Shown here: positions 1-64,000 of the stretch, piece by piece
Layout of the letters: each line of letters begins with the position of its first letter
Position numbering within the stretch: the stretch's first letter is position 1
Assembly: GCA_002269645.1 (NCBI GenBank)
Contig: NIVC01002865.1
Location: forward strand, 1 to 64,000
Reading direction: 5' to 3'
Origin: Macrostomum lignano
Taxonomy: Eukaryota
DNA length: 64,000 nucleotides
Made by a program: the position numbers and the translations under genes
Notes under the pieces: model-generated
Databases searched by the model: none
What the model was told of the DNA's origin: nothing
The model's input: only the letters and a program-made list of their open reading frames with translations

Positions 1-1029
1 GAAAACTCAGAAGGAAAGAATGGTGACATGAGAATTAGCTTTGGCTAATCTGTGTGACAGAAAGTCCAGGTAGCCTATGTGGCAAAGTTCCAGCTGTCCA
101 TTGATATAGTAGACGCTTCATTGCACCAAGGCAAACCAAGTGCATATAGTCAAGTGGAAATGCATTGATCATGTTAATCTTTAAAGAAGTCAAAGGAGAC
201 AAACCAGAATGGTGATCATCATCATGCTGCAATCTAAATGAATTGTCTGTCCTCAAAGGTGCCCCAATATCATTTAGAATTACATGGCCAACATGGGTTC
301 CATACACAGTGCATCTTTCACATGCTGCATATCCACTATGACCCTTAATGCATTTAATAAAAGCACATGCTGGTGCATCACAAATAAATTTAATGTCAAC
401 TAACTCTTCTACTTCCTTCAGATCATTTATTAGCTGCCTTAGGAATTCCTCAATTGGAGGCTTGCCTATGCCATAGTAAAGAGCAATGACAAAAGGTTCA
501 ATATTTCCAAAGGCACCAATAATAGGCCAGAATTCCTCTCTAGTACTCTTGTTGATAGGAAGGCCATCAATGCTAATTTGAAGTTGTTGTTTTCCTTGAA
601 ACACTGGAATAAGGCCATTGATACACTTTAAACCATAGTAGGCAACTTTCCATTTCCAATGGCTTTGAAATTAACTGTTTTTGGTGTTTTTAATAGTGTT
701 TGGCCTGTCCGAGGAAGGAATGGAAAAAAGACCACTAGAATCTTCAAAAGAGCAGTAAGAGCACAAAGTGTTACTTTGTAGGTTATTGCCCATTCTTTAA
801 GTTTTGTTGGAAGAGAAAGGCTAGCAGAATCAGTAGATAAAGAAGTACTAGCTGCATCATCAAAGTAGTCACTAAAGCTTTGTTGAGATTGACTTGGTAT
901 AACCTCAATAGATTCTTGCTCATTGGCAACATCTGCATCACTATTGTCCTTATCAATATCATGAATTAGCAACTCAGCCTTTCTTTTAACATGACGTTGT
1001 ATTGTCCTTTTACTTGCAGTTGAATCCAT
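1..1029 (-). pseudogene. EnSpm/CACTA-like (animal CMC-type) transposase, frameshifted and truncated by the window edge
   Basis: Motifs include SIDGLP..K, FWPI, FICDAPA.AFIKCIKGH.GY..CERC and LDYMHLVCLG.MKRLL. The track ORFs 628..1053 and 35..604 join if one base is restored near 645 (GK-F-AYYGLK). A second 1-nt deletion near 41 restores 'QKLILMSPFFPSEF'. ATG is at 1029. Confidence 0.85.
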
Positions 1030-2449
1030 AATAAAAATAACAAGGTACAACAATTGATTTATTATGATTTAGAAGATTCAGTAGCTGCAATAGATTAAGT
1101 TATTAAAGAAATACATTATAAATTTCTATTATAAATTATATAACATAAAAATACATAAAATTCCATACAATAAATGTTAGTAGAAAGCAATAAGGTTACA
1201 AAAATTCCAAATAAATTTTCAAAAATAAAGCATCATTAAGCTAATTTAGCTTAGCAAAAGCCTAGGTTTTAGAGATAGAGACAGGATATACAAATTGTAT
1301 TCTATGTCTAACCAAGGATATAATTTGGATAATTAAGATACATTTAAGACTTACCTTTGAAACCAATTTACTCATTTTTAAGATAGGCCTAGGCCCTAGA
1401 TTTTTTAATTCAATTTTATATTTATCTTTAACTTTGGTAACTTTAGATTTAGACTTCAGTTCTTAACTTAAACTCAATGTATTATAGTATATAGGAGTTC
1501 CCTGCTAAATTTAATTAAACTATAGTTAAATTTATCGAATACCATTGTTGTACACTTTTCATATGCCTACTTGTTTTGTTGGGTTTACCTAATGTTTTCT
1601 GCAATATGTCCAATAAAGCAGCTAGGGCCTAGGGGTCTATTGGCATTGCTACATAATATATAACTAGCATAATTATAATTAGCAAACTGAGGCCTAGCTA
1701 ATAGACCTAATGATCTATGCCTAACTAGTGCTAGGCCTATTACACTAGGCCAATCAATTGAATAGATGCTTGAAATATATCTTCAGACAAAATATATCAT
1801 TATCAACCATCTTTAAATGGGTAGATTCATGTCTGTCTATAGGAACAAAACTACAAAAATATAGTATTTCCATGTATGTAGGCCAATGCAATAAAAACTA
1901 TTTCATTGACACAAATATAAGGCTTTATAGCACAAAAATAGATTTGCTTTATCAAGTAATCAAGGTGTATTACAGTACATTGTGACTATCTACTATTGTA
2001 TTTTATTTATTATGTACAAAACTAAAATGCACTTAATATAGTTACGTTATGGACAATTCACACACAACACTAGATGCAGCCGCAGATCATTGTAGATTCA
2101 GTTTCAGAAAGCGAGTCTTCATTGAATAATTTGCAGCTCTAAAGTGGCAATATTTCATACTATACTTTGATCAATTCACTATTGTTAACGAAGCTAAAAC
2201 AAATTAACAAAAAGCTTACGTTTATAAATTATAGACACAGTGTAAAACAATTGTGTAGATAATATTTTGTATTATGAGACAGTATCTATAACAAGAATAT
2301 TTCTAGCAGTGTACTTAAAATTTACAAAATAATTAATGTCGAAAGTGACGTCGCTGCGACCAATAAGTGGCGACCAATTTTTGCCCGCGCGGATGGCGAC
2401 TAATAGCGACGACATGGCGACGTCGCAGCGACGTACAGCCTTGTCTGGG
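1..2449 (-). mobile_element. EnSpm/CACTA-like DNA transposon, 5' half
   Basis: The transposase lies upstream of a putative terminus reading CCCAGACAAG on the minus strand (2449 downward). Palindromic GCGACGTCGC / CGTCGC-A-GCGACG subterminal motifs cluster at 2346-2433. The other end is outside the window, so the TIR and TSD cannot be verified. Confidence 0.6.
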
Positions 2450-2885
2450 TGGGTCAACAATGGGGCATTAGATGATAGTGGGTCAACAATGGGGCATTAG
2501 ATGATAGTGGGTCAACAATGGGTCATTTGATGATAGTGGGTCAACAATGAGTCATTAGATGATAGTGGGTCAACAATGAGTCATTAGATGATAGTGGGTC
2601 AACAATGGGGCATTAGATGATAGTGGGTCAACAATGGGTCATTTGATGATAGTGGGTCAACAATAGGTCATTTGATGATAGTGGGTCAACAATAGGTCAT
2701 TTGATGATAGTGGGTCAACAATGGGGCATTAGATGATAGTGGGTCAACAATGGGGCATTAGATGATAGTGGGTCAACAATGGGTCATTAGATGATAGTGG
2801 GTCAACAATGGGGCATTAGATGATAGTGGGTCAACAATGGGGCATTAGATGATAGTGGGTCAACAATGGGGCATTAGATGATAGC
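2450..2885. repeat. 29-bp minisatellite, about 15 copies (TGGGTCAACAATGGGGCATTAGATGATAG)
   Basis: Direct reading. Confidence 0.95.
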
Positions 2886-2960
2886 AGGTCAAAAATAGAT
2901 CATCGGTCAGATGACATCGGTCACAACTTGACCTGACCCAAAACCAAACGTCATTGCCAG

Positions 2961-3245
2961 CTGAGGCACCGGTTCGCCAATCACGCCTGGGAGTGCGTGG
3001 AAGCCCTGTCGGCCGTGAGCACAGACAGGCCTCAGGCTTGGCGCAAACTTTCTTATCTGTTCAACGAAAACTCCGGTGTGCTGCTGTGCAGATGCTCCAA
3101 CGATGATCATTTGGAGCTTCGTCAACGAGCCACTAACTTGTTGGGCAAGTTGAGAAATTTAATGGAACTGCCCGAATTTGCACCATTCGCAGTTGCCCAA
3201 AATGCTGGGCTATTGGCCAAGCTATTGAGAGCGTACGCTGAGTAG
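2961..3245 (+). CDS. Putative orphan coding exon, helical/HEAT-like, product unknown
   Basis: A CATTGCCAG acceptor precedes an open, GC-rich, protein-like frame (LRHRFANHAWECVEALS...LLAKLLRAYAE*). No partner exons were identified. Confidence 0.4.
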   Translation: MRHRFANHAWECVEALSAVSTDRPQAWRKLSYLFNENSGVLLCRCSNDDHLELRQRATNLLGKLRNLMELPEFAPFAVAQNAGLLAKLLRAYAE

Positions 3246-3480
3246 GAGTCAGGTAGTTTTAGATGAGAGTCAGGTAGTTTGAGATGAGAGTCAGGTAGTT
3301 TGAGATGAGAGTCAGGTAGTTTGAGATGAGAGTCAGGTAGTTTGAGATGGAGAGTCAGGTTAGTTTGAGATGAGAGTCAGGTAGTTTGAGATGGAAAGTC
3401 AGGTAGTTTGAGATGGAGAGTCAGGTAGTTTGAGATGGAGAGTCAGGTAGTTTGAGAAGGAGAGTCAGTTAGTTTGAGAT
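3246..3480. repeat. 21-22-bp minisatellite (GAGTCAGGTAGTTTGAGATGA), about 11 copies
   Basis: Direct reading. Confidence 0.95.
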
Positions 3481-4100
3481 CTCCAGAAGCAAAGAGATCG
3501 CGGCAGAATTCCGTCAGTATTCAATAATTCTATTGACAAAAAACGCCCATGTTTCTACTCTTGCGTTGTTATTAGTAGTATGCAGCGCTATATTTAATTT
3601 AATTTTTCCGTCTTTTTTAGCATCGTGTCTGATAGACTGCGTGAAATAATACTTTTTATCTGTGTACATGCAGTCACTTTTTTCGCTTGTTTCGGCTTTT
3701 ATCGACATAATATGAAATTATTGTTTAACTGAAATTCCATGCTTTGATTAACTTTTATCTTCTTGTTTCGCTTCTGCTTCTGCTTGCTGATCTGCGTTCA
3801 CCTCTGCTTTTAGCCATTAAATGAGTTTTTTACCTTGTAATTTAAAGTTTTAATTGATTTTGATAGGACATTTTAGTAGTCGTTCATAATTTAAAAAATA
3901 TTTGTTGTGCCGGTTTCTGAGCGTTTGTACATAAAATTGTTGCTAATATCAGCCTAAATTTGAATGGTAAATGTCACAATAAATACCAGAAATAATGAAC
4001 AATATTTATTATAATATACTAATATTATAATTCAATCTGTATCGAAATCGTTAAAATACCTGATAAGCCTTCAAAAAGTGGCTTTCTGCTTCAGTTTTCA

Positions 4101-4343
4101 GAGATCCCCAGTTGCTGGGCCAGCCTCCCATATCCCCAGTTGCTGGCCACCAGCCTCTCAGATCCCCAGCTGCTGGGCCAGCCTCCCAGATCCTCAGTTG
4201 CTGGGCCACCAGCCTCTCAGATCCCCAGTTGCTGGGCCAGCCTCCCATATCCCCAGTTGCTGGGCCACCAGCCTCCCAGATCGCCAGTAGCTGGGCCAGC
4301 TTCCCAGATCCACAGTTGCTGGCCCAGCCTCCCAGATCCTCAG
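4101..4343. repeat. 28/31-bp minisatellite with internal CCCAG-TTG-CTGGG palindrome
   Basis: Direct reading; it explains the repetitive ORFs at 4051-4456. Confidence 0.9.
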
Positions 4344-4734
4344 TATCTTACCTTAGTATCCTCGGCTCTCACGCGGTCGCAGGTGTGCAGAGAATTGCGT
4401 TAGTCTCTAATTTTTGGCTACCGTTTTTCTGGGCTGCAAAACAACATCAAAGATAATCGCTGCTATTGGCGCCTGGGGCGGCGAGCGAAGCACCTGATGT
4501 CTCTGAAATGACTTTACGTATAGAAAATTGTTGTGCGAAAATATTACCCATTCGTTAACGTCAGATCATCGCCGTTTCTGGTAACAATCAAACTTTAGAT
4601 TCTCGGTGCCTTTGGGCACCGGTTGAAGGGAAAGAGAGTAATTTGAGGGGCAGGTGAGAAAGGATATGGAGATTAAGTTGGGCGAGGTAAGGGAGAAATG
4701 GGTGGGGTGGTGTTAAGAGACGAAAGAAAGAGCG

Positions 4735-4940
4735 AGGTGCCGGGAGAGGGGAGATGCAGGGAGAGGGGTAACGCAGGGAGAGGGGAGATGCAGGGAGAGG
4801 GCGAGATGCAGGGAAAGGGGTAACACAGGGAGAGGGGAGATGCAGGGAGAGCTGGGGGAGATGCAGGGAGAGGGCGAGATGCAGGGAGAGGGCGAGATGC
4901 AGGGAGAGGGCAGATGCAGGGAGAGGGCAGATGCAGAGAG
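4735..4940. repeat. Purine-rich 18-bp minisatellite (GCAGGGAGAGGGCGAGAT)
   Basis: Direct reading. Confidence 0.9.
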
Positions 4941-5471
4941 AGGACAAGTATAATAGAAATAAGGGAGACGGTAAGGCATACAGAAGGGGAAGTGAGATTT
5001 TATTCCTATTTGTTGCACTATTCCAAATTCTAGACTATACACTATAGTACAGAGGTGTCTACATGTAATTAATGATTAAGTCTGTAAGACACATGCAGTT
5101 GCAGTGTTGACAGCCAAGGGCAGACTAGCTATTGAGTTCATTTTTCGTCTCTTATTGTAATTCGCACGTATTTCCTTGTCGGTGTCTGTAATTTTCACCA
5201 AGCCTAGTAGGAGGGACTGTATGATATTACGACTATTAACGTAGGTAAATATTTTCCGATATTATTGAAATAGCCTGACAGACTGCACACTATGTAAGCA
5301 GGCGATCAATTAGCCAATAAATAATCTAATCAGTTTGTTGATCGAGTCAGCTGTATGTGCGCTCCATCTTTAGTGGCTGGCTGTTTGCAGTGCAAACCCA
5401 CAAATGCTTAAATTCTGTAGGATTCTGGATGCAGCTACCCTCGTATATTAGATGTGCTTATTAGATGAAGA

Positions 5472-5785
5472 AGGAGAGGGAGGGGGAGAGAAGGAGAGGG
5501 AGGGGAGAGAAGGAGAGGGAGGGGAGAGAAGGAGAGGGAGGGGGAGAGAAGGAGAGGGAGGGGGAGAGAAGGAGAGGGAGGGGGAGAGAAGGAGAGGGAG
5601 GGGGAGAGAAGCAGAGGGAGGGGGAGAGAAGGAGAGGGAGGGGAGAGAAGGAGAGGGAGGGGGAGAGAAGGAGAGGGAGGGGGAGAGAAGGAGAGGGAGG
5701 GGGAGAAGGAGAGGGAGGGGAGAGAAGGAGAGGGAGGGGGAGAGAAGGAGAGGGAGGGGGAGAGAAGGAGAGGGAGGGGGAGATC
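5472..5785. repeat. 18-bp polypurine minisatellite (GAGGGAGGGGGAGAGAAG)
   Basis: Direct reading. Confidence 0.95.
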
Positions 5786-6492
5786 CACAGGATGGAGGGA
5801 GGTGAGGTGGAGAGAGAAGTAAAGGTGGTGACAGGGGTGGAGAGAAGAGGGAGATTGGGTCAGGGTAAGAGTGAGAGGCCAGAGCCCATCCGAAGTTGTC
5901 ACGCGAACCCAGATGTTTGAGTATTGAACAGAAAGCCGAGCTCCAATATTTATCGTGTATATATTTTTGCGCATTGGGATCGGGAGGGATGAAGTGCCAG
6001 GTCGCGTGTTAAACTATCAGTATCATATTTAGGCAGGCTATTAGTGCGGTGAGAATGCGATGGTGTACAGAGATAGTTTTTATAAAGCGAAAAAATAACC
6101 GTACTTAATGACAGATTTTCAATACACGAGTACAATCCGATGGCTGAAAATTATGTATTAACTAAAATTACCGGCCCTAGTCACGGCAAAATTGGATAGC
6201 TGTTTGAGTGTCGGTTTTATAGTGACGCAAATTAATAAAATGACTTTCAGTAAAAGCGAAAAAAACATTTACGATGAAATGTTATAACTTTGTTCTGAAG
6301 TCAGTCAAGGTGAATAATTTGATATCTCGACAAAAAACGCTAAGGAAACACTGCTTTCCTTTTGTGCGGTGTCTGTCGAATTTCAAGCAGCTGCACTTTT
6401 ATCCATTCTAGTCAGCTTGCTACTTGGTTGGGCAGAAATGTGGCTGCGATCCTGTTTATTTCCGCAGTCTCTGCTGCGCCTGTCAATTTATC

Positions 6493-6523
6493 CTGCCTGT
6501 CTGTCTGTGCCTGTCTGTCTGTA

Positions 6524-6578
<55 letters not shown>

Positions 6579-6583
6579 ATGTA

Positions 6584-6616
<33 letters not shown>

Positions 6617-6830
6617 GCCTGTCTGTCTGCCTGTACATGTATGTCTGCCTATATGTGTCTGTCTGTCTGTCTGTCTGCCTGTCTGTCTGTCTGTCTGTCT
6701 GTCTGTATGTCTGTCTGTCTGTCTGTCTGTCTGTATGTATGTATGTCTGTCCGTCTGTCTGTCTGTCTGTCTGTCTGTCTGCCTGTCTGCCTGTACATGT
6801 ATGTCTGCCTATATGTCTGTCTGTCTGTAT
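6493..6830. repeat. (TCTG)n microsatellite, imperfect
   Basis: Direct reading. Confidence 0.95.
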
Positions 6831-6865
6831 TAGCCCGTGCGTCCAATTGCATTACCAATTAGTCG

Positions 6866-9887
<3,022 letters not shown>

Positions 9888-10084
9888 AGCGTTTTTGTCA
9901 GTTTTACAGTGTCGGGGGTTTCTAGGGAAGATTGAAATATGTTCAAGACAGAGATGACTGATAGATCACAGGAACTGTAATTCCCAGTTTTACCCGGCAG
10001 TACACATAATTTATAGGTTGGCGTGGGACTCAAATCGCGGCCTGTTATTGGCCTACAACTTCTCCATCGCATTTGCTGCAGGGA

Positions 10085-10565
10085 CTGACTAACTAACTGA
10101 CTAACTAACTGACTAACTAACTGACTAACTAACTGACTAACTAACTGACTAACTAACTGACTAACTGACTAACTAACTGACTAACTAACTGACTAACTAA
10201 CTGACTAACTGACTAACTAACTGACTAACTAACTGACTAACTGACTAACTAACTGACTAACTAACTAACTAACTAACTGACTAACTGACTAACTAACTGA
10301 CTAACTAACTGACTAACTGACTAACTAACTGACTAACTAACTGACTAACTAACTAACTAACTGAATAACTAACTGAATAACTAATTGAATAATTAACTGA
10401 CTAACTGACTAACTAACTAATTGAATAACTAACTGAATAACTAACTGACTAACTGACTAACTAACTAACTAAATAACTAACTGAATAACTAACTGACTAA
10501 CTAACTAACTCACTAACTCACTAACTAACTGACTAACTAACTAGCTAACTAACTCACTCACTAAT
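10085..10565. repeat. (CTAA/CTGA)n microsatellite
   Basis: Direct reading. Confidence 0.95.
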
Positions 10566-11274
10566 TTGAATTTTGTTGCGAATTGAATAAAAGACAATTT
10601 TTGTCCTACGAGACGTTATGTCAAAACTCGCTATATACGAGCCGTATTATTTGTTTATATTTCAAAGCTGAACGAAAATACGAAAAACACGGGGAGTAAT
10701 TGGATTTTTAAGTACTTCACCCTAAACAGATTCCTGCTCTAAAAAGGCATCAGAGAAAACAATAACTTGTGTAAGTAAAAGCCAAAATTGATGAGAATAT
10801 GAAAGAGTAACTGTGGCTTTGCTGTTTACAACAGTCGCGCATTACTTGTAGCTAATCTGTTTAATAAAAATTTTAGCTAGGAAAAATGTTTTTCTCGATT
10901 TTGGATTAGCAAACGCATCCGGTTATTTTTGCCGGCTGCAGAGTGAGTTCGATTCGAGTAGTGCTAAGGGAGCTGATTTTTATTTGATGATATTATTTTG
11001 AATAAATTGAATTCAGGTCAGTTGCATTCTCTCCTAGCAAAATGTCTTTGATGCATTTTGCTAGGAGTTCCATTTTGTCACCATCTTCTTGAGTGATAAC
11101 GTAAAATAATTTATCCTCTTCAGTAAAATGTTTCGAAGTATAGAGGGTTGTCTCGAGGTGGTTTTGTAGGTCCTCAGTACATCCCACACCGCTGCCACCA
11201 GCGCTAGCACCAAGTCAACTGAACAACTAGGAAACTAGTAGGATTTCTTGACGGAAACAAGGGCAAAAGGGCCC

Positions 11275-11477
11275 GTACTTATATAGGCTGAGAATCCCCA
11301 TTGCGCCATTCTGCGCTAGACCGCATGACTCAGTTCTATTTTTAGAACTGACGTCACCTCCAGCCTCCGAGAAAGCAGGGGTCCTCGGGCAGAGTGCGCC
11401 AGACCGCGTGATTCAGTGTCTATTTTTAGAACTGACGTCACCTCCCGCCTTAGAGAAGGCAGGGGTCTCGGGGCACG
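11275..11477 (-). promoter_or_regulatory. Promoter/enhancer-like module: 83-bp tandem duplication with CRE and AP-1 sites, next to a minus-strand TATA box
   Basis: Copies are at about 11312-11394 and 11395-11477. TGACGTCA is at 11349 and 11433; TGACTCA is at 11326 (TGATTCA in copy 2). TATATAA lies on the minus strand near 11279-11285. Confidence 0.5.
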
Positions 11478-12189
11478 AGATTCTCCCATAAACACGGGCC
11501 AACCATTGCAGTAAACATTACTGCACTTTGGACTCCAGGAAAGCAAGACTTGTCGTGTGACTAGCTCAGGCCACCACCAGTGCCCTCAGGACCAGTTATC
11601 AAGGGGAGCACAAAAAATTCCAACTGCACCTAAACAGGAAGTGAACTTCACTCTCTACCTAGCGTAAACGGCTTATTGTCTATATAAACTGTGACAGGGT
11701 GCATCTTAATTCTGGATTGGAACTTTCTAGGAGTGCGTACAGTATATGGCGCTTGCATGTGCTCAGGATTCTGCGGAATGAGCAGAACTGGCTCAGCGCT
11801 ATAGCTGTGGAACGATGTTGCAGAAATCTTTGCCTAATTTTAGATCAGTTTAATTACATTGCAACTGAATCTGTGCTGTGATTTGAATTGCCAATTATTG
11901 CTAGTGACGAAAACTCCATGCCTGCCAGCTCGCGTACTGCAAGAAAACAGCTTGGGACAAAATTGCCAGATCCACAGCCAATTTTCCGTTTCTTAATTGA
12001 AGAATTTTTCCTAGGGTAGTTTGTAATTTTTTTCTTGAACACCCGCGTCTAATATATAGAAAAAACATGCAGCGCTTGTTATTCTGCTTGAAGATGGCTT
12101 GCTTTACCTTGCTTATCCTATCAGGACTGCGCTACCACTTAACAATAATTGCTTCAGCTGTGGGATGCTTGAAGGTTCGCTACTGCAAG

Positions 12190-12190
<1 letters not shown>

Positions 12191-12239
<49 letters not shown>
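12191..12239. repeat. (CT)n microsatellite
   Basis: Direct reading. Confidence 0.98.
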
Positions 12240-12243
<4 letters not shown>

Positions 12244-12677
12244 GGCATCGCTTCTCTGTTTCTCGGAACTGCTTGAATCTGATTGGTTGCCGCTGCACTG
12301 AGAATCATTTAACCAACCACCCCATTTTATGCTGCGAGCGCTGTGGTTGCGTGCCACAGTACGAGCTAGGGCAGCCAATCAGCTTCAAGCCCAAGTACTG
12401 AAATCCCTACCATGGAACCAAAGGCTGGGACTGGCCGTTAATACTCGTAAAGCCAAGATAGACTAAAACGGCAATTGTTAAGATGCAAGGCTTGTGAAGG
12501 TATTACTGAAATCCTGTGGCTTATGGGGGTTGGGGTTGCTCAGGCGCTTTGAGCCAAAGCTCATAGCGGATCTCATATCTTAGGCTAGATAGCTGGCTAT
12601 CGGGGCAGGTTCTTTTATTGCTTAAAACATCATTTTTTAAGAGATTAACAGTCCCCAACGGCTGGCAAAGATTGCTA

Positions 12678-12886
12678 GCCTACAGATGCACTTCAAGACA
12701 CCCCTACAGATGCACTTCAAGACACCCCTACAGATGCACTTCAAGACACCCTTACAATTGCACTTCAAGACACCCCTACAGATGTACTTTAAGACACCCC
12801 TACAGATGTACTTTAAGACACCCCTACAGATGCACTTAAGGACACCCCTACAGATGTACTTTAAGAAACCCCTACAGATGCACTTC
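12678..12886. repeat. 24-bp minisatellite, about 9 copies (CTACAGATGCACTTCAAGACACCC)
   Basis: Direct reading. Confidence 0.95.
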
Positions 12887-13151
12887 AGTCCGCCCCAACC
12901 AACACGCACCTCAAGACGCCACTACAGATTGTTTTGTCAAACAAAAGTCCGAAAGCAGAAAGTCCAATTGGCTGTATTTATTTACACAGTTTGTGTATCT
13001 TGCTGAAACGTCATACAGTCTTTTTGTGTCTGAACGGATAATATAATTCTGAAAATAAAAACTAACTTAAAAAGTTTAGACAAGCCAGGATAGAGAAACA
13101 ACTAAAAGATGCGAGCCAAACCTCTAATTGACAGGTTTGGAGGCTACAAAT

Positions 13152-14612
13152 TTAGTAGTTGACCCTCGCTCGATTGGCGATTTCCCTCGGCCATCGATTG
13201 GTCTCAACCGGCAGAGAGCCGCCAAAGCCCATCAGAGAGTTTTTTGTGTATTGAATTATTCGACCGGGGAACTCTCTGCTCGAACTGGACGTGGTGCCTT
13301 CGATCACCAGCACGGCGGCCGTGTTGTGATACTTCTGAGCGTAATCAGCCGCCGAGAACAGGGTCATACAGCGACCACCCAGGCTTTCATTGAATCCGTT
13401 CGACACGAACATGTGACCGCGGACCATCCAGTTGATTTTGTAGCGTTTCATAAATTCGTTCAGCGCCGACCGGCTGAACACGTAGGAAATGCCTCGAGGA
13501 TTTGGCAGCCAATCGACCACCGTTGCTATGGGCTCTTTGGAGTTTTCCGAGTTGGCCAGGGCCATGGTGGAATGGTTCGATACTCGACTGGTTTGCGATC
13601 GAGCTCGACTCACGCTGCCGGCCTTGCCAAACTGAGATTCGATCACCCGGATCCGCTGGTCGCACCACTCGTCAACTGTTCGGGCCAGGGCGCGCAGATT
13701 GGGCATCTGATAGTCCGACAGGTCCAGCGGGTCCGACCAAAGCAAGTCAGCAACGAAGTCGTGTCGGCGAAACAGCACGGGCTTTGACAAAGTGTTAATA
13801 CGCTCTACTAGAGCCTTCTGACAGCTGGCGAACCGATTATGATTGAAGTGCGGCGACAGGCCACCGTGGCAGCAGAATACTTCGCCGTTGATGATGGCGC
13901 ACAGGGGCATGTAGGCCAGCACGGTGGCAAACAGGCCGCTCAACGACTGGCCCTGCGATGTGCCAAATATTCGCATTAAGTCGTTTTCAAAATTAAAATG
14001 CCGATAAACTCGCCGATCCTCGTGATTGCCGCGCAGCACAAATGTTGTGGTCGGGTGCAGAATCTTCATCAGCATGAGGTAGAGCAGCGTCTCGAGCGAC
14101 TGGGGTCCCCGGTCGACGTAGTCGCCGAGGTACAGGTAGGACCGACCGGGCGGACGGCCCAGGATGTCCGTCAGCTTCGCCAGCTGCTGGAATTCGCCGT
14201 GGATGTCTCCGAACAGCACCACGGGACTGGAGAGCTGCAGACAGCTGGCGTCAGAACAGAATAGCGGCTTCACAGTGTTGAGAATGCTGGTGATTAGGGT
14301 CGGGTTGAACTCCGATGGCAGGGCGCGTTGCTGCAGGCCGCACATGTGCAGCCTGTTGAACAGATTCAACGCCTCGGTGTATTCGAGCACCGTAGCTGCC
14401 GCTGCTGGTTTGTTCCTTGCGGCTGAATTATTTATCCTGGGCAGCTCAGCCGCGTACAGCAGAGCAGACGCTGCTTGATCAGCCTTGCTGTCAAACTCTC
14501 TGATCGCCCGTCTCTCGAGGACGTCCTCATCTGAGTCGTCTTCGCTTTCGTCGAAAGTTGATGACGATGAAGACGAGCTGGACGAATCAGTCCGCTTCCT
14601 GGAGGCTGACAT
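13152..14612 (-). CDS. Intronless PPP-family (PP1-like) Ser/Thr protein phosphatase, 486 aa
   Basis: All metallophosphatase motifs are present: GDIHG, GDYVDRG, LRGNHE, CHGGLSP, LLWSDP, PRG, VRGH and FSAADY. The N-terminus is acidic and Ser-rich. Confidence 0.95.
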   Translation of the reverse strand: MSASRKRTDSSSSSSSSSTFDESEDDSDEDVLERRAIREFDSKADQAASALLYAAELPRINNSAARNKPAAAATVLEYTEALNLFNRLHMCGLQQRALPSEFNPTLITSILNTVKPLFCSDASCLQLSSPVVLFGDIHGEFQQLAKLTDILGRPPGRSYLYLGDYVDRGPQSLETLLYLMLMKILHPTTTFVLRGNHEDRRVYRHFNFENDLMRIFGTSQGQSLSGLFATVLAYMPLCAIINGEVFCCHGGLSPHFNHNRFASCQKALVERINTLSKPVLFRRHDFVADLLWSDPLDLSDYQMPNLRALARTVDEWCDQRIRVIESQFGKAGSVSRARSQTSRVSNHSTMALANSENSKEPIATVVDWLPNPRGISYVFSRSALNEFMKRYKINWMVRGHMFVSNGFNESLGGRCMTLFSAADYAQKYHNTAAVLVIEGTTSSSSREFPGRIIQYTKNSLMGFGGSLPVETNRWPREIANRARVNY

Positions 14613-15070
14613 ACGGCGCTGGGCTCTGCCTGTTCAGCAATTGTCGGTCGGTTGGTCACTTGCCAACGTCTCAAAATTGCCAACGGGCTACCTTGATTTT
14701 GGCCACCGGATTGTCACCGTCCGCGCACCTGGGCATCGCCTCTGCGAAATTTGGCAAAAAATATTTTGCAATTAGTCAGCTGAAGGCGGTTCTAGCGGGC
14801 TTGTTTCTAGCAGGGATTTTGGCCTGTGATCACAGGTAATTATTAAAAATGGCCCAATCATTGCTATTATCCACCCACTGGTTGCTCGCATCCACCCACT
14901 GGAAGCAGTACTGAGTTTATAACTTACTTAAGGCTGACCTTAAAATTGAACTAACTAAGCACGATATTCTCGTCAACCATCAGAAGCTCGGACACTGACG
15001 AAGCACTTTTAATTTGTTTCTTTGACGCACGTCAAGTTCTTTTTTTCATCCATACGACCGCAATCCAACA

Positions 15071-15229
15071 AGGCAACCCTCAGTCTGTTTCAAGGCAACC
15101 CTCAGTCCATTTCAAGGCAACCCTCAGTCCATTTCAAGGCAACCCTCATCCCATTTCAAGGCAACCCTCAGCCCATTTCAAGGCAACCCTCAGCCCATTT
15201 CAAGGCAACCCTCAGTCCATTTCAAGGCA
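15071..15229. repeat. 22-bp minisatellite, about 7 copies (CAAGGCAACCCTCAGTCCATTT)
   Basis: Direct reading. Confidence 0.95.
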
Positions 15230-15948
15230 CCTATTATATTAAATGCATTTGAAGGAATGAGTTTTTTGTCGTCTTCAGCTCCTGCTGCCGTTGGCAAAAC
15301 ATTCGATTCCCTACAATTGAAACTTCATTTCAATCAGAAAAGAACTTTTTTGTTTGGACAACTCCGTTTAACCCGTGTGTGTTAGCTATTTACTGTACTG
15401 TCTTTATTGTCATGCTTAAATTAAACCAATCAAATTAACTTACCAAAGCACCTCCCGACTGTTTGTGACTGTCACAGTGCGTTGATCCGACGATGATCCA
15501 AGAGAAGACAGTTCAGTCGATCGATAATTTGATATAATTTATGACACACAATAACGGAAGTCAGCGGGGATGTAGTTTGGACACCAGTTTTCATTTAATA
15601 AGTAACATGCTTGTAAGGACTTTACTAACCAATAAGTGCACGGACATTTGCCATAGACTATAGACTAATTGATAGTGCGCCACCCGACTGATTACAATCA
15701 AGTTAGGTCTATAAATAGCTTGCGTAGACTTTTATCCTAGCAAGAATCTGACGCAATATCTGTAGCCATCATTTCCCTGAGGTATTATTATAGTTTGCCT
15801 CTGTACAAGTACATGCACTGTTTAGTCGAAAGCAAAAGTCTGTAAGCAGTAATTTACGGCCGGCTGATTACCGGGTGGATCTTGCAAAATCCTATTCATA
15901 ACTGAAAAGTAAAATACTGTGTATCCATCCATGCATCCACCCATCTAT

Positions 15949-16348
<400 letters not shown>

Positions 16349-17359
16349 AATCTCTTCACAGTTGTCTAGGATGAAAGTCACAAGATATTTTAATATGCGG
16401 GTCAGTTGCACAGCTGCATCCAAATGCGTAGGGAAATTCCATCCGGTGGGAATTCAAGCGGCAGAGAAAGCTGTTTACGACACTATAATTATTCCATATA
16501 AACCCCTCCATTAACTTCCTTGACTTAATGATAATCTATTTTTAACTCAATTATGTATAAAGCTGAAAAAAAGCCGCAGAATTGACTGGAATACCGCCCT
16601 GAACAGACTGGAATGAAAAATGTAAAAAATCTTGAAGGTAGAAAAAAAATTGATGTGGAAGAAAGCATCAATGAGTAACAGAAATTTATTAGATCTAACA
16701 AACCGCTATCTACCAGACAATCCAACTTATAGTCTACTAGAAGACGATCTTACATTTTCAATACTTTATCTGAAATCTTTCATCCTTTACTAGAAGCCAA
16801 TAAAGTGTTTCAACAACCAACCTTTACAATTCAAAATGCATAGTAGTATGCATTGCAAGGTTTTTCTGAAATCTTACAAGCTAATTTAAGCAAAAAACAC
16901 TTCATATGGATAAGAAATAGTAGAGCTAAATGCAAGGCAAGTATGAAATGTACTTAAAGGGCAGCTGTACACATTTAACTATCAACACACTGTATGTAAA
17001 TATCGATTTATTTGCGATCGGTTCTTCCCGCTCTGAGTAAAGAATAACAATGTACGACAGAGTGAGTACAATATACAGGACTAAATCAAATATGGATTGT
17101 ACGGTATTGGGGTTGGAGTGAACAGGGGTAGAAAGAGAAAAGGAAGACAGAGAACTACTCGCAGCGAAAAATGTGAGGCGAGAACCCTGAGCAAACTTGA
17201 AATCTTATAAAATAAGAAGACAAAGTCAGCACAAGAAAAGAGGAAAAGAAAAAAATTTCTTTATTGCACATAACGAATCTTCATTATGCGCTTGCTCTTG
17301 CAAACATGATTCATTTAAAACCTTGCTGAAATCTTATAAACAAAATTCAGAAAAGAACA

Positions 17360-20300
17360 ATGGACTTATTGAACGATAAACAGCGGTTTGTTGTCGTGGC
17401 AACTTCTGGGGCTGCAGTTATGCTAACATTGGGTACCAACTACTGTTTGGGTGAGTGACTCTATGTGCGTTTATTTTGGCGCCAATATCTTGCTGTAGTT
17501 AAACTCTATGTGTGTTTATTTTGGCGCCATTTTTTACTCAAATTTAAGGTAAATAATTTTATCATAAATCCGTTAAATTGAAGCGCGAGATGAAATCACT
17601 TCACGTGTATTTATGCGCCACTTTTTAGCGCAAGTTTTTTTGGCGTTCTTTTTTAGTTAAAAGTTAAATAAGTTTAACTTTTTTAAAATTTCAAGTCTAC
17701 TCCATGTTTACCCCAGGCGGCTTATCTCCCTACATCGTGTCGCGTCTGTTAGAAGCTGATCAACTCAACAGCAATGGAACTCCAGCCCGTGATCCGCATC
17801 CCGGATCAGCAGCGGCCTCCAAGCTCAACACTGGCACAGTCGTGTGGGTGTTCGTGGTGGCCGCTCTGTTTCAGGGCTTCGGTATGCTCGCTAGCGGCTT
17901 CCTGACCGCTCAACTGCCGTTCGACAGGCGTTGGAGCATCGCCTGCGGCTGCCTCATTAGCAGGTGGGGGGGGGGTTCGATTGAAATGCAGGGTTGCATG
18001 CTGCACCTCAGGAGGGATTTCGCCGAGAACGAGCCGGCACCATGACCCTCACTGAAACTTTTACATACGATCTGCGCGTCCTGTACCTGACTCCCAGCGA
18101 GGCCATGCGCCTTCCCTCCTCAGTTTTTCGCGAGCGCTTGTGCGCTAGGGCTCCTTGAGTTCTCTGCGTCTCTACTGCTACTCCTCTCCTGTCTCCTCGC
18201 ATCTCCTGTCTCCTCGCCTCTCCTGTCTCCTCGCATCTCCTGTCTCCTCGCCTCTCCTGTCTCCTCGCCTCTCCTTTCTCCTCGCCTCTCCTCTCTCCTC
18301 GCCTCTCCTCCCTCCTCGCCTCTCCTCTCTCCTCGCCTCTCCTGTCTCCTCGCCTCTCCTGTCTCCTCGCCTCTCCTCCCTCCTCGCCTCTCCTCTCTCC
18401 TCGCCTCTCCTCCCTCCTCGCCTCTCCTCCCTCCTCGTCTTTCCTCCCTCCTCGCCTCTCCTCCCTCCTCGTCTCTCCTGTCTCCTCGCCTCTCCTGTCT
18501 CCTCGCCTCTCCTGTCTCCTCGCCTCTCTTGTCTCCTCGCCTCTCCTGTCTCCTCGCCTCTCCTCCCTCCTCGCCTCTCCTGTCTCCTCGCCTCTCCTCC
18601 CTCCTCGCCTCTCCTCTCTCCTCGCCTCTCCTCCCTCCTCGCCTCTCCTGTCTCCTCGCCTCTCCTGTCTCCTCGCCTCTCCTCCCTCCTCGCCTCTCCT
18701 GTCTCCTCGCCTCTCCTGTCTCCTCGCCTCTCCTCCCTCCTCGCCTCTCCTGTCTCCTCGCCTCACCTCCCTCCTCGCCTCTCCTCCCTCCTCGCCTCTC
18801 CTCCCTCCTCGCCTCTCCTGTCTCCTCGCCTCTCCTTTCTCCTCGCCTCTCCTCCCTCCTCGCCTCTCCTCCCTCCTCGCCTCTCCTGTCTCCTCGCCTC
18901 TCCTCCCTCCTCGCCTCTCCTGTCTCCTCGCCTCACCTCCCTCCTCGCCTCTCCTCTCTCCTCGCCTCTCCTGTCTCCTCGCCTCTCTTGTCTCCTCGCC
19001 TCTCCTGTCTCCTCGCCTCTCCTGTCTCCTCGCCTCTCCTGTCTCCTCGCCTCTCCTCCCTCCTCGCCTCTCCTCCCTCCTCGCCTCTCCTCCCTCCTCG
19101 CCTCTCCTGTCTCCTCGCCTCTCCTGTCTCCTCGCCTCTCCTGTCTCCTCGCCTCTCCTGTCTCCTCGCCTCTCCTGTCTCCTCGCCTCTCCTCCCTCCT
19201 CGCCTCTCCTCCCTCCTCGCCTCTCCTGTCTCCTCGCCTCTCCTGTCTCCTCGCCTCTCCTGTCTCCTCGCCTCTCCTCCCTCCTCGCCTCTCCTGTCTC
19301 CTCGCCTCTCCTCCCTCCTCGCCTCTCCTGTCTCCTCGCCTCAGCTCCCTCCTCGCCTCTCCTCCCTCCTCGCCTCTCCTCCCTCCTCGCCTCTCCTGTC
19401 TCCTCGCCTCTCCTGTCTCCTCGCCTCTCCTGTCTCCTCGCCTCTCCTGTCTCCTCGCCTCTCCTCCCTCCTCGCCTCTCCTGTCTCCTCGCCTCTCCTG
19501 TCTCCTCGCCTCTCCTCCCTCCTCGCCTCTCCTCCCTCCTCGTCTCTCCTGTCTCCTCGCCTCTCCTCCCTCCTCGCCTCTCCTGTCTCCTCGCCTCTCC
19601 TGTCTCCTCGCCTCTCTTCTCTCCTTGCCTCTCCACTCTCCTCGCCTCTCCTCTCTCCTCGTCTCTCCTCTCTTCTCTCTCCTTTCCTCTCCTCTCTCCT
19701 CCTCTCTCCTTTCTCCAATCTCTCTTCTCTCTGCTTTATTCCCTCTTCTGTCTCCACTCCGCTGGCCCGCAGCCATGAGCTGGATTCTCTATCCGGCTCT
19801 TAAAAAAGTAAAAGCCGACCCCTGCTCTCGAGAAATCAGATTTTGCTATCGCGGATTTTTCCCGAACGAATTTTTCCATGGGGGAACCCCATTCAGCGCT
19901 ATGCGTTCTCCCCTTCGAATCTAGGTAGCTTACTAATTGAGAATACTCACCTACCGGCTCATCACCCCGCAGCCTGGGCACCTGTCTCACCGGTCTGACT
20001 GTAGCCGTTTCAATTGGCCTGGTGATTCTGACCAGCGGAGCAATATTCGGTTTCGGACAAGGCCTCGCGTACGCATTGATTTTGGAGAGCGTCACATCGG
20101 TGAGAGCTGGCTTACTGTTAGTAGTTGCTTAGAAAAACTGTAATCTTGGTTTACTGACAGTTCAACTTTTTCGGTTTTAAGGCTGTCATGGAAACTGAAC
20201 ATTTTATGTGTATCTAAGGCTATATTCAAAGCTCTATGAAGTTAAAACTCAATGTACTGTCGTCAGCTTCATTGATATTTTACCTACGAATGTTTGTTTT

Positions 20301-23300
20301 AGCTTATCTGAAACTAATGACTAACTAAGACACACCTAAAACTAATTAAGCTAATTATAACTAATTAACTAATAAAAACCTAAAACTAATCTGAAACTAA
20401 TTAAGACGCATCGCACCTAAAAATAATAAGGACACACCTGAGACTAATCAAGACACACCTGAGACTAATCAAGACACACCTGAGACTAATCAAGACACAC
20501 CTGAGACTAATCAAGACACACCTGAGACTAATCAAGACACACCTGAGACTAATCAAGTCAAGACACACCTGAAACTAATCTAGACACACCTGAAACTAAT
20601 CAAGATACACCTGAAACTAATTAAGTCACACCTGAAATAAACCCTAATTATGTACTGTTACTGTTTGACTCATTTGTCTCGAACCAACTTGTAAATTTCA
20701 GTGGACAGACGACAGCAAGGGCCTGATCACTGGCATCCTCGTGAGCAGTTTCGCAGCCGGTGCAATCGTCTTCCTGCCCATACAGTCCAAGATAATAAAT
20801 CCGGAGAATTTGACACCGGATTTGAGAATCGGCAATGATCGCCTCTTTTCACAGGTTGGAAAATTCTTTGAAATTTTACAATTCTGCCCATTCCGTCCGC
20901 TGACTCCTGAGCACACACAAGCGGGTCAATACTGAAAGCAGGCACGAACTCACACACGCTCACTCAGGGTGTACAGCGGCCCCGACTTTCTAATCGTCAG
21001 GCACGTACACTCTGTGTGCGAAACTATCAAATCTATAGTGTAACATCTACCAAATCTATAGTGTAACATCTACCAAATCTATAGTGTAACATCTACCAAA
21101 TCTATCGTGTAACATCTACCAAATCTAGTGTAACATCTACCAAATCTATAGTGTAACATCTACCAAATCTATAGTGTAACATCTACCAAATCTATCGTGT
21201 AACATCTACCAAATCTATAGTGTAACATCTACCAAATCTATAGTGTAACATCTACCAAATCTATAGTGTAACATCTACCAAATCTATAGTGTAACATCTA
21301 CCAAATCTATCGTGTAACATCTACCAAATCTAGTGTAACATCTACCAAATCTATAGTGTAACATCTACCAAATCTATAGTGTAACATCTACCAAATCTAG
21401 TGTAACATCTACCAAATCTATAGTGTAACATCTACCAAATCTATCGTGTAACATCTACCAAATCTATCGTGTAACATCTACCAAATCTAGTGTAACATCT
21501 ACCAAATCTATAGTGTAACATCTACCAAATCTAGTGTAACATCTACCAAATCTATCGTGTAACATCTACCAAATCTATCGTGTAACATCTACCAAATCTA
21601 TAGTGTAACATCTACCAAATCTATAGTGTAACATCTACCAAATCTATAGTGTAACATCTACCAAATCTATCGTGTAACATCTACCAAATCTATAGTGTAA
21701 CATCTACCAAATCTAGTGTAACATCTACCAAATCTATAGTGTAACATCTACCAAATCTATAGTGTAACATCTACCAAATCTATAGTGTAACATCTACCAA
21801 ATCTATCGTGTAACATCTACCAAATCTATCGTGTAACATCTACCAAATCTAGTGTAACATCTACCAAATCTATAGTGTAACATTTACCAAATCTAGTGTA
21901 ACATCTACCAAATCTATCGTGTAACATCTACCAAATCTATAGTGTAACATCTACCAAATCTATAGTGTAACATCTACCAAATCTATAGTGTAACATCTAC
22001 CAAATCTATCGTGTAACATCTACCAAATCTAGTGTAACATCTACCAAATCTATCGTGTAACATCTACCAAATCTAGTGTAACATCTACCAAATCTATAGT
22101 GTAACATCTACCAAATCTATAGTGTAACATCTACCAAATCTATAGTGTAACATCTACCAAATCTATCGTGTAACATCTACCAAATCTATAGTGTAACATC
22201 TACCAAATCTATAGTGTAACATCTACCAAATCTATCGTGTAACATCTACCAAATCTAGTGTAACATCTACCAAATCTATAGTGTAACATCTACCAAATCT
22301 ATAGTGTAACATCTACCAAATCTATAGTGTAACATCTACCAAATCTATCGTGTAACATCTACCAAATCTATCGTGTAACATCTACCAAATCTAGTGTAAC
22401 ATCTACCAAATCTATAGTGTAACATCTACCAAATCTAGTGTAACATCTACCAAATCTATCGTGTAACATCTACCAAATCTATAGTGTAACATCTACCAAA
22501 TCTATAGTGTAACATCTACCAAATCTATAGTGTAACATCTACCAAATCTATCGTGTAACATCTACCAAATCTAGTGTAACATCTACCAAATCTATCGTGT
22601 AACATCTACCAAATCTAGTGTAACATCTACCAAATCTATAGTGTAACATCTACCAAATCTATAGTGTAACATCTACCAAATCTATAGTGTAACATCTACC
22701 AAATCTATCGTGTAACATCTACCAAATCTATAGTGTAACATCTACCAAATCTATAGTGTAACATCTACCAAATCTATCGTGTAACATCTACCAAATCTAG
22801 TGTAACATCTACCAAATCTATAGTGTAACATCTACCAAATCTATCGTGTAACATCTACCAAATCTATAGTGTAACATCTACCAAATCTATAGTGTAACAT
22901 CTACCAAATCTATCGTGTAACATCTACCAAATCTATAGTGTAACATCTACCAAATCTATAGTGTAACATCTACCAAATCTATCGTGTAACATCTACCAAA
23001 TCTATCGTGTAACATCTACCAAATCTATAGTGTAACATCTACCAAATCTATAGTGTAACATCTACCAAATCTAGTGTAACATCTACCAAATCTATAGTGT
23101 AACATCTACCAAATCTATAGTGTAACATCTACCAAATCTATCGTGTAACATCTACCAAATCTATAGTGTAACATCTACCAAATCTATAGTGTAACATCTA
23201 CCAAATCTATCGTGTAACATCTACCAAATCTAGTGTAACATCTACCAAATCTATAGTGTAACATCTACCAAATCTATCGTGTAACATCTACCAAATCTAG

Positions 23301-26300
23301 TGTAACATCTACCAAATCTAGTGTAACATCTACCAAATCTATAGTGTAACATCTACCAAATCTATCGTGTAACATCTACCAAATCTATAGTGTAACATCT
23401 ACCAAATCTATAGTGTAACATCTACCAAATCTATAGTGTAACATCTACCAAACTATAACGTCTGATATAGCTACGCCTAGTTTAAATTCGAAGCGCATAA
23501 AATCCAGAATTACTTACACGTGAACTTCACAGCTCGAGGTGACAAGCCGAACGCCACATTCGTTCTTCATCATGTCGGCAATCTACGCTTCGGTTCAGCT
23601 TCTGTGCATCGGTTTTATCCGTAAAAAGCCAGAAGCCAGAAGTCAGTCTGGATCAGATCAACAAGCGGGTGAAGGCACCATGCTTATTGATGAGTCTGGA
23701 ACTGCTCAAGCTGCTCAAAAGCCTGACTCACCCATCCCAGCCTCCGAGGAAGCGCAAGAGGTGGCTGCTACGCAATGGACTCTGCAGTCGGCCGTGCAGT
23801 CGCTGCCCTTCTTTGTCATGGGATTAAGCATATTTTTCCTGACGCCCGCCAGCATTGTGCTGCCTTCGTTGGACAAGGTGCCGGATGTTGTTTACTGCTA
23901 AGGGTAGCTAGTGAATTTTCACCCACTCAAACCCGACACTCGCAAAACCACTCAGTCACACTTCAAACCTTTACTAAGTCACACTCCAAACCTTTATTAA
24001 GTCACACTCCAAACCTTTAGTAAGTCACACTCCAAACCTTCATTAAGTCACACTCCAAACCTTTATTAAGTCACACTCCAAACCTTTATTAAGTCACACT
24101 CCAAACCATCATTAAGTCCCACTCCAAACCATTATTAAGCAACACTCCAAACCATTATTAAGTCACACTCCAAACCATCATTAAGTCCCACTCCAAACCA
24201 TCATTAAGTCACACTCCAAACCATTGTTAAATCCCACTCCAAAGCATCATTAAGTCACACTCCAAACCATCATTAAGTCCCACTCCAAACCATTGTTAAA
24301 TCCCACTCCAAAGCATCATTAAGTCACACTCCAAACCATCATTAAGTCCCACTCCAAACCATCATTAAGTCACACTCCAAACCATCATTAAGTCACACTC
24401 CAAACCATCATTAAGTCACACTCCAAACCATCATCAAGTCACACTCCAAACCATCATTAAGTCACACTCCAAACCATCATTAAGTCACACTCCAAACCAT
24501 CATTAAGTCACACTCCAAACCATCATTAAGTCACACTCCAAACCATCATCAAGTCACACTCCAAACCATTGTTAAGTCACACTCCAAACCATTTAACGCA
24601 CTCCTACTGCGCAGGCTTACGGGGAGACGTTTATCTCGAACGACATGCTGCTGTCAGTCATGGCCGGAATCGGTGGAGCTTTCAACGCGTTCGGCCGATT
24701 GGTGGCTGGCATTGTGATTGACCGGCTGCACTTCCGCGTGAGAGCTGCGTTCCGTGCGGCTTTCTTTGCCAAAGTTTTTTATGCCAAAACCCCCAAATCA
24801 ACAACCCCCCAAATCAACAACCACCAAGCCAACAACCCCCCAAATCAACAACCACCAAACCAACAATCCCCCAAATCAACAACCCCCTCAAACCAACAAC
24901 CCCCCTCAGACCAACAACCCCCCTCAGACCAACAACCCCCCTCAGACCAACAACCCCCCTCAGACCAACAACTCCCCTCAGACCAACAACTCCCCTCAGA
25001 CCAACAACTCCCCTCAGACCAACAACTCCCCTCAGACCAACAACCCCTCTCAGACCAACAACCCCTCTCAGACCAACAACCCCCAAACCAACAACGCTGA
25101 AAACGACAGACAGAAAAGCTAAAGGCTTCAGACGCAACAATATTTAACAAACTGTTGCAGGTCTGCGTCCTAATTCAAGGCCTCCTTTTAGCAGCCCTGC
25201 ACGCATTGACCCCACTGTCAGCGCTGACGCACCCTGCGCTCTACTTTATCCTCGTCTGCTCAGTGAATTTTGTATTCGCCGGAGTGTTCGTGTTCTTCCC
25301 CTACTCGGTTGAGAAGTTGTACGGCAGCGCGCTGTTTGCCCAAGTCTACGGCCTGGTCTTCCTGTTTAAGGCGGTGGCCGGAGCTCTGATTGCCGCAGTG
25401 ACCACAGCCGGCCTCGGGGCGCTCGGCTGGACTGGCATTCTGGTGCTGACTGCCGTCACCTCCGGCATTGGTGGGTGGATTGACGACTGGCAGTGGTAGA
25501 TTGTAGATTGTAGATTGTAGATTGTAGATTGTAGATTGTAGATTGTAGGTTGTTGTTTTACGTAGATTGTAGACTGTAGATTGTAGATTGTAGATAGTAA
25601 ATTGTAGATTGTAGATTGTAGATTGTAGATTGTAGATTGTGTATTGTGTATTGTAGATTGTAGATTGTAGTTTTACGTAGATTGTAGACTGTAGATTGTA
25701 GATTGTAGATAGTAAATTGTAGATTGTAGATTGTAGATTGTAGATTGTAGATTGTGTATTGTGTATTGTAGATTGTAGATTGTAGATTGTAGATTGTAGA
25801 CTGTAGATTGTAGATTGTAGATAGTAAATTGTAGATTGTAGATTGTAGATTGTAAATTGTAAATTGTAGATTGTAGATTGTAGATTGTAGATTGTAGATT
25901 GTAGATAGTAAATTGTAGATTGTAGATTGTAGATTGTAGATTGTAGATTGTGTATTGTGTATTGTAGATTGTAGATTGTAGTTTTACGTAGATTGTAGAC
26001 TGTAGATTGTAGATTGTAGATAGTAAATTGTAGATTGTAGATTGTAGATTGTAGATTGTAGATTGTGTATTGTGTATTGTAGATTGTAGATTGTAGATTG
26101 TAGATTGTAGACTGTAGATTGTAGATTGTAAATTGTAAATTGTAGATTGTAGATTGTAGATTGTAGATTGTAGATTGTAGATAGTAAATTGTAGATTGTA
26201 GATTGTAGATTGTAGATTGTAGATTGTGTATTGTGTATTGTAGATTGTAGATTGTAGTTTTACGTAGATTGTAGACTGTAGATTGTAGATTGTAGATAGT

Positions 26301-26855
26301 AAATTGTAGATTGTAGATTGTAGATTGTAGATTGTGTATTGTGTATTGTAGATTGTAGATTGTAGATTGTAGATTGTAGACTGTAGATTGTAGATTGTAG
26401 ATAGTAAATTGTAGATTGTAGATTGTAGATTGTAAATTGTAGATTGTAGATTGTAGATTCTAGATTGAAGATTTTAGATTGTAGATTTTAGATTGTAGAT
26501 TGTAGATTGTAGATTGTAGATTGTAGATTGTAGATTGTAGATTGTAGATTGTAGATTGTAGATTGTAGATTGTAGATTGTAGATTGTAAATTGTAGATTG
26601 TAGATTGTAGATTGTAGATTGTAGATTGTAGATTTACTTAAATTGTAGACTGTAGATTGCCAATTGTAGATTGTGGTCTCTAGTAGATAGTACCAATGAC
26701 TACTCAGATAGTTCGTAAATATAAAGACACAGGGTTGGGGTTTAAAGAGATGCAGGGATATTAGGTCCTATACTCCCAACCCACGTATTTCAGGTGGTCT
26801 GCTAATTTTGCTCTACAATACGGAGAGATGGAAGTTGGCAATAGCTCTCGTGTGA
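17360..26855 (+). CDS. Major facilitator superfamily transporter, oxalate:formate antiporter-like, 8 exons, 485 aa
   Basis: Exons: 17360-17450, 17717-17963, 19973-20099, 20702-20854, 23533-23877, 24615-24737, 25161-25470 and 26794-26855. All introns are GT-AG with matching phases, summing to 1458 nt. Motifs: TLGTNYCLG, GAIFGFGQGLAY, W.DDSKGLITG, INPEN, FNAFGRLVAG..ID and VYGLVF. Confidence 0.88.
18180..19700. repeat. 17-bp pyrimidine-rich minisatellite, about 90 copies (TCTCCTCGCCTCTCCTG/C)
   Basis: Direct reading. The 17-aa periodic ORFs in several frames are artefacts of it. It lies in MFS intron 2. Confidence 0.97.
20431..20635. repeat. 21-bp minisatellite (AGACACACCTGAGACTAATCA)
   Basis: Direct reading. 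Confidence 0.9.
20940..21015 (-). mobile_element. Fragment of the SINE family seen at 38939-39292
   Basis: It shares GCAGGCAC...GTGTACAGCGGCCC..ACTTT...ATCGT.AGGCA.GTACACT with 39063-39130. Confidence 0.7.
21029..23451. repeat. 23-bp satellite-like array, about 105 copies, three monomer variants (AAATCTATAGTGTAACATCTACC)
   Basis: Direct reading. Variants are TATAGT, TATCGT and the 21-bp TAGT form. Confidence 0.98.
23975..24590. repeat. 23-bp minisatellite, about 26 copies (AAGTCACACTCCAAACCATCATT)
   Basis: Direct reading. Confidence 0.95.
24790..25095. repeat. 18-bp minisatellite (CAACAACCCCCCTCAGAC)
   Basis: Direct reading; intronic. Confidence 0.92.
25497..26660. repeat. 7-bp (TAGATTG)n array with larger duplicated blocks
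   Basis: Direct reading. The marker TTTTACG recurs at about 25557, 25671, 25982 and 26258. Confidence 0.97.
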
Positions 26856-27148
26856 TTGATTAGAACTCGTTTTTAGAATTTGGAGATGCTTTATCTTGCA
26901 TTATTGTTGTGTCTCACTTGATTTAAAGTACTTGAATTTTAGTCGAAAGATCGGTGCAAGGCTGTGTATTACAAATAGAACACTTATTATCATACGCCAT
27001 GCTGTAGGGCGCGTCGGTCTCTGGACTTTTTATTGTCTTTGTAATGTCGTGTAATGGTATTGTCGTTCAAATTAATTTTTTGGAACGTCTCATCCGTTAT
27101 TTTTTGCATTATAATTTTGAAGTGAGATGATAGAGAAACCAACCATCT

Positions 27149-27326
27149 GAGGTGAGGTGAGGTGGGGTGAGGTGAGGTGAGGTGAGGTGAGGTGAGGTGA
27201 GGTGAGGTGAGGTGAGGTGAGGTGAGGTGAGGTGAGGTGAGGTGAGGTGAGGTGAGTTGAGGTGAGGTGAGGTGAGGTGAGGTGAGGTGAGGTGAGGTGA
27301 GGTGAGGTGAGGTGAGGTGAGGTGAG
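27149..27326. repeat. (GGTGA)n microsatellite
   Basis: Direct reading. Confidence 0.97.
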
Positions 27327-27612
27327 ATTGCAATAGATCACATGAGATGAGATTATAAGAAAGAGAATGAGACCACCACATGCTTGATGTGAGATATGAG
27401 ATTTGAGAAAGAATACTGGGAAAAATATGCTTGATGCAGTGAGTGATTTGCCAGCAATGACGTCATAGACTTAGATAATTGGAGGTTTATTAATGCCATT
27501 TATTTTGCAGTGAGAACAAGGTTATATTTTTAGGCGTTACATGCAATTTTCAAAGATAGGTAGATCCCATACAGGTAGATAGAATAATTTCACCAGTTCG
27601 AGAGGCCTCAGC

Positions 27613-29376
27613 ATGCATTCCTCAACTGCCGCACTGCTTGTGGTCGCTTCTGTTCTGGTGATATTTCCTGTCGTTGCTGGTTCCGCTGAACTCGAGAGAG
27701 TCGAAGGAGGTGAGTTAACTGATAGAGAAAGTCAGTGAGGGTCAGTGAGACCCAGTAGTAAGAGTCAGAGACAGTCAGAGAGAGTCAGAAAGTCAGAGAC
27801 AGTCAGAGACAGTCAGAGAGAGTCAGGGAGAGTCAGAAAGTCAGAGAGAGTCAGAGAGAGTCAGAGACAGTCAGAGAGAGTCAGAGAGAGTCAGAAAGAG
27901 TCAGAGAGAGTCAGAGAGAGTCAGAGACAGTCAGAGACAGTGAGAGAGAGTCAGGGACAGTCAGAGACAGTCAGAGAGAGTCAGAGAGAGTCAGAGAGAG
28001 TCAGAAAGTCAGAGACAGTCAGAGACAGTCAGAGAGAGTCAGAAAGTCAGAGAGAGTCAGAGAGAGTCAGAGACAGTCAGAGAGAGTCAGAGAGAGTCAG
28101 AAAGAGTCAGAGAGAGTCAGAGAGAGTCAGAGACAGTCAGAGACAGTGAGAGAGAGTCAGGGACAGTCAGAGACAGTCAGAGAGAGTCAGAGAGAGTCAG
28201 AGAGAGTCAGAAAGTCAGAGACAGTCAGAGAGAGTCAGGGAGAGTCAGGGAGAGTCAGAAAGTCAGAGACAGTCAGAGAGAGTCAGGGAGAGTCAGAAAG
28301 TCAGAGAGAGTCAGAGAGAGTCAGAGAGAGTCAGAGACAGTCAGAGAGAGTCAGAGAGAGTCAGAGAGAGTCAGAGAGAGTCAGAGAGAGTCAGAGACAG
28401 TCAGAGAGAGTCAGCGAGAGTCAGAAAGTCAGAGACAGTCAGAGACAGTCAGAGAGAGTCAGAGAGAGTCAGAGAGAGTCAGAAAGAGTCAGAGAGAGTC
28501 AGAGACAGTCAAAGACAGTCAGAGACAGTGAGAGAGAGTCAGGGACAGTCAGAGACAGTGAGAGAGAGTCAGAGACAACCAAAGACAGTCAGAGACAGTC
28601 AGACAGAAGGGCAGAGCAGACATTACTGGCATTCCCTGGCTACAAAAATTACAGTTAAAAGCAATTTTTCAACCAAAATTTCCCAAAAAACTGAAGCTCA
28701 AACTGAAGCAAAAACTGAAGAACTGCTGATCTCCATGACCGACTTCCTGGTCGAGTCCGCCTCGCTTCCGGCGAGCACTCGCGCCAAGCTGCTGCTGATG
28801 AAGGTGCTGCTGAAGCTGAGGATGAGCAGCACCAATGCTTTTCAAAATATGCTCACTGCTGGTGAGTTAAGAACCGACTACTTCAGTACTCGATTCTGAT
28901 TTAATAATAACTGTAAATCTACTTTATAACCCGGTTCTCAGGCACATTTAAACTTTGAGCACCCACCCCCAGCACCCACCCCAGCACCCACCCCCAGCAC
29001 CCACCCCAGCACCCACCCCCAGCACCCACCCCTCTAGCACCTACCCCTCTAGCACCCACCCCCAGCACCCACCCCTCTAGCACCTACCCCTCTAGCACCC
29101 ACCCCTCTAGCACCCACCCCCAGCACCCACCCCTCCAGCACCCACCCCTCTAGCACCCACCCCTCTAGCACCCACCCCAGCACCCACCCCTCTAGCACCC
29201 AACCCCAGCACCCACCCCCAGCACCCACCCCAGCTCCACAAAATCTGCAAGCTCATTAGAATATCATTGCACTTTGCACTCCCACAGATCACCCTGTCGC
29301 AGAAACCCTAGCTGTCGGAGGCCAGTCCGGAAAATTCAACAATAACAACGAAATTCTAAAAGGCGACGGGTTCTAG
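27613..29376 (+). CDS. Putative small secreted protein, 3 exons, 108 aa, unknown family
   Basis: Exons are 27613-27709, 28721-28861 and 29288-29376. Both donors are GTGAGT, both introns are phase 1, and the total of 327 nt is in frame. The N-terminus MHSSTAALLVVASVLVIFPVVAGSA looks like a signal peptide. There are no Cys residues. Confidence 0.6.
27745..28612. repeat. (GAGAGTCAGA)-type 8-10-bp array, intronic
   Basis: Direct reading. Confidence 0.95.
28962..29233. repeat. 13-15-bp C-rich minisatellite (CAGCACCCACCCC)
   Basis: Direct reading. Confidence 0.93.
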
Positions 29377-30481
29377 AAGACAGAGACCAAACTGGAAAAC
29401 ATCGAAGAACGACAGTCCATCGACTGGAACAGCCTACTGGCTATGAAGAATCGCGATTGGGAGTGACCAATTCAATATAAACAAACTGAATATGATACTG
29501 TCAGTCATGTAGTGTGTGACATAGTGACACGATGAACTTTGCTATAGGTTGCATGCACTGTAGTGTTGACTCACTAGCAGTGGAGTTGTTATTGATCGGC
29601 TTAGAGATTGTATTTTATTCCACCCCACCCCATGCGCGCGTTTGAATCTGTCTGCACCCACCACCTCAGTGCTAATAATAAATGTTAACAGCCTAGCTCT
29701 CAAGCGAGCACCTTTTACTCACTCCTGCAATTCCACACTTCTGCCTCGCTTAACAAAGTTATCACATGGTGTAAACTTGAAAATGTAATAAAATAACACC
29801 GGTATATTTTTGTAGTCGTTTTAAACGTACTGACAAGCAATGGATAGAGCTCTAGATGTTTGTTTTCTATGCTTGTGTGTGACTGGTTTGTCAATATGTT
29901 TAAAGACCCAATTTCGATTGACCTTAAATTAGCAAAAAAATTGTCTCGAGGTGGCCTAAATCAGATTATCAACTAAAATTCAGGAAAATTGCATGCAACT
30001 AAAGACTTTCGAACGCACGGACAAAATTGGAGCAAAATTAGTGCTCCACCTGTCTTCTCAATGTACCTTTTTCTCAGTCGGATAGATAAACGAGTTGTCT
30101 ATGGCCAAAACTACAAAGTAGAAAGCAAGAAATAGTCTATGGTAGATGGCTTGGGGCCTTGGGGGTCTCCGCGGCCCAGTGAGCACCTCAAGGGACTACA
30201 GCTCGCTGTGTGAGAGTTCCTCCGTCCGCCATTGACAAATTCGGAGATCTAGGCTATAGAAACATCCAATTTTTGGACTTCTTCTCCTTAGCGACCTCCG
30301 GCTCATGAATTTCTCAGAAAAACCCCGAGTCGAACCGAGTACTTTTACGTCTTCTGCATGTATTTATTTCTTAGTTCTACATATTGGTTGAGTTGCTCTG
30401 TTACATCTTTTGTTTACGTTAAGCAAAATAAAAAACATTACTAAAGTGCACAGTGTACTACTTCGTGGGATGTCTTTCAAT

Positions 30482-33400
30482 TCACTGACGTGGCTTGGCA
30501 TTTGGATTAATGGTGGCGTCAACTCCTAGCGTGGACAGAAAGCTTCTCTCGGGTTCTTTCGCCTTCTCGGCCTCGTAGTTTCGAATATCTTTCAGGTGCT
30601 CCGCCAGCGCTGAGCGGGCAACTTTGTAGCCAGGCCTGAGGTCCAGGAAGTTGAACAGCATATCGTCTAACGGGTCCTCGTCTTCGATCTCTTCTGCGTC
30701 CACTTCAACCTGGGGTTGAAAGTGAAATATGTTTACTTCGTTGTGCTATCGGAATTATAGTTGCGGTACAGCAACTTGAAGGTTTGGGCTAACTCCGAAC
30801 TATCTGCTTTTTTATCTGCATTTAATAAATCAAATTAGTATTAATAGAATAATAAATCAATTTTCAGAAATAATTGATTACACCTTCCTCAATGTGCAAC
30901 CGACAGCTCAGCCGCAGCTATTGCGCGGAGCATCTGAAGGCTGCGTACGGCTGTTCAGTCCAAGAACTGGGGGGTCGCCACACACCCTCAGTTACCCCAG
31001 TGCAGCTAATGCTGGCACCCAGTTTACAGCTGAGTGAACTGAAGCAATGCAGAGTTAGTGTTGCTCAAGGATAAAAATTTTAGTAAGTGGGTCGGGAATC
31101 GAACCCCCGACCTTTCAGTCGTGAGTCCGACGCTCTGACCACTAAGCTACGAGTAGAAACGCCTTTCAACAGATTCCAACAATACGAAATGTTTATGGTT
31201 CTTGTGAAGCATTGTGTACTTTAGATAGCCTCTCACAAAAACAGAGGTCAACTCCCTTGGCACTTCATCACAGTTCTTTTAAAGTTTAATTTTTGTAACA
31301 TGCTGAAAATCATTTAGTTGAAATATCCTGCTAAAAATACTATACCTTGTGCTCATTTTCCAATAAAGCTACTGCCAGTTATGAACAATTTTATCAGTTT
31401 TAAACCTAGACGGGTTCCCTTGTCAAGTCAAATAGGTTCTTAAGGCACTTACATCGTCCATCTTGAGTCCGCAGTGCGGGCAGCTCTCCCTGAGCTTAAC
31501 CAATCCTTTTCTGTCTGTGTAGTGGGCGCACGGCGCGCAGATGCTGTTTTGGCACGAGTCGCAGACGGTGAAAAATTCGTTAAAATTTGGCATCGACAAA
31601 TTTCCCCGAATACCGCATCGAATACAGCGGACTGTCGGCAGATTAAACAGAGATCTTAACAAGTCCATCCAACTATTTAAGCCCTCCTTCACGTAAGTGT
31701 TGAATAGAAATGATAAGCTGCTGTCGTCTTGCTCGAATTGAGACATTTTTAAAAGATCGCGATTGGATGGTAACAGCTCCCTGTCTGCCTGGATTTGGCG
31801 GCGAAGCCTGCAAGCGGTGGGATGCGGGTGGCGGCGGAGCTAAGAGTGTGATTAGGGTGGTGGGTATGGGGTGGCGGCGGAGCTAAGAGTGTGATTAGGG
31901 TGGTGGGTATGGGGTGGTGGCGGAGCCGAGAGTGTTATTATGGTGGTGGGTATGGGGTGGCGGCGGAGCTAAGAGTGTGATTAGGGTGGTGGGTATGGGG
32001 TGGTGGCGGAGCCGAGAGTGTTATTATGGTGGTGGGTATGGGGTGGCGGCGGAGCTAAGAGTGTGATTGGGGTGGTGGGTATGAGGTGGTGGCGGAGCCG
32101 AGAGTGTTATTGGGGTGGTGGGTATGGGGTGGCGGCGGAGCTAAGAGTGTGATTAGGGTGGTGGGTATGGGGTGGTGGCGGAGCCGAGAGTGTTATTGGG
32201 GTGGTGGGTTTGGATGGGCGGCGGAGCTCAGAGAGTGTGATTGGGGTGGTGGGTATGGGGTGGCGGCGGAGCCGAGAGTGTTAATGGGGTGGTGGGTATG
32301 GGGTGGCGGCGGAGCCGAGAGTGTGATTGGGGTGGAGGGTATGAGGTGGTGGCGGAGCCGAGAGTGTTATTGGGGTGGTGGGTTTGGATGGGCGGCGGAG
32401 CTAAGAGTGTGATTGGGGTGGTGGGTATGGGGTGGCGGCGGAGCCGAGAGTGTTTTTGGGTTGGTGGGTTTGGGGTGGCGGCGGAGCCGAGAGCGTGATT
32501 GGGGTGGTGGGTATGGGGTGGTGGCGAGGCCAAGAGTGTGATTGGGGTGTGGTGGGTTTGGGGTGGCGGCGGAGCCGAAAGTGTGATTGGGGTGCTGGGT
32601 TCGGGGTGGTGGCAGAGCTGAGAGTGTGATTGGGGTGGTGGGTTTGGGGTGGTGGCAGAACTGAGAGCGTGATTGGGGTGGTGGCTTGGTATCCCTCCAG
32701 AGCAAACATACCAGACGGCTCGTTGAACAGCCCTCGCCGGTTCCAGTTCCAGCATGATATGATGCCTGAGCTTCAAGAAGAACGGGCCAAACAGGGTGAG
32801 CAGAGTGTAAAGTAGCATTAGGCCTCCAATCAGAGCATCGAGTGCCCAATTGGGTTTAGTGGCTTTGGGTGAACAGGCCAATACGTTGATATCTAGGTTG
32901 ATCTCTCTCAGCGCTTTCTGTGAGCAAAGTACGAGAGTAAAATGCTGGATCTCTTTGAATCCATAATTTTGGCTGCGGAGAGTAGGTTTGAGTGTGTTAT
33001 TAGAGACTCACCTGCATGTGAATTATAATTGTCAGCAGCAGAGCCATAGGACTGGTCTCAGCCAGATCCTTTGCAGCCTTCAGCGTAAGTCTAGTATCAA
33101 TATTTCTCTCAATTTTAATCGCTCGATTCCATTTCTGTTCCATGAAATAGGCCATTGAATAAAAGATCCACTCAAGACCCATCACCAGGATGAAGGGCAC
33201 CAGACGGATTATCGTTAGCAGCAGGTCGGAGCCACCTAGTCGGTGAACTACATCGCTGATCATGCTCTCGGCCAGAATTGACACTCGGGTTTTCTCGTAC
33301 GCGTCTAGCGGCAGAAGGGGAGGCTCCAGTTCCTCTAGCCTGGGGAGAGAGAAGAAGTATACAAGGTAGAGGTAGGCAAGGTAGAGGTAGGCAAGTTAGA

Positions 33401-36400
33401 GGTAGCCAAGGTAGAGGTAGGCAAGGTAGAGGTAGGCAAGGTAGAGGTAGGCAAGGTAGAGGTAGGCAAGGTAGAGGTAGGCAAGGTAGAGGTAGGCAAG
33501 GTAGAGGTAGGCAAGGTAGAGGTAGGCAAGGTAGAGGTAGGCAAGGTAGAGGTAGGCAAGGTAGAGGTAGGCAAGGTAGAGGTAGGCAAGGTAGAGGTAG
33601 GCAAGGTAGAGGTAGGCAAGGTAGAGGTAGGCAAGCTAGAGGTAGGCAAGGTAAGAGGTAGGCAAGGTAGAGGTAGAAGAGGTAGAAGAGGTAGAGGTAG
33701 GCAAGGTAGAGGTAGGCAAGGTAGAGGTAGAAGAGGTAGAGGTAGGCAAGGTAGAGGTAGGCAAGGTAGAGGTAGGCAAGGTAGAGGTAGGCAAGGTAGA
33801 GGTAGGCAAGGTAGAGGTAGGCAAGGTAGAGGTAGGCAAGGTAGAGGTAGGCAAGGTAGAGGTAGGCAAGGTAGAGGTAGGCAAGCTAGAGGTAGGCAAG
33901 GTAAGAGGTAGGCAAGGTAGAGGTAGAAGAGGTAGAAGAGGTAGAGGTAGGCAAGGTAGAGGTAGGCAAGGTAGAGGTAGGCAAGGTAGAGGTAGGCAAG
34001 GTAGAGGTAGGCAAGGTAGAGGTAGGCAAGGTAGAGGTAGGCAAGGTAGAGGTAGGCAAGGTAGAGGTAGGCAAGGTAGAGGTAGGCAAGGTAGAGGTAG
34101 GCAAGGTAGAGGTAGGCAAGGTAGAGGTAGGCAAGGTAGAGGTAGGCAAGGTAGAGGTAGGCAAGGTAGAGGTAGGCAAGGTAGAGGTAGGCAAGGTAGA
34201 GGTAGGCAAGGTAGAGGTAGGCAAGGTAGAGGTAGGCAAGGTAGAGGTAGGCAAGGTAGAGGTAGGCAAGGTAGAGGTAGGCAAGGTAGAGGTAGGCAAG
34301 CTAGAGGTAGGCAAGGTAAGAGGTAGGCAAGGTAGAGGTAGAAGAGGTAGAAGAGGTAGAGGTAGGCAAGGTAGAGGTAGGCAAGGTAGAGGTAGAAGAG
34401 GTAGAGGTAGGCAAGGTAGAGGTAGGCAAGGTAGAGGTAGGCAAGGTAGAGGTAGGCAAGGTAGAGGTAGGCAAGGTAGAGGTAGGCAAGGTAGAGGTAG
34501 GCAAGGTAGAGGTAGGCAAGGTAGAGGTAGGCAAGGTAGAGGTAGGCAAGCTAGAGGTAGGCAAGGTAAGAGGTAGGCAAGGTAGAGGTAGAAGAGGTAG
34601 AAGAGGTAGAGGTAGGCAAGGTAGAGGTAGGCAAGGTAGAGGTAGGCAAGGTAGAGGTAGGCAAGGTAGAGGTAGGCAAGGTAGAGGTAGGCAAGGTAGA
34701 GGTAGGCAAGGTAGAGGTAGGCAAGGTAGAGGTAGGCAAGGTAGAGGTAGGCAAGGTAGAGGTAGGCAAGCTAGAGGTAGGCAAGCTAGAGGTAGGCAAT
34801 GTAGAGGTAGGCAAGGTAGAGGTAGAAGAGGTAGAGGTAGGCAAGGTAGAGGTAGGCAAGGTAGAGGTAGGCAAGGTAGAGGTAGGCAAGGTAGAGGTAG
34901 GCAAGCTAGAGGTAGGCAAGCTAGAGGTAGGCAATGTAGAGGTAGGCAAGGTAGAGGTAGAAGAGGTAGAGGTAGGCAAGGTAGAGGTAGAAGAGGTAGA
35001 TGTAGGCAAGGTAGAGGGAGAAGAAGTGGAGAAGAGGTCTATAAATCTTCAGCAATGGCAAGAGAAATCAAGGGAGAGTGGATCGAATTCATAGAGAAAT
35101 CAAGGGAGAGTGGATCGAATTCATAGAGAAATCAAGGGAGAGTGGATCGAATTCATAGAGAAATCAAGGGAGAGTGGATTGAATTCATAGAGAAATCAAG
35201 GGAGAGTGGATCGAATTCATAGAGAAATCAAGGGAGAGTGGATCGAATTCATAGAGAAATCAAGGGAGAGTGGATCGAATTCATAGAGAAATCAAGGGAC
35301 CACAGAGGCGCCCGTGTGTTACCTAAGAAACGGAGCCGTGACGAAGTTGTTCTCAAACTCGGCAACCCGCATGTACTTTTTGTAGAATGAGATGGACAGC
35401 AGCAGGGTGATGGAGAACACAGCCAGGGACAGTACGGAGCACACAATCTTGACAATTCTGCTGGCATGGCGATAAGTTCTTTTCACTTCTTTCGCTTTCT
35501 GGCCAACTGCCATCTGCATTTGATGCCTCATCTCGGCTAGCTGATGCGAGAACCCGCCGGTCATGGACACCACCACCCTGGTATCTGGTCCGATGGCGTC
35601 CTTGATTAGCTCGCGGATGGCTTTGATGTCGTTGAGTCTAACTAAAACGTTCTTCTGCCACCACTCAGTTACGACTTTGAACTTGGCTAAAAATATGAAA
35701 GTAGATATTTTTGTAATCACTTCTTAAGCTAATCAGTACCGTAAAGACGCTCATATTTTTCAAAAGAGATATGTGCTCTTTGAGCTGTGAGTGGTGGAAT
35801 TTTTTCTCTGCTCTAGAGAAAGCATAACCGAATTTGACTCCACCAATCACAGCTCTAGAGACTCTAGAGACAGCATAACCGAATTTTGCTCCACCAATCA
35901 CAGCTTTAGAGACTCTAGAGACAGCATAACCGAATTTTGACTCCACCAATCACAGCTCTAGAGACAGCATAACCAAAGTTGACTCCACCAATCACAGCTC
36001 TAGAGACAGCACAACCGAATTCGACTCCACCAATCACAGCTCTAGAGACAGCATAACCAAAGTTGACTCCACCAATCACAGCTCTAGAGACTCTAGAGAC
36101 AGCATAACCGAATTTGACTCCACCAATCACAGCTCTAGAGACAGCATAACCGAATTTGATTCCACCAATCACAGCTCTAGAGACAGCATAACCGAATTTG
36201 ACTCCACCAATCACAGCTCTAGAGACTCTAGAGACAGCACAACCGAATTTGATTCCACCAATCACAGCTCCAGAGACAGCATAACCGAATTTTACTCCAC
36301 CAATCACAGCTCCAGAGACAGCATAACCGAATTTGACTCCACCAATCACAGCTCTAGAGACAGCATAACCGAATTTGACTCCACCAATCACAGCTCTAAA

Positions 36401-38456
36401 GACAGCATAACCGAAGTTGACTCCACCAATCACAGCTCTAGAGACAGCATAACCGAATTTGACTCCACCAATCACAGCTCCAGAGACAGCATAACCGAAT
36501 TTGACTCCACCAATCACAGCTCTAGAGACAGCATAACCCAATCACAGCTCTAGAGACAGCATAACCCAATCACAGCTCTAGAGACAGCACAACCGGATCT
36601 GACAGGTAAATGGTACACAGGAGTTGCAACTGTATGCAAGCAAACATAAACAAACCTTCAATGATGGCTCTAGCTTTGGCTAGCAGTGGACAGATTTTAC
36701 TCGTGCCAATATCGTGGATAAAGTAGCCAATAGTAGGCTTGGCTATCGGAGTAGTGCCCGTGATAGAGCGCACTAAATTCACCAGCGAGCTGACCATCTG
36801 CACTAAGCCACCAAGGACGCGATGCCGACGAAATCTTTTAGCCAGAACGCGAGTCAACCTGGCACAGGAGCCGTAAAAACTCACCCTTGGTCGCAATTTG
36901 CCTAACATTTTTCCTACTTTCTTTAAAAGTCGCCCCAAAGCTTTACCAAGCTTGTCCAAGGAAATGTAGATTGAGTGTACAATTCGATAGAATATTTCGG
37001 CCACCAGCTGCATAGCGGATATCAACAGACGGACCGGGATGAGAAACAGGCTAACCACGTTTTTGCCGTGAAGCGATTTGACCACGCTCACAATGTCGAA
37101 AAATTGCTCATGCAGACAAGACTGTGAAAGTTTGAAAAGTTTGAAAAGTACATTGAAGTAACAGTGCCTTTTAGCGATAGACACTGGCTCAGAATGTGCT
37201 TTTTCTCAACCCCAGTCTCCGATGCTTATCGCGTGTTTTGGCCCAATCTCCACCCCTCATTTATTCACCCCCAGTCCCCGATGCTTATCGCGTGTTTTGG
37301 CCCCAACCCCCACCCCTCATTTATTCACCCCCAGTCCCCGATGCTTATCGCGTGTTTTGGCCCAACCCCCACCCCTCATTTATTCACCCCCAGTCCCCGA
37401 TGCTTATCACGTGTTTTGGCCCCAACCCCCACCCCTCATTTATTCACCCCCAGTCCCCGATGCTTATCACGTGTTTTGGCCCCAACCCCCACCCCTCATT
37501 TATTTACTCCAGTCCCCGATGCTTGTCGCGTATTTCGGCCCAACCCCATCCCTCATTTATTCACTCCAGTCCCCGATGCTTATCGCGTATATGCCTAAAA
37601 CTACACCACCGCAATAAAATTACGAATTGAGCTTAAATGCATACTTTTGAGGCAGAAATGGAGTCCATGTTGCTTCTCAGATTGGTTGCCGGACCGGAAG
37701 CGAGCAAAACCAGACAGCCAATTAGCAGCGCGTTGCGCAGGGCCCCCCTAGCCATGGACGGAATCATCAGAAAGGTGACGGCTCTGGTTGCTGACGAGTA
37801 GGAAAGCAGCAGAGTTAGCACGGTACTAATTATGCAGGTGACAATCACGCGAACCCGCAGGTCAAGGTCCATGAGGTAGGTGGCCATGAGGTAGAAGACC
37901 AAGCTAAGGACTAATGAAGCGATTAAGCTGCGAATGGTGTCTTTCGCCTTCTCCCAGCTCTATAAAGGGGTGCAATTACAAGTATTGTTTTCTTTCTGAC
38001 AGTCAGTATCAGTGTTGCAGTGTCGCAGTGGCCCAGTGTCTCACGATCAGTGTCTCAGCGTCTCAGTGTCTCAATGTCTCAGTGTCCCAGTTGTCCCAGT
38101 GTCCAAGTGTCTCAGTATCTCAGTGTCGACTAAGAGTCTTGGTTTCCGAATATCTGACTTACATAGCAGTGTCTGCCATAAAAAACCCAATACAAGAATA
38201 GCGCACTAACCTTGTACTCGAAGAAGTCAAAGTAGAATATCTCCACCTCCTTCATGTACAGTCCTTCAAGTGTGAGCTCGTTAAGCGGTTTCACCCCGGA
38301 ACGCAGCATCTTCGCCCAGTGCATGAAGTTTAGAATAGCCGTATAGCAGGCCACAAATAGTTTAATTATGGCTACCAGAGGCGATGAAGTGGCCCGTTTA
38401 TTCTCCAGCATCTGCCTGCCCGTCTTGTGCAGTCCAGGCCTGTTCATGGACTGCAT
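30482..38456 (-). CDS. DCST1/DCST2: DC-STAMP domain protein (DCST1/DCST2; spe-42/sneaky-like), 8 exons, about 857 aa
   Basis: Exons: 38456-38211, 37959-37645, 37187-36656, 35686-35323, 33339-33012, 32917-32712, 31807-31453 and 30709-30482, with consistent phases. Motifs: L..SGP..N, Y...EFENNFVT..F, LLPL...EK, C.P....P, F.LKLRH.I and a C-terminal 8-Cys RING-like domain. The start codon and the exon 3 acceptor are less certain, and the paralog is not resolved. Confidence 0.85.
31087..31156 (-). pseudogene. tRNA-like sequence (tRNA pseudogene or SINE head; CAC in loop position)
   Basis: A-box TAGCTTAGTGG and B-box GGTTCGATTCCC are present, but the acceptor and anticodon stems pair poorly. It lies in DCST intron 7. 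Confidence 0.7.
31828..32690. repeat. 43-45-bp G-rich minisatellite, about 20 copies
   Basis: Direct reading; DCST intron 6. Confidence 0.95.
33360..35020. repeat. 15-bp (GGTAGAGGTAGGCAA)n array with higher-order blocks
   Basis: Direct reading; DCST intron 4. Confidence 0.97.
35062..35298. repeat. 32-bp minisatellite, about 7 copies (GAGAAATCAAGGGAGAGTGGATCGAATTCATA)
   Basis: Direct reading. Confidence 0.95.
35810..36595. repeat. 42-bp minisatellite, about 18 copies
   Basis: Direct reading; DCST intron 3. Confidence 0.95.
37210..37590. repeat. 59-60-bp minisatellite, about 6 copies
   Basis: Direct reading; DCST intron 2. Confidence 0.93.
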
Positions 38457-38747
38457 CCTGACGGATGGGTGCGTCCGCGGACTCAATCAGCAGCAAGTTG
38501 ATCGAATTAATTCGTGACAATTCCCATATAGGCTTAGTTAGAGATTATCTGAAAGCTATTATCTCTCGATGAACACGCCGAGAGATCTCCATGAGGCTCT
38601 CTCACGATAAAATTCGGCATGATGGCGAGGCCATAAACTATACTTTTAAGAGACGCGATATGGGCTTAGAAACTACTAATTGATGGCAACTTCTATTTTC
38701 TTTCCCAGGCATGATTCAGGGAAAGAAAATTTGCAGTAGGTAGGTTT

Positions 38748-38885
38748 TGAGACGCTGAGACACTGATCGTGAGACACTGGGCCACTGAGACACTGCAACA
38801 CTGATACTAGCTGTCAGAAAGAAAATAATACTTGTACAGTAATTGCACCCCTTTACAGAGCTGGGAGAAGGCGAAAGACACCATT
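38748..38885 (+). repeat. Inverted duplicate of DCST intron1/exon2 junction (37933-38065)
   Basis: It is a near-identical reverse complement that includes the splice acceptor and the first about 27 nt of exon 2. Confidence 0.9.
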
Positions 38886-38938
38886 TACAGTAGGTTCATA
38901 CTGTAAAAGATAATTTACAGTATGAACCTATGAGCCAT

Positions 38939-39292
38939 TTTTTTAGAGGCAGGGGAGTTGTGTGCACCCTGGCGCACTTTAAGCGACATAGGCACACAAC
39001 CGGCGAGAGGCATTACTGCCCATTCCGCCGACTCCCCTGAGCACAAGCGCGCGGATAAGTACGCAGGCACACACTCACACAGGAGTGTACAGCGGCCCTA
39101 ACTTTATATTATCGTTAGGCATGTACACTTCACTGCGCCTTAGGGGGTTGGCTCTCAAGGCCGTTAATTGCACGAGCAGAGCCAAGCCGAGATTCCAGTT
39201 CAGCCCCAAATTAATGTGACTGCACTTGGAATCGAGCCTGGGTCGCTGGCACACCAGAGCAGCTGCGCTACCGCTGGGCTACGGCCCCTCTT
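38939..39292 (-). mobile_element. Full-length tRNA-derived SINE, about 350 bp
   Basis: The 5' head has A-box TAGCCCAGCGG and B-box GGCTCGATTCCA, and there is a short A tail. A 14-bp TSD AACCTATGAGCCAT lies at 38925-38938 and 39293-39306. Confidence 0.9.
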
Positions 39293-40021
39293 AACCTATG
39301 AGCCATAAGAAAATGCTCATAAGTTTAGGAACGGGGATAAGCTGGGGCACCTGGACGTGTCACCTGGTCGTGTCACCTGGTCGAGTCACCTGGCCGAGGC
39401 TGGACGGCACCGACAGGACCCAATGTGAGCCATGGAGCGAGGGGACCAAACTTATGAAGTATAGGCCCAACGTTGCGGACGCTAGCCTTTGTCTAAGACA
39501 CCCAACGAAGCTCGGCTCGCGCCATCAGCAGCAGCAGCATCAACGATCGCAGCAGTACGCACACTACAATGAGCCGATCAGCACAGGACAGCAAGACCAG
39601 TTCAGCAGGAGTTCATTGTGCTTCCCACGCTTAATTACAGTTTGCACAAGTGAAAGTTTAAAAAGTTCAGCCGGCTGAAATTCGCTTGCACTAAGAACGT
39701 CTGGTTCTCACAAAAACTACTAAGATCAGCGCCCAACAAGATCTGCGACATCAACACTGCTGCAACACTGGTGGAGCCGCCGAATGACTCACAACGGCCG
39801 GGTTCGATCTCGCTGTTCACATGAAACTGGCATTGCAGGCATCCAAACTTTCACACCAAAAATAATTCCCAGACTTTCTTGCTATTGCGTTGCGCTCGAA
39901 CTCTCTTGCGTCTATTGCTATTGGTTTGAAATAACGGTGACTGAGGCAGATTTTGTTATATAAATATAAGCGCGGAAAATTAGAAAATTTCCAACATGCG
40001 ATCGACCAAAACTGCATGGCG

Positions 40022-42452
40022 TGTTATGGTTTAGGATCTCCGGGGGTCCGGTCAGTTTAGGGTGTCCGGGGCGGAGACCCTAAACGTTTAGGATCTCCGC
40101 CCGGAGACCCTAAACCGTTTAGGATCTGCCCTGGAGACTTCTAACGGTTATGGGTCTCCGGGGTAGGAGATCTGAAACCGTTTAAGGGTCTCCGGGGCAT
40201 TTTCAGGTCTCCGCACCCGGAGATCTTAAACCAGTTTCTGATCTCCCCCCCAGGAGACTCTAAACCAGTTTCAGCTCTCCGTCAGGGCCGCAAAAACAAA
40301 GTCCTGGTTTAGGATCTCCGGTTTCCGATCTCCCCCCCATTTGTGTAAAACCAATGGTCATGGTATTGAACGCGTACATGTATAAGAAGTGGAAAGGCAT
40401 TTTTATCATCAACGTAGCATTAGTTTTATATGTATATGCTCGCACAACTGTGTATTTAAATGGAAAACTGTTTACTGTTAAAGTATTGAAGTAAATGTCC
40501 GCTTAGTGAAAAACCGGTGATGCACTTTCAGCTTGGAGGAAGCATCTCTTGAGGTGTTTCCCATTGACACACCTGGTTAGTCCTCCTAGCCTGTACACGT
40601 TTTGACCAAGACACCTGGTCACGATGTAGACTTGCTGACTCCAAGTGTATCGCATCTTACCACCCTTCCGATCGTCCCTGCGAAGATTGCGAAGCCTAAC
40701 TCTGTCCCCTCGCTTCAGATCCTGAACCCCAGCTGCTCCCACGGTGTGACGCTTTCGCATCATTTCCTGGGCCTGCTTGATCCTGCTGGAGATTAGCTTT
40801 CGCACTGCCGCTCGCTTCTTGTCTTTGACTGCAACAGAACGCCTATTGATTGCAGTGGGCTCAGGAACATCAGTTAGCGTTGCGGCATGCTCGCCAAGCA
40901 AAGGCTCAAAGCCAAAGGCGGCTCTGCAAAATGGCATGGCGCCTGCTTATATTCTACGGCATAAACTTCAATGATACATATGAGGTATTAATATCTTCTC
41001 TTTTTCTACCTGAACGGCGAAAAGCCTGTCACCGAATGGCGTCTGCTGTTGTATGCGAGTTGAACATCATTCAACTTGGTGTCCCAGTCGGTTGGCTCTT
41101 CGGAATCACTGATCTTCCTCAGGAGGTCAATGCAAGTTTGATTGAGTCGCTCGGTTTGACCGTTTGTCTGTGGATTCGAATAATGTATGTGCGTGAGTAG
41201 AATTCAAGAAAACAGCAACAGCTTATATGCGATAAAAAGAGACTTGCCTGTGGGTGGTAGGCACTAGTTACTCTTCTTTCCGTCCCACCGGATTGTAGAA
41301 GAGCATCTACAACAGAGTTGCAAAACTCTCTCCCCTGATCGCTGAGAATCACCCTAGGCCAACCGAAAAGCCCAAAAATGTCCCTCAGTTCGGCAGCGAT
41401 CGTCTGAGCTTGAATGTTTGGTAACGCGCGGAAAATGGCAAATTTGTAAATTTGCAGCACACAGTTAGGACATACTTTGAGCCTTAAATTAGATTATATT
41501 GGAGCAATATTTCATTAGAGTAATTGATTGATTTTAGTTTCTGCTAATGAATAATTTGTAACTTGATAGACCTACCGTTGGGCGTGGTGGTCGGCATTGT
41601 GATGCAATCCATACACAGGAATCCAAAGAGGCGCTCTGCATTAGAAGGTACTTCAACCGGGTAAAGCTCCCTCTGCTTTGAGGTAAACTTTTTGTTGACC
41701 AGCTCGCACCTGTCACAAGACTCGACCACTGCCTTGGCAATCGGTGTGACGGGGATGTCAGCATAGTATCGTGCAGTAAAAAGGCTCACTGTGCTGTTGA
41801 CACCCACGTGACTTCCTTGCGAGTGAAGGCTGCGGATCTTATCCCGTACCTCTTCCTCTGTAAAAAGTACTCTGCGATGGTCTTCAGGCCGCATTCGCTG
41901 ACTTTCGTCCTTATTAGTCACCCTGTAGTAAAGCGCTCCGTCATGGATGGAGAAACGCTTGCTCTTTTCTCTAATACGTCTTTTTAAGTTAGCCTTATCT
42001 TTGGCGTCCAATCTGGCTGGTACCTGGGTGTATTCATTGTTTAGGACGTGGAAAAATATTTGATTGAGCGAAGCCATCAAGCTTTGAAATGCAGAAATCG
42101 ACGAAAATCACACAGCAACAAACCTTTCTTATCATCTGCCCAATATAAATGTTTACAGCGCTTCCCGCCACCCATAAAATATGAGTACAAAGCTGATCTC
42201 CAAAATGTGCAAAGCCTATTGAAAGTTACGCAAGACTGCTCACACTTTGGGGTGCCAATCTCGATGTACATAGAAGTAGCTATAATTTTCATATAGGAAA
42301 GAACCGCGGAGATCCTAACACGGTGGAGACCTGTAACTCTATCTTATGTTATGGTTTCCGATCTCCGTGTGGGCGATCTTAAAATGACACAATTTTCAGT
42401 TTGTGATCTCCGGGCCGGAGACCCTAAAACGCGGAGATCCTAAACTCTAACA
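40022..42452 (-). mobile_element. Ginger-type (gypsy-integrase-related) DNA transposon, 2431 bp
   Basis: TIRs TGTTATGGTTTAGGATCTCCG / CGGAGATCCTAAACTCTAACA match 19/21. There are many GGAGATCC/GGAGACCC subterminal repeats. It encodes an integrase but no RT or Gag and has no LTRs. The flanks share only GCG (3 bp), not a clean 4-bp TSD. Confidence 0.85.
40503..42077 (-). pseudogene. Ginger integrase/transposase, 4 exons, one frameshift
   Basis: Exons are 42077-41576, 41482-41248, 41167-41010 and 40923-40503. It has an HHCC Zn finger, D(MDC)...D(SDQGREF)-35-E(GQTERLN) and a C-terminal GD.V.L.N.RR..RKGGK...W module. Exon 2 is 1 nt short (near 41443). Confidence 0.88.
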
Positions 42453-43614
42453 GCGGCCTAACAACTCGCGGTCGAACAAACTTGTGGTCGAAGCTTTCGA
42501 TTGAACATTAGAGCAATTAAAGTTAAAAGGCTAATTGAAATCAAAAGAGCCATTAAAGTTAAAAGGCTAATTGAAATCAAAAGGAGGCGCAAGCAAACAT
42601 ATTTAGCCGCTTATTACCGACACCCCCTACAAAACCGGCCTGTTCAGCTAGAAGAATTCCTGAGCGCTTTATGACCCTAATGTGGTACCGCGGGCAACTA
42701 AATTCCACTGCGCAGCTAAAATTTCTTTGTTATAACGAACGTTGTTTACGGAATTGCTTCTTAGCATGGCAAAAAAAATAGTCTAGGGATGAAAAATTAT
42801 AATAAACCAATTTCCGGCGTGAATTTATTTTATTGCCACATGGCATAACAAAAGTACTAAACTTAAAAATCTAATACTGGATTTTGGTATGTCTTTATCT
42901 CATTTCTATATACAATTTTAACATTTATTGTACTGCTAGCAATATTTAACTATTTTTGACAGCTTATTTTGTAGATTCAAATGAAAAATACGCTGCACTC
43001 AGATTTTTCTTAGCAGATCCTGCAATTTTACACGCTTATTGTCTTTTTAATTTCTTACTTTATTATATGTTACTCCATTTTGTATTTTGTTCTTACCAAA
43101 GAAAGTTTTAGAATAAGTAAAGGTTTTTGAATTTTTTTCCTTTGCATCATGCTCATGCTCGACTTATGCCAACAATGCCAAGTGGAGTAGTGCATCTAAA
43201 ATCAAATTCACGCAAGGCATGGGCATGGGAAGCAATTAGCCTAGACAACTATACCCTATTCACCATTGCAACCAATGGCTCTTTCATGGATGTTTTCTCT
43301 CATAGATCAGCTTGGTGGTAGGCCTAGGTAGTGCAATACAGCCCCGGGGGCTCAAGGTCAAGGAGAGGCTAGACCCTATTAGTAGGGGCCTATTGCAGTG
43401 GAATTGAGGTCTGAACCCCACTCCAGACAATGCCAATGTGCCAGAATTAGGGGTTGGACAAGATCTCAATCTCAATTGTCAAGATCTTGGCTATTTTATA
43501 AATCTCAATTGGTCTCAGCTTTGAGATATCAAACAAAAAAGAAGTTAAGATTTGCAATTACTTAAATGACTATTTGTGACTAGGCCTATGACTAAAGCCT
43601 ATAATATTAATGCA

Positions 43615-43912
43615 CATACATGCGCAACCTCTGAAATTCGGTCGGCCATGCGACTTAGTTTTAACAAAAATGCGACGTAGTTTTTGGCCAAAAATGCGAC
43701 TTACATGTAAAAAAACCCTAAAGCAAAATTAACGCAACTTTGGGTAAACGGCAGGAGTAACTATGACTGTCTTATTAAGCCAATATGCCTCGTCAGCTAC
43801 TTAGTACTACTACTTGATTATTTTTTCGGGTGGGCATTTTTGCGACTTCCTTGGTTGGCCGCCAAATCGGTCGGCCGGATCGGCCGACTCGGCCGACTGT
43901 TGCGCATGTATG
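43615..43912. mobile_element. hAT-type MITE, 298 bp, carrying a 28S rRNA-like segment
   Basis: 14-bp TIR CATACATGCGCAAC / GTTGCGCATGTATG. An 8-bp TSD TTAATGCA lies at 43607-43614 and 43913-43920. Confidence 0.92.
43742..43798 (+). pseudogene. Degenerate 28S rRNA fragment (H69-H71 region)
   Basis: GGGTAAACGGCAGGAGTAACTATGACTGTCTTA matches the conserved GGGTAAACGGCGGGAGTAACTATGACTCTCTTA at 31/33. It is followed by AGCCAA.ATGCCTCGTCA.CTA. Confidence 0.85.
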
Positions 43913-44588
43913 TTAATGCAGTTATGGTAGCGGAATGGGCGCCCGCGCCTTCCCGCTGTGTCCCCTCCGGGACAGCCCTGCAGCTAAGTCAATGCAGTTA
44001 TGGTGATCTTCTAGTTTGTTTCTTAATATGTTTTTCAAGCTTTAATTAATCAATACTGCAACATAATACTTAAGAATAGGGGGCCTACCATGCTAAAAAT
44101 CCAATATACTAAAAATGAAAATCTTGCTTGCTTGTAATCGATTAGAGAAAAAATGGCTTAACCGATTTTCATGAGACTTGCACTGTTTGATCAGAAATTT
44201 TCCCGTTACGGTACATGCATCTTGGCTAAGAAATTGCTCCATGTTAAAGCGATTAAATATTCAAAAAACATGCTTTTTTGCAAAGGTCAAGCAAACTTTT
44301 CGACTTGAAATGCATTGTAAGAATGCTAGAGAAAAACTGACTGGTTGAATTCTGATTCTGAAATAGATTGCATCATAAATGAATTGTAACTCCGACTTGA
44401 ATTGCGTCATAGTATTGACAATGCAGTGTGGAAGCGTAGCACCAGACGTGATTTAGATTGGGTAACCATATTGTCAACTTTAATTGAGACTGATAGTGAC
44501 TTGCCTGGGAAATTGATTATGTCATAACTGCTTCGTGAGTGAGTGTTGAATAATATAAGTGCTACAATTTCATTTATAAATACGATAA

Positions 44589-44655
44589 GAGCTAGCCTAG
44601 ATGTGAACAGACTAGACTGCAAATGCAGCGACCTGGGTTCGAATCTTGGTAGTGA
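44589..44655 (+). pseudogene. Degenerate tRNA-like / SINE-head remnant
   Basis: B-box GGTTCGAATC at 44636 and an A-box-like TAGCCTAGATG; the cloverleaf is poor. Confidence 0.4.
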
Positions 44656-44703
44656 AAAGTTTTTTTATTAAAAGCTTTTATTAAAGGACAAATAAAGGAC
44701 AAG

Positions 44704-47700
44704 AGCGTCATGTAAACAATCATAGAAGTGTCATGTAAAAAATCATAGAAGCGTCATGTAAAAAATCATAAAAGCGTCATGTAAACAATCATAGAAGCGT
44801 CATGTAAAAATCATAGAAGCGTCATGTAAACAATCATAGAAGCGTCATGTAAAAAATCATAGAAGCGTCATGTAAACAATCATGAAAGCGTCATGAAAAA
44901 ATCATAGAAGCGTCGTGTAAACAATCATAGAAGCGTAATGTAGAGAATCATAGAAGCGTCATGTAAAAAATCATAGAAGCCTCATGTAGAGAATCATAGA
45001 AGCGTCATGTAAAAAATCATAGGAGCGTCATGTAAACAATCAAAGAAGCGTCATGTAAAAAATCATAAAAGCGTCATGTAAAAAATCATAGAAGCGTCAT
45101 GTAAACAATCATAGAAGCGTCATAAAAAAATCATAGAAGCGTCATGTAAAAAATCAAAGAAGCGTCATATAAAAAATCATAGAAGCGTCATGTAAACAAT
45201 CATAGAAGCGTCATGTAAACAATCATATAAGCGTCATGTACAAAAGCATAGAAGCGTCATGTAAAAAAGCATAGAAGCGTCATGTAAACAATCATAGAAG
45301 TGTCATGTAAACAATCATATAAGCGTCATGTAAAAAAGCATAGAAGCGTCATGTAAATAATTATAGAAGCGTCATGTAAAAAATCATGAAAGCGTCATGA
45401 AAAAATCATAGAAGCGTCGTGTAAACAATCATAGAAGCGTAATGTAGAGAATCATAGAAGCGTCATGTAAAAAATCATAGAAGCCTCATGTAGAGAATCA
45501 TAGAAGCGTCATGTAAAAAATCATAGGAGCGTCATGTAAACAATCAAAGAAGCGTCATGTAAAAAATCATAGAAGCGTCATGTAAAAAATCATAGAAGCG
45601 TCATGTAAACAATCATAGAAGCATCATAAAAAAATCATAGAAGCGTCATGTAAAAAATCAAAGAAGCGTCATATAAAAAATCATAGAAGCGTCATGTAAA
45701 CAATCATAGAAGCGTCATGTAAACAATCATATAAGCGTCATGTACAAAAGCATAGAAGCGTCATGTAAAAAAGCATAGAAGCGTCATGTAAACAATCATA
45801 GAAGTGTCATGTAAACAATCATATAAGCGTCATGTAAAAAAGCATAGAAGCATCATGTAAATAATTATAGAAGCGTCATGTAAAAAATCATAGAAGCGCC
45901 ATGAAAAAGTCATAGAAGCGTCATGTAAAAAATAATAGAAGCATCATGTAAACAATCATGAAAGTGTCATGTAAAAAAATCATAGAAGCGTCATGTAAAC
46001 AATCATGAAAGCGTCATGAAAAAATCATAGAAGCGTCGTGTAAACAATCATAGAAGCGTAATGTAGAGAATCATAGAAGCGTCATGTAAAAAATCATAGA
46101 AGCCTCATGTAGAGAATCATAGAAGCGTCATGTAAAAAATCATAGAAGCGTCATGTAAACAATCAAAGAAGCGTCATGTAAAAAATCATAGAAGCGTCAT
46201 GTAAAAAATCATAAAAGCGTCATGAAAAAATCATAGAAGCGTCATGTAAACAATCAAAGAAGCGTCATGTAAAAAATCATACAAGCATCATGTAAAAAAT
46301 CAAAGAAGCATCATGTAAAAAGTCATAGAAGCGTCATGTAAACAATCATAGAAGCGTCATGTAAACAATCATATAAGCGTCATGTACAAAAGCATAGAAG
46401 CGTCATGTAAAAAAGCATAGAAGCGTCATATAAACAATCATAGAAGCGTCATGTAAACAATCATATAAGCGTCATGTAAAAAAGCATAGAAGCGTCATGT
46501 AAACAATTATAGAAGCGTCATGTAAAAAATCATAGAAGCACCATGAAAAGTCATAGAAGCGTCATGTAAAAAATAATAGAAGCATCATGTAAATAATCAT
46601 GAAAGCGTCATATAAAAAAATCATAGAAGCGTCATGTAAACAATCATGAAAGCGTCATGTAAAAAATCATTGAAGCGTCAGTTAAAAAATCATTAAAGCG
46701 TCATATAAAAAATCATAGAAGCGTCATGTAAACAATCATAGAAGCGTCAAGTAAACAATCATAAAAACATCATGTAAACAATCATAGAAGCGTCAAGTAA
46801 ACAATCATAAAAACATCATGTAAACAATCATAGAAGCGTCATCTAACAATCATAGAAGTGTCATGTAAACAATCATAGAAGCGTTATATAAAAAATCATA
46901 GAAGCCTTATATAAAAACTAATGGAAGCGTCATTTGAGAAATCATAGAAGCGTCATGTAAAAAATCATAGAAGCGTCATGTAAACAATTATAGAAGCGTC
47001 ATGTAAACAATCGCAGAAGCGTCATGTAAAAAATCATATAAGCGTCATGTAAAAAATCATAGAAGCATCATGTAAACAATCATAGAAGCGTCATGTAAAC
47101 AATCATAGAAGCGTCATGTAAAAAATCTTAGAAGCGTCATTTAAAAAATCATAGAAGCGTCATGTAAACAATCATAGAAGCGTCATGAAAAAATCATAGA
47201 AGCGTCATGTACAAAAGCATAGAAGCGTCATGTAAAAAAGCATAGAAGCGTCATATAAACAATCATAGAAGCGTCATGTAAACAATCATATAAGCGTCAT
47301 GTAAAAAAGCATAGAAGCGTCATGTAAACAATTATAGAAGCGTCATGTAAAAAATCATAGAAGCGCCATGAAAAGTCATAGAAGCGTCATGTAAAAAATA
47401 ATAGAAGCATCATGTAAATAATCATGAAAGCGTCATATAAAAAAATCATAGAAGCGTCATGTAAACAATCATGAAAGCGTCATGTAAAAAATCATTGAAG
47501 CGTCAGTTAAAAAATCATTAAAGCGGCATGTAAAAAATCATATAAGCGTCATATAAAAAATCATAGAAGCGTCATGTAAACAATCATAGAAGCGTCAAGT
47601 AAACAATCATAAAAACATCATGTAAACAATCATAGAAGCGTCAAGTAAACAATCATAAAAACATCATGTAAACAATCATAGAAGCGTCATCTAACAATCA

Positions 47701-48715
47701 TAGAAGTGTCATGTAAACAATCATAGAAGCGTCATGTAAAAAATCATAGAAGCCTTATATAAAAACTAATGGAAGCGTCATTTGAGAAATCATAGAAGCG
47801 TCATGTAAAAAATCATAGAAGCGTCATGTAAACAATTATAGAAGCGTCATGTAAACAATCGCATAAGCGTCATGTAAAAAATCATATAAGCGTCATGTAA
47901 AAAATCATAGAAGCATCATGTAAACAATCATAGAAGCGTCATGTAAACAATCATAGAAGCGTCATGTAAAAAATCTTAGAAGCGTCATTTAAAAAATCAT
48001 AGAAGCGTCATGTAAACAATCATAGAAGCGTCATGAAAAAATCATAGAAGCGTCATGTAAAAAATCATAGAAGCGTCATGTAAAAAAATCATAGAAGCGT
48101 CATGTAAAAAATCATAGAAGCGTTGTGTAAACAATCATAGAAGCGTCATGTAAAAAATCAAAGAAGCGTCATGTAAACAATCATAGAAGCGTCATGTAAA
48201 CAATCAAAGAAGCGTCATGTAAAAAATCATAAAAGCGCCATGTAAAAAAGCATAGAAGCGTCATGTAAAAAATCATAGAAGCGCCATGTAAAAAATCATA
48301 GAAGCGCCATGTAAAAAATCATAGAAGCGTCATGTAAACAATCATGAAAGCGTCATGTAAAAAATCATCAAAGCGTCAGTTAAAAAATCATAGAAGCGCC
48401 ATGTAAAAAATCATATAAGCGTCATATAAAAAATCATATAAGCGTCATGTAAACAATCATAGAAGCGTCATGTAAAAAATCATAGAAGCGTCATGTAAAA
48501 AATCATAGAAGTGTCATGTAAACAATCATAGAAGCGTCATGAAAAAATCATAGGAGCGTCATGTAAAAAATCAAAGAAGCGTCATGTAAAAAATCATAGA
48601 AGCGTCATGAAAAAGTCATAGAAGCGTCATGTAAAAAATCATAGAAGCGTCATATAAAAAATCATAGAAGCGTCATGTAAACAATCATGAAAGCGTCATG
48701 TAAAAAAATCATACT
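44704..48715. repeat. 23-bp satellite, about 170 diverged copies with higher-order duplications (ATCATAGAAGCGTCATGTAAAAA)
   Basis: Direct reading. Confidence 0.98.
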
Positions 48716-48859
48716 GACATAAAAAATCAAGTGACAATAAAAAATGTCAGACATGAAAGAAGTGTCATGTAAAAATTAAATGAAGCCATCGTGCTGTGCT
48801 GGGGAGAATTACTAAGATGTCAAGGCTCTCAGAGAATAACTGAGATTACGGGGGGGTTT

Positions 48860-49600
48860 CTGAGATGTCAAAGCAAAAGTCAGAAGCTACTTCAAAGTAC
48901 ATGTACTTTACTCAATTTTTTTATAACATTCTTTGTTGGCTCGCCATGGGGGGGCGCTGATAGAAGAAGAGTCATGTAAAAAAGAAAAGAAGCACTATGT
49001 ATACATAAAAGAAGAGTCATGTCGAAGTTAAAAGATTCATTTGGGAATTGCCACAATGTCAAGGCTTGGAGGGAATTGCTATAGTGCTGTGATTCTTGAA
49101 GAAAGAATCACTAAATTGTCAAGGCTTAGGGGAGAAGAATTGCTGAGATTTCAAGGCTTTTATAGGTTGGGTTAAAGTTAGGTTTAGGTCAGGTTTGGGT
49201 TGAGGGTTAGATTTTAGCGGGTTTCAAAGTTAACAGGGGATTTTTCAGATATCAAGGTTTATGCGGGGCATTGCTGACATGTCAAGGCTTACAGGGGAAT
49301 AGCTGAGATGTCAAGGCTCATGGGGGAATAAATGAGATGTCAAGGCTAAAGTCAGAAGCTACATGTATTCTATTGAAAACTTTTTTTCATTATTTGTTGG
49401 CTCCTCACGGGAGGGATTGCTGATAGAAAAAGTGTAATGTAAAAAATAAAAGAAGCTTCATGTCGAAGTTAAGAGATTCATTTGGGAATCCCTACGATGT
49501 CGAGGCTTGCAGGGAATCGCTATAATGCTGTAGTGCTATAATGACTGTTGGAGAGAATTACTGAAATGTCAATGCTTTAGGGTTAGGGTTAGGGTTAGAA
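48860..49600. repeat. Diverged ~470-bp tandem duplication with short TTAGGG tract
   Basis: 48860-49095 resembles 49333-49530. (TTAGGG)3.7 lies at 49577-49598, with a degenerate counterpart near 49170-49210. Confidence 0.7.
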
Positions 49601-51570
49601 GGTTGACAGATTTTTTAAGATTGCAAGGCTTATGGGGCATTGCTAAGATGTCAAGGGGGTTGATATGCTAAGGCTTGTGGGGGGATTTTCTGACATGTCA
49701 AGGCTTACAAGGTATAATGCAAAGAGACGCTTACATGTAGTTTATTAAAAAAACTTGTACTGCATTTTTTTGGCTCCCCAACGGGGGGCGCTGATTGCTA
49801 GTGATAGGCCTATCTATGACCAAAAGCTCAGAGTCAGACTATGTCTACATTGCTAGGAGCCAATCTGTGCCCAACACTAGGCTGCCTATCAATAATAATG
49901 GCCATAATTGGCTTTGGCTACAATTAGGAAGCCAAAAAGCCAAGAGGCCTAGAAGGGTGCAAATGCAAAGGTATAGGCCTATATGATATAGGCCATAGTC
50001 TAGATCATGGCAAGCCTATGCCAAAAAGAAAATTCAAGTTTTTTTTAATTTTAGGCCCCTATATCAATGTAAAGTAAAAAAATATTTCGTAAATCCAAAG
50101 GTTGTTTATGCATCAATTTTTTCAAAGAATATATATTTTTTAGAAATGTAAATAAGATTTTTATTAAACGCTAAATGGCTAAAAGCCTATTCTTTGGTAA
50201 AAAGTGATATTTTTTATTTTTTATTTATTTTTTAAATTTCATTAATATTTTCTACTTTAGTTTCCAATTATTTTTAAAAAGCTTTTGTTGGTTGATATTG
50301 AACTATAGGATTAATAGGATTACATTAGCCCTAAGTTGGCTATTTTTTGTATGCCAACTATGTACAGTTCAAATATATGCCTAACATCAAAATTCTATCC
50401 CTGCATTTCAATAGGTACAACCCCTATTGGAATGAGTTTCAAAAACCCGCGGACACGCGACATGGGTGCCAAAATTGTGCCTTCAAAAGCGCGATGCGAC
50501 TCCAAATTTTGTTGTCTGGGAGGTGGCGATGCGCGACGCAACACTGATGTCTATTGAACAAATGACCGGGGGGAGGACACCACAGCAGCCACGTTGTAAT
50601 TGACAATTCCCATTCTGCTGTTCACTCTCGACACCAAGACCATGGGGCAACAGACAAGAGTATTCCTTTCAACTTTGCGGAAATAGAAATGAAATTTAAA
50701 AAGAATAAACAGTAAAACAACAAAGGTTACAACACTTAGAAAAACAGCGCACACATTGTAACTAACAAGTAACATTTCTAAAAATTATATTTGAAGTATT
50801 AGTTATTATACTTATAAGTATTATATGTATTATATTTATAATAATTAGTTATTATACTATATTAATAGAAAACTATTAATATTGTTGAAATATTAAAAAA
50901 ACATATACTAAAAAAGAAACCTTAAAAAGTTATCAATGCATTTTTTTTAGAAAAAAAGCAACTGTTTTATCTAATAAATAAACTATAGCTTGATTAATAA
51001 TGATCTAAGTTATAATTACTAAATAGTAATAAAAACTTTTTTCATATTAAATAAATCAAGTATTATATTGGTAAAGAGAATAGTAGATTTAAATTAAACA
51101 AAATTAAACTGTTTCAGAGGCAGATATTATCATTTTTAAGTCTATGGCTATTATATTTTATTTTTCTGATATATTCTTATAATATCAAAGCTGTTATAAT
51201 CTATACAATCAAAATTCAGTTCTTTTTTAGCTTTATCTTTAATGCATTAAATAGAAAATATCTTTGTTCTTTTGTTAAGTTTCAAGGCAAAAGCTAGAAG
51301 TAATGAGTAATAATAGTAATTTATATATTCTTTTTGCATAAATTTTGAAGCAAATGGCTAGGTGAATTCATAGGTTGCACCCAAGCATGTTTCGTTGGAA
51401 AAGTATTCTTTCTTTCTAGTTTATATTTGCTTTTAATCTATGTAATTGCATTAAAAAGTTTTTTTTGCAAAAAAACTTTTTTATTTAACTTTGCCTCTTG
51501 TATGCATATTGGTTAAGTATTGGGACACTAGGACAAATGCATTTTTACATTTGCATTTATCATACATGTG

Positions 51571-51671
51571 CAACCTTGGGATTCACTTGGCCATTTCTAT
51601 TGGCAACACACACATGTAAGTTGCTATTGGCTGAGAGCAGTCATGTGACTACTATTCTGTCCAATAGCAAC

Positions 51672-51732
<61 letters not shown>

Positions 51733-51765
51733 CAATAGAAATGGCCAGGTGAATCCCTAGGTTGT
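51571..51765. repeat. Foldback element with (TG)n expanded in one arm
   Basis: Arms 51571-51630 and 51661-51765 are reverse complements apart from (CA)3-4 versus (TG)~26. Confidence 0.85.
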
Positions 51766-51965
51766 GCCCAAGCATGGCATTTATTGATTTTTTGTTGAAA
51801 ATATTCAAATTCTCTATATAATTGCTTGTTATTTTTAAGTAGGAATAGAATGCATTCAGGTGGTTGTTTTTTTATTATATAGCCCCCTAGCCAACCCTAT
51901 CCTTGCAGCTATTGTTCTTTAATTATTAAAGTTAAGTTGCTAACTGTGTAGAATAACCTGTTGCA

Positions 51966-52055
51966 CTCCCTGTCCTATTCCAGTAAGCAACACCCAGACC
52001 CCCCGCGCAGTCGCTTGTCTTTAAACTGTTTAAATTTCATTTGTCAACACCTAAG
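51966..52055 (+). promoter_or_regulatory. Putative 5'TOP non-coding first exon and 73-nt intron of RPLP0
   Basis: Pyrimidine tract CTCCCTGTCCTATTCC, then donor CA|GTAAGC at 51983 and acceptor CTAAG at 52055. Confidence 0.5.
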
Positions 52056-52081
52056 CAACAACAACCCCTGAGCGCACAAGG

Positions 52082-54027
52082 ATGGTCAAGGGAGACAAGC
52101 GCAAGTGGAAGGAGGGCTTCTTCGATAAGCTGACTACCCTATTGAATGAGTACTCCAAGGCTTTCATTGTTAGCGTGGACAATGTCGGCTCCAAACAGAT
52201 GCAGCAGATCCGACAGTCGATGAGAAACGAAGCGGTGATCCTTATTGGCAAGAACACCATGATAAGGAAAGTGGTCCGAGCCATGCTAGACGATCATCCC
52301 ACTCTGGAGAAGCTGCTGCCTCACGTCCGACTCAATGTTGGCTTCGTGTTCACCAACTTGGATCTGAACGATGTGCGCACAAAGATCGAAGCTAACCAGG
52401 TTGCCGCCCCGGCCAGGGCCGGCTCCATCGCCCCCTGCGATGTAGTTGTGCCAGCTCAGAATACCGGCCTGGGACCGGAGAAGACCAGCTTCTTTCAGGC
52501 CTTGAACATCCAGACTAAGATTACTCGCGGCACTATTGAAATCTTGTCTGACGTGCCGCTGATTAAAAAGAATACAAAGGTAATTTTTTTATTGATTGAT
52601 GCCCTCGCAAAAATGCCCTTACCTACTTACTCTTTTTACAGTAGTAAAATTGGCGTTTTTTGTTGTAAGCTGCACCTCAATCTCAGTTTGTTTGCATACG
52701 CGAGACCCTTGCCAGGCCGATAAAAATTTTGGTTTTCCTCTTGCCCTCTTGTGTCTGACTTTGACCTCTCCTTACTGCTCTCTCATTGGCTGAGCTAGAT
52801 TGGGCCTGCCCCTAGGCTGAGTTTCGTCCGTCTGACTTTGCACTCTCTCCTTACTGCTCTCTCATTGGCTGAGCTAGATTGGGCCTGTCCCCTAGGCTGA
52901 GTTTCGTCCGTCTGACTTTGCACTCTCTCCTTACTGCTCTCTCATTTGCTGAGCTAGATTGGGCCTGCGGCCCTGCCCCTAGGCTGAGTTTCGTCCGTCT
53001 GACTGCACTCTTTACTGCTCTCTCATTGGCTGAGCTAGATTGGGCCTGCGGCCCTGCCCCTAGGCTGAGTTTCGTCCGTCTGACTGCACTCTTTACTGCT
53101 CTCTCATTGGCTGAGCTAGATTGGGCCTGCGGCCCTGCCCCTAGGCTGAGTTTCGTCCGTCTGACTGCACTCTTTACTGCTCTCTCATTGGCTGAGCTAG
53201 ATTGGGCCTGCGGCCCTGCCCCTAGGCTGAGTTTCGTCCGTCTGACTTTGCACTTCCCTCCTGCTGGGCAGAGACGCCAAAAATGGACTTTTTGTAATTC
53301 CTGGCAGTCTCAATCAGCAGGAGGCAGATTAATTAACCAATGCGGAATTTAATCACCGATTTATTTTCTGTTAATTTTGAGTTAATCGGTTTCATGCTTC
53401 CGCAACATTCGAAATTGGCAAATTCTGCTGCAGATATTGTATAAATCAAATTCATGGAAAAAAACTTATTTTATGCTAGCTTACTTGATAATAACGCTAA
53501 CGCTAAGTATGCTAATAACTTTGTTGCATTAGTTTACATACTTTAAATTATAAACCTTACGATATGTACTTTATTAGGTCGGCCAGTCTGAAGCCACCCT
53601 GCTGAACATGCTGAAGATCTCGCCGTTCTCTTACGGCCTGAGGATCCGTCAGGTGTACGACAACGGCAGCGTGTTCGGTCCGCAGGTGCTTGACATCCGC
53701 GACGAGGACATTGTGGCCAGATTCTTGGCCGGCAGCCGCCGAATCGCTGCCCTGTCCCTGCAGCTGGGCACGCCAACTCTGGCTTCCGCTCCGCATTCGA
53801 TTGTCAACGCGTTCAAGCGTTGCCTAGCGGTTGCCGTGGAAACTGACTACGATTTCCCGCTAGCCGATAAGGTCAAGGAGTACATTAAAAATCCTGACAA
53901 GTTTGCTGCGGCTGCCCCGGCTGCTGCCGCCGCCGCCCCAGCCGCTGCCGCCGCTAAGAAAGAAGAAAAGAAGGAGGAAAGCTCCGAGGAGTCCGACGAC
54001 GATATGGGAATGTCGCTGTTCGATTAA
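52082..54027 (+). CDS. RPLP0: 60S acidic ribosomal protein P0 (uL10), 2 coding exons, 315 aa
   Basis: Exons are 52082-52579 and 53578-54027 (phase 0, GT-AG). Motifs: [47 protein letters not shown] and the [13 protein letters not shown] tail. AATAAA is at 54258. Confidence 0.98.
52750..53255. repeat. ~75-84-bp minisatellite, 6-7 copies, in the RPLP0 intron
   Basis: Direct reading. Confidence 0.93.
53256..53410 (+). ncRNA. Box H/ACA snoRNA, copy 1 (intronic in RPLP0); predicted dual guide for LSU rRNA
   Basis: Hairpin, then H box AGATTA (53326), hairpin, then ACA (53405) plus 3 nt. Both pockets are 14 nt from their boxes. They are complementary to the conserved LSU sequences UGAUU-UC-UGCCCAG and GCAUGAA-UG-GAUUAA. 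Confidence 0.9.
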
Positions 54028-54561
54028 CTCTAAAAGCCAGGAATTCCACGCCAAACTGATGGATTTGTTTGCTCTGGGTTGGAACTTTTACTAAAAACTG
54101 GTATCGTTGCTGTCTTCTAGTGTCTGTTTTTGGGTGCCGCGGGCCTGTGCGCCAGCTCACACTGCAGCCCGGGGGGGCGGGTCCGCTGTGGCACTCTGGC
54201 TGATTGATTGATGCCTGAGTAAAATGTTGCTTAAGAAGGAAATGATCACATAACAACAATAAAAAAGATTAAGCGTTGGCTTGCCGACTTTTGTGGTCAA
54301 AAAGTTTTTTGTGGATTGAAAAAGTATAGTCGCGCGTGTTGTCTTGCACTGATTTTATTTTTAACTGCTTGTTAGGTTAAATTTGTCATTTAGATGCTTA
54401 GTAAGTTAGTTGTTTAGTCTTCTAGTAGTTGTTTAGTTAGTTAGCTAGCTAGTCAGTCAGTTAGTTAGCTAGTTAGTCAGCCAGTTAGTTATTTAGTTAG
54501 TTAGTCAGTTTATTCGACACAGCGCTAAACAATAAGAATTGTTTTTAATAGGCTTAACTTT

Positions 54562-54715
54562 GCCTCCTGCTGGGCAGAGACGCCAAAATGGATTTTCTGT
54601 AGTTCCTGGCAGTCCCAATCAGCAGGAGGCAGATTAATTAACCAATGCGGAATTTAATCACCGATTTATTTTCTGTTAATTTTGAGTTAATCGGTTTCAT
54701 GCTTCCATAACATCC
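54562..54715 (+). ncRNA. Box H/ACA snoRNA paralog, copy 2 (slightly degenerate 3' stem)
   Basis: Near-identical to copy 1, with H box at 54631 and ACA at 54710. TTCCATA replaces TTCCGCA. Confidence 0.8.
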
Positions 54716-54902
54716 TAGTTTTTTTTTAAATTAAAAACAAGTTCACGAGACATCCTTAAGTAAAGCTCTTTAAGGGCTCTCAGGTGAACTATAGTCCATT
54801 TAGCCCACTGTACTGTCAAAAATGTTGCCCATCAATATTATAATCTGTAGTTAGTTTGAGACTTCTACAAAGACTAGTCAGTCGGTATAAAACCAGGCAG
54901 CC

Positions 54903-55063
54903 GCCTCCTGCTGGGCAGAGACGCCAAAATGAACTTTCTGTAATTCCTGGCAGCCTCAATCAGCAGGAGGCAGATCAACCTAACTTTAATCGCGGAATTT
55001 AATCACCGATTTATCTTCTGTTAATTGTTGTGAGTTAATCGGTTTCATGCTTCCGCAACAGTG
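54903..55063 (+). ncRNA. Box H/ACA snoRNA paralog, copy 3
   Basis: H box AGATCA at 54972 and ACA at 55058; the guide sequences are intact. Confidence 0.85.
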
Positions 55064-55100
55064 TTGGCGCCCACTAAATATATGCGGTAGAGAATGCAGC

Positions 55101-55635
55101 ACGAGAAGTATTGGTTTTGTCAGCCTAACTGAGAATAAAGCCATCCAAAGTGAGAATCCTTCTGAGCCATGCTAGTCCTGAGCCATATGACTAGCCAATA
55201 GCTTGAACGGAATAACGGAAACAGGAACACACTGGATGATACAGTACAGTAAAGTAAAGAGTTAAAATAGCCGTCCCTCAATGCACTGCCCAAAGAGTCG
55301 TCTGCAATGCAGGTCCCACGCGGCAGCCTTCCCAGCAGTGACTGTGTCGTCAATCGCTTCGCGCGCCTCCCTCTCTAACAGCATGTTCCTGTTTCCGTTA
55401 TTCCGTTCAAGCTATTGGCTAGTCATATGGCTCAGAAGGTATAAAAATAAAAGAATACGACGCATAGACCAATCGATTCTCACATTGGATGGCTTTTTAT
55501 CACTTTGCTTGTCCTTTATAGTCTATGGCCCATAGACTAAGGCTGCACGCAGCCAGGCCCTTCGCAGTCAGCGTAGGCAGGATTCTCACTTTGGATGGCT
55601 TTATTCTCAGTTAGGCTGACAAAAGCAATACTCGT
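55101..55635. repeat. Large imperfect inverted repeat / foldback between snoRNA copies 3 and 4
   Basis: 55101-55160 is the reverse complement of about 55578-55635. About 55170-55232 is the reverse complement of about 55383-55440. Confidence 0.85.
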
Positions 55636-55932
55636 ATTTTATGCAACCAGCTATCTATGGCCAAAACTGCCTGATAGTTAAGCCAAGCAAGTTAGAGACA
55701 GAGAGAGAGAGAGGGAGAAAGAGATCGCTGCAAGGCGCGAGTATCCTTCGTGCAGATGTCTATGGCCGAATTATCAACTTGGTTTCCTTTGTCTATGAAC
55801 AAGACCAAATCTATACTGCTGCTAAATGGGAATTCTCAACGTCTTCCCATCTTGGCAAGCAAAAGAGATATAAACGCACACCTTTGCTAAAACTAAAGCG
55901 AAAACAATTATTGCTGGTATCTTTAAAATTTT

Positions 55933-56083
55933 CCTCCTGCTGGGCAGAGACGCCAAAGGAACTTTTTGTGTTATCTCTGGCAGCCTCAGTCAGCAGGAGG
56001 CAGATTAACTAACCAATGTGGAATTTAATCACCGATTTATCTCTTCAAAGTGAGTTAATCGGTTTCATACGTCCACAACATTG
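55933..56083 (+). ncRNA. Box H/ACA snoRNA paralog, copy 4
   Basis: H box AGATTA at 56002 and ACA at 56078. There is a compensatory stem change, TGTGGA/TCCACA versus TGCGGA/TCCGCA. Confidence 0.82.
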
Positions 56084-56164
56084 TTTTTTTAAGCGTAGTT
56101 ATTATCAATTATTAATTTAGTATGATAATGGTGCTATCGATAAACGAATTGTGTTAATGTATTC

Positions 56165-56785
56165 ATGCAACTAAATCGCTCTTCGACATTCTCGAAGGTC
56201 GCGGTCGCTCTGGCAGCATTTGCCAATCGCCGCAATGGCCACTTTGCAAGGTCCTCTTCTTGCAACTATAGTTTTGGCAAGCGCACCCTCTGTGTAATGG
56301 CTTTAATCAACAATAATACTAATAACAACGCCAATTGTAGTAGTAGTAGCGGCAATAGTTCAGACAAAACCAACGACAAGAAGTTAGGACAGCGCACAAA
56401 TGCCGAATGGAAAGCGCTGCTACCTTTAGACGTTTACCTTGTGACCCGTTGCGGCGATACGGAGCCACCTTATAGCGGCCTGTACACTGACTTCTTTGCT
56501 CCGGGTGTCTACCTGTGCGCCTGCTGCAACGAAGCGCTGTTCTCGTCCGACGCAAAGTTCTCGTCCGCCTGCGGTTGGCCGGCGTTCTTTGACTGTCGCG
56601 ATAGTTCGGTAAAGCGCAAAGCCGACTCAAGTCACGGTATGCAGCGTGTCGAGGTGTTGTGCGCCAATTGCGACGCCCATCTTGGTCACGTGTTCCCGGA
56701 TGGGCCGCCGCCAACTGGGGAACGTTATTGTATTAATAGTCTGGCGTTGGAGTTCCAGCCCGCCAAGAAGCCGGATGCTAGTTGA
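56165..56785 (+). CDS. msrB: Methionine-R-sulfoxide reductase (Cys-type, Zn-binding), intronless, 206 aa
   Basis: Motifs: TEPPYSG, G.YLCACC, LF.SDAKF.SACGWPAF, RVEVLCANCDAHLGHVF.DGP.PTGERYCINS. Confidence 0.96.
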   Translation: MQLNRSSTFSKVAVALAAFANRRNGHFARSSSCNYSFGKRTLCVMALINNNTNNNANCSSSSGNSSDKTNDKKLGQRTNAEWKALLPLDVYLVTRCGDTEPPYSGLYTDFFAPGVYLCACCNEALFSSDAKFSSACGWPAFFDCRDSSVKRKADSSHGMQRVEVLCANCDAHLGHVFPDGPPPTGERYCINSLALEFQPAKKPDAS

Positions 56786-57129
56786 CTTCAGGTGTGTCTG
56801 ACCTACTGTCTTCATCTTGTGCATAGAAATCAGCAAGTTTTTCCTAAATTTCATGCTCATCGGATACTACTATTTTAATAGTCGAAGAATTTTTTTCTTA
56901 TTTTTGTTTAATTTTATTCACTTTACTGTATAACATTGCCTTTCATATTCTATTTTTTCGCTCATCGTTAATTAGTACAATGTTTATTAAAATGTTTACT
57001 AAAATAATTATACGTTTGATAAATATTTGCTTGCATACTTGAGAAAAGCGAGATTATAAAAAATCTATTTTAAAGCTCTTAGACTTGATTCATTTGAGCG
57101 CGGCAAAATTATTTGTTATCAACAAATTA

Positions 57130-57381
57130 CCCAGGATTTGTCAGCAGAGCATTGCCTTGTATGATTTTATTTTTCAATACGCTTCATGGCTGCGTCTGCG
57201 TTACAATTCTGGTAGATTGAAATAAAACCAATTTTCCACGGCCTTGAGCAGTTAATTGGGTGCCAGTGCGAGCACGTCGACTGTCTGCGCTCTCTCTTGC
57301 AGAAGTGTTTATTAGTGCTCATTGAACTTTTGTACTTCACTGGATAAGCCTGCTGCTTAGTAAACAACAGGGCCGACAGAT
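57130..57381 (+). ncRNA. U19/SNORA74/snR191-like H/ACA RNA, copy A
   Basis: The 5' hairpin is CCAGGA-TTTGTCA-GCAG...CTGC-GTTACAA-TTCTGG, with pocket GUCA/GUUAC matching LSU GUAAC-UA-UGAC. The hinge is AGATTG/AAATAA. The 3' domain is closed by CGGCCTT/AGGGCCG and followed by ACA (57376). Confidence 0.75.
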
Positions 57382-57939
57382 AAGTAATATATTGTAGATG
57401 ATCGATTGGGCTTTGGGTTTTTATTTGTAGCTAGTTAGAAACTCTAATTTGGACAAGAAATATTTTGTTTACGAAGCTATACTTGTTTAATTGAATTGAA
57501 TTCTTTCTCCTTGTCTAACCACGCCCAGCGCATATAGCCCGCCTATTAAGCTGTAAAAAGCCCTTGTATAATATGCCACGATAAATGGACAGAGAAGATG
57601 CGCTTTGGCTGGCTGAATACATCACGCGATTGCTTAGGGTTAATTGTTCTGTTCCAATACTCATAGTTGATCTCAGAACACTCGTTTTTAATGCCTCGGC
57701 GTGGGGGTGTCGTTGAGTTTGGAACAATTTAAACTGGATCAAACTAGCTATTAACTAGCAGGTTACTGTTCTCTATACAGTGCTCAGGAGTTCTCGGGTT
57801 GGGCGTATCTAGGTTTTGTTTACTAGCCTATAGGCGTACTTTGACGTCAGTAAATGCTATTCATTTGTGCAAACCTGTGTGTAGTTTAGATATGGTGCAG
57901 TTCGTTAGGATAGAATGCTTTTATTAAAGAATTGGTGCT

Positions 57940-58475
57940 ATGGCTCATTTAGTTAAGATAACGGTGTATTTAGTTAAGCTATGGTTCATTTAGTTAAGAT
58001 AACGGTGTATTTAGTTAAGCTATGGTTCATTTAGTTAAGATAACGGTGTATTTAGTTAAGCTATGGTTCATTTAGTTAAGATAACGGTGTATTTAGTTAA
58101 GCTATGGTTCATTTAGTTAAGATAACGGTGTATTTAGTTAAGCTATGGTTCATTTAGTTAAGATAACGGTGCATTTAGTTAAGATATGGTTCATTTAGTT
58201 AAGATAACGGTGTATTTAGTTAAGATAACGGTGTATTTAGTTAAGATATGGTTCATTTAGTTAAGATAACGGTGTATTTAGTTAAGCTATAGTTCATTTA
58301 GTTAGGATAACGATTCATTTAGTTAAGATAACGGTGCATTTAGTTAAGATAATGAGTCATTTAGTTTTATAACGGTGCATTTAGTTAAGATAACGGTGCA
58401 TTTAGTTAAGATAATGAGTCATTTAGTTTTATAACGGTGCATTTAGTTAAGATAACGGTGCATTTAGTTAGAATA
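57940..58475. repeat. 41-bp heterodimeric minisatellite (21+20 bp units sharing ATTTAGTTAAG)
   Basis: Direct reading. Confidence 0.93.
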
Positions 58476-58617
58476 TAATGCATTAGGATACAATATAATA
58501 CAGTATACTTATTTTAACAAAGTAACTCTATCGTCTGTCTACCGAAAGATCAAACAATCAAAGACTATGAAAACAAATTATAATTAGTAAATTTATATAA
58601 CCTTGCAAAGATTTATA

Positions 58618-58896
58618 ACCAGAACTTTGTCAGCAGGCCATTGCCCTTCATTTATTTGTTGTTTAATTGGCTGCGACTGCGTTACAATTCTGGTAGATTA
58701 TTAAGAGACACGATGTGTTGAGCATTGTTAATCTCTTACGGCCTCGTATCGGACTTGCTTAACTGCCTGTGTGTTTCAGCACCTAGCTTGCACTAGTTAA
58801 GTTGTTGCTCGCACAAAATCTTTGAGCAAAAACTTTTCAAGCTGGATAGTAAATTATAAGTCACTGGCGGTTTTCTAATGTCCTGGGCCGACATAT
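58618..58896 (+). ncRNA. U19/SNORA74/snR191-like H/ACA RNA, copy B
   Basis: Perfect lower stem ACCAGAA/TTCTGGT with the same pocket, 14 nt from H box AGATTA (58695). The 3' domain is closed by CGGCCT/GGGCCG, with ACA at 58891. Confidence 0.8.
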
Positions 58897-59761
58897 TGCA
58901 CATTAAGTACAGATTGCTTTGGTCTAACAATGTGGCTTATTGATTATTTTAACTTGCAGTTTGTTATGAACAAGCCATCAGATGTTCTGAAATTTAGCGT
59001 TGAAAACATTTGGGTAAAGAAGTGAAGCTAAAGTACAAAGTGATCAAAATTCAGTGGTATGCGCATATTTACACAGTTAAAACAAGTAGGTAGATCTTTA
59101 CAGTTGTTGAAATTCTTTTTTGGTCTCTGCTGGCCTGTTCACTTTTTACTGTATGGAAATGCAGCGCACTGTGTGGTTGGCTTCATCAATTCTGGCGCCT
59201 GTGTGGGCCTGCGTGCTTGCCCTTGCCATTTGCCATTATACACAGCTCGATGCAGCTCTCAAGAGGCGAGGCAGTGCGCTCCTCTTCTAGCTAGCCATAG
59301 TTTCGCTCGGCCTTGAGTGCATTGCACTTCATTCTAGTTTTCGTCTTCGCTCTGGATGCTGGAGTCTCTTATTGTTGGTGCTGCATCATCAGGTCTTGAT
59401 TCTCTGCCTGTCTCCTATTCGTCTTCCCCCCTCACTCTCCTTTCCGCAAGCAACCGCAGCCTTGGGCGAGGGTCGCCGCCCTCTCAACCTATCTCGTCCT
59501 AATTCTTTCTCTCCTGTGAGTCCGCCAAGACAATACCTCATCTTTTGCCGCATAAAAACTGCTTTGAGATTGTTTTCTTTCTCTCATACAAGCAGCATAA
59601 TATATATAGAGTTGCTAATTGATAGCAAAACCCTGTGCACTTTAACCTAGCTAAATAGCGTCTGTCACTACTATATCCGTCGGCTATTTCTAACGATTTG
59701 GAAATCATGAACTGATATTGCATCTTAGCAGCTTCATCTTTGTCAACACACACCCGGAGGC

Positions 59762-62700
59762 ATGGAATCTTCAGTAGGCGGCGCTCATTCGGACGCAGAT
59801 TTTCGCAGTCTGTTTAGCATTCCATTGTCCTCGTTGTTCAACTTTCAAAGAAATAATCAGCCACAGCAGGAGGCCCAGCAGCAGCCGCCGCCACAGCCGC
59901 CTGTGCCTCTGATTCCGATGAATGGATTTGACGCGAATTATTTGCACGCACTAAACGATGAGCAGCAGTTACAGTTGCATCAAGATGAAGCTTGGCAATC
60001 TCGGCATCATCACTCGCTTAGTAGGCAGCATCATAGCGTCAGGCATCAACGTCATGCCGCCAACAATGCCCCGTTGAATTATTTCACTAGCCAATCGTCA
60101 GCTGATAGTGCGCATTATTCTGGGTGAGTAGTTCACTCGGTTCTGCTGCCTGCTGGTACTGCGCTTTTCTTGGACAGCTGCAGTTGAAGGATGTGTTCTC
60201 ATGTTTGATAAGAATGTGCTTTCAATCCTTATGTTGAATGGGATTATGTGTCTTAGATTTCTCATATCAATAGGGTTAGATATGTTTTTATGTACTTCCA
60301 ACATAGGGTATGTTCTCATTTTGACACATGCTCTCACATGGAACGTACTAGAAGATCATGTTCTCATGATGGTAGGTTATGTTCATCATACTGGTATGGT
60401 ACTGTAGGTTCTTATGTCACATGTACATATAGTAGGATATGTTCTCCAATTCTTATGCTAGTAAGTTTTGCATAAAATCTACCGAAACCTTCAGCAACGA
60501 AGAGGAGCAGAGCGGCTCTCCACTAATTAAACGGGACGTGAGCACTCCAATTAACCTGTGAGTCTCAATTCAATTGTTGATCTATTATGACCGATTATTC
60601 TGTAAACTTTCCCGACAGTAAACATGCTGCACAATCTCTTTTTTATAATCGAATTTAGCATGGAGTTCGGATTCGAACCCTCGGAGATGGAGATCGACTC
60701 AGAAGAGATGTCCCTGCCTGCCAGTGTGCTCATGTGAGTAGGCTAGATGCTCAAGCAGCGGTCACTGGGAATCTTGGGTAGGCGATTAGGGATGCAGTGA
60801 GTATCAGTGAGCCACTTTGAACAGCCGCTTTTATCAGCGAGTTCTGGCGATTCCCTGATCGCGATTCCTTGATAGGCGATTCCTTGATGGCGATTCCCGG
60901 ATGGCGATTCCCTGATGGCGATTCCTTGATGGCGATTCCCTGATGGCGATTCCCTGATGGCGATTCCCGGATGGCGATTCCCTGATGGCGACTCCCGGAT
61001 GGCGATTCCCTGATGGCGATTCCCGGATGGCGATTCCCTGATGGCGACTCCCGGATGGCGATTCCCTGATGGCGATTCCCTGATGGCGATTCCCTGATGG
61101 CGATTCCTTGATGAGCGATTCCTTGATAGGCGATTCCTTAATGGGCGATTCCTTGACCGCGATTCCTTGATTGGCGATTCCTTAATGGGCGATTTCTTAA
61201 TGGGCGATTCCTTAATCGGAGAGTTCTTGATGGCGACTCCTGCAAGTGTATTTGTAAAATGCAATCACTAGTTTACACATTGCCAGCTATCAAACTGTCT
61301 GTTATAAATCTCCAATTTCTCGCCTGGAAATTTCTCGCCCGCAAAGAAGCGGCCGACCGAACCACAGCGAAGTGGAGAAGCTGCGCCGGGACCGCATGAA
61401 CTCCAGCATCAACGCGATGGCTCGCCTCGTGCCCGCGTGCCGATCGGCCAGCAGGAAGCTGGACAAACTCACGGTGCTGCGCCTGGCCGCCCAGCACATC
61501 AAACTGCTGCGGGCGAGGTCCAGCTCCCTGATGCACACCCCGGCGGATCTGTTCAGCGGCGAGGAGCTGCAGCTGCTGCTGTCGGATGTGAGTCAGCTCA
61601 GTCTCAGAGATTGGGAAATGGAAAACTGGTTGATTGACCAGGCCAATCCGCCCACTGCCTTGTGGACTCCTGAGGGCACCTTGGCACAGACACTGAGACA
61701 GACACTGAGACAGACACTGAGACAGACACTGAGACAGACACTGAGACAGACACTGAGACAGACACTGAGACAGACACCAAGGCAGACACTGAGACAGACA
61801 CTGAGACAGACACTGAGACAGACACTGAGACAGACACTGAGGCAGACACTGAGACAGACACTGAGACAGACACTGAGACAGACACTAAGACAGACACTAA
61901 GACAGACACTGAGGCAGACACCAAGGCAGACACTGAGACAGACACCAAGACAGACACTGAGACAGACACTGAGACAGACACTGAGACAGACACTGAGACA
62001 GACACTGAGACAGACACTGAGACAGACACTGAGACAGACACTGAGGCAGACACCAAGGCAGACACTGAGACAGACACTGAGACAGACACTGAGACAGACA
62101 GACACTGAGACAGACACCAAAACAGACACTAAGGCAGAGACACTGAGGCAACACTGAGACATACATTAATACAGGCAATAGAAATCGCCCCCCCCCCTAT
62201 ACAGCAAAAGTCAACCTGACCCCTCCATTGTTTCGCAGAAGTCCTCCCTGCAAGGCTTCCTACTGGTAGTCGAGTGCGACAGAGGCAGAATACTCGGCGC
62301 CGCTAACTGCAGCAATAACGGAATTCTCGGCGCCACCGTCAACTCGGTAGGTTTTTCGACTCTCTCCTATATATTCAATTAAATTGCTTGAAAGACAGTA
62401 TATCACGTGACTACAGCCAGTCGCCTACCACCTTCCAACGCTTTCGCTGTCCAATAAATAAGCTTCAATCATGTCACGTGACTTAGCCAGTCGCCCACCT
62501 CCCTCCAACGCTTTCGCTGTCCAATAAATAAGCTTCAATCATGTCACGTGACTTAGCCAGTCGCCCACCTCCCTCCAACGCTTTCGCTGTCCAATAAATA
62601 AGCTTCAATCATGTCACGTGACTTAGCCAGTCGCCCACCTCCCTCCAACGCTTTCGCTGTCCAATAAATAAGCTTCAATCATGTCACGTGACTTAGCCAG

Positions 62701-63270
62701 TCGCCCACCTCCCTCCAACGCTTTCGCTGTCCAATAAATAAGCTTCAATCATGTCACGTGACTTAGCCAGTCGCCCACCTCCCTCCAACGCTTTCGCTGT
62801 CCAATAAATAAGCTTCAATCATGTCACGTGACTTAGCCAGTCGCCCACCTCCCTCCAACGCTTTCGCTGTCCAATAAATAAGCTTCAATCGTGTCACGTG
62901 ACTTCAGCAAATCACCCACCCCAGCTCTTCTACTCAATATTTTACAAGTCTCGCACCAGATCACGTGACCATAAAAGCTATACGCCGCCCACCCACCTCC
63001 CTTCCCCCTTCCGTCTGTCTGCCCAGTCGGACCTGATTGGCCAGTGCCTATTAGACTTGGTGCACCCGCGAGACGCGGATCTAGTTCGTCAAGAGCTGAC
63101 TGTGCCGGATCTGCCCAGCCTTCAACAGCAGCAGCAGCAGCGCCAAGGCTTCTCCACCGACAGGCTGGGCAGCTGCGGGCTTCGTCGGAGATTCTTTTGT
63201 CGATTTCGGCATCCCGGCGGATCGGCAGCTGGCGGCGGACTGCTTGGGGTCGCTTCGAAACGCAGGGGCG
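59762..63270 (+). CDS. bHLH-PAS transcription factor, BMAL1/cycle/ARNT class; 5' exons, gene continues past the window
   Basis: Exons are 59762-60123, 60659-60733, 61347-61587, 62239-62346 and 63027-63270, with consistent phases. bHLH: NHSEVEKLRRDRMN...KLDKLTVLRLAAQHIK. PAS-A: GFLLVVECDRGRIL, DLIGQCLLDLVHPRD and RRRFFCRF. Confidence 0.9.
60845..61240. repeat. 14-bp minisatellite (GATGGCGATTCCCT)
   Basis: Direct reading; intronic. Confidence 0.92.
61686..62160. repeat. 12-bp minisatellite (CAGACACTGAGA)
   Basis: Direct reading; intronic. It is the source of the QTLR ORF. Confidence 0.95.
62400..62905. repeat. 70-bp minisatellite, about 7.5 copies, each with a GTCACGTGAC E-box and CCAAT
   Basis: CACGTG occurs at 62404, 62475, 62545, 62615, 62685, 62755, 62825 and 62895, with one more at 62962. 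Confidence 0.96.
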
Positions 63271-63844
63271 GTGAGTTTTGGTCGCCCGGGGAGGGGTGAG
63301 GGAGAGGGGGAGAAATGAGATGGAGAGAGCTGGAGAGTAAAAGTATAATGAAGGGGGAGGGAGAGGAGAGTGAAGGGAGAGAGTGATGATAGAGTGATGA
63401 TAGAGTGAAGGGAGAGTGAGGGGAGAGTGAAGGTAGAGTGAAGTGCTAGGTGACAAAAGAAAACATGAATCTGTTAGTAAGTCATGTTTGGTCACTGTCT
63501 TCAGTATTTATACAGTGTTTATGTATATCAAAGTTTTCTTGCTTGAAGCCGAAGGCGCAGATGTTTGTTGGAGTCGAATAAGAGAACTTTGCTCACTGAC
63601 AGTTAAGGTTACAGCGCCACATAGATCAAAGCCAGCCGCCTGCTGTTATACAAATATTTAAGCTTAGAAACACAGGCTCTAAGCAACCAAAACTGAGCCA
63701 CTTTTTCGTCCTAAAGTTTGAACTTCGATTAGATGATATTGCATAAATGCAGATGTGCATGAAATCTCGTGGATAAACATCGGTTGTATCAACTTAACCG
63801 ATAAAAAACAAGGTACCAGGTACTTTATCACTACCATTTTGTGT

Positions 63845-63930
63845 CAGGAGCGCCATGATTGTGTCAGAAGTACCATAGTTGTGTCAGAAGTACCATAGTT
63901 GTGTCAGGAGTACCATAGTTGTGTCAGGAT
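63845..63930. repeat. 20-bp minisatellite, 4-5 copies (GTACCATAGTTGTGTCAGAA)
   Basis: Direct reading. Confidence 0.85.
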
Positions 63931-64000
63931 CCTGTTTGAGCGCGTGTGAGCGCGTGAGCGCGTGTCTGTGTACAGTATTGGCGCGCTTGTCTGTGCTCAG

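Follow-up and report, generated by a model that had tools for sequence, protein, structure and literature searches.

Six candidate box H/ACA guide RNA genes of two families, clustered within and downstream of RPLP0 in Macrostomum lignano

A 64-kb stretch of contig NIVC01002865.1 from the flatworm Macrostomum lignano (the window; msrB coordinates are identical in GCA_002269645.1) carries recurring elements in and around two protein-coding genes, which raises the questions of what these elements are, which rRNA sites they would serve and how the copies outside introns would be transcribed. Using blastn and repeat finding, we identified six box H/ACA-type elements, all on the same (+) strand, at 53257-58896: four copies of family A (~152 nt each, with pairwise identities of 83-95%) and two of family B (~250-280 nt), with no further copies in the 64-kb window. 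A1 lies in the RPLP0 intron, A2-A4 lie between RPLP0 and msrB, and B1-B2 follow msrB. Five of the six copies are located outside any annotated intron, 3' of the RPLP0 poly(A) signal (AATAAA, 54258-54263), flanking msrB on both sides. A sequence-only reading of this DNA had described six same-strand H/ACA elements of two families in this arrangement; the searches confirmed the former, the exon and ORF coordinates confirmed the latter, and the cluster limits that it gave agree with the first base of A1 and the third base past the ACA of B2.

52082..54027, + strand: RPLP0 (uL10) gene, from its spliced ORF and the GCA_002269645.1 annotation; exon 1 52082-52579, intron 52580-53577 (GT..AG), exon 2 53578-54027
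53257..53410, + strand: A1, intronic family A copy, from alignment, fold and target scan
54563..54715, + strand: A2, family A copy with intact guide arms
54904..55063, + strand: A3, family A copy with H box AGAUCA, a hinge 4 nt longer and intact guide arms
55109..55628, no strand assigned: MITE-like insertion between A3 and A4, with terminal inverted repeats of ~55 nt
55933..56083, + strand: A4, family A copy, from alignment and target scan
56165..56785, + strand: msrB (SelR domain), single exon, ORF start 56165/56168
57130..57381, + strand: B1, U19/SNORA74-like, from its RF00090 match (21.8 bits, E = 0.006) and fold
58618..58896, + strand: B2, from its RF00090 match (23.3 bits, E = 0.002) and fold

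The spliced RPLP0 ORF encodes 315 aa with 93% identity to M. lignano P0002, and GCA_002269645.1 annotates RPLP0 as a 315-aa gene. A1 is intronic because the RPLP0 intron spans 52580-53577, which leaves 167 nt between it and the 3' splice site. The entire cluster recurs on two paralogous contigs, L126 (five A and two B copies) and L128 (four A and two B copies); at a homeologous RPLP0 locus, a further H/ACA snoRNA follows the stop codon at 250 nt. Repeats abound in this region, which contains a minisatellite and an 81-nt tandem repeat besides the MITE insertion. The MITE-like insertion is precisely missing from L126 and L128; it lies outside the RNA genes, yet widens the distance between A3 and A4.

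We consider it probable (about 0.8) that the six elements are box H/ACA snoRNA genes with the rRNA targets described below, and they are locally amplified within and downstream of RPLP0. The most likely role of the RNAs is to guide pseudouridylation at conserved sites of LSU rRNA; from established H/ACA biology, they would assemble with dyskerin/Cbf5, Nop10, Nhp2 and Gar1 and isomerise their target uridines. These guide RNAs lack annotation here, and they are of ordinary, already known kinds. No Rfam H/ACA family reached its gathering score for either A or B in an Rfam search, and we found no publication that treats these RNAs in flatworms.

In its predicted architecture, family A is a canonical hairpin-H box-hairpin-ACA guide. 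In A1, the 5' pocket is formed by the strands CUGGGCA (53264-53270) and AAUCA (53312-53316), followed by the H box AGAUUA (53326-53331), and the 3' pocket by UUAAUC (53349-53354) and UUCAUGC (53391-53397), followed by ACA (53405-53407). Minimum free energy folds of family A are double hairpins whose stability exceeds that of mononucleotide shuffles (z from -3.0 to -5.5, with A1 at -5.5). Alignments of the 13 copies from the three loci showed that stems, H boxes (AGAUUA/AGAUCA) and ACA are invariant or nearly so and that conservation is highest in the boxes and guide arms; the guide-arm variants CUGGGUA (for CUGGGCA) and AGUCA (for AAUCA) can still pair by way of G.U. Covariation is seen at one stem pair (C-G in four copies, U-A in six), and since the copies are so close, support from covariation is thin. 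Most copies have an A.C mismatch at the base of the 5' upper stem. A2 has one A.C in its 5' upper stem, and a C.A mismatch and a G.U in its 3' lower stem, which is restored as U-A in its L126 ortholog (L126_b). A4 has a compensatory change in the 3' lower stem (C-G to U-A), a 3' guide arm (UUCAUAC) with one mismatch to its target and a 5' guide arm (AGUCA) with a G.U to its target. The weakened 3' lower stem of A2 and the guide-arm mismatch of A4 suggest that some copies may be decaying.

Targets were sought in an unbiased scan of SSU, 5.8S and LSU at all box distances from 13 to 17, using two unrelated rDNAs from eukaryotes other than M. lignano, delimited with Rfam. In both rDNAs the top-ranked sites for the family A hairpins were the equivalents of yeast U2191 (5' pocket) and U2314 (3' pocket), each exactly 14 nt from its box, in agreement with the targets proposed by the sequence-only reading. 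The exception was the 5' hairpin of A2: despite intact guide arms, it failed the upper-stem filter because of its A.C mismatch. The 5' pocket is complementary to LSU 5'-UGAUU-U-C-UGCCCAG-3' (the U2191 or snR32 site) and the 3' pocket to 5'-GCAUGAA-U-G-GAUUAA-3' (the U2314 or snR86 site). The observed score was matched by none of 300 shuffled guide arms for U2191 and by one of 300 for U2314. Exact target sequences were present in 90 of 116 evaluable rDNA contigs for U2191, in 77 of 115 for U2314 (GGAUUAA) and in 118 of 120 for the helix 69 site of family B (120 contigs fetched), and the spacing of the three rDNA sites (123 and 67 nt) agrees with yeast numbering. Yeast U2191 and U2314 are pseudouridines guided by snR32 and snR86, respectively (PMC5699541). 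Family A resembles snR32 and snR86 in its pocket complementarity to 25S Psi2191 and Psi2314, with bipartite pairing and 14-nt spacing, but it combines on one 152-nt RNA, in four to five tandem copies per locus, both pockets that yeast divides between two snoRNAs. The human counterpart of snR86 is SNORA48/ACA48, to which family A has no significant sequence similarity (12 bits, E = 2.9); its best Rfam match is plant snoR137 (25.6 bits, threshold 44).

Family B appears to be a divergent ortholog or relative of U19/SNORA74/snR191, SNORA74 (RF00090) being the sole Rfam family matched by both copies, at 22-23 bits (gathering score 71). The lower stem of B1 (CCAGGAUU/AAUUCUGG) leads to the pocket strands GUCA (57140-57143) and GUUAC (57200-57204), an H-like box AGAUUG (57214-57219) and a long 3' hairpin closed by CGGCC/GGCCG, followed by ACA (57376-57378). 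B2 shares its 5' hairpin and pocket with B1 and has the H box AGAUUA at 58695-58700 and ACA at 58891-58893. The AGAUUG of B1 departs from ANANNA and is found at all three loci. As in U19/SNORA74/snR191, the 5' hairpin has a CCAG...CUGG lower stem, which aligns with RF00090, pocket strands (UUGUCA/GUUACA) identical to the RF00090 consensus and an AGA-type H box. The unusually long 3' domain recalls snR191, which is 274 nt in length. The B folds, too, are more stable than mononucleotide shuffles, at z = -2.1 to -2.6. Similarity between B1 and B2 is confined to two parts, the 5' hairpin (~76% identical across 82 nt) and the foot of the 3' hairpin with the ACA; unlike in U19/SNORA74/snR191, their long 3' domains differ from each other.

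The 5' pocket of family B is complementary to 5'-GUAAC-U-A-UGAC-3' in the helix 69 loop, at a box distance of 14, and is predicted to be aimed at the same uridine (yeast 2258) as that of U19/SNORA74/snR191. This target, also put forward by the sequence-only reading, is consistent with homology to the U19 pocket; its pairing (5+4 bp, 9 bp in total) is not statistically exceptional, being equalled by 18-23% of shuffles. U19 and snR191 guide both helix 69 pseudouridines, with the second stem-loop serving the 2260 equivalent (PMC7075261). In contrast, the target scan found no canonical U2260 pocket in the 3' domains of B1 (best 4+4 bp at 18 nt) or B2 (none), nor one for any other domain IV site; the best 3' candidate target of B2 lies near the LSU 3' end. 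Since these domains differ and have no canonical U2260 pocket, the further proposal of domain IV as the target of all six RNAs can be upheld only where a pocket is assignable.

Production of these RNAs would involve two routes. A1 would be released from the spliced RPLP0 intron, and the other five would be trimmed from non-coding parts of Pol II transcripts across RPLP0-msrB. As the precursor we tentatively favour read-through or outron/intercistronic RNA lying 5' of SL trans-splice sites; the sequence-only reading had likewise suggested a read-through or operon-like unit, or else a non-coding host gene. M. lignano resolves polycistronic pre-mRNAs via SL trans-splicing, with 1 kb as the operon criterion (PMC8629364). 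Circumstantially, the annotated msrB CDS is 5'-partial, with its first base at 56168 (an internal Met is at 56297); at this position L128 reads TTGCAG/CAAC, making the CDS start an AG acceptor, while the window copy has no AG at 56167. The H/ACA snoRNA just downstream of the homeologous RPLP0 points the same way. RPLP0 of a congener carries SL, and msrB is probably SL-spliced. Against read-through, the RPLP0-msrB gap of ~1.9 kb (~1.25 kb minus the MITE and a microsatellite) exceeds the operon criterion, unlike in SL-resolved M. lignano operons, and the annotation gives the two genes different transcriptional-unit prefixes.

A less likely source for A2-A4, and perhaps B1-B2, is an unannotated, spliced non-coding host gene of the UHG/GAS5 type, lying between RPLP0 and msrB or overlapping them, with each intron carrying a single snoRNA, the arrangement of host genes in Drosophila and vertebrates. 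By eye, a plausible acceptor/donor pair surrounds a segment of ~41 nt between A2 and A3 (~54742-54784, ...AAAAACAAG/TTCACGAG...CTCTCAG/GTGAAC), a similar ...GCAG/CACGAGAAG is located 3' of A3, and A2, A3 and the extra L126 copy are regularly spaced at ~340-350 nt. However, these splice sites are consensus-level matches in AT-rich DNA, and the putative mini-exon has a 10-nt deletion in L126. The GenBank annotation deliberately left out non-coding transcripts (PMC5730564), so that the missing host-gene annotation is uninformative.

Slightly less probable again is that each non-intronic copy is its own transcription unit with its own promoter. Many snoRNA genes of C. elegans, yeast and plants are independently transcribed, five copies lie beyond annotated genes, and TATA-like strings occur shortly upstream of A3 (TATAAAA), A4 (TTTAAAA) and B2 (TATATAA), but they stand at -7 to -28, and chance would be expected to produce such strings in DNA of ~40% GC. 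No shared flanking motif able to serve as a dedicated promoter was found around the six elements, and no 8-mer is common to their upstream or downstream flanks above shuffle level. Alignment showed that family A similarity runs from the first base of the 5' stem to a few nt past ACA, with unrelated flanks; as it ends exactly at the RNA boundaries, no promoter was co-duplicated. Moreover, A1, near-identical to the other A copies, is clearly intronic, so a promoter is unnecessary. A reading of the elements as non-functional repeats, dispersed or tandem (MITE/SINE or snoRNA-derived retrocopies), that merely resemble H/ACA RNAs is very improbable. In its favour, the region is repeat-rich, retroposition could also yield sharp copy boundaries, and the A2 stem, A4 guide arm and B1 H box have defects. 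Against it, the copies are confined to the cluster (64-kb window and ~120 kb of paralogous loci) in a single orientation, they lack poly(A) tails and target-site duplications, conservation across the 13 copies is highest in boxes and guide arms, and two independent pockets match two known conserved pseudouridylation sites at exactly 14 nt.

As probable box H/ACA snoRNA genes, the six elements can be compared with known clusters. Huang et al. (2005, RNA 11:1303) reportedly described H/ACA snoRNA isoforms clustered in the introns of Drosophila host genes, and animal ribosomal-protein genes host snoRNAs. The M. lignano array likewise has near-identical H/ACA isoforms that share one orientation and one locus, and is tied to a ribosomal-protein gene, with one copy in its intron; it differs from both in that five of six copies are non-intronic, past the RPLP0 poly(A) signal and flanking the unrelated msrB. 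Same-strand snoRNA arrays between or beside genes also occur in the polycistronic clusters of plants and trypanosomatids; these usually mix different snoRNAs, whereas the M. lignano cluster repeats isoforms of two.

Six elements on the forward strand were identified by repeat finding, alignment and blastn, four belonging to family A (A1 to A4, H/ACA-type elements of ~152 nt) and two to family B (B1 and B2, ~250-280 nt and similar to U19/SNORA74/snR191); no further copies of either family were found in the 64-kb window by the same methods. The sequence-only reading had proposed six same-strand H/ACA RNAs of two families, the first in an intron of RPLP0, three between RPLP0 and msrB, and two after msrB, and both the count and the placement were borne out.

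Features of the cluster and its surroundings (window coordinates)
51560-51760: nearly perfect inverted repeat (~80 nt) flanking a (GT)n tract, upstream of RPLP0
52082-52579, forward: RPLP0 exon 1
52580-53577, forward: RPLP0 intron (GT..AG)
52760-53250: ~81-nt tandem repeat, about six units, immediately before A1 inside the RPLP0 intron
53257-53410, forward: A1
53578-54027, forward: RPLP0 exon 2
54380-54510: (TTAG)n-type microsatellite, upstream of A2
54563-54715, forward: A2
54904-55063, forward: A3
55109-55628: MITE-like element, its terminal inverted repeats ~55 nt long, between A3 and A4
55933-56083, forward: A4
56165-56785, forward: msrB, intronless
57130-57381, forward: B1
57880-58500: 20/41-nt minisatellite, ~21 register copies, between B1 and B2
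58618-58896, forward: B2

A Macrostomum lignano protein shares 93% identity with the spliced RPLP0 product, and the msrB product matches contig NIVC01002865.1 of the M. lignano assembly GCA_002269645.1 exactly, at the coordinates it has in the window, which is the first 64 kb of that contig. A1 sits in the RPLP0 intron, with 167 nt separating it from the 3' splice site. A2 to A4 follow the AATAAA poly(A) signal of RPLP0 at 54258 and precede msrB, and B1 and B2 lie downstream of msrB. RPLP0 and msrB are the only annotated genes within 10 kb on either side; the annotation of GCA_002269645.1 leaves out non-coding transcripts on purpose (PMC5730564). Judging from their sequences, the six elements are probably (at roughly 80%) genuine H/ACA snoRNA genes that had escaped annotation, belonging to known kinds and having known conserved target sites. 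As such they would encode stable nucleolar RNAs that bind dyskerin/Cbf5, Nop10, Nhp2 and Gar1, and their targets would carry pseudouridine. Flatworm snoRNAs are essentially unannotated, and we found no description of Macrostomum snoRNAs in the literature.

Family A similarity runs from the first base of the 5' stem to a few nucleotides past the ACA, and the flanks are unrelated. Each of the four copies has the hairpin-hinge-hairpin form with an H box (ANANNA). The 5' hairpin consists of a 10-11-bp lower stem (CCUCCUGCUG/CAGCAGGAGG) followed by an upper stem; the hinge carries AGAUUA in A1, A2 and A4 and AGAUCA in A3; and the second hairpin has a GCGGAA/UUCCGC lower stem and an ACCGAUU/AAUCGGU upper stem, followed by A-ACA. 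Folds are far more stable than those of mononucleotide shuffles, with z-scores of -3.0 to -5.5. In H/ACA snoRNAs the ACA triplet stands 3 nt before the 3' end. The ACA follows the 3' hairpin immediately in all six elements, and at the DNA level similarity between the family A paralogs stops 3-6 nt past it. A transposon or repeat origin of the six elements was considered and rejected.

The whole arrangement recurs on two further contigs, one locus (L126/L127) with five family A copies, B1 and B2, and the other (L128) with four family A copies, B1 and B2. The additional copy in L126 (8525-9022) arose by a tandem duplication of ~342 bp comprising the snoRNA and its spacer, so that paralogs or haplotypes differ in the number of copies the cluster holds. 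Across the 13 family A copies of the three loci, neither the boxes nor the four guide arms vary except for three single changes, two of which preserve target pairing via G.U; the third, a G to A change in the 3' guide arm of A4 in the window, creates a target mismatch. One lower-stem pair covaries in the 13-copy alignment (C-G in four copies, U-A in six). Other covariation statistics, with either 4 or 13 copies, were weak, since the copies are too closely related to give these tests power. The basal position of the upper stem in the 5' hairpin is an A.C in most copies, and A2 has a C.A mismatch in a stem.

To predict targets, metagenome contigs matching a 63-nt LSU core exactly were taken as a source of rDNA, yielding at least 120 contigs, and complete SSU/5.8S/LSU units were delimited with Rfam in four of them. 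The same 63-mer had no match in viral contigs. Every pocket position, with box distances of 13-17, was scanned against every U of all rRNAs. In two unrelated rDNAs, the top-ranking site for the family A 5' hairpin was the U in UGAUU-U-C-UGCCCAG and that for the 3' hairpin was the U in GCAUGAA-U-G-GAUUAA, each exactly 14 nt from its box. Pairing amounts to 5+7-9 bp in the 5' pocket and 7+6 bp in the 3' pocket, and shuffled guide arms equalled the observed scores in 0/300 and 1/300 trials, respectively. The strands of an H/ACA pocket pair with rRNA on either side of a U-N, with a spacing of 14-16 nt between the target U and the H or ACA box, and both family A pockets have this geometry. The one exception to the top ranking was the 5' hairpin of A2, which the upper-stem filter of the scan discarded because of an A.C mismatch; its guide arms are intact.

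Sites were numbered from the helix 69 loop, whose uridines U2258 and U2260 correspond to E. coli 1915 and 1917. One family A site precedes this anchor by 67 nt and the other follows it by 56 nt, and they are therefore the equivalents of yeast U2191 and U2314. In yeast these two uridines are converted to pseudouridine under the guidance of snR32 and snR86 (PMC5699541), two specificities that family A appears to join in a single RNA. Among 120 rDNA contigs fetched, the exact U2191-site string was present in 90 of 116 that could be evaluated, the exact U2314-site string in 77 of 115, and the exact helix 69 string in 118 of 120.

No part of the window matched an Rfam model at gathering thresholds. 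Permissive scans gave sub-threshold matches to snoR137 and SNORA48 for family A, and both family B copies matched SNORA74/U19 alone (B2, 23.3 bits; B1, 21.8 bits; E = 0.002-0.006 in a 1.9-kb search), below the 71-bit gathering threshold of RF00090. Family B agrees exactly with the RF00090 consensus in the lower stem (CCAG/CUGG) and in both pocket strands (UUGUCA and GUUACA), and it has the predicted stem-loop for the helix 69 uridine (yeast 2258, human 3741) that marks this RNA. In the 5' pocket, the strands GUCA and GUUAC are complementary to UGAC and GUAAC on the two sides of the U2258 equivalent (GUAAC-U-A-UGAC), 14 nt from the H box, and with the geometry fixed this is the best site in both rDNAs. 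The pairing is 5+4 = 9 bp, which 18-23% of shuffles equal and which is not significant by itself, so the assignment to U2258 rests on homology. The H box is AGAUUA in B2 and AGAUUG in B1, deviating at the last position in all three loci.

The second stem-loop of U19 and snR191 guides the adjacent uridine, yeast 2260 or human 3743 (PMC7075261), whereas a search of B1 and B2 found no canonical pocket for U2260, U2264 or U2266. The best U2260 candidate in B1 (GGGU and UAGU, 4+4 bp) is non-canonical, at 18 nt from the ACA, and B2 has a UAGU 44 nt from the ACA without a partner arm. The 3' domains of the two copies are unalignable beyond the closing CGGCC/GGCCG stem and the ACA. A candidate site for B2 near the 3' end of the LSU (10+5-6 bp with four G.U pairs, its 3' side differing between the two rDNAs) is a lead only. 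Of the targets proposed from sequence, U2191 and U2314 were recovered as top-ranking sites at 14 nt and U2258 is retained by homology; the family B 3' domains drop out, having no canonical target pocket in the unbiased rRNA scan. With these loci, probes are at hand for three subunit-interface pseudouridines that rank among the most conserved, in a regenerating model animal in which transgenesis is possible.

A homeologous RPLP0 locus (L001/L129, 88% nucleotide identity) has different downstream genes and no family A or B copies detectable by blastn. It carries a different double-hairpin H/ACA snoRNA with an H box of AGAUUA and an ACA followed by GGA, at these positions:

L001 17118-17275
L129 12142-12299
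L129 22044-22201

This element starts 9 nt past an ATTAAA signal, ~250 nt after the RPLP0 stop codon. The UUCAUGC arm appears again in its 5' hairpin, where it stands 14 nt from the H box and fits the equivalent of U2314; the best fit of its 3' hairpin is UUUGAU-U-U-UGAUUUU, the yeast Psi2735/snR189 region. The occurrence of a family A guide arm in the other hairpin points to modular reshuffling of H/ACA pockets.

The MITE-like element is precisely missing from both paralogous loci and is therefore a recent insertion. Lengths of the minisatellite and of the (TTAG)n microsatellite differ among the three loci, and the ~81-nt repeat is found inverted downstream of the homeologous RPLP0 (L001 17405-17712). 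Rfam matches to miRNA families at 51560-51760 were spurious and sub-threshold (mir-3149 at 40.8 bits, where the threshold is 100).

The RNA class and targets are already known, and this part of the finding is ordinary; the potentially novel element is solely how the snoRNAs are hosted. The five non-intronic snoRNAs might be cut from a polycistronic precursor driven by the ribosomal protein gene instead of from introns, with the homeolog snoRNA as a second case, a reading that we consider rather unlikely. The precursor could be read-through past the poly(A) site, intercistronic RNA, or the outron removed from msrB and the next gene by spliced leader (SL) trans-splicing, and ribosome-modifying guides would then depend on RPLP0 transcription. 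SL-operon criteria for M. lignano were taken from PMC8629364 and include SL trans-splicing of the downstream gene. RPLP0 and msrB share the forward strand with no opposite-strand gene annotated between them, and in a paralogous locus a bHLH-PAS gene after the B copies is the next forward-strand gene. The distance between the AATAAA at 54258 and position 56168 is ~1.9 kb; discounting the MITE (520 bp) and the TTAG microsatellite (~130 bp) leaves ~1.25 kb, which exceeds the limit of <1000 bp after repeat subtraction (PMC8629364). RPLP0 and msrB also have different transcriptional-unit prefixes in the annotation, and together with the gap of more than 1 kb this argues against RPLP0-msrB read-through. 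At the homeologous locus, RPLP0 and the next gene carry one prefix (Mlig000285 g3/g4, L001), a hint that a single precursor may extend across the snoRNA there. In a related transcriptome, the first 28 nt of RPLP0 are identical to the M. lignano SL. No common motif flanking the six elements rose above shuffles. We found no description in the literature of such a hosting mode in animals, for which it would, if true, be new as far as the literature shows; the layout offers a simple test of snoRNA processing from outrons or intercistronic RNA in organisms with SL trans-splicing.

The msrB CDS, with its first base at 56168, is 5'-partial in the annotation, whose pipeline divides transcripts where they are trans-spliced. 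At the equivalent position, CAAC is preceded by TTGCAG in L128, CATG in the window and GCTG in L126. The L128 sequence just upstream of the CDS start (window equivalent 56150-56170) is TAATTTATTGCAG followed by CAAC, with 11 contiguous nucleotides identical to the 3' end of the SL (AATTTATTGCATG), and in the window a genomic in-frame ATG stands exactly where the ATG of the SL would land. The SL-like string in L128 could be an ordinary acceptor or the relic of a retroposed SL-bearing mRNA. The best 120 database relatives of msrB are bacterial or metagenomic MsrB proteins (52-62% identity, several from Burkholderiales), with no eukaryote-named entry among them, which may reflect database bias or an old horizontal transfer. 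The predicted protein has an N-terminal extension rich in R, S and A that looks like a targeting peptide.

Follow-up and report, generated by a model that had tools for sequence, protein, structure and literature searches.

A putative double-guide H/ACA RNA in the ribosomal protein P0 intron of Macrostomum lignano and its likeness to vertebrate SNORA48

In a 64,000-nucleotide stretch of the Macrostomum lignano genome (contig NIVC01002865.1; the window), we found a two-hairpin box H/ACA RNA in the only intron of the gene for ribosomal protein P0 (uL10, RPLP0), with three paralogous copies following downstream. Judged from its sequence, this RNA is very probably a pseudouridylation guide snoRNA of the flatworm, genuine but ordinary for its class, with each of its two pockets complementary to a different uridine of large-subunit (LSU) rRNA. 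It is a new and divergent guide of the known H/ACA kind that falls under the Rfam threshold. Its sequence, its architecture and its guide content make it appear a highly diverged relative, and probably the orthologue, of vertebrate SNORA48.

Anatomy of the intronic RNA and its host gene

The intronic copy, copy A (53257–53410; this and all genes and RNA elements given below for the window lie on the forward strand), is a fully canonical hairpin-hinge-hairpin-tail H/ACA RNA. The original prediction had placed such an RNA at 53256–53410, and all of the elements it named were found there. In the 5' hairpin, the lower stem P1 pairs 53257–64 with 53317–24 (CCUCCUGC : GCAGGAGG) and opens into the pocket arms at 53265–70 and 53312–16 (UGGGCA / AAUCA), above which lies the upper stem P2 (53271–78 with 53303–11). 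The hinge carries the H box AGAUUA (53326–31), which fits ANANNA. The 3' hairpin is built of the lower stem P3 (53342–47 with 53398–403; GCGGAA : UUCCGC), the pocket arms at 53348–54 and 53391–97 (UUUAAUC / UUCAUGC) and the upper stem P4 (53355–61 with 53384–90), and it is followed by the ACA box at 53405–07, with 3 nt of the predicted RNA remaining 3' of the box. The measured distance from pocket to box is exactly 14 nt on both the H and the ACA side, in keeping with what had been claimed and with the class range of 14–16 nt. The 5' arm of the first pocket had been given as CUGGGCA; that sequence is present, but its first C is already engaged in the uppermost pair of the lower stem, which leaves the 6-nt UGGGCA as the free arm.

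The minimum-free-energy fold of copy A consists of the two hairpins (−53.8 kcal/mol, z = −5.4), a value equalled by none of 200 shuffled sequences; in the fold of the isolated RNA, three extra pairs partly close the 5' pocket.

The host intron (52580–53577) is flanked by exon 1 (52082–52579) and exon 2 (53578–54027, including the stop codon) of the P0 gene, and its GT...AG junction, read from the sequence, was borne out by the translated product. The spliced protein has 315 aa, matches M. lignano PAA54747.1 / Mlig003545g3 at 100% identity and carries the Pfam domains Ribosomal_L10, RL10P_insert and Ribosomal_60s; the gene range 52082–54027 also matches the gene called in L124. Introns of ribosomal protein genes are typical locations for snoRNAs. 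Neither the host gene nor the three downstream copies had figured in the original prediction.

An 81-bp tandem array (52768–53247, no strand assigned; period 81, 4.4 copies and 97% matches by TRF) occupies the intron upstream of copy A and ends 9 nt before it, outside the RNA. The copy number of this array varies among the homeologous loci, and a related repeat is found on the minus strand of a P0 paralogue locus (L001, 17405–17712). On the downstream side, the snoRNA cluster is bounded by an open reading frame for methionine sulfoxide reductase B (SelR, MsrB; 56168–56785), whose counterpart is called in L124 at 14087–14704 (Pfam PF01641), with the same synteny in L122. A MITE-like nested inverted repeat lies between copies C and D.

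Complementarity to two LSU rRNA sites

We scanned both pockets against rRNA sequences of other eukaryotes, in place of the 28S of M. lignano itself, and each pocket gave a single strong match (SSU, 5.8S and LSU rRNA of eukaryote L010; LSU rRNA of L037). The 5' pocket matches LSU rRNA at AUGUGAUU[U]CUGCCCAGU over 5+7 bp and the 3' pocket at CGCAUGAA[U]GGAUUAACG over 7+6 bp, in both cases entirely by Watson–Crick pairs with no G-U. Among composition-matched random pockets, at least 12 bp were reached in 1 of 3000 trials and at least 13 bp in 0 of 3000. The 5' pocket also has a weak secondary match in SSU rRNA (UUCAAAUU[U]CUGCCCUAU), which we rejected as a target, 3+5 bp being too short.

The target uridines correspond to LSU positions 2187 and 2310 in L037, each 4 lower than its yeast counterpart (2191 and 2314). 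That of the 5' pocket is thus equivalent to yeast Psi2191 and human Psi3674, and that of the 3' pocket to yeast Psi2314 and human Psi(m)3797; both are located in domain IV of the large subunit. At least 120 metagenomic contigs contain the two target strings at a distance of 107 nt from each other, and both of the two contigs tested proved to be LSU_rRNA_eukarya. Pseudouridine is known at both sites in yeast and human (PMC5699541; PMC6182160), the human Psi3674 being ~99% modified (PMC6182160), and the fragments AUUPsiCUG+CCCmAG and GAAPsimGGAPsi of Taoka confirm the sequence context of both sites (PMC6182160). The unique 12-bp and 13-bp matches thus bear out the claim that guides for the equivalents of yeast Psi2191 and Psi2314 are joined in one RNA. 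Yeast does split the two sites, as had been stated, between snR32 for Psi2191 and snR86 for Psi2314 (PMC5699541), and the second site is rightly equated with human U3797, since 28S-3797 is assigned to SNORA48/ACA48 (PMC6466398) and the Taoka fragments supply the matching context.

For expression, processing, protein binding and actual modification in the flatworm, we infer the following course. Copy A would be transcribed within the RPLP0 pre-mRNA intron and, after splicing, trimmed to the part protected by the H/ACA proteins dyskerin/Cbf5, Nop10, Nhp2 and Gar1. Pairing in the nucleolus would join the 5' pocket to LSU 5'-UGAUU-[U]C-UGCCCA-3' and the 3' pocket to LSU 5'-GCAUGAA-[U]G-GAUUAA-3', and dyskerin would convert the bracketed U, placed 14 nt from its box (H or ACA), to pseudouridine. 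Such a course would give the large-subunit rRNA of M. lignano two predicted pseudouridines in domain IV, and if the reading is true, the 28S of this species is expected to contain UGAUUUCUGCCCA and GCAUGAAUGGAUUAA.

Paralogous copies and their pattern of constraint

The RNA is present in four tandemly dispersed copies at this locus and in nine at two homeologous loci, 13 in total. All are confined to the sense strand beside P0, and R1, a covariance model trained on flatworm copies only (copy A scores 189.7 bits with it), found none elsewhere in the 134 kb searched. At the P0 paralogue locus (L001, Mlig000285), pattern search, blastn, a regular expression and the covariance model all failed to find a copy.

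The three downstream copies differ in how well they are preserved. Copy B (54563–54715) has intact pockets and a broken 3' lower stem (GCGGAA / UUCCAU); of the 13 copies, it alone lacks the 3' hairpin in its minimum-free-energy fold, the canonical fold being retained in the other 12, and it is probably defective. Copy C (54904–55063) also has intact pockets, with AGAUCA as its H box and a single A.C mismatch in the upper stem of the 5' hairpin; an A.C mismatch in this stem is present in 7 of the 12 distinct copy sequences. The arms of both pockets are altered in copy D (55933–56083): the 3' arm of the 5' pocket reads AGUCA, which keeps the target pairing via G.U, and that of the 3' pocket reads UUCAUAC, which leaves one A.C mismatch when paired to its rRNA site. 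In copy D, a compensatory change from C-G to U-A is also seen in the 3' lower stem.

Across the 13 copies, variation is distributed along the elements of an H/ACA RNA. Variable columns make up 58–100% of the loops, hinge and flanks and 0–18% of P1, P2, P4, the pockets and the boxes; in P3 they make up 33%, and there one pair has changed in a compensatory manner (U-A in six copies, C-G in four, U.G in one). The H and ACA boxes are essentially invariant, save for the AGAUCA of copy C, and the segments from pocket to box are free of indels in every copy. Paired cells amount to 96% over the 13 copies, compared with 24–51% when the partners are slid. Support from covariation, with one double-change pair and an equal score reached by 16 of 500 shuffles, is thin because the paralogues are closely related.

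Between the homeologous loci, snoRNA bodies and flanks are both ~95–97% identical and differ only in indels; with identity alike in the two, this comparison cannot show selection on substitutions. Copies C and D are retained without indels in all three homeologous loci, amid spacers with large indels.

These data bear on how much of the cluster is functional. Possibly just one of the pockets works, or expression is limited to the intronic copy A, with B–D being decaying duplicates that have no host transcript, a view we consider rather unlikely but to be taken seriously. The disrupted, misfolding 3' lower stem of copy B, the mismatch to the target in the 3' pocket of copy D and the frequent 5' upper-stem mismatch all fit such decay, as does the lack of any annotated gene across 54028–56167. 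Yet B, C and D have pockets and boxes that hardly vary, set between flanks that are unalignable between paralogues, and C and D have escaped the indels that have reshaped their surroundings, both of which argue against this view.

Likeness to SNORA48 and probable age of the guide pair

At the gathering threshold, Rfam matched no family anywhere in the window, and at E ≤ 10 (searches with 7 kb, 186, 166 and 85 nt), it returned weak H/ACA matches only: snoR137 at 25.6 bits, DdR18 at 14.6 bits and SNORA48 (RF00554) at 12.2 bits, the last with E = 2.6 in the 166-nt search against a gathering score of 50. The SNORA48 model also falls short of 50 on a shark copy (39.1 bits) and a bird copy (38.9 bits). 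Identity with snoR137 was rejected, as the general H/ACA shape accounts for the match and its pockets differ. DdR18 (RF01568), an H/ACA RNA of Dictyostelium, has the 3' hairpin arms UUaAUC / UUCAugC at 14 nt from the ACA box, as the flatworm RNA does, but its score compares with a gathering score of 80 and the flatworm RNA bears no likeness to its 5' half. Neither snR86 nor snR32 of S. cerevisiae matched the flatworm RNA in Rfam at E ≤ 10, even in the 85–186 nt searches. snR86 guides the same uridine as the flatworm 3' pocket (PMC5699541) and is, unlike the flatworm RNA, ~1 kb long (PMC5824354), with no guiding of Psi2191 reported for it; snR32 guides the same uridine as the flatworm 5' pocket from a separate RNA, and its listed functional homologues are ACA-Eh-LSU2268 of Entamoeba and TB10Cs3H2 of T. 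brucei.

The likeness to SNORA48 extends over both hairpins. SNORA48 (clan CL00037), which resides in vertebrate EIF4A1 introns, shares the two-hairpin H/ACA architecture and, like the flatworm RNA, occurs in several paralogous copies per locus. In its 3' pocket, the 3' arm is UUCAUGC, as in the flatworm, and the 5' arm is UU(A/C)AUC; the A or C of this guide tracks the rRNA, GAUUAA as opposed to human GAUGAA. In its 5' pocket, the 5' arm CUGGG(C/U)A and the AUC(A) core of the 3' arm are again those of the flatworm. The Rfam consensus has cUggGUA / AUAucAg in the 5' pocket, where the flatworm has CUGGGCA / AAUCAG, and UucaUgC as the 3' arm of the 3' pocket. Hairpin 1 of the SNORA48 or SNORA48-like RNAs in rhinoceros, shark and bird eIF4A introns contains (C/A)UGGG(C/U)A together with A-N-AUC, and their hairpin 2 contains UUCAUC/UUCAUGC. 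Outside the pockets, GAG/CUC begins the upper stem of the 5' hairpin in mammalian SNORA48 and the flatworm RNA alike, and the 9-nt hinge motif UAACUAACC is common to the majority of flatworm copies and shark copy 1. No sequence relationship links the apical loops or the lower stems of the two RNAs.

Each covariance model matches the other's RNAs. R1 scores 27.1 bits on rhinoceros SNORA48b (E ~1e-5), 23.1 bits on the shark copy (E ~1e-4) and 20.0 bits on the bird copy (E ~6e-4), where the E values are rough and the pockets and boxes dominate the score, and it matches little besides SNORA48 loci in searches of 24–29 kb. A SNORA48-like RNA was not found at a teleost eIF4A1 locus (L127).

A functional double guide might also have arisen independently, as a flatworm or lophotrochozoan invention whose pockets converged on conserved rRNA, although we judge this improbable. 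Consistent with such an origin are the low score of the Rfam model on the flatworm RNA, the dominant share of pockets and boxes in the cross-species scores and the different hosts (EIF4A1 for SNORA48; the RPLP0 intron and the RPLP0–MsrB spacer for the flatworm copies), as well as the movement of fungal guide elements between hairpins and families (PMC5824354). Against convergence stand the order of the two pockets within one RNA, alike in flatworm, shark, bird and mammal, a hinge motif free of target constraint that is shared with the shark, the GAG/CUC pairs beside the 5' pocket that recur in mammals and the specificity with which the flatworm model picks out SNORA48 loci. That the feature is instead a dispersed repeat or foldback element with two hairpins formed by chance, as a repeat-rich region with the 81-bp array upstream and the inverted repeat between C and D might suggest, is effectively refuted by the H and ACA boxes at 14-nt spacing, independent perfect complementarity to two known pseudouridine sites, a constraint pattern that follows the H/ACA elements, the restriction of the copies, within the 134 kb searched, to the sense strand beside P0 and the likeness to SNORA48.

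Since Rfam misses the RNA and no snoRNA catalogue for Macrostomum was apparent in a full-text literature search judged by titles, the 13 copies at three homeologous loci add a well-supported H/ACA guide family for this regeneration model organism. With yeast dividing the pair between snR32 and snR86, the family also makes a modest contribution to the study of guide–target co-evolution, and represents no new kind of system.

The pairing of the two guides had been proposed to be lineage-specific. This is not supported: the Rfam SNORA48 family and the rhinoceros, bird and shark copies carry both pocket sequences, so the refuting observation named beforehand, an Rfam family with this combination, has largely been made, with the difference that the vertebrate 5' pocket has an extra nucleotide. 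Because both guides are also visible in vertebrate SNORA48, the pair is probably old and not flatworm-specific, the two guides probably having been together, on the evidence of these sequences, since before the protostome–deuterostome split.

In shark, bird and mammal, the extra nucleotide separates the upper stem from the AAUC/AUCA segment; the flatworm 5' pocket lacks it and is canonical for the Psi3674-equivalent site, and with this as a guide the vertebrate 5' hairpin becomes readable as one of Psi3674 type. The main texts searched name no guide for human Psi3674 and do not annotate the SNORA48 5' pocket as such, and a 2012 table gives the guide as 'unknown' (PMC3542256). We tentatively suggest, while leaning slightly against it, that the flatworm RNA keeps an ancestral bilaterian double guide in canonical form. 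If so, the conserved 5' hairpin of vertebrate SNORA48 would be a guide, or the relic of one, for human 28S-Psi3674, and the extra pocket nucleotide would be a tolerated departure from canonical geometry, kept from shark to mammal.

Structure, host gene and predicted rRNA targets of the intronic RNA

Copy A, at 53257-53410 (+), has the textbook layout of a box H/ACA RNA. Its 5' hairpin comprises an 8-bp lower stem (CCUCCUGC/GCAGGAGG), an internal loop with arms UGGGCA and AAUCA, and an upper stem (GAGACGCC/GGCAGUCUC) with one bulged A; one C, the H box AGAUUA and an A/U-rich hinge follow. The 3' hairpin is built of a 6-bp lower stem (GCGGAA/UUCCGC), internal-loop arms UUUAAUC and UUCAUGC, and the upper stem ACCGAUU/AAUCGGU; A, ACA and 3 nt close the RNA. 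As originally predicted, both pockets lie exactly 14 nt from their boxes, counted from the first nucleotide of the 3' arm. Folded alone, copy A adopts the two-hairpin H/ACA shape at -53.8 kcal/mol (z = -5.4; 0 of 200 shuffles folded as well), which together with the anatomy bears out the prediction of an H/ACA RNA. The predicted fold departs from this layout solely in that three extra pairs partly zip the 5' pocket, because its target is self-complementary, a feature shared with the consensus structure of the Rfam family SNORA48.

The ORFs flanking copy A (52082-52579 and 53578-54027) splice into a 315-aa ribosomal protein P0 (uL10) with 100% identity to M. lignano PAA54747.1, whose contig, NIVC01002865.1 of GCA_002269645.1, matches the window base for base. 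Copy A sits within the sole intron of the P0 gene, with the 3' splice site 168 nt downstream. An 81-bp tandem array (52768-53247; about 6 units, 90-97% matches) fills this intron up to 9 nt upstream of copy A and varies in copy number among three homeologous loci. Downstream of the other P0 paralogue, a related array occurs in inverted orientation (L001:17405-17712).

Using rRNA of other eukaryotes, we scanned SSU, 5.8S and LSU with H/ACA geometry and found a single strong match per pocket, at the sites equivalent to yeast 2191 and 2314, with 5+7 bp for the 5' pocket, 7+6 bp for the 3' pocket and no G-U pairs. Random composition-matched pockets reached 12 bp in 1 of 3000 cases and 13 bp in 0 of 3000; the uniqueness of the matches and this rarity therefore confirm the predicted complementarity to the two LSU sites, far beyond chance. 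On the LSU contig L037, the target uridines are at 2187 and 2310, each 4 below its yeast equivalent. We also scanned metagenome contigs for the exact pattern TGATTTCTGCCCAG-N(95-125)-GCATGAATGGATTAA, finding both strings together in at least 120 contigs, with a gap of 107 nt in nearly all matches listed; both contigs tested were full eukaryotic LSU rRNA genes. A weak secondary match of the 5' pocket at position 369 of the L010 SSU (UUCAAAUU[U]CUGCCCUAU; 3+5 bp) arises because 18S rRNA has a UUUCUGCCC string resembling that of the LSU target, and was rejected as too short.

The guides named in the original prediction agree with the literature: in yeast, snR32 directs Psi2191 and snR86 directs Psi2314 (PMC5699541), and human 28S-3797 is assigned to SNORA48 (PMC6466398). 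The human contexts are AUUPsiCUG, then CCCmAG, for Psi3674, and GAAPsimGGAPsi for Psi(m)3797 (PMC6182160). By analogy with established H/ACA RNPs, copy A would be freed from the RPLP0 intron by splicing and exonucleolytic trimming and would associate with dyskerin, Nop10, Nhp2 and Gar1; both pockets would clamp pre-LSU rRNA, and the uridine left unpaired at the foot of each upper stem would be isomerised.

Paralogous copies and their conservation

The original prediction missed three downstream copies within 54563-56083. Copies B (54563-54715), C (54904-55063) and D (55933-56083), all on the + strand, lie between the P0 stop codon and MsrB/SelR, and could be transcribed from a non-coding host, read-through transcripts or a P0-MsrB polycistron. 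The P0-cluster-SelR layout is kept at two homeologous M. lignano loci (L122 and L123), which carry nine further copies. A covariance model built from 13 copies recovers those 13 alone in the 134 kb searched (168-195 bits), and found no copy at L001, the second P0 paralogue locus. The P0 genes of M. lignano fall into two groups, Mlig000285 and Mlig003545 (93% protein identity); the intronic snoRNA and downstream cluster occur only in the latter (three loci), and the gene neighbours differ, being DCTN5 and SAPS at the Mlig000285 locus versus SelR and bHLH-PAS.

Among paralogues, the RNA body is conserved to its very ends, and the flanks are unalignable. Across the 13 copies, the flanking positions are all variable (100%), as are 86% of hinge columns and 58% and 60% of those in the two apical loops. 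The variable share drops to 18% in the 5' pocket, 14% in the H box, 12% in P2 (upper stem of the 5' hairpin), 7% in both P4 (upper stem of the 3' hairpin) and the 3' pocket, and 0% in P1 (lower stem of the 5' hairpin) and ACA. P3, the lower stem of the 3' hairpin, is 33% variable and holds the single compensatory pair (U-A six times, C-G four times, one U.G intermediate). In the alignment 96% of cells are paired, versus 24-51% with partners slid; the closeness of the paralogues leaves covariation support thin. Pocket variants CUGGGUA (L122_B2) and AGUCA (copy D) keep target pairing via G.U, and UUCAUAC (copy D) loses one pair. Copy B, whose 3' lower stem is broken, is the sole copy of the 13 predicted to misfold and probably a pseudogene. 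Substitution rates between homeologues fail to distinguish snoRNA bodies from spacers, and large indels are confined to spacers.

Between copies C and D, 55107-55632 is a nested inverted-repeat element, MITE- or foldback-like (outer arms 54 nt, 98% complementary; inner 57 nt, 96%), that L122 and L123 appear to lack, with about 550-580 gap columns at that position. A near-perfect palindrome (GGCCAUUUCUAUUGGCAACACACACAUGUAAGUUGCUAUUGG...) fused to a (TG)26 microsatellite occupies 51560-51760, where miRNA/scaRNA family matches were weak and dismissed as spurious (mir-3149, 40.8 bits; gathering score 100). Long low-complexity tandem repeats are unusually abundant (4100-6900, 15900-16350, 18000-19900, 24700-25100, 27700-28700, 32200-37600 and 60700-62200) and account for spurious long ORFs on both strands of the window.

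Relationship to vertebrate SNORA48 and a candidate guide for human Psi3674

In Rfam no family reaches threshold, very small searches gave weak H/ACA matches only, among them Dictyostelium DdR18, which has the same 3' pocket as the flatworm RNA, and by Rfam's own score criterion the flatworm RNA is not a SNORA48 member. The alignment of this vertebrate family shows both pockets in the same order, so the suggestion that the guide combination is lineage-specific is unsupported. Fungi offer well-documented cases of guide elements re-assorting between hairpins and families (PMC5824354). The SNORA48 consensus 5' hairpin reads cUggGUAgAG...UCUcAUAucAgc, compared with CUGGGCAGAG...UCUCA-AUCAGC in the flatworm; the 3' arm, UucaUgC in the consensus, matches flatworm UUCAUGC.

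We sampled four vertebrate eIF4A loci. Rhinoceros EIF4A1 has two SNORA48 copies (145.8 and 86.6 bits), the bird EIF4A1 gene, adjoining SENP3, has one (38.9 bits), and the catshark eIF4A gene has two SNORA48-like copies, one scoring 39.1 bits with Rfam (E 1.2e-4) and the other detected by the flatworm model alone (13.4 bits, E 0.04), covariance-model E-values here and below coming from a shortened calibration. The covariance model of flatworm copies only (R1) matched rhinoceros copy b (27.1 bits, E about 1e-5), a shark copy (23.1 bits, E about 1e-4) and the bird copy (20.0 bits, E about 6e-4); copy a, the rhinoceros copy that Rfam scores higher, was absent among the R1 matches listed. In all rhinoceros, shark and bird RNAs, hairpin 1 carries (C/A)UGGG(C/U)A and an AAUC or AUCA segment, and hairpin 2 carries UUCAUC/UUCAUGC. 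Where the 3' pocket has A in the flatworm (UUAAUC) and C in vertebrates (UUCAUC), the rRNA differs accordingly, GAUUAA versus GAUGAA in human. The hinge motif UAACUAACC is identical in the majority of flatworm copies and shark copy 1; since the hinge is free of target constraint, this argues for common descent over convergence. The sole structural difference is in the vertebrate 5' pocket, where an additional nucleotide sets the AAUC/AUCA segment further from the upper stem and the box distance is 16 nt versus the canonical 14 in the flatworm. These sequence comparisons suggest that the flatworm RNA, a predicted guide, is a strongly diverged functional equivalent of SNORA48 and its probable orthologue.

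The guide for human Psi3674 is listed as 'unknown' in PMC3542256. The vertebrate 5' pocket (5' arm CUGGG(C/U)A; 3' arm A-N-AUC(A), including the extra nucleotide) is complementary to both flanks of this site, and occurs in SNORA48 or SNORA48-like RNAs of rhinoceros (L125:3075-3209 and L125:3959-4103), catshark (L126:2194-2331 and L126:1230-1363) and bird (L128:4955-5090). The canonical flatworm pocket and a near-canonical vertebrate pocket kept from shark to mammal point to the 5' hairpin of SNORA48 as a concrete candidate guide for Psi3674, an assignment that newer target databases may already have made.

The catshark eIF4A gene with both SNORA48-like copies also contains a SNORA81-like H/ACA RNA (L126:4168-4343; 41 bits, gathering score 45). 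Since human SNORA81 lies in EIF4A2 and SNORA48 in EIF4A1, the shark gene may unite snoRNA sets that mammals keep apart.

Follow-up and report, generated by a model that had tools for sequence, protein, structure and literature searches.

A 70-bp minisatellite carrying nine E-boxes within an intron of a BMAL1-type gene of the flatworm Macrostomum lignano

Introduction

Enhancers formed by an intronic VNTR or minisatellite exist, the VNTR in intron 2 of SLC6A4 being an example. Mammalian Bmal1 is itself under the control of RORE elements, not of E-boxes. The known strong sites of CLOCK:BMAL1 enhancers, such as those in Dbp intron 2, the Per2 promoter and the Rev-erb introns, are E1-E2 pairs with spacers of 6-7 or 16-17 bp, strong and rhythmic sites typically being tandems with a 6-7 bp spacer (PMC3043000). 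The CLEAR element of the TFEB network is a 10-bp palindrome found in one or few copies, typically ~200 bp upstream of the transcription starts of lysosomal genes (PMC8175148).

The array described here, from a genome with 15% simple and tandem repeats (PMC5730564), resembles each of these systems in part. It shares with intronic VNTR enhancers the head-to-tail units of 10-100 bp, the transcription factor motifs in each unit and a copy number varying between gene copies; unlike them, its motif is not conserved above the neutral rate, and the array is known here from sequence alone. Perfect CACGTG, intronic position and a clock-gene host are common to the array and the CLOCK:BMAL1 enhancers, but its sites are 70 bp apart and show no clear E2. 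The palindrome GTCACGTGAC, identical in seven array units, is that of the CLEAR element, here in a nine-fold array 2.6 kb inside a transcription factor gene. Finally, the further minisatellites of the locus, with units of 12, 14, 11, 20, 41 and 81 bp, share its neighbourhood, keep their positions in a sister locus and likewise have diverged edges and a homogenised centre, whereas they lack CACGTG and some show a far larger change in copy number.

Results

The host gene is a BMAL1-type gene

The window, by which we mean the whole stretch of DNA that was analysed, comprises 64,000 nt of the Macrostomum lignano contig NIVC01002865.1. The part of the host gene considered here consists of the following elements:

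59762..60123, + strand: exon 1, starting with the ATG, MESSVGGAHSDADF..., matching P0185
60495..60557, + strand: exon 2, spliced as in P0185/P0181
60659..60733, + strand: exon 3, as in P0185
61347..61587, + strand: exon 4, bHLH domain (Pfam HLH, 2.2e-13; alignment to BMAL1)
62239..62346, + strand: exon 5, first part of PAS-A, KSSLQGFLLVVECDRGRIL...TVNS
62347..63026, + strand: intron 5, 680 bp, phase 0, GT..AG, splitting the PAS-A coding sequence (P0001 joins ...TVNS to SDLIGQ...)
63027..63270, + strand: exon 6, second part of PAS-A, SDLIGQCLLDLVHPRD...RRRFFCRFR...

An earlier note had described the gene as BMAL1/ARNT-type, which was borne out and can be sharpened by the bit scores. The window fragment of the product reaches 111.6 bits to BMAL1 vs 91.1 to ARNT, the full-length product of the sister copy, P0181, 163.9 vs 102.8, and all named matches are ARNTL1/cycle. 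Judged by these protein comparisons, the host gene is clearly assignable as a BMAL1/cycle orthologue, not ARNT. The H-E-R triad of the basic region is retained in exon 4 (HSEVEKLRR). P0181 contains HLH, PAS_11 and PAS_3 domains and aligns across bHLH-PAS-A-PAS-B of BMAL1. It ends in LLGADGGLGDEPDYASMLWPL, a BMAL1-type WPL tail (...MLWPL) by comparison with the mouse BMAL1 C-terminal sequence (PMC3043000); the tail was read in the sister copy alone, the window stopping before that exon. PAS-A is unusually diverged, with ILGAANCSNNGILGATVNSS replacing the conserved ILFVSESV... segment. No record was matched in exact look-ups, whether of the UniProt fragments P0001 and P0183 or of the ORFs that overlap the PAS-A exon or the array.

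Most of intron 5 is occupied by a 70-bp array

The intron interrupts PAS-A between the codons for ...TVNS and SDLIGQ..., in phase 0, which confirms the location given earlier, and most of its 680 bp is taken up by the array, 2.6 kb downstream of the ATG. Its parts are:

62402..62969, no strand assigned: E-box array, nine (A/G)TCACGTGAC motifs at ~70-bp spacing, units 1-9 (TRF and motif positions)
62402..62472, no strand assigned: unit 1, 71 bp, ATCACGTGAC..., 5 differences from the consensus; its orthologue is unit B0 of the sister locus (core TACGTG)
62473..62892, no strand assigned: inner units 2-7, 70 bp each, every one with GTCACGTGAC, CCAAT and AATAAA
62893..62959, no strand assigned: unit 8, 67 bp, GTCACGTGAC and ~18 unit-like nt
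62960..63026, + strand: unit 9, ATCACGTGAC and, in diverged form, the CCCACCTCCCT...CTGTC segment of the unit (local alignment, p ~0.009)

CACGTG occurs 15 times in the 64 kb, nine times inside the array, with starts at 62404, 62475, 62545, 62615, 62685, 62755, 62825, 62895 and 62962, i.e. at spacings of 71, 70, 70, 70, 70, 70, 70 and 67 bp. The nine intronic sites claimed before are thus present, at 62404-62967. TRF calls the array at 62403-62920 (period 70, 7.4 copies, 97% matches, score 962), and two degenerate 3' units follow the called copies. Together with the unit listing, this agrees with the earlier description of a 70-bp minisatellite that has multiplied the GTCACGTGAC palindrome plus CCAAT. 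The perfect 10-mer GTCACGTGAC is found at seven of the nine sites, while the first and the last read ATCACGTGAC; TCACGTGA is confined to the array within the 64 kb, and CCAAT is restricted to units 1-7.

The centre of the array is homogeneous, divergence being found at the edges, in units 1, 8 and 9. No difference separates units 2-6, and unit 7 departs from them by a single base (CAT>CGT). In unit 8 the unit-like segment matches at 12 of 15 positions (shuffle p=0.06), the remainder is unalignable and CCAAT is gone; divergence from its orthologue in the sister locus is 4.5%. The CCCACCTCCCT...CTGTC segment of unit 9 doubles as the polypyrimidine tract and AG acceptor of the intron. With head-to-tail copies of a unit within 10-100 bp, and with unit number and variants differing between gene copies (compared across duplicated loci, not alleles), the array has the properties of a minisatellite/VNTR. 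An Rfam scan of the whole window matched zero families.

The array is shared with a duplicated sister locus

A duplicated sister locus (L002, NIVC01000012.1) was reached by way of two adjacent genes, MsrB and RPLP0, and the members of their clusters; it is 93-95% identical to the window locus and has the same gene order RPLP0-MsrB-BMAL1. It holds the array in the orthologous BMAL1 intron (TRF 8.1 copies, 9 CACGTG), and the presence in the equivalent intron of both copies indicates that the array is old. The unit number is 9 in the window vs 10 in L002, at nine CACGTG in both, and the inner units of L002 are a mix of 70-bp and 72-bp variants, those of the window being near-uniform. All other minisatellites at the locus also keep their position between the two copies, some with a 9- to 14-fold change in copy number (11-bp array, 8.5 vs 122 copies; 20-bp array, 4.6 vs 41.8).

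In a third gene copy (L004, NIVC01001746.1), collinearity breaks down 870 bp upstream of the ATG, and GA-rich repeats close the sequence covered before any BMAL1 exon. The locus of a second RPLP0 paralogue (L006) has other neighbours and no BMAL1 gene. BMAL1 of M. lignano (Mlig012777) exists in at least two gene copies, and probably a third.

The E-box changes at the rate of the intron

For the comparison of the two copies, three orthologous edge units and 13 inner units were available, which gives the tests low power. Between orthologous edge units, 2 of 30 motif positions have changed vs 10 of 174 other positions; among inner units, one of ten columns of the 10-bp motif is variable vs 8 of 63 elsewhere (Fisher p=1.0). 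One E-box core, in unit B0 of the sister copy, is lost (CACGTG to TACGTG). Within these low-power tests, the E-box evolves at the rate of the intron between the gene copies, without extra protection. Counting the first and inner units of the two copies together, CCAAT is unchanged in all 15; this invariance is not special, because most unit columns are invariant.

The 9-mer TCACGTGAC is intact in units 8 and 9 despite most of the remaining sequence there being unalignable, and this could be a sign of older constraint. Selective retention of the E-box was considered on this ground. Since the comparison of the two copies shows motif change at a neutral rate, we keep the argument as a caveat.

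Chance expectation of E-box arrays in a repeat-rich window

Tandem repeats make up 36% of the window in 55 arrays, 30 of which have a period of at least 10 bp and at least 4 copies. At the background rate of 1.2e-4 CACGTG per bp, ~0.07 sites are expected in 570 bp vs nine observed; because the array E-boxes were copied from each other, the number of independent events is one to three and not nine. The distinct unit sequence of the window (809 bp) yields ~0.10 E-box-bearing arrays per window by chance at this rate. Once the number of minisatellites is counted, a chance match between an E-box array and a BMAL1-type host is not very improbable. In repeat-rich genomes, one duplicated motif can mimic a dense homotypic site cluster, and the locus has cautionary value in this respect.

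Discussion

A probable passenger E-box in an old minisatellite

Taken together, the array is probably an old, still turning-over intronic minisatellite (VNTR) with a passenger E-box. Its source would have been a native piece of the intron in which the pyrimidine-rich CCCACCTCCCT...CTGTC tract came after the TCACGTGAC palindrome; unequal exchange or slippage may have produced tandem duplicates of this piece, each taking a copy of the E-box with it. Unit 9, which shares homology with the unit, at the same time forms the polypyrimidine tract and acceptor, and this argues for a local origin and against a transposon. The layout, with a diverged unit 1, inner units, a diverged unit 8 and a unit 9 merging into the acceptor, predates the duplication of the gene, the two copies of which now differ by ~6%. 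After this event, a single variant in five identical copies took the place of the window's inner units; the mechanism of this recent spread belongs to the proposal rather than to the history seen in the two copies.

As to function, the nine E-boxes would most likely be selectively neutral or nearly so. Given open chromatin, the array would probably bind those bHLH factors with CACGTG specificity that happen to be abundant, and the TCACGTGA flanks appear no less suited to USF and MiT/TFE than to CLOCK:BMAL1. No sign of selection for binding at the array is apparent from the comparison of the two copies. As the E-boxes stem from one minisatellite in a genome full of repeats and change as fast as the intron, a regulatory role appears possible but unsupported. 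Two observations were counted against a passenger origin of the sites: each copy has nine CACGTG, no more and no fewer, and the unit numbers are close (9 and 10) despite the turnover of inner units and the 9- to 14-fold changes of some neighbouring arrays, and the host product, with its H-E-R residues, belongs to a family that binds CACGTG.

A possible module for general bHLH-ZIP factors

Alternatively, the array may be a working intronic cis-regulatory module for general bHLH-ZIP factors (USF, MiT/TFE, Max-network), with NF-Y possibly joining at the CCAAT; the module would keep the locus open or boost transcription of BMAL1 or a neighbour without any autoregulation. We regard this as doubtful. 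The 10-mer GTCACGTGAC is identical to the TFEB CLEAR consensus (PMC8175148), which makes binding of USF or MiT/TFE at least as likely as that of CLOCK:BMAL1, and in liver extracts USF is a competitor for E-boxes of this type (PMC3043000); the earlier suggestion of USF/TFEB binding would fit with this. CCAAT is present in each inner unit, and the array is kept with nine CACGTG in both gene copies. Against a maintained module stand the change of the motif at the intron rate with one core lost in the sister copy, the unremarkable invariance of CCAAT and the neighbouring arrays, which lack E-box and CCAAT motifs and are retained just as well. The match to CLEAR is one of sequence (seven perfect 10-mers and two ATCACGTGAC); the site is not promoter-proximal at a lysosomal or autophagy gene but lies in intron 5 of a bHLH-PAS gene, 2.6 kb downstream of the ATG.

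Possible autoregulation by CLOCK:BMAL1

The earlier note had proposed a copy-number-tunable autoregulatory enhancer. If CLOCK:BMAL1 bound the array, the gene would feed back on itself and the length of the array would tune the strength of the feedback, which we judge improbable; still a little less probable is the specific form in which the gene's own product and a CLOCK-like partner bind and cause direct positive or negative autoregulation with a gain set by repeat number. Clock wiring of this kind is not known from mammals or flies. The idea draws on the host being a true BMAL1 orthologue that retains H, E and R in its basic region, on nine copies of the canonical CLOCK:BMAL1 site, on the unequal unit number of the two copies (9 vs 10), and on the intronic E-box enhancers known in the Dbp and Rev-erb genes (PMC3043000).

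The array found no support in this role. The E-box is not better conserved than the rest of the intron, one core is lost, neighbouring minisatellites without E-boxes are retained equally and the E-boxes, 70 bp apart, have no clear E1-E2 partner. At a spacer of 6 or 7 bp from an array E-box stand the hexamers CCAGTC and CAGTCG, and CTTCAA and GCTTCA. CCAGTC and CAGTCG, the best E2 candidates, each have three mismatches, the limit of tolerance in PMC3043000, and a match of this kind is estimated to arise by chance in about half of cases; reading the array as E1-E2 tandems is not convincing. The diverged PAS-A of the host protein also speaks against the proposal. Related flatworms have reduced clock gene sets, and no literature on a CLOCK partner or a working clock in M. 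lignano was found. From the sequence evidence, autoregulation of the BMAL1 gene through the array appears unlikely. Were it true, the wiring would be of a new type, placed in a phylum whose clock is thought to be reduced, and repeat number would serve as a natural dial for BMAL1 dosage. Transgenesis works in M. lignano (PMC5730564), which opens this reading to experiment.

Improbable readings: dispersed repeat or factor sink

It is very improbable that the unit belongs to a dispersed repeat or transposon family whose presence is unrelated to the BMAL1 gene. The window does hold other dispersed repeats and a gypsy-type integrase remnant, but within the sampled DNA the unit is confined to the orthologous intron of the two BMAL1 copies, and unit 9 passes without a break into the native splice acceptor. 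Outside this intron, no copies were found in the window or in four other M. lignano stretches, including L004 and L006 (~150 kb sampled, in which a low-copy family could escape). A 29-nt probe from the unit had no match among metagenome contigs, which says little here, as that collection contains no flatworm genomes. A transposon origin, which was considered, is not supported, given this continuity and the lack of other copies in the sampled DNA.

The chance that the array acts as a sink titrating E-box-binding factors away from other targets, as also proposed earlier, is next to nil: it does pack nine high-affinity palindromes into 570 bp, but the 9-10 sites per gene copy are negligible (~0.01%) against the ~9e4 CACGTG estimated for the 764-Mb genome (1.2e-4 per bp), in which, by rough extrapolation from the window expectation and the 15% repeat content, several hundred other minisatellites should carry CACGTG.

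As a by-product, the analysis revealed an intact BMAL1 orthologue with a C-terminal WPL tail in a free-living flatworm, which bears on the retention of the clock in flatworms.

The E-box array and its units

Nine CACGTG hexamers lie within 62400-62970 (62404, 62475, 62545, 62615, 62685, 62755, 62825, 62895 and 62962); the other 63.4 kb of the window has just six more. The array occupies most of an intron that interrupts the PAS-A coding sequence. The observation in the earlier note, of nine E-boxes produced there by a 70-bp minisatellite multiplying a palindrome plus CCAAT, was correct in every detail. Cutting the array sequence at each motif delimited nine units, numbered from the 5' end; seven of them carry the perfect 10-mer GTCACGTGAC, and CCAAT is present in units 1-7.

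Features of the array and its intron
62347-63026, + strand: intron, 680 bp, GT..AG, phase 0, between ...GATVNS and SDLIGQCLLDLVHPRD...
62403-62920: array (Tandem Repeats Finder), period 70, 7.4 copies, 97% matches
Unit 1: 71 bp, begins ATCACGTGAC, 5 differences from the consensus
Units 2-6: 70 bp each, all identical
Unit 7: a single substitution
Unit 8: 67 bp, GTCACGTGAC and ~18 following nt kept, remainder not alignable
Unit 9: ATCACGTGAC, then a diverged copy of the CCCACCTCCCT...CTGTC segment of the unit (local alignment p ~0.009)

The E-boxes are copies of one another and therefore do not represent nine independent events. AATAAA also recurs in each of units 1-7 in the gene's sense orientation (62453-62878), which makes seven possible poly(A) signals within the intron; since three sister-copy units read AATAAG instead, this hexamer appears unconstrained.

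The segment derived from CCCACCTCCCT...CTGTC in unit 9 leads directly into the AG acceptor. Besides being a diverged copy of the repeat, unit 9 serves as the intron's functional 3' end. Across the ~150 kb of genome sampled, the unit occurs in BMAL1 introns only, with no copy elsewhere in the 64-kb window, in the third RPLP0-MsrB copy (L004), at the second RPLP0 paralogue locus (L006) or in the rest of the stretches L001-L005 taken from the window's contig, the sister contig and the third copy. Together with the double role of unit 9, this favours local duplication of the intron's own sequence over a transposon insertion; in a sample of this size the unit may still belong to a low-copy dispersed family. 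No Rfam family was detected in the window, and neither the reading frames of the array and exons nor the UniProt fragments gave a record on exact look-up. The unit also had no match among metagenome contigs, a collection free of flatworm genomes, so that this negative carries no information.

The host gene

By way of the neighbouring MsrB gene, the window was placed at 1-64000 of contig NIVC01002865.1 (assembly GCA_002269645.1). The + strand exons encode a bHLH domain (Pfam HLH, 2.2e-13) and, after it, the first part of PAS-A. The closest protein matches are Macrostomum lignano UniProt fragments (98-99% identical), followed by arthropod and cnidarian ARNTL1/BMAL1/cycle proteins (40-46%). Among solved structures, the window fragment scores 111.6 bits with mouse BMAL1 and 91.1 with ARNT, and the full sister-copy product PAA94251.1 (686 aa) 163.9 versus 102.8, its alignment to BMAL1 spanning bHLH, PAS-A and PAS-B. 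The C-terminus of PAA94251.1, LLGADGGLGDEPDYASMLWPL, has a BMAL1-type tail, ...MLWPL (mouse BMAL1 C-terminus: PMC3043000). As judged from the alignment to BMAL1, the basic region apparently retains the H, E and R with which a CACGTG half-site is recognised. Based on these scores, domains, tail and residues, the gene, previously placed only as BMAL1/ARNT-type, is on sequence grounds a BMAL1 orthologue.

At least two copies are assembled: copy A (window 59762-64000, 5' part) and the intact copy B (L005:4001-15866, NIVC01000012.1); a third variant (GIPGAIVNSS) is found among the UniProt fragments. Copy A is unannotated in the GenBank record, in which only RPLP0 and MsrB are called within L001, the stretch taken from its contig; all six exons seen in the window are open, with GT..AG borders. 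The sister copy does have an annotation, PAA94251.1. The PAS-A strand region is unusually diverged, reading ILGAANCSNNGI(L/P)GATVNSS where ILFVSESV... is conserved. The orthologue is of some interest itself, since BMAL1 and CLOCK are reportedly missing from Schistosoma mansoni and cryptochrome sets are reduced in flatworms; no publication on clock genes of M. lignano or on the intron array turned up in literature searches.

Retention and turnover in the sister locus

The sister locus on NIVC01000012.1 (L002, L003, L005), reached via the neighbours MsrB and RPLP0, shares the gene order RPLP0-MsrB-BMAL1, with unique sequence 93-95% identical. Its matching intron contains the same array (period 70/72, 8.1 copies, 93% matches, nine CACGTG) in the same layout: the first unit diverged, then seven inner units, a 67-bp unit 8 and a unit 9 merging into the acceptor. 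The array hence predates the duplication. Its retention is nothing special, as every minisatellite of the locus is kept in position, including all those in introns of the gene (window 60845-63929 versus L002:14372-19942). Some of these intronic arrays are 9- to 14-fold apart in copy number.

Copies per array, window versus sister locus
81 bp: 4.4 versus 3.6
14-15 bp: 25.7 versus 33.7
12 bp: 39.6 versus 42.2
70 bp (E-box array): 7.4 versus 8.1
11 bp (GGAGAGTGAAG): 8.5 versus 122
20 bp: 4.6 versus 41.8

Between the copies, exons diverge by 1.2-3.7% and the intron by 4.5-7.7%. Three orthologous edge-unit pairs differ at 2/30 motif and 10/174 other positions, one motif change turning the sister copy's first-unit core into TACGTG; among 13 inner units, 1/10 motif and 8/63 other columns vary (Fisher p = 1.0). 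These point estimates, of low power given three edge-unit pairs and 13 inner units, lie on the neutral expectation and indicate that the E-box is not protected. Five inner units of the window are identical and carry a TCAT variant absent from the sister copy; they were homogenised since the copies split, and the array is thus still turning over.

Chance expectation

Tandem arrays, 55 in number, make up 36% of the window, and 30 of them are minisatellites (period at least 10, at least 4 copies); simple and tandem repeats account for 15% of the M. lignano genome (PMC5730564). Kilobase-scale arrays have periods of 23 bp (21024-23457, 44704-48713), 17 bp (18183-19677), 15 bp (33362-35017) and 7 bp (25496-26674). 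With 809 bp of summed minisatellite unit length and 1.2e-4 CACGTG per bp of the window's non-repeat DNA, ~0.10 E-box-bearing arrays are expected per window, and ~0.016 for the five arrays within the window-covered part of the BMAL1 gene. A rough extrapolation to 764 Mb, reliable only to within an order of magnitude, suggests several hundred such arrays, so that one within some CACGTG-binding bHLH gene would be an unremarkable coincidence.

E-boxes arise easily in such arrays: in a 60-bp minisatellite (37206-37588) with the consensus CGCGTG, two copies now read CACGTG (37408, 37468). CCAAT/ATTGG occurs in units of three other minisatellites (52884-53247, 35913-36594, 31816-32684), about the chance prediction for 809 bp; an RPLP0-intron unit with this motif is CTCATTGGCTGAG.

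Functional readings

The array is probably an old, still turning-over intronic minisatellite with the E-box as a passenger. Two observations leave room for a function: units 8 and 9 retain TCACGTGAC unchanged although they are otherwise strongly diverged, and each gene copy has exactly nine CACGTG despite turnover. The main rival, a regulatory module predicted to be bound by general bHLH-ZIP factors and NF-Y, seems unlikely. GTCACGTGAC is close to an optimal USF site. It is also exactly the CLEAR consensus for TFEB (PMC8175148), and in liver extracts USF is described as competing for E-boxes of this kind (PMC3043000); the USF/TFEB-type binding raised in the earlier note would therefore fit by motif.

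Autoregulation through predicted CLOCK:BMAL1 binding, proposed as a copy-number-tunable enhancer, is possible but strongly disfavoured. Where CLOCK:BMAL1 binding is strong and rhythmic, the site is typically an E1-E2 pair separated by 6-7 bp (PMC3043000). The array E-boxes are 70 bp apart; the hexamers at the 6- and 7-bp spacings, CCAGTC and CAGTCG, have 3 mismatches each, at the tolerance limit given there and about what chance would produce, and the motif changed at 2/30 against 10/174 other edge-unit positions. A sink for E-box factors is numerically implausible, nine sites being ~0.01% of the ~9e4 CACGTG expected in the genome.

Neighbouring loci and elements

In the third RPLP0-MsrB copy (L004, NIVC01001746.1), collinearity with the window ends at 58896. 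At the expected place of the BMAL1 promoter and exon 1 lies low-complexity, GA-rich DNA of 5.4 kb or more (L004:16245-21645), and the stretch covered ends in these repeats ahead of any BMAL1 exon; an insertion or a gene loss would explain this. The neighbours at the second RPLP0 paralogue locus (L006) are unrelated. An LTR-retrotransposon integrase remnant is split over several reading frames; its Integrase_H2C2 match is weak (21.7 bits versus the Pfam cut-off of 25.5, E 2e-4). Large arrays of a 23-bp satellite flank the RPLP0-MsrB-BMAL1 cluster on both sides, the downstream one within or just past the BMAL1 gene. A dispersed repeat of ~155 bp is found several times in the RPLP0-MsrB interval and the RPLP0 intron; the sister loci have it too.

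Neighbouring elements
40506-42107, - strand: integrase remnant
44704-48713 and L001:19445-20618 (contig 65612-66785): 23-bp satellite AGCGTCATGTAAAAAATCATAGA
53254-53408, 54560-54713, 54903-55060, 55926-56090: ~155 bp dispersed repeat
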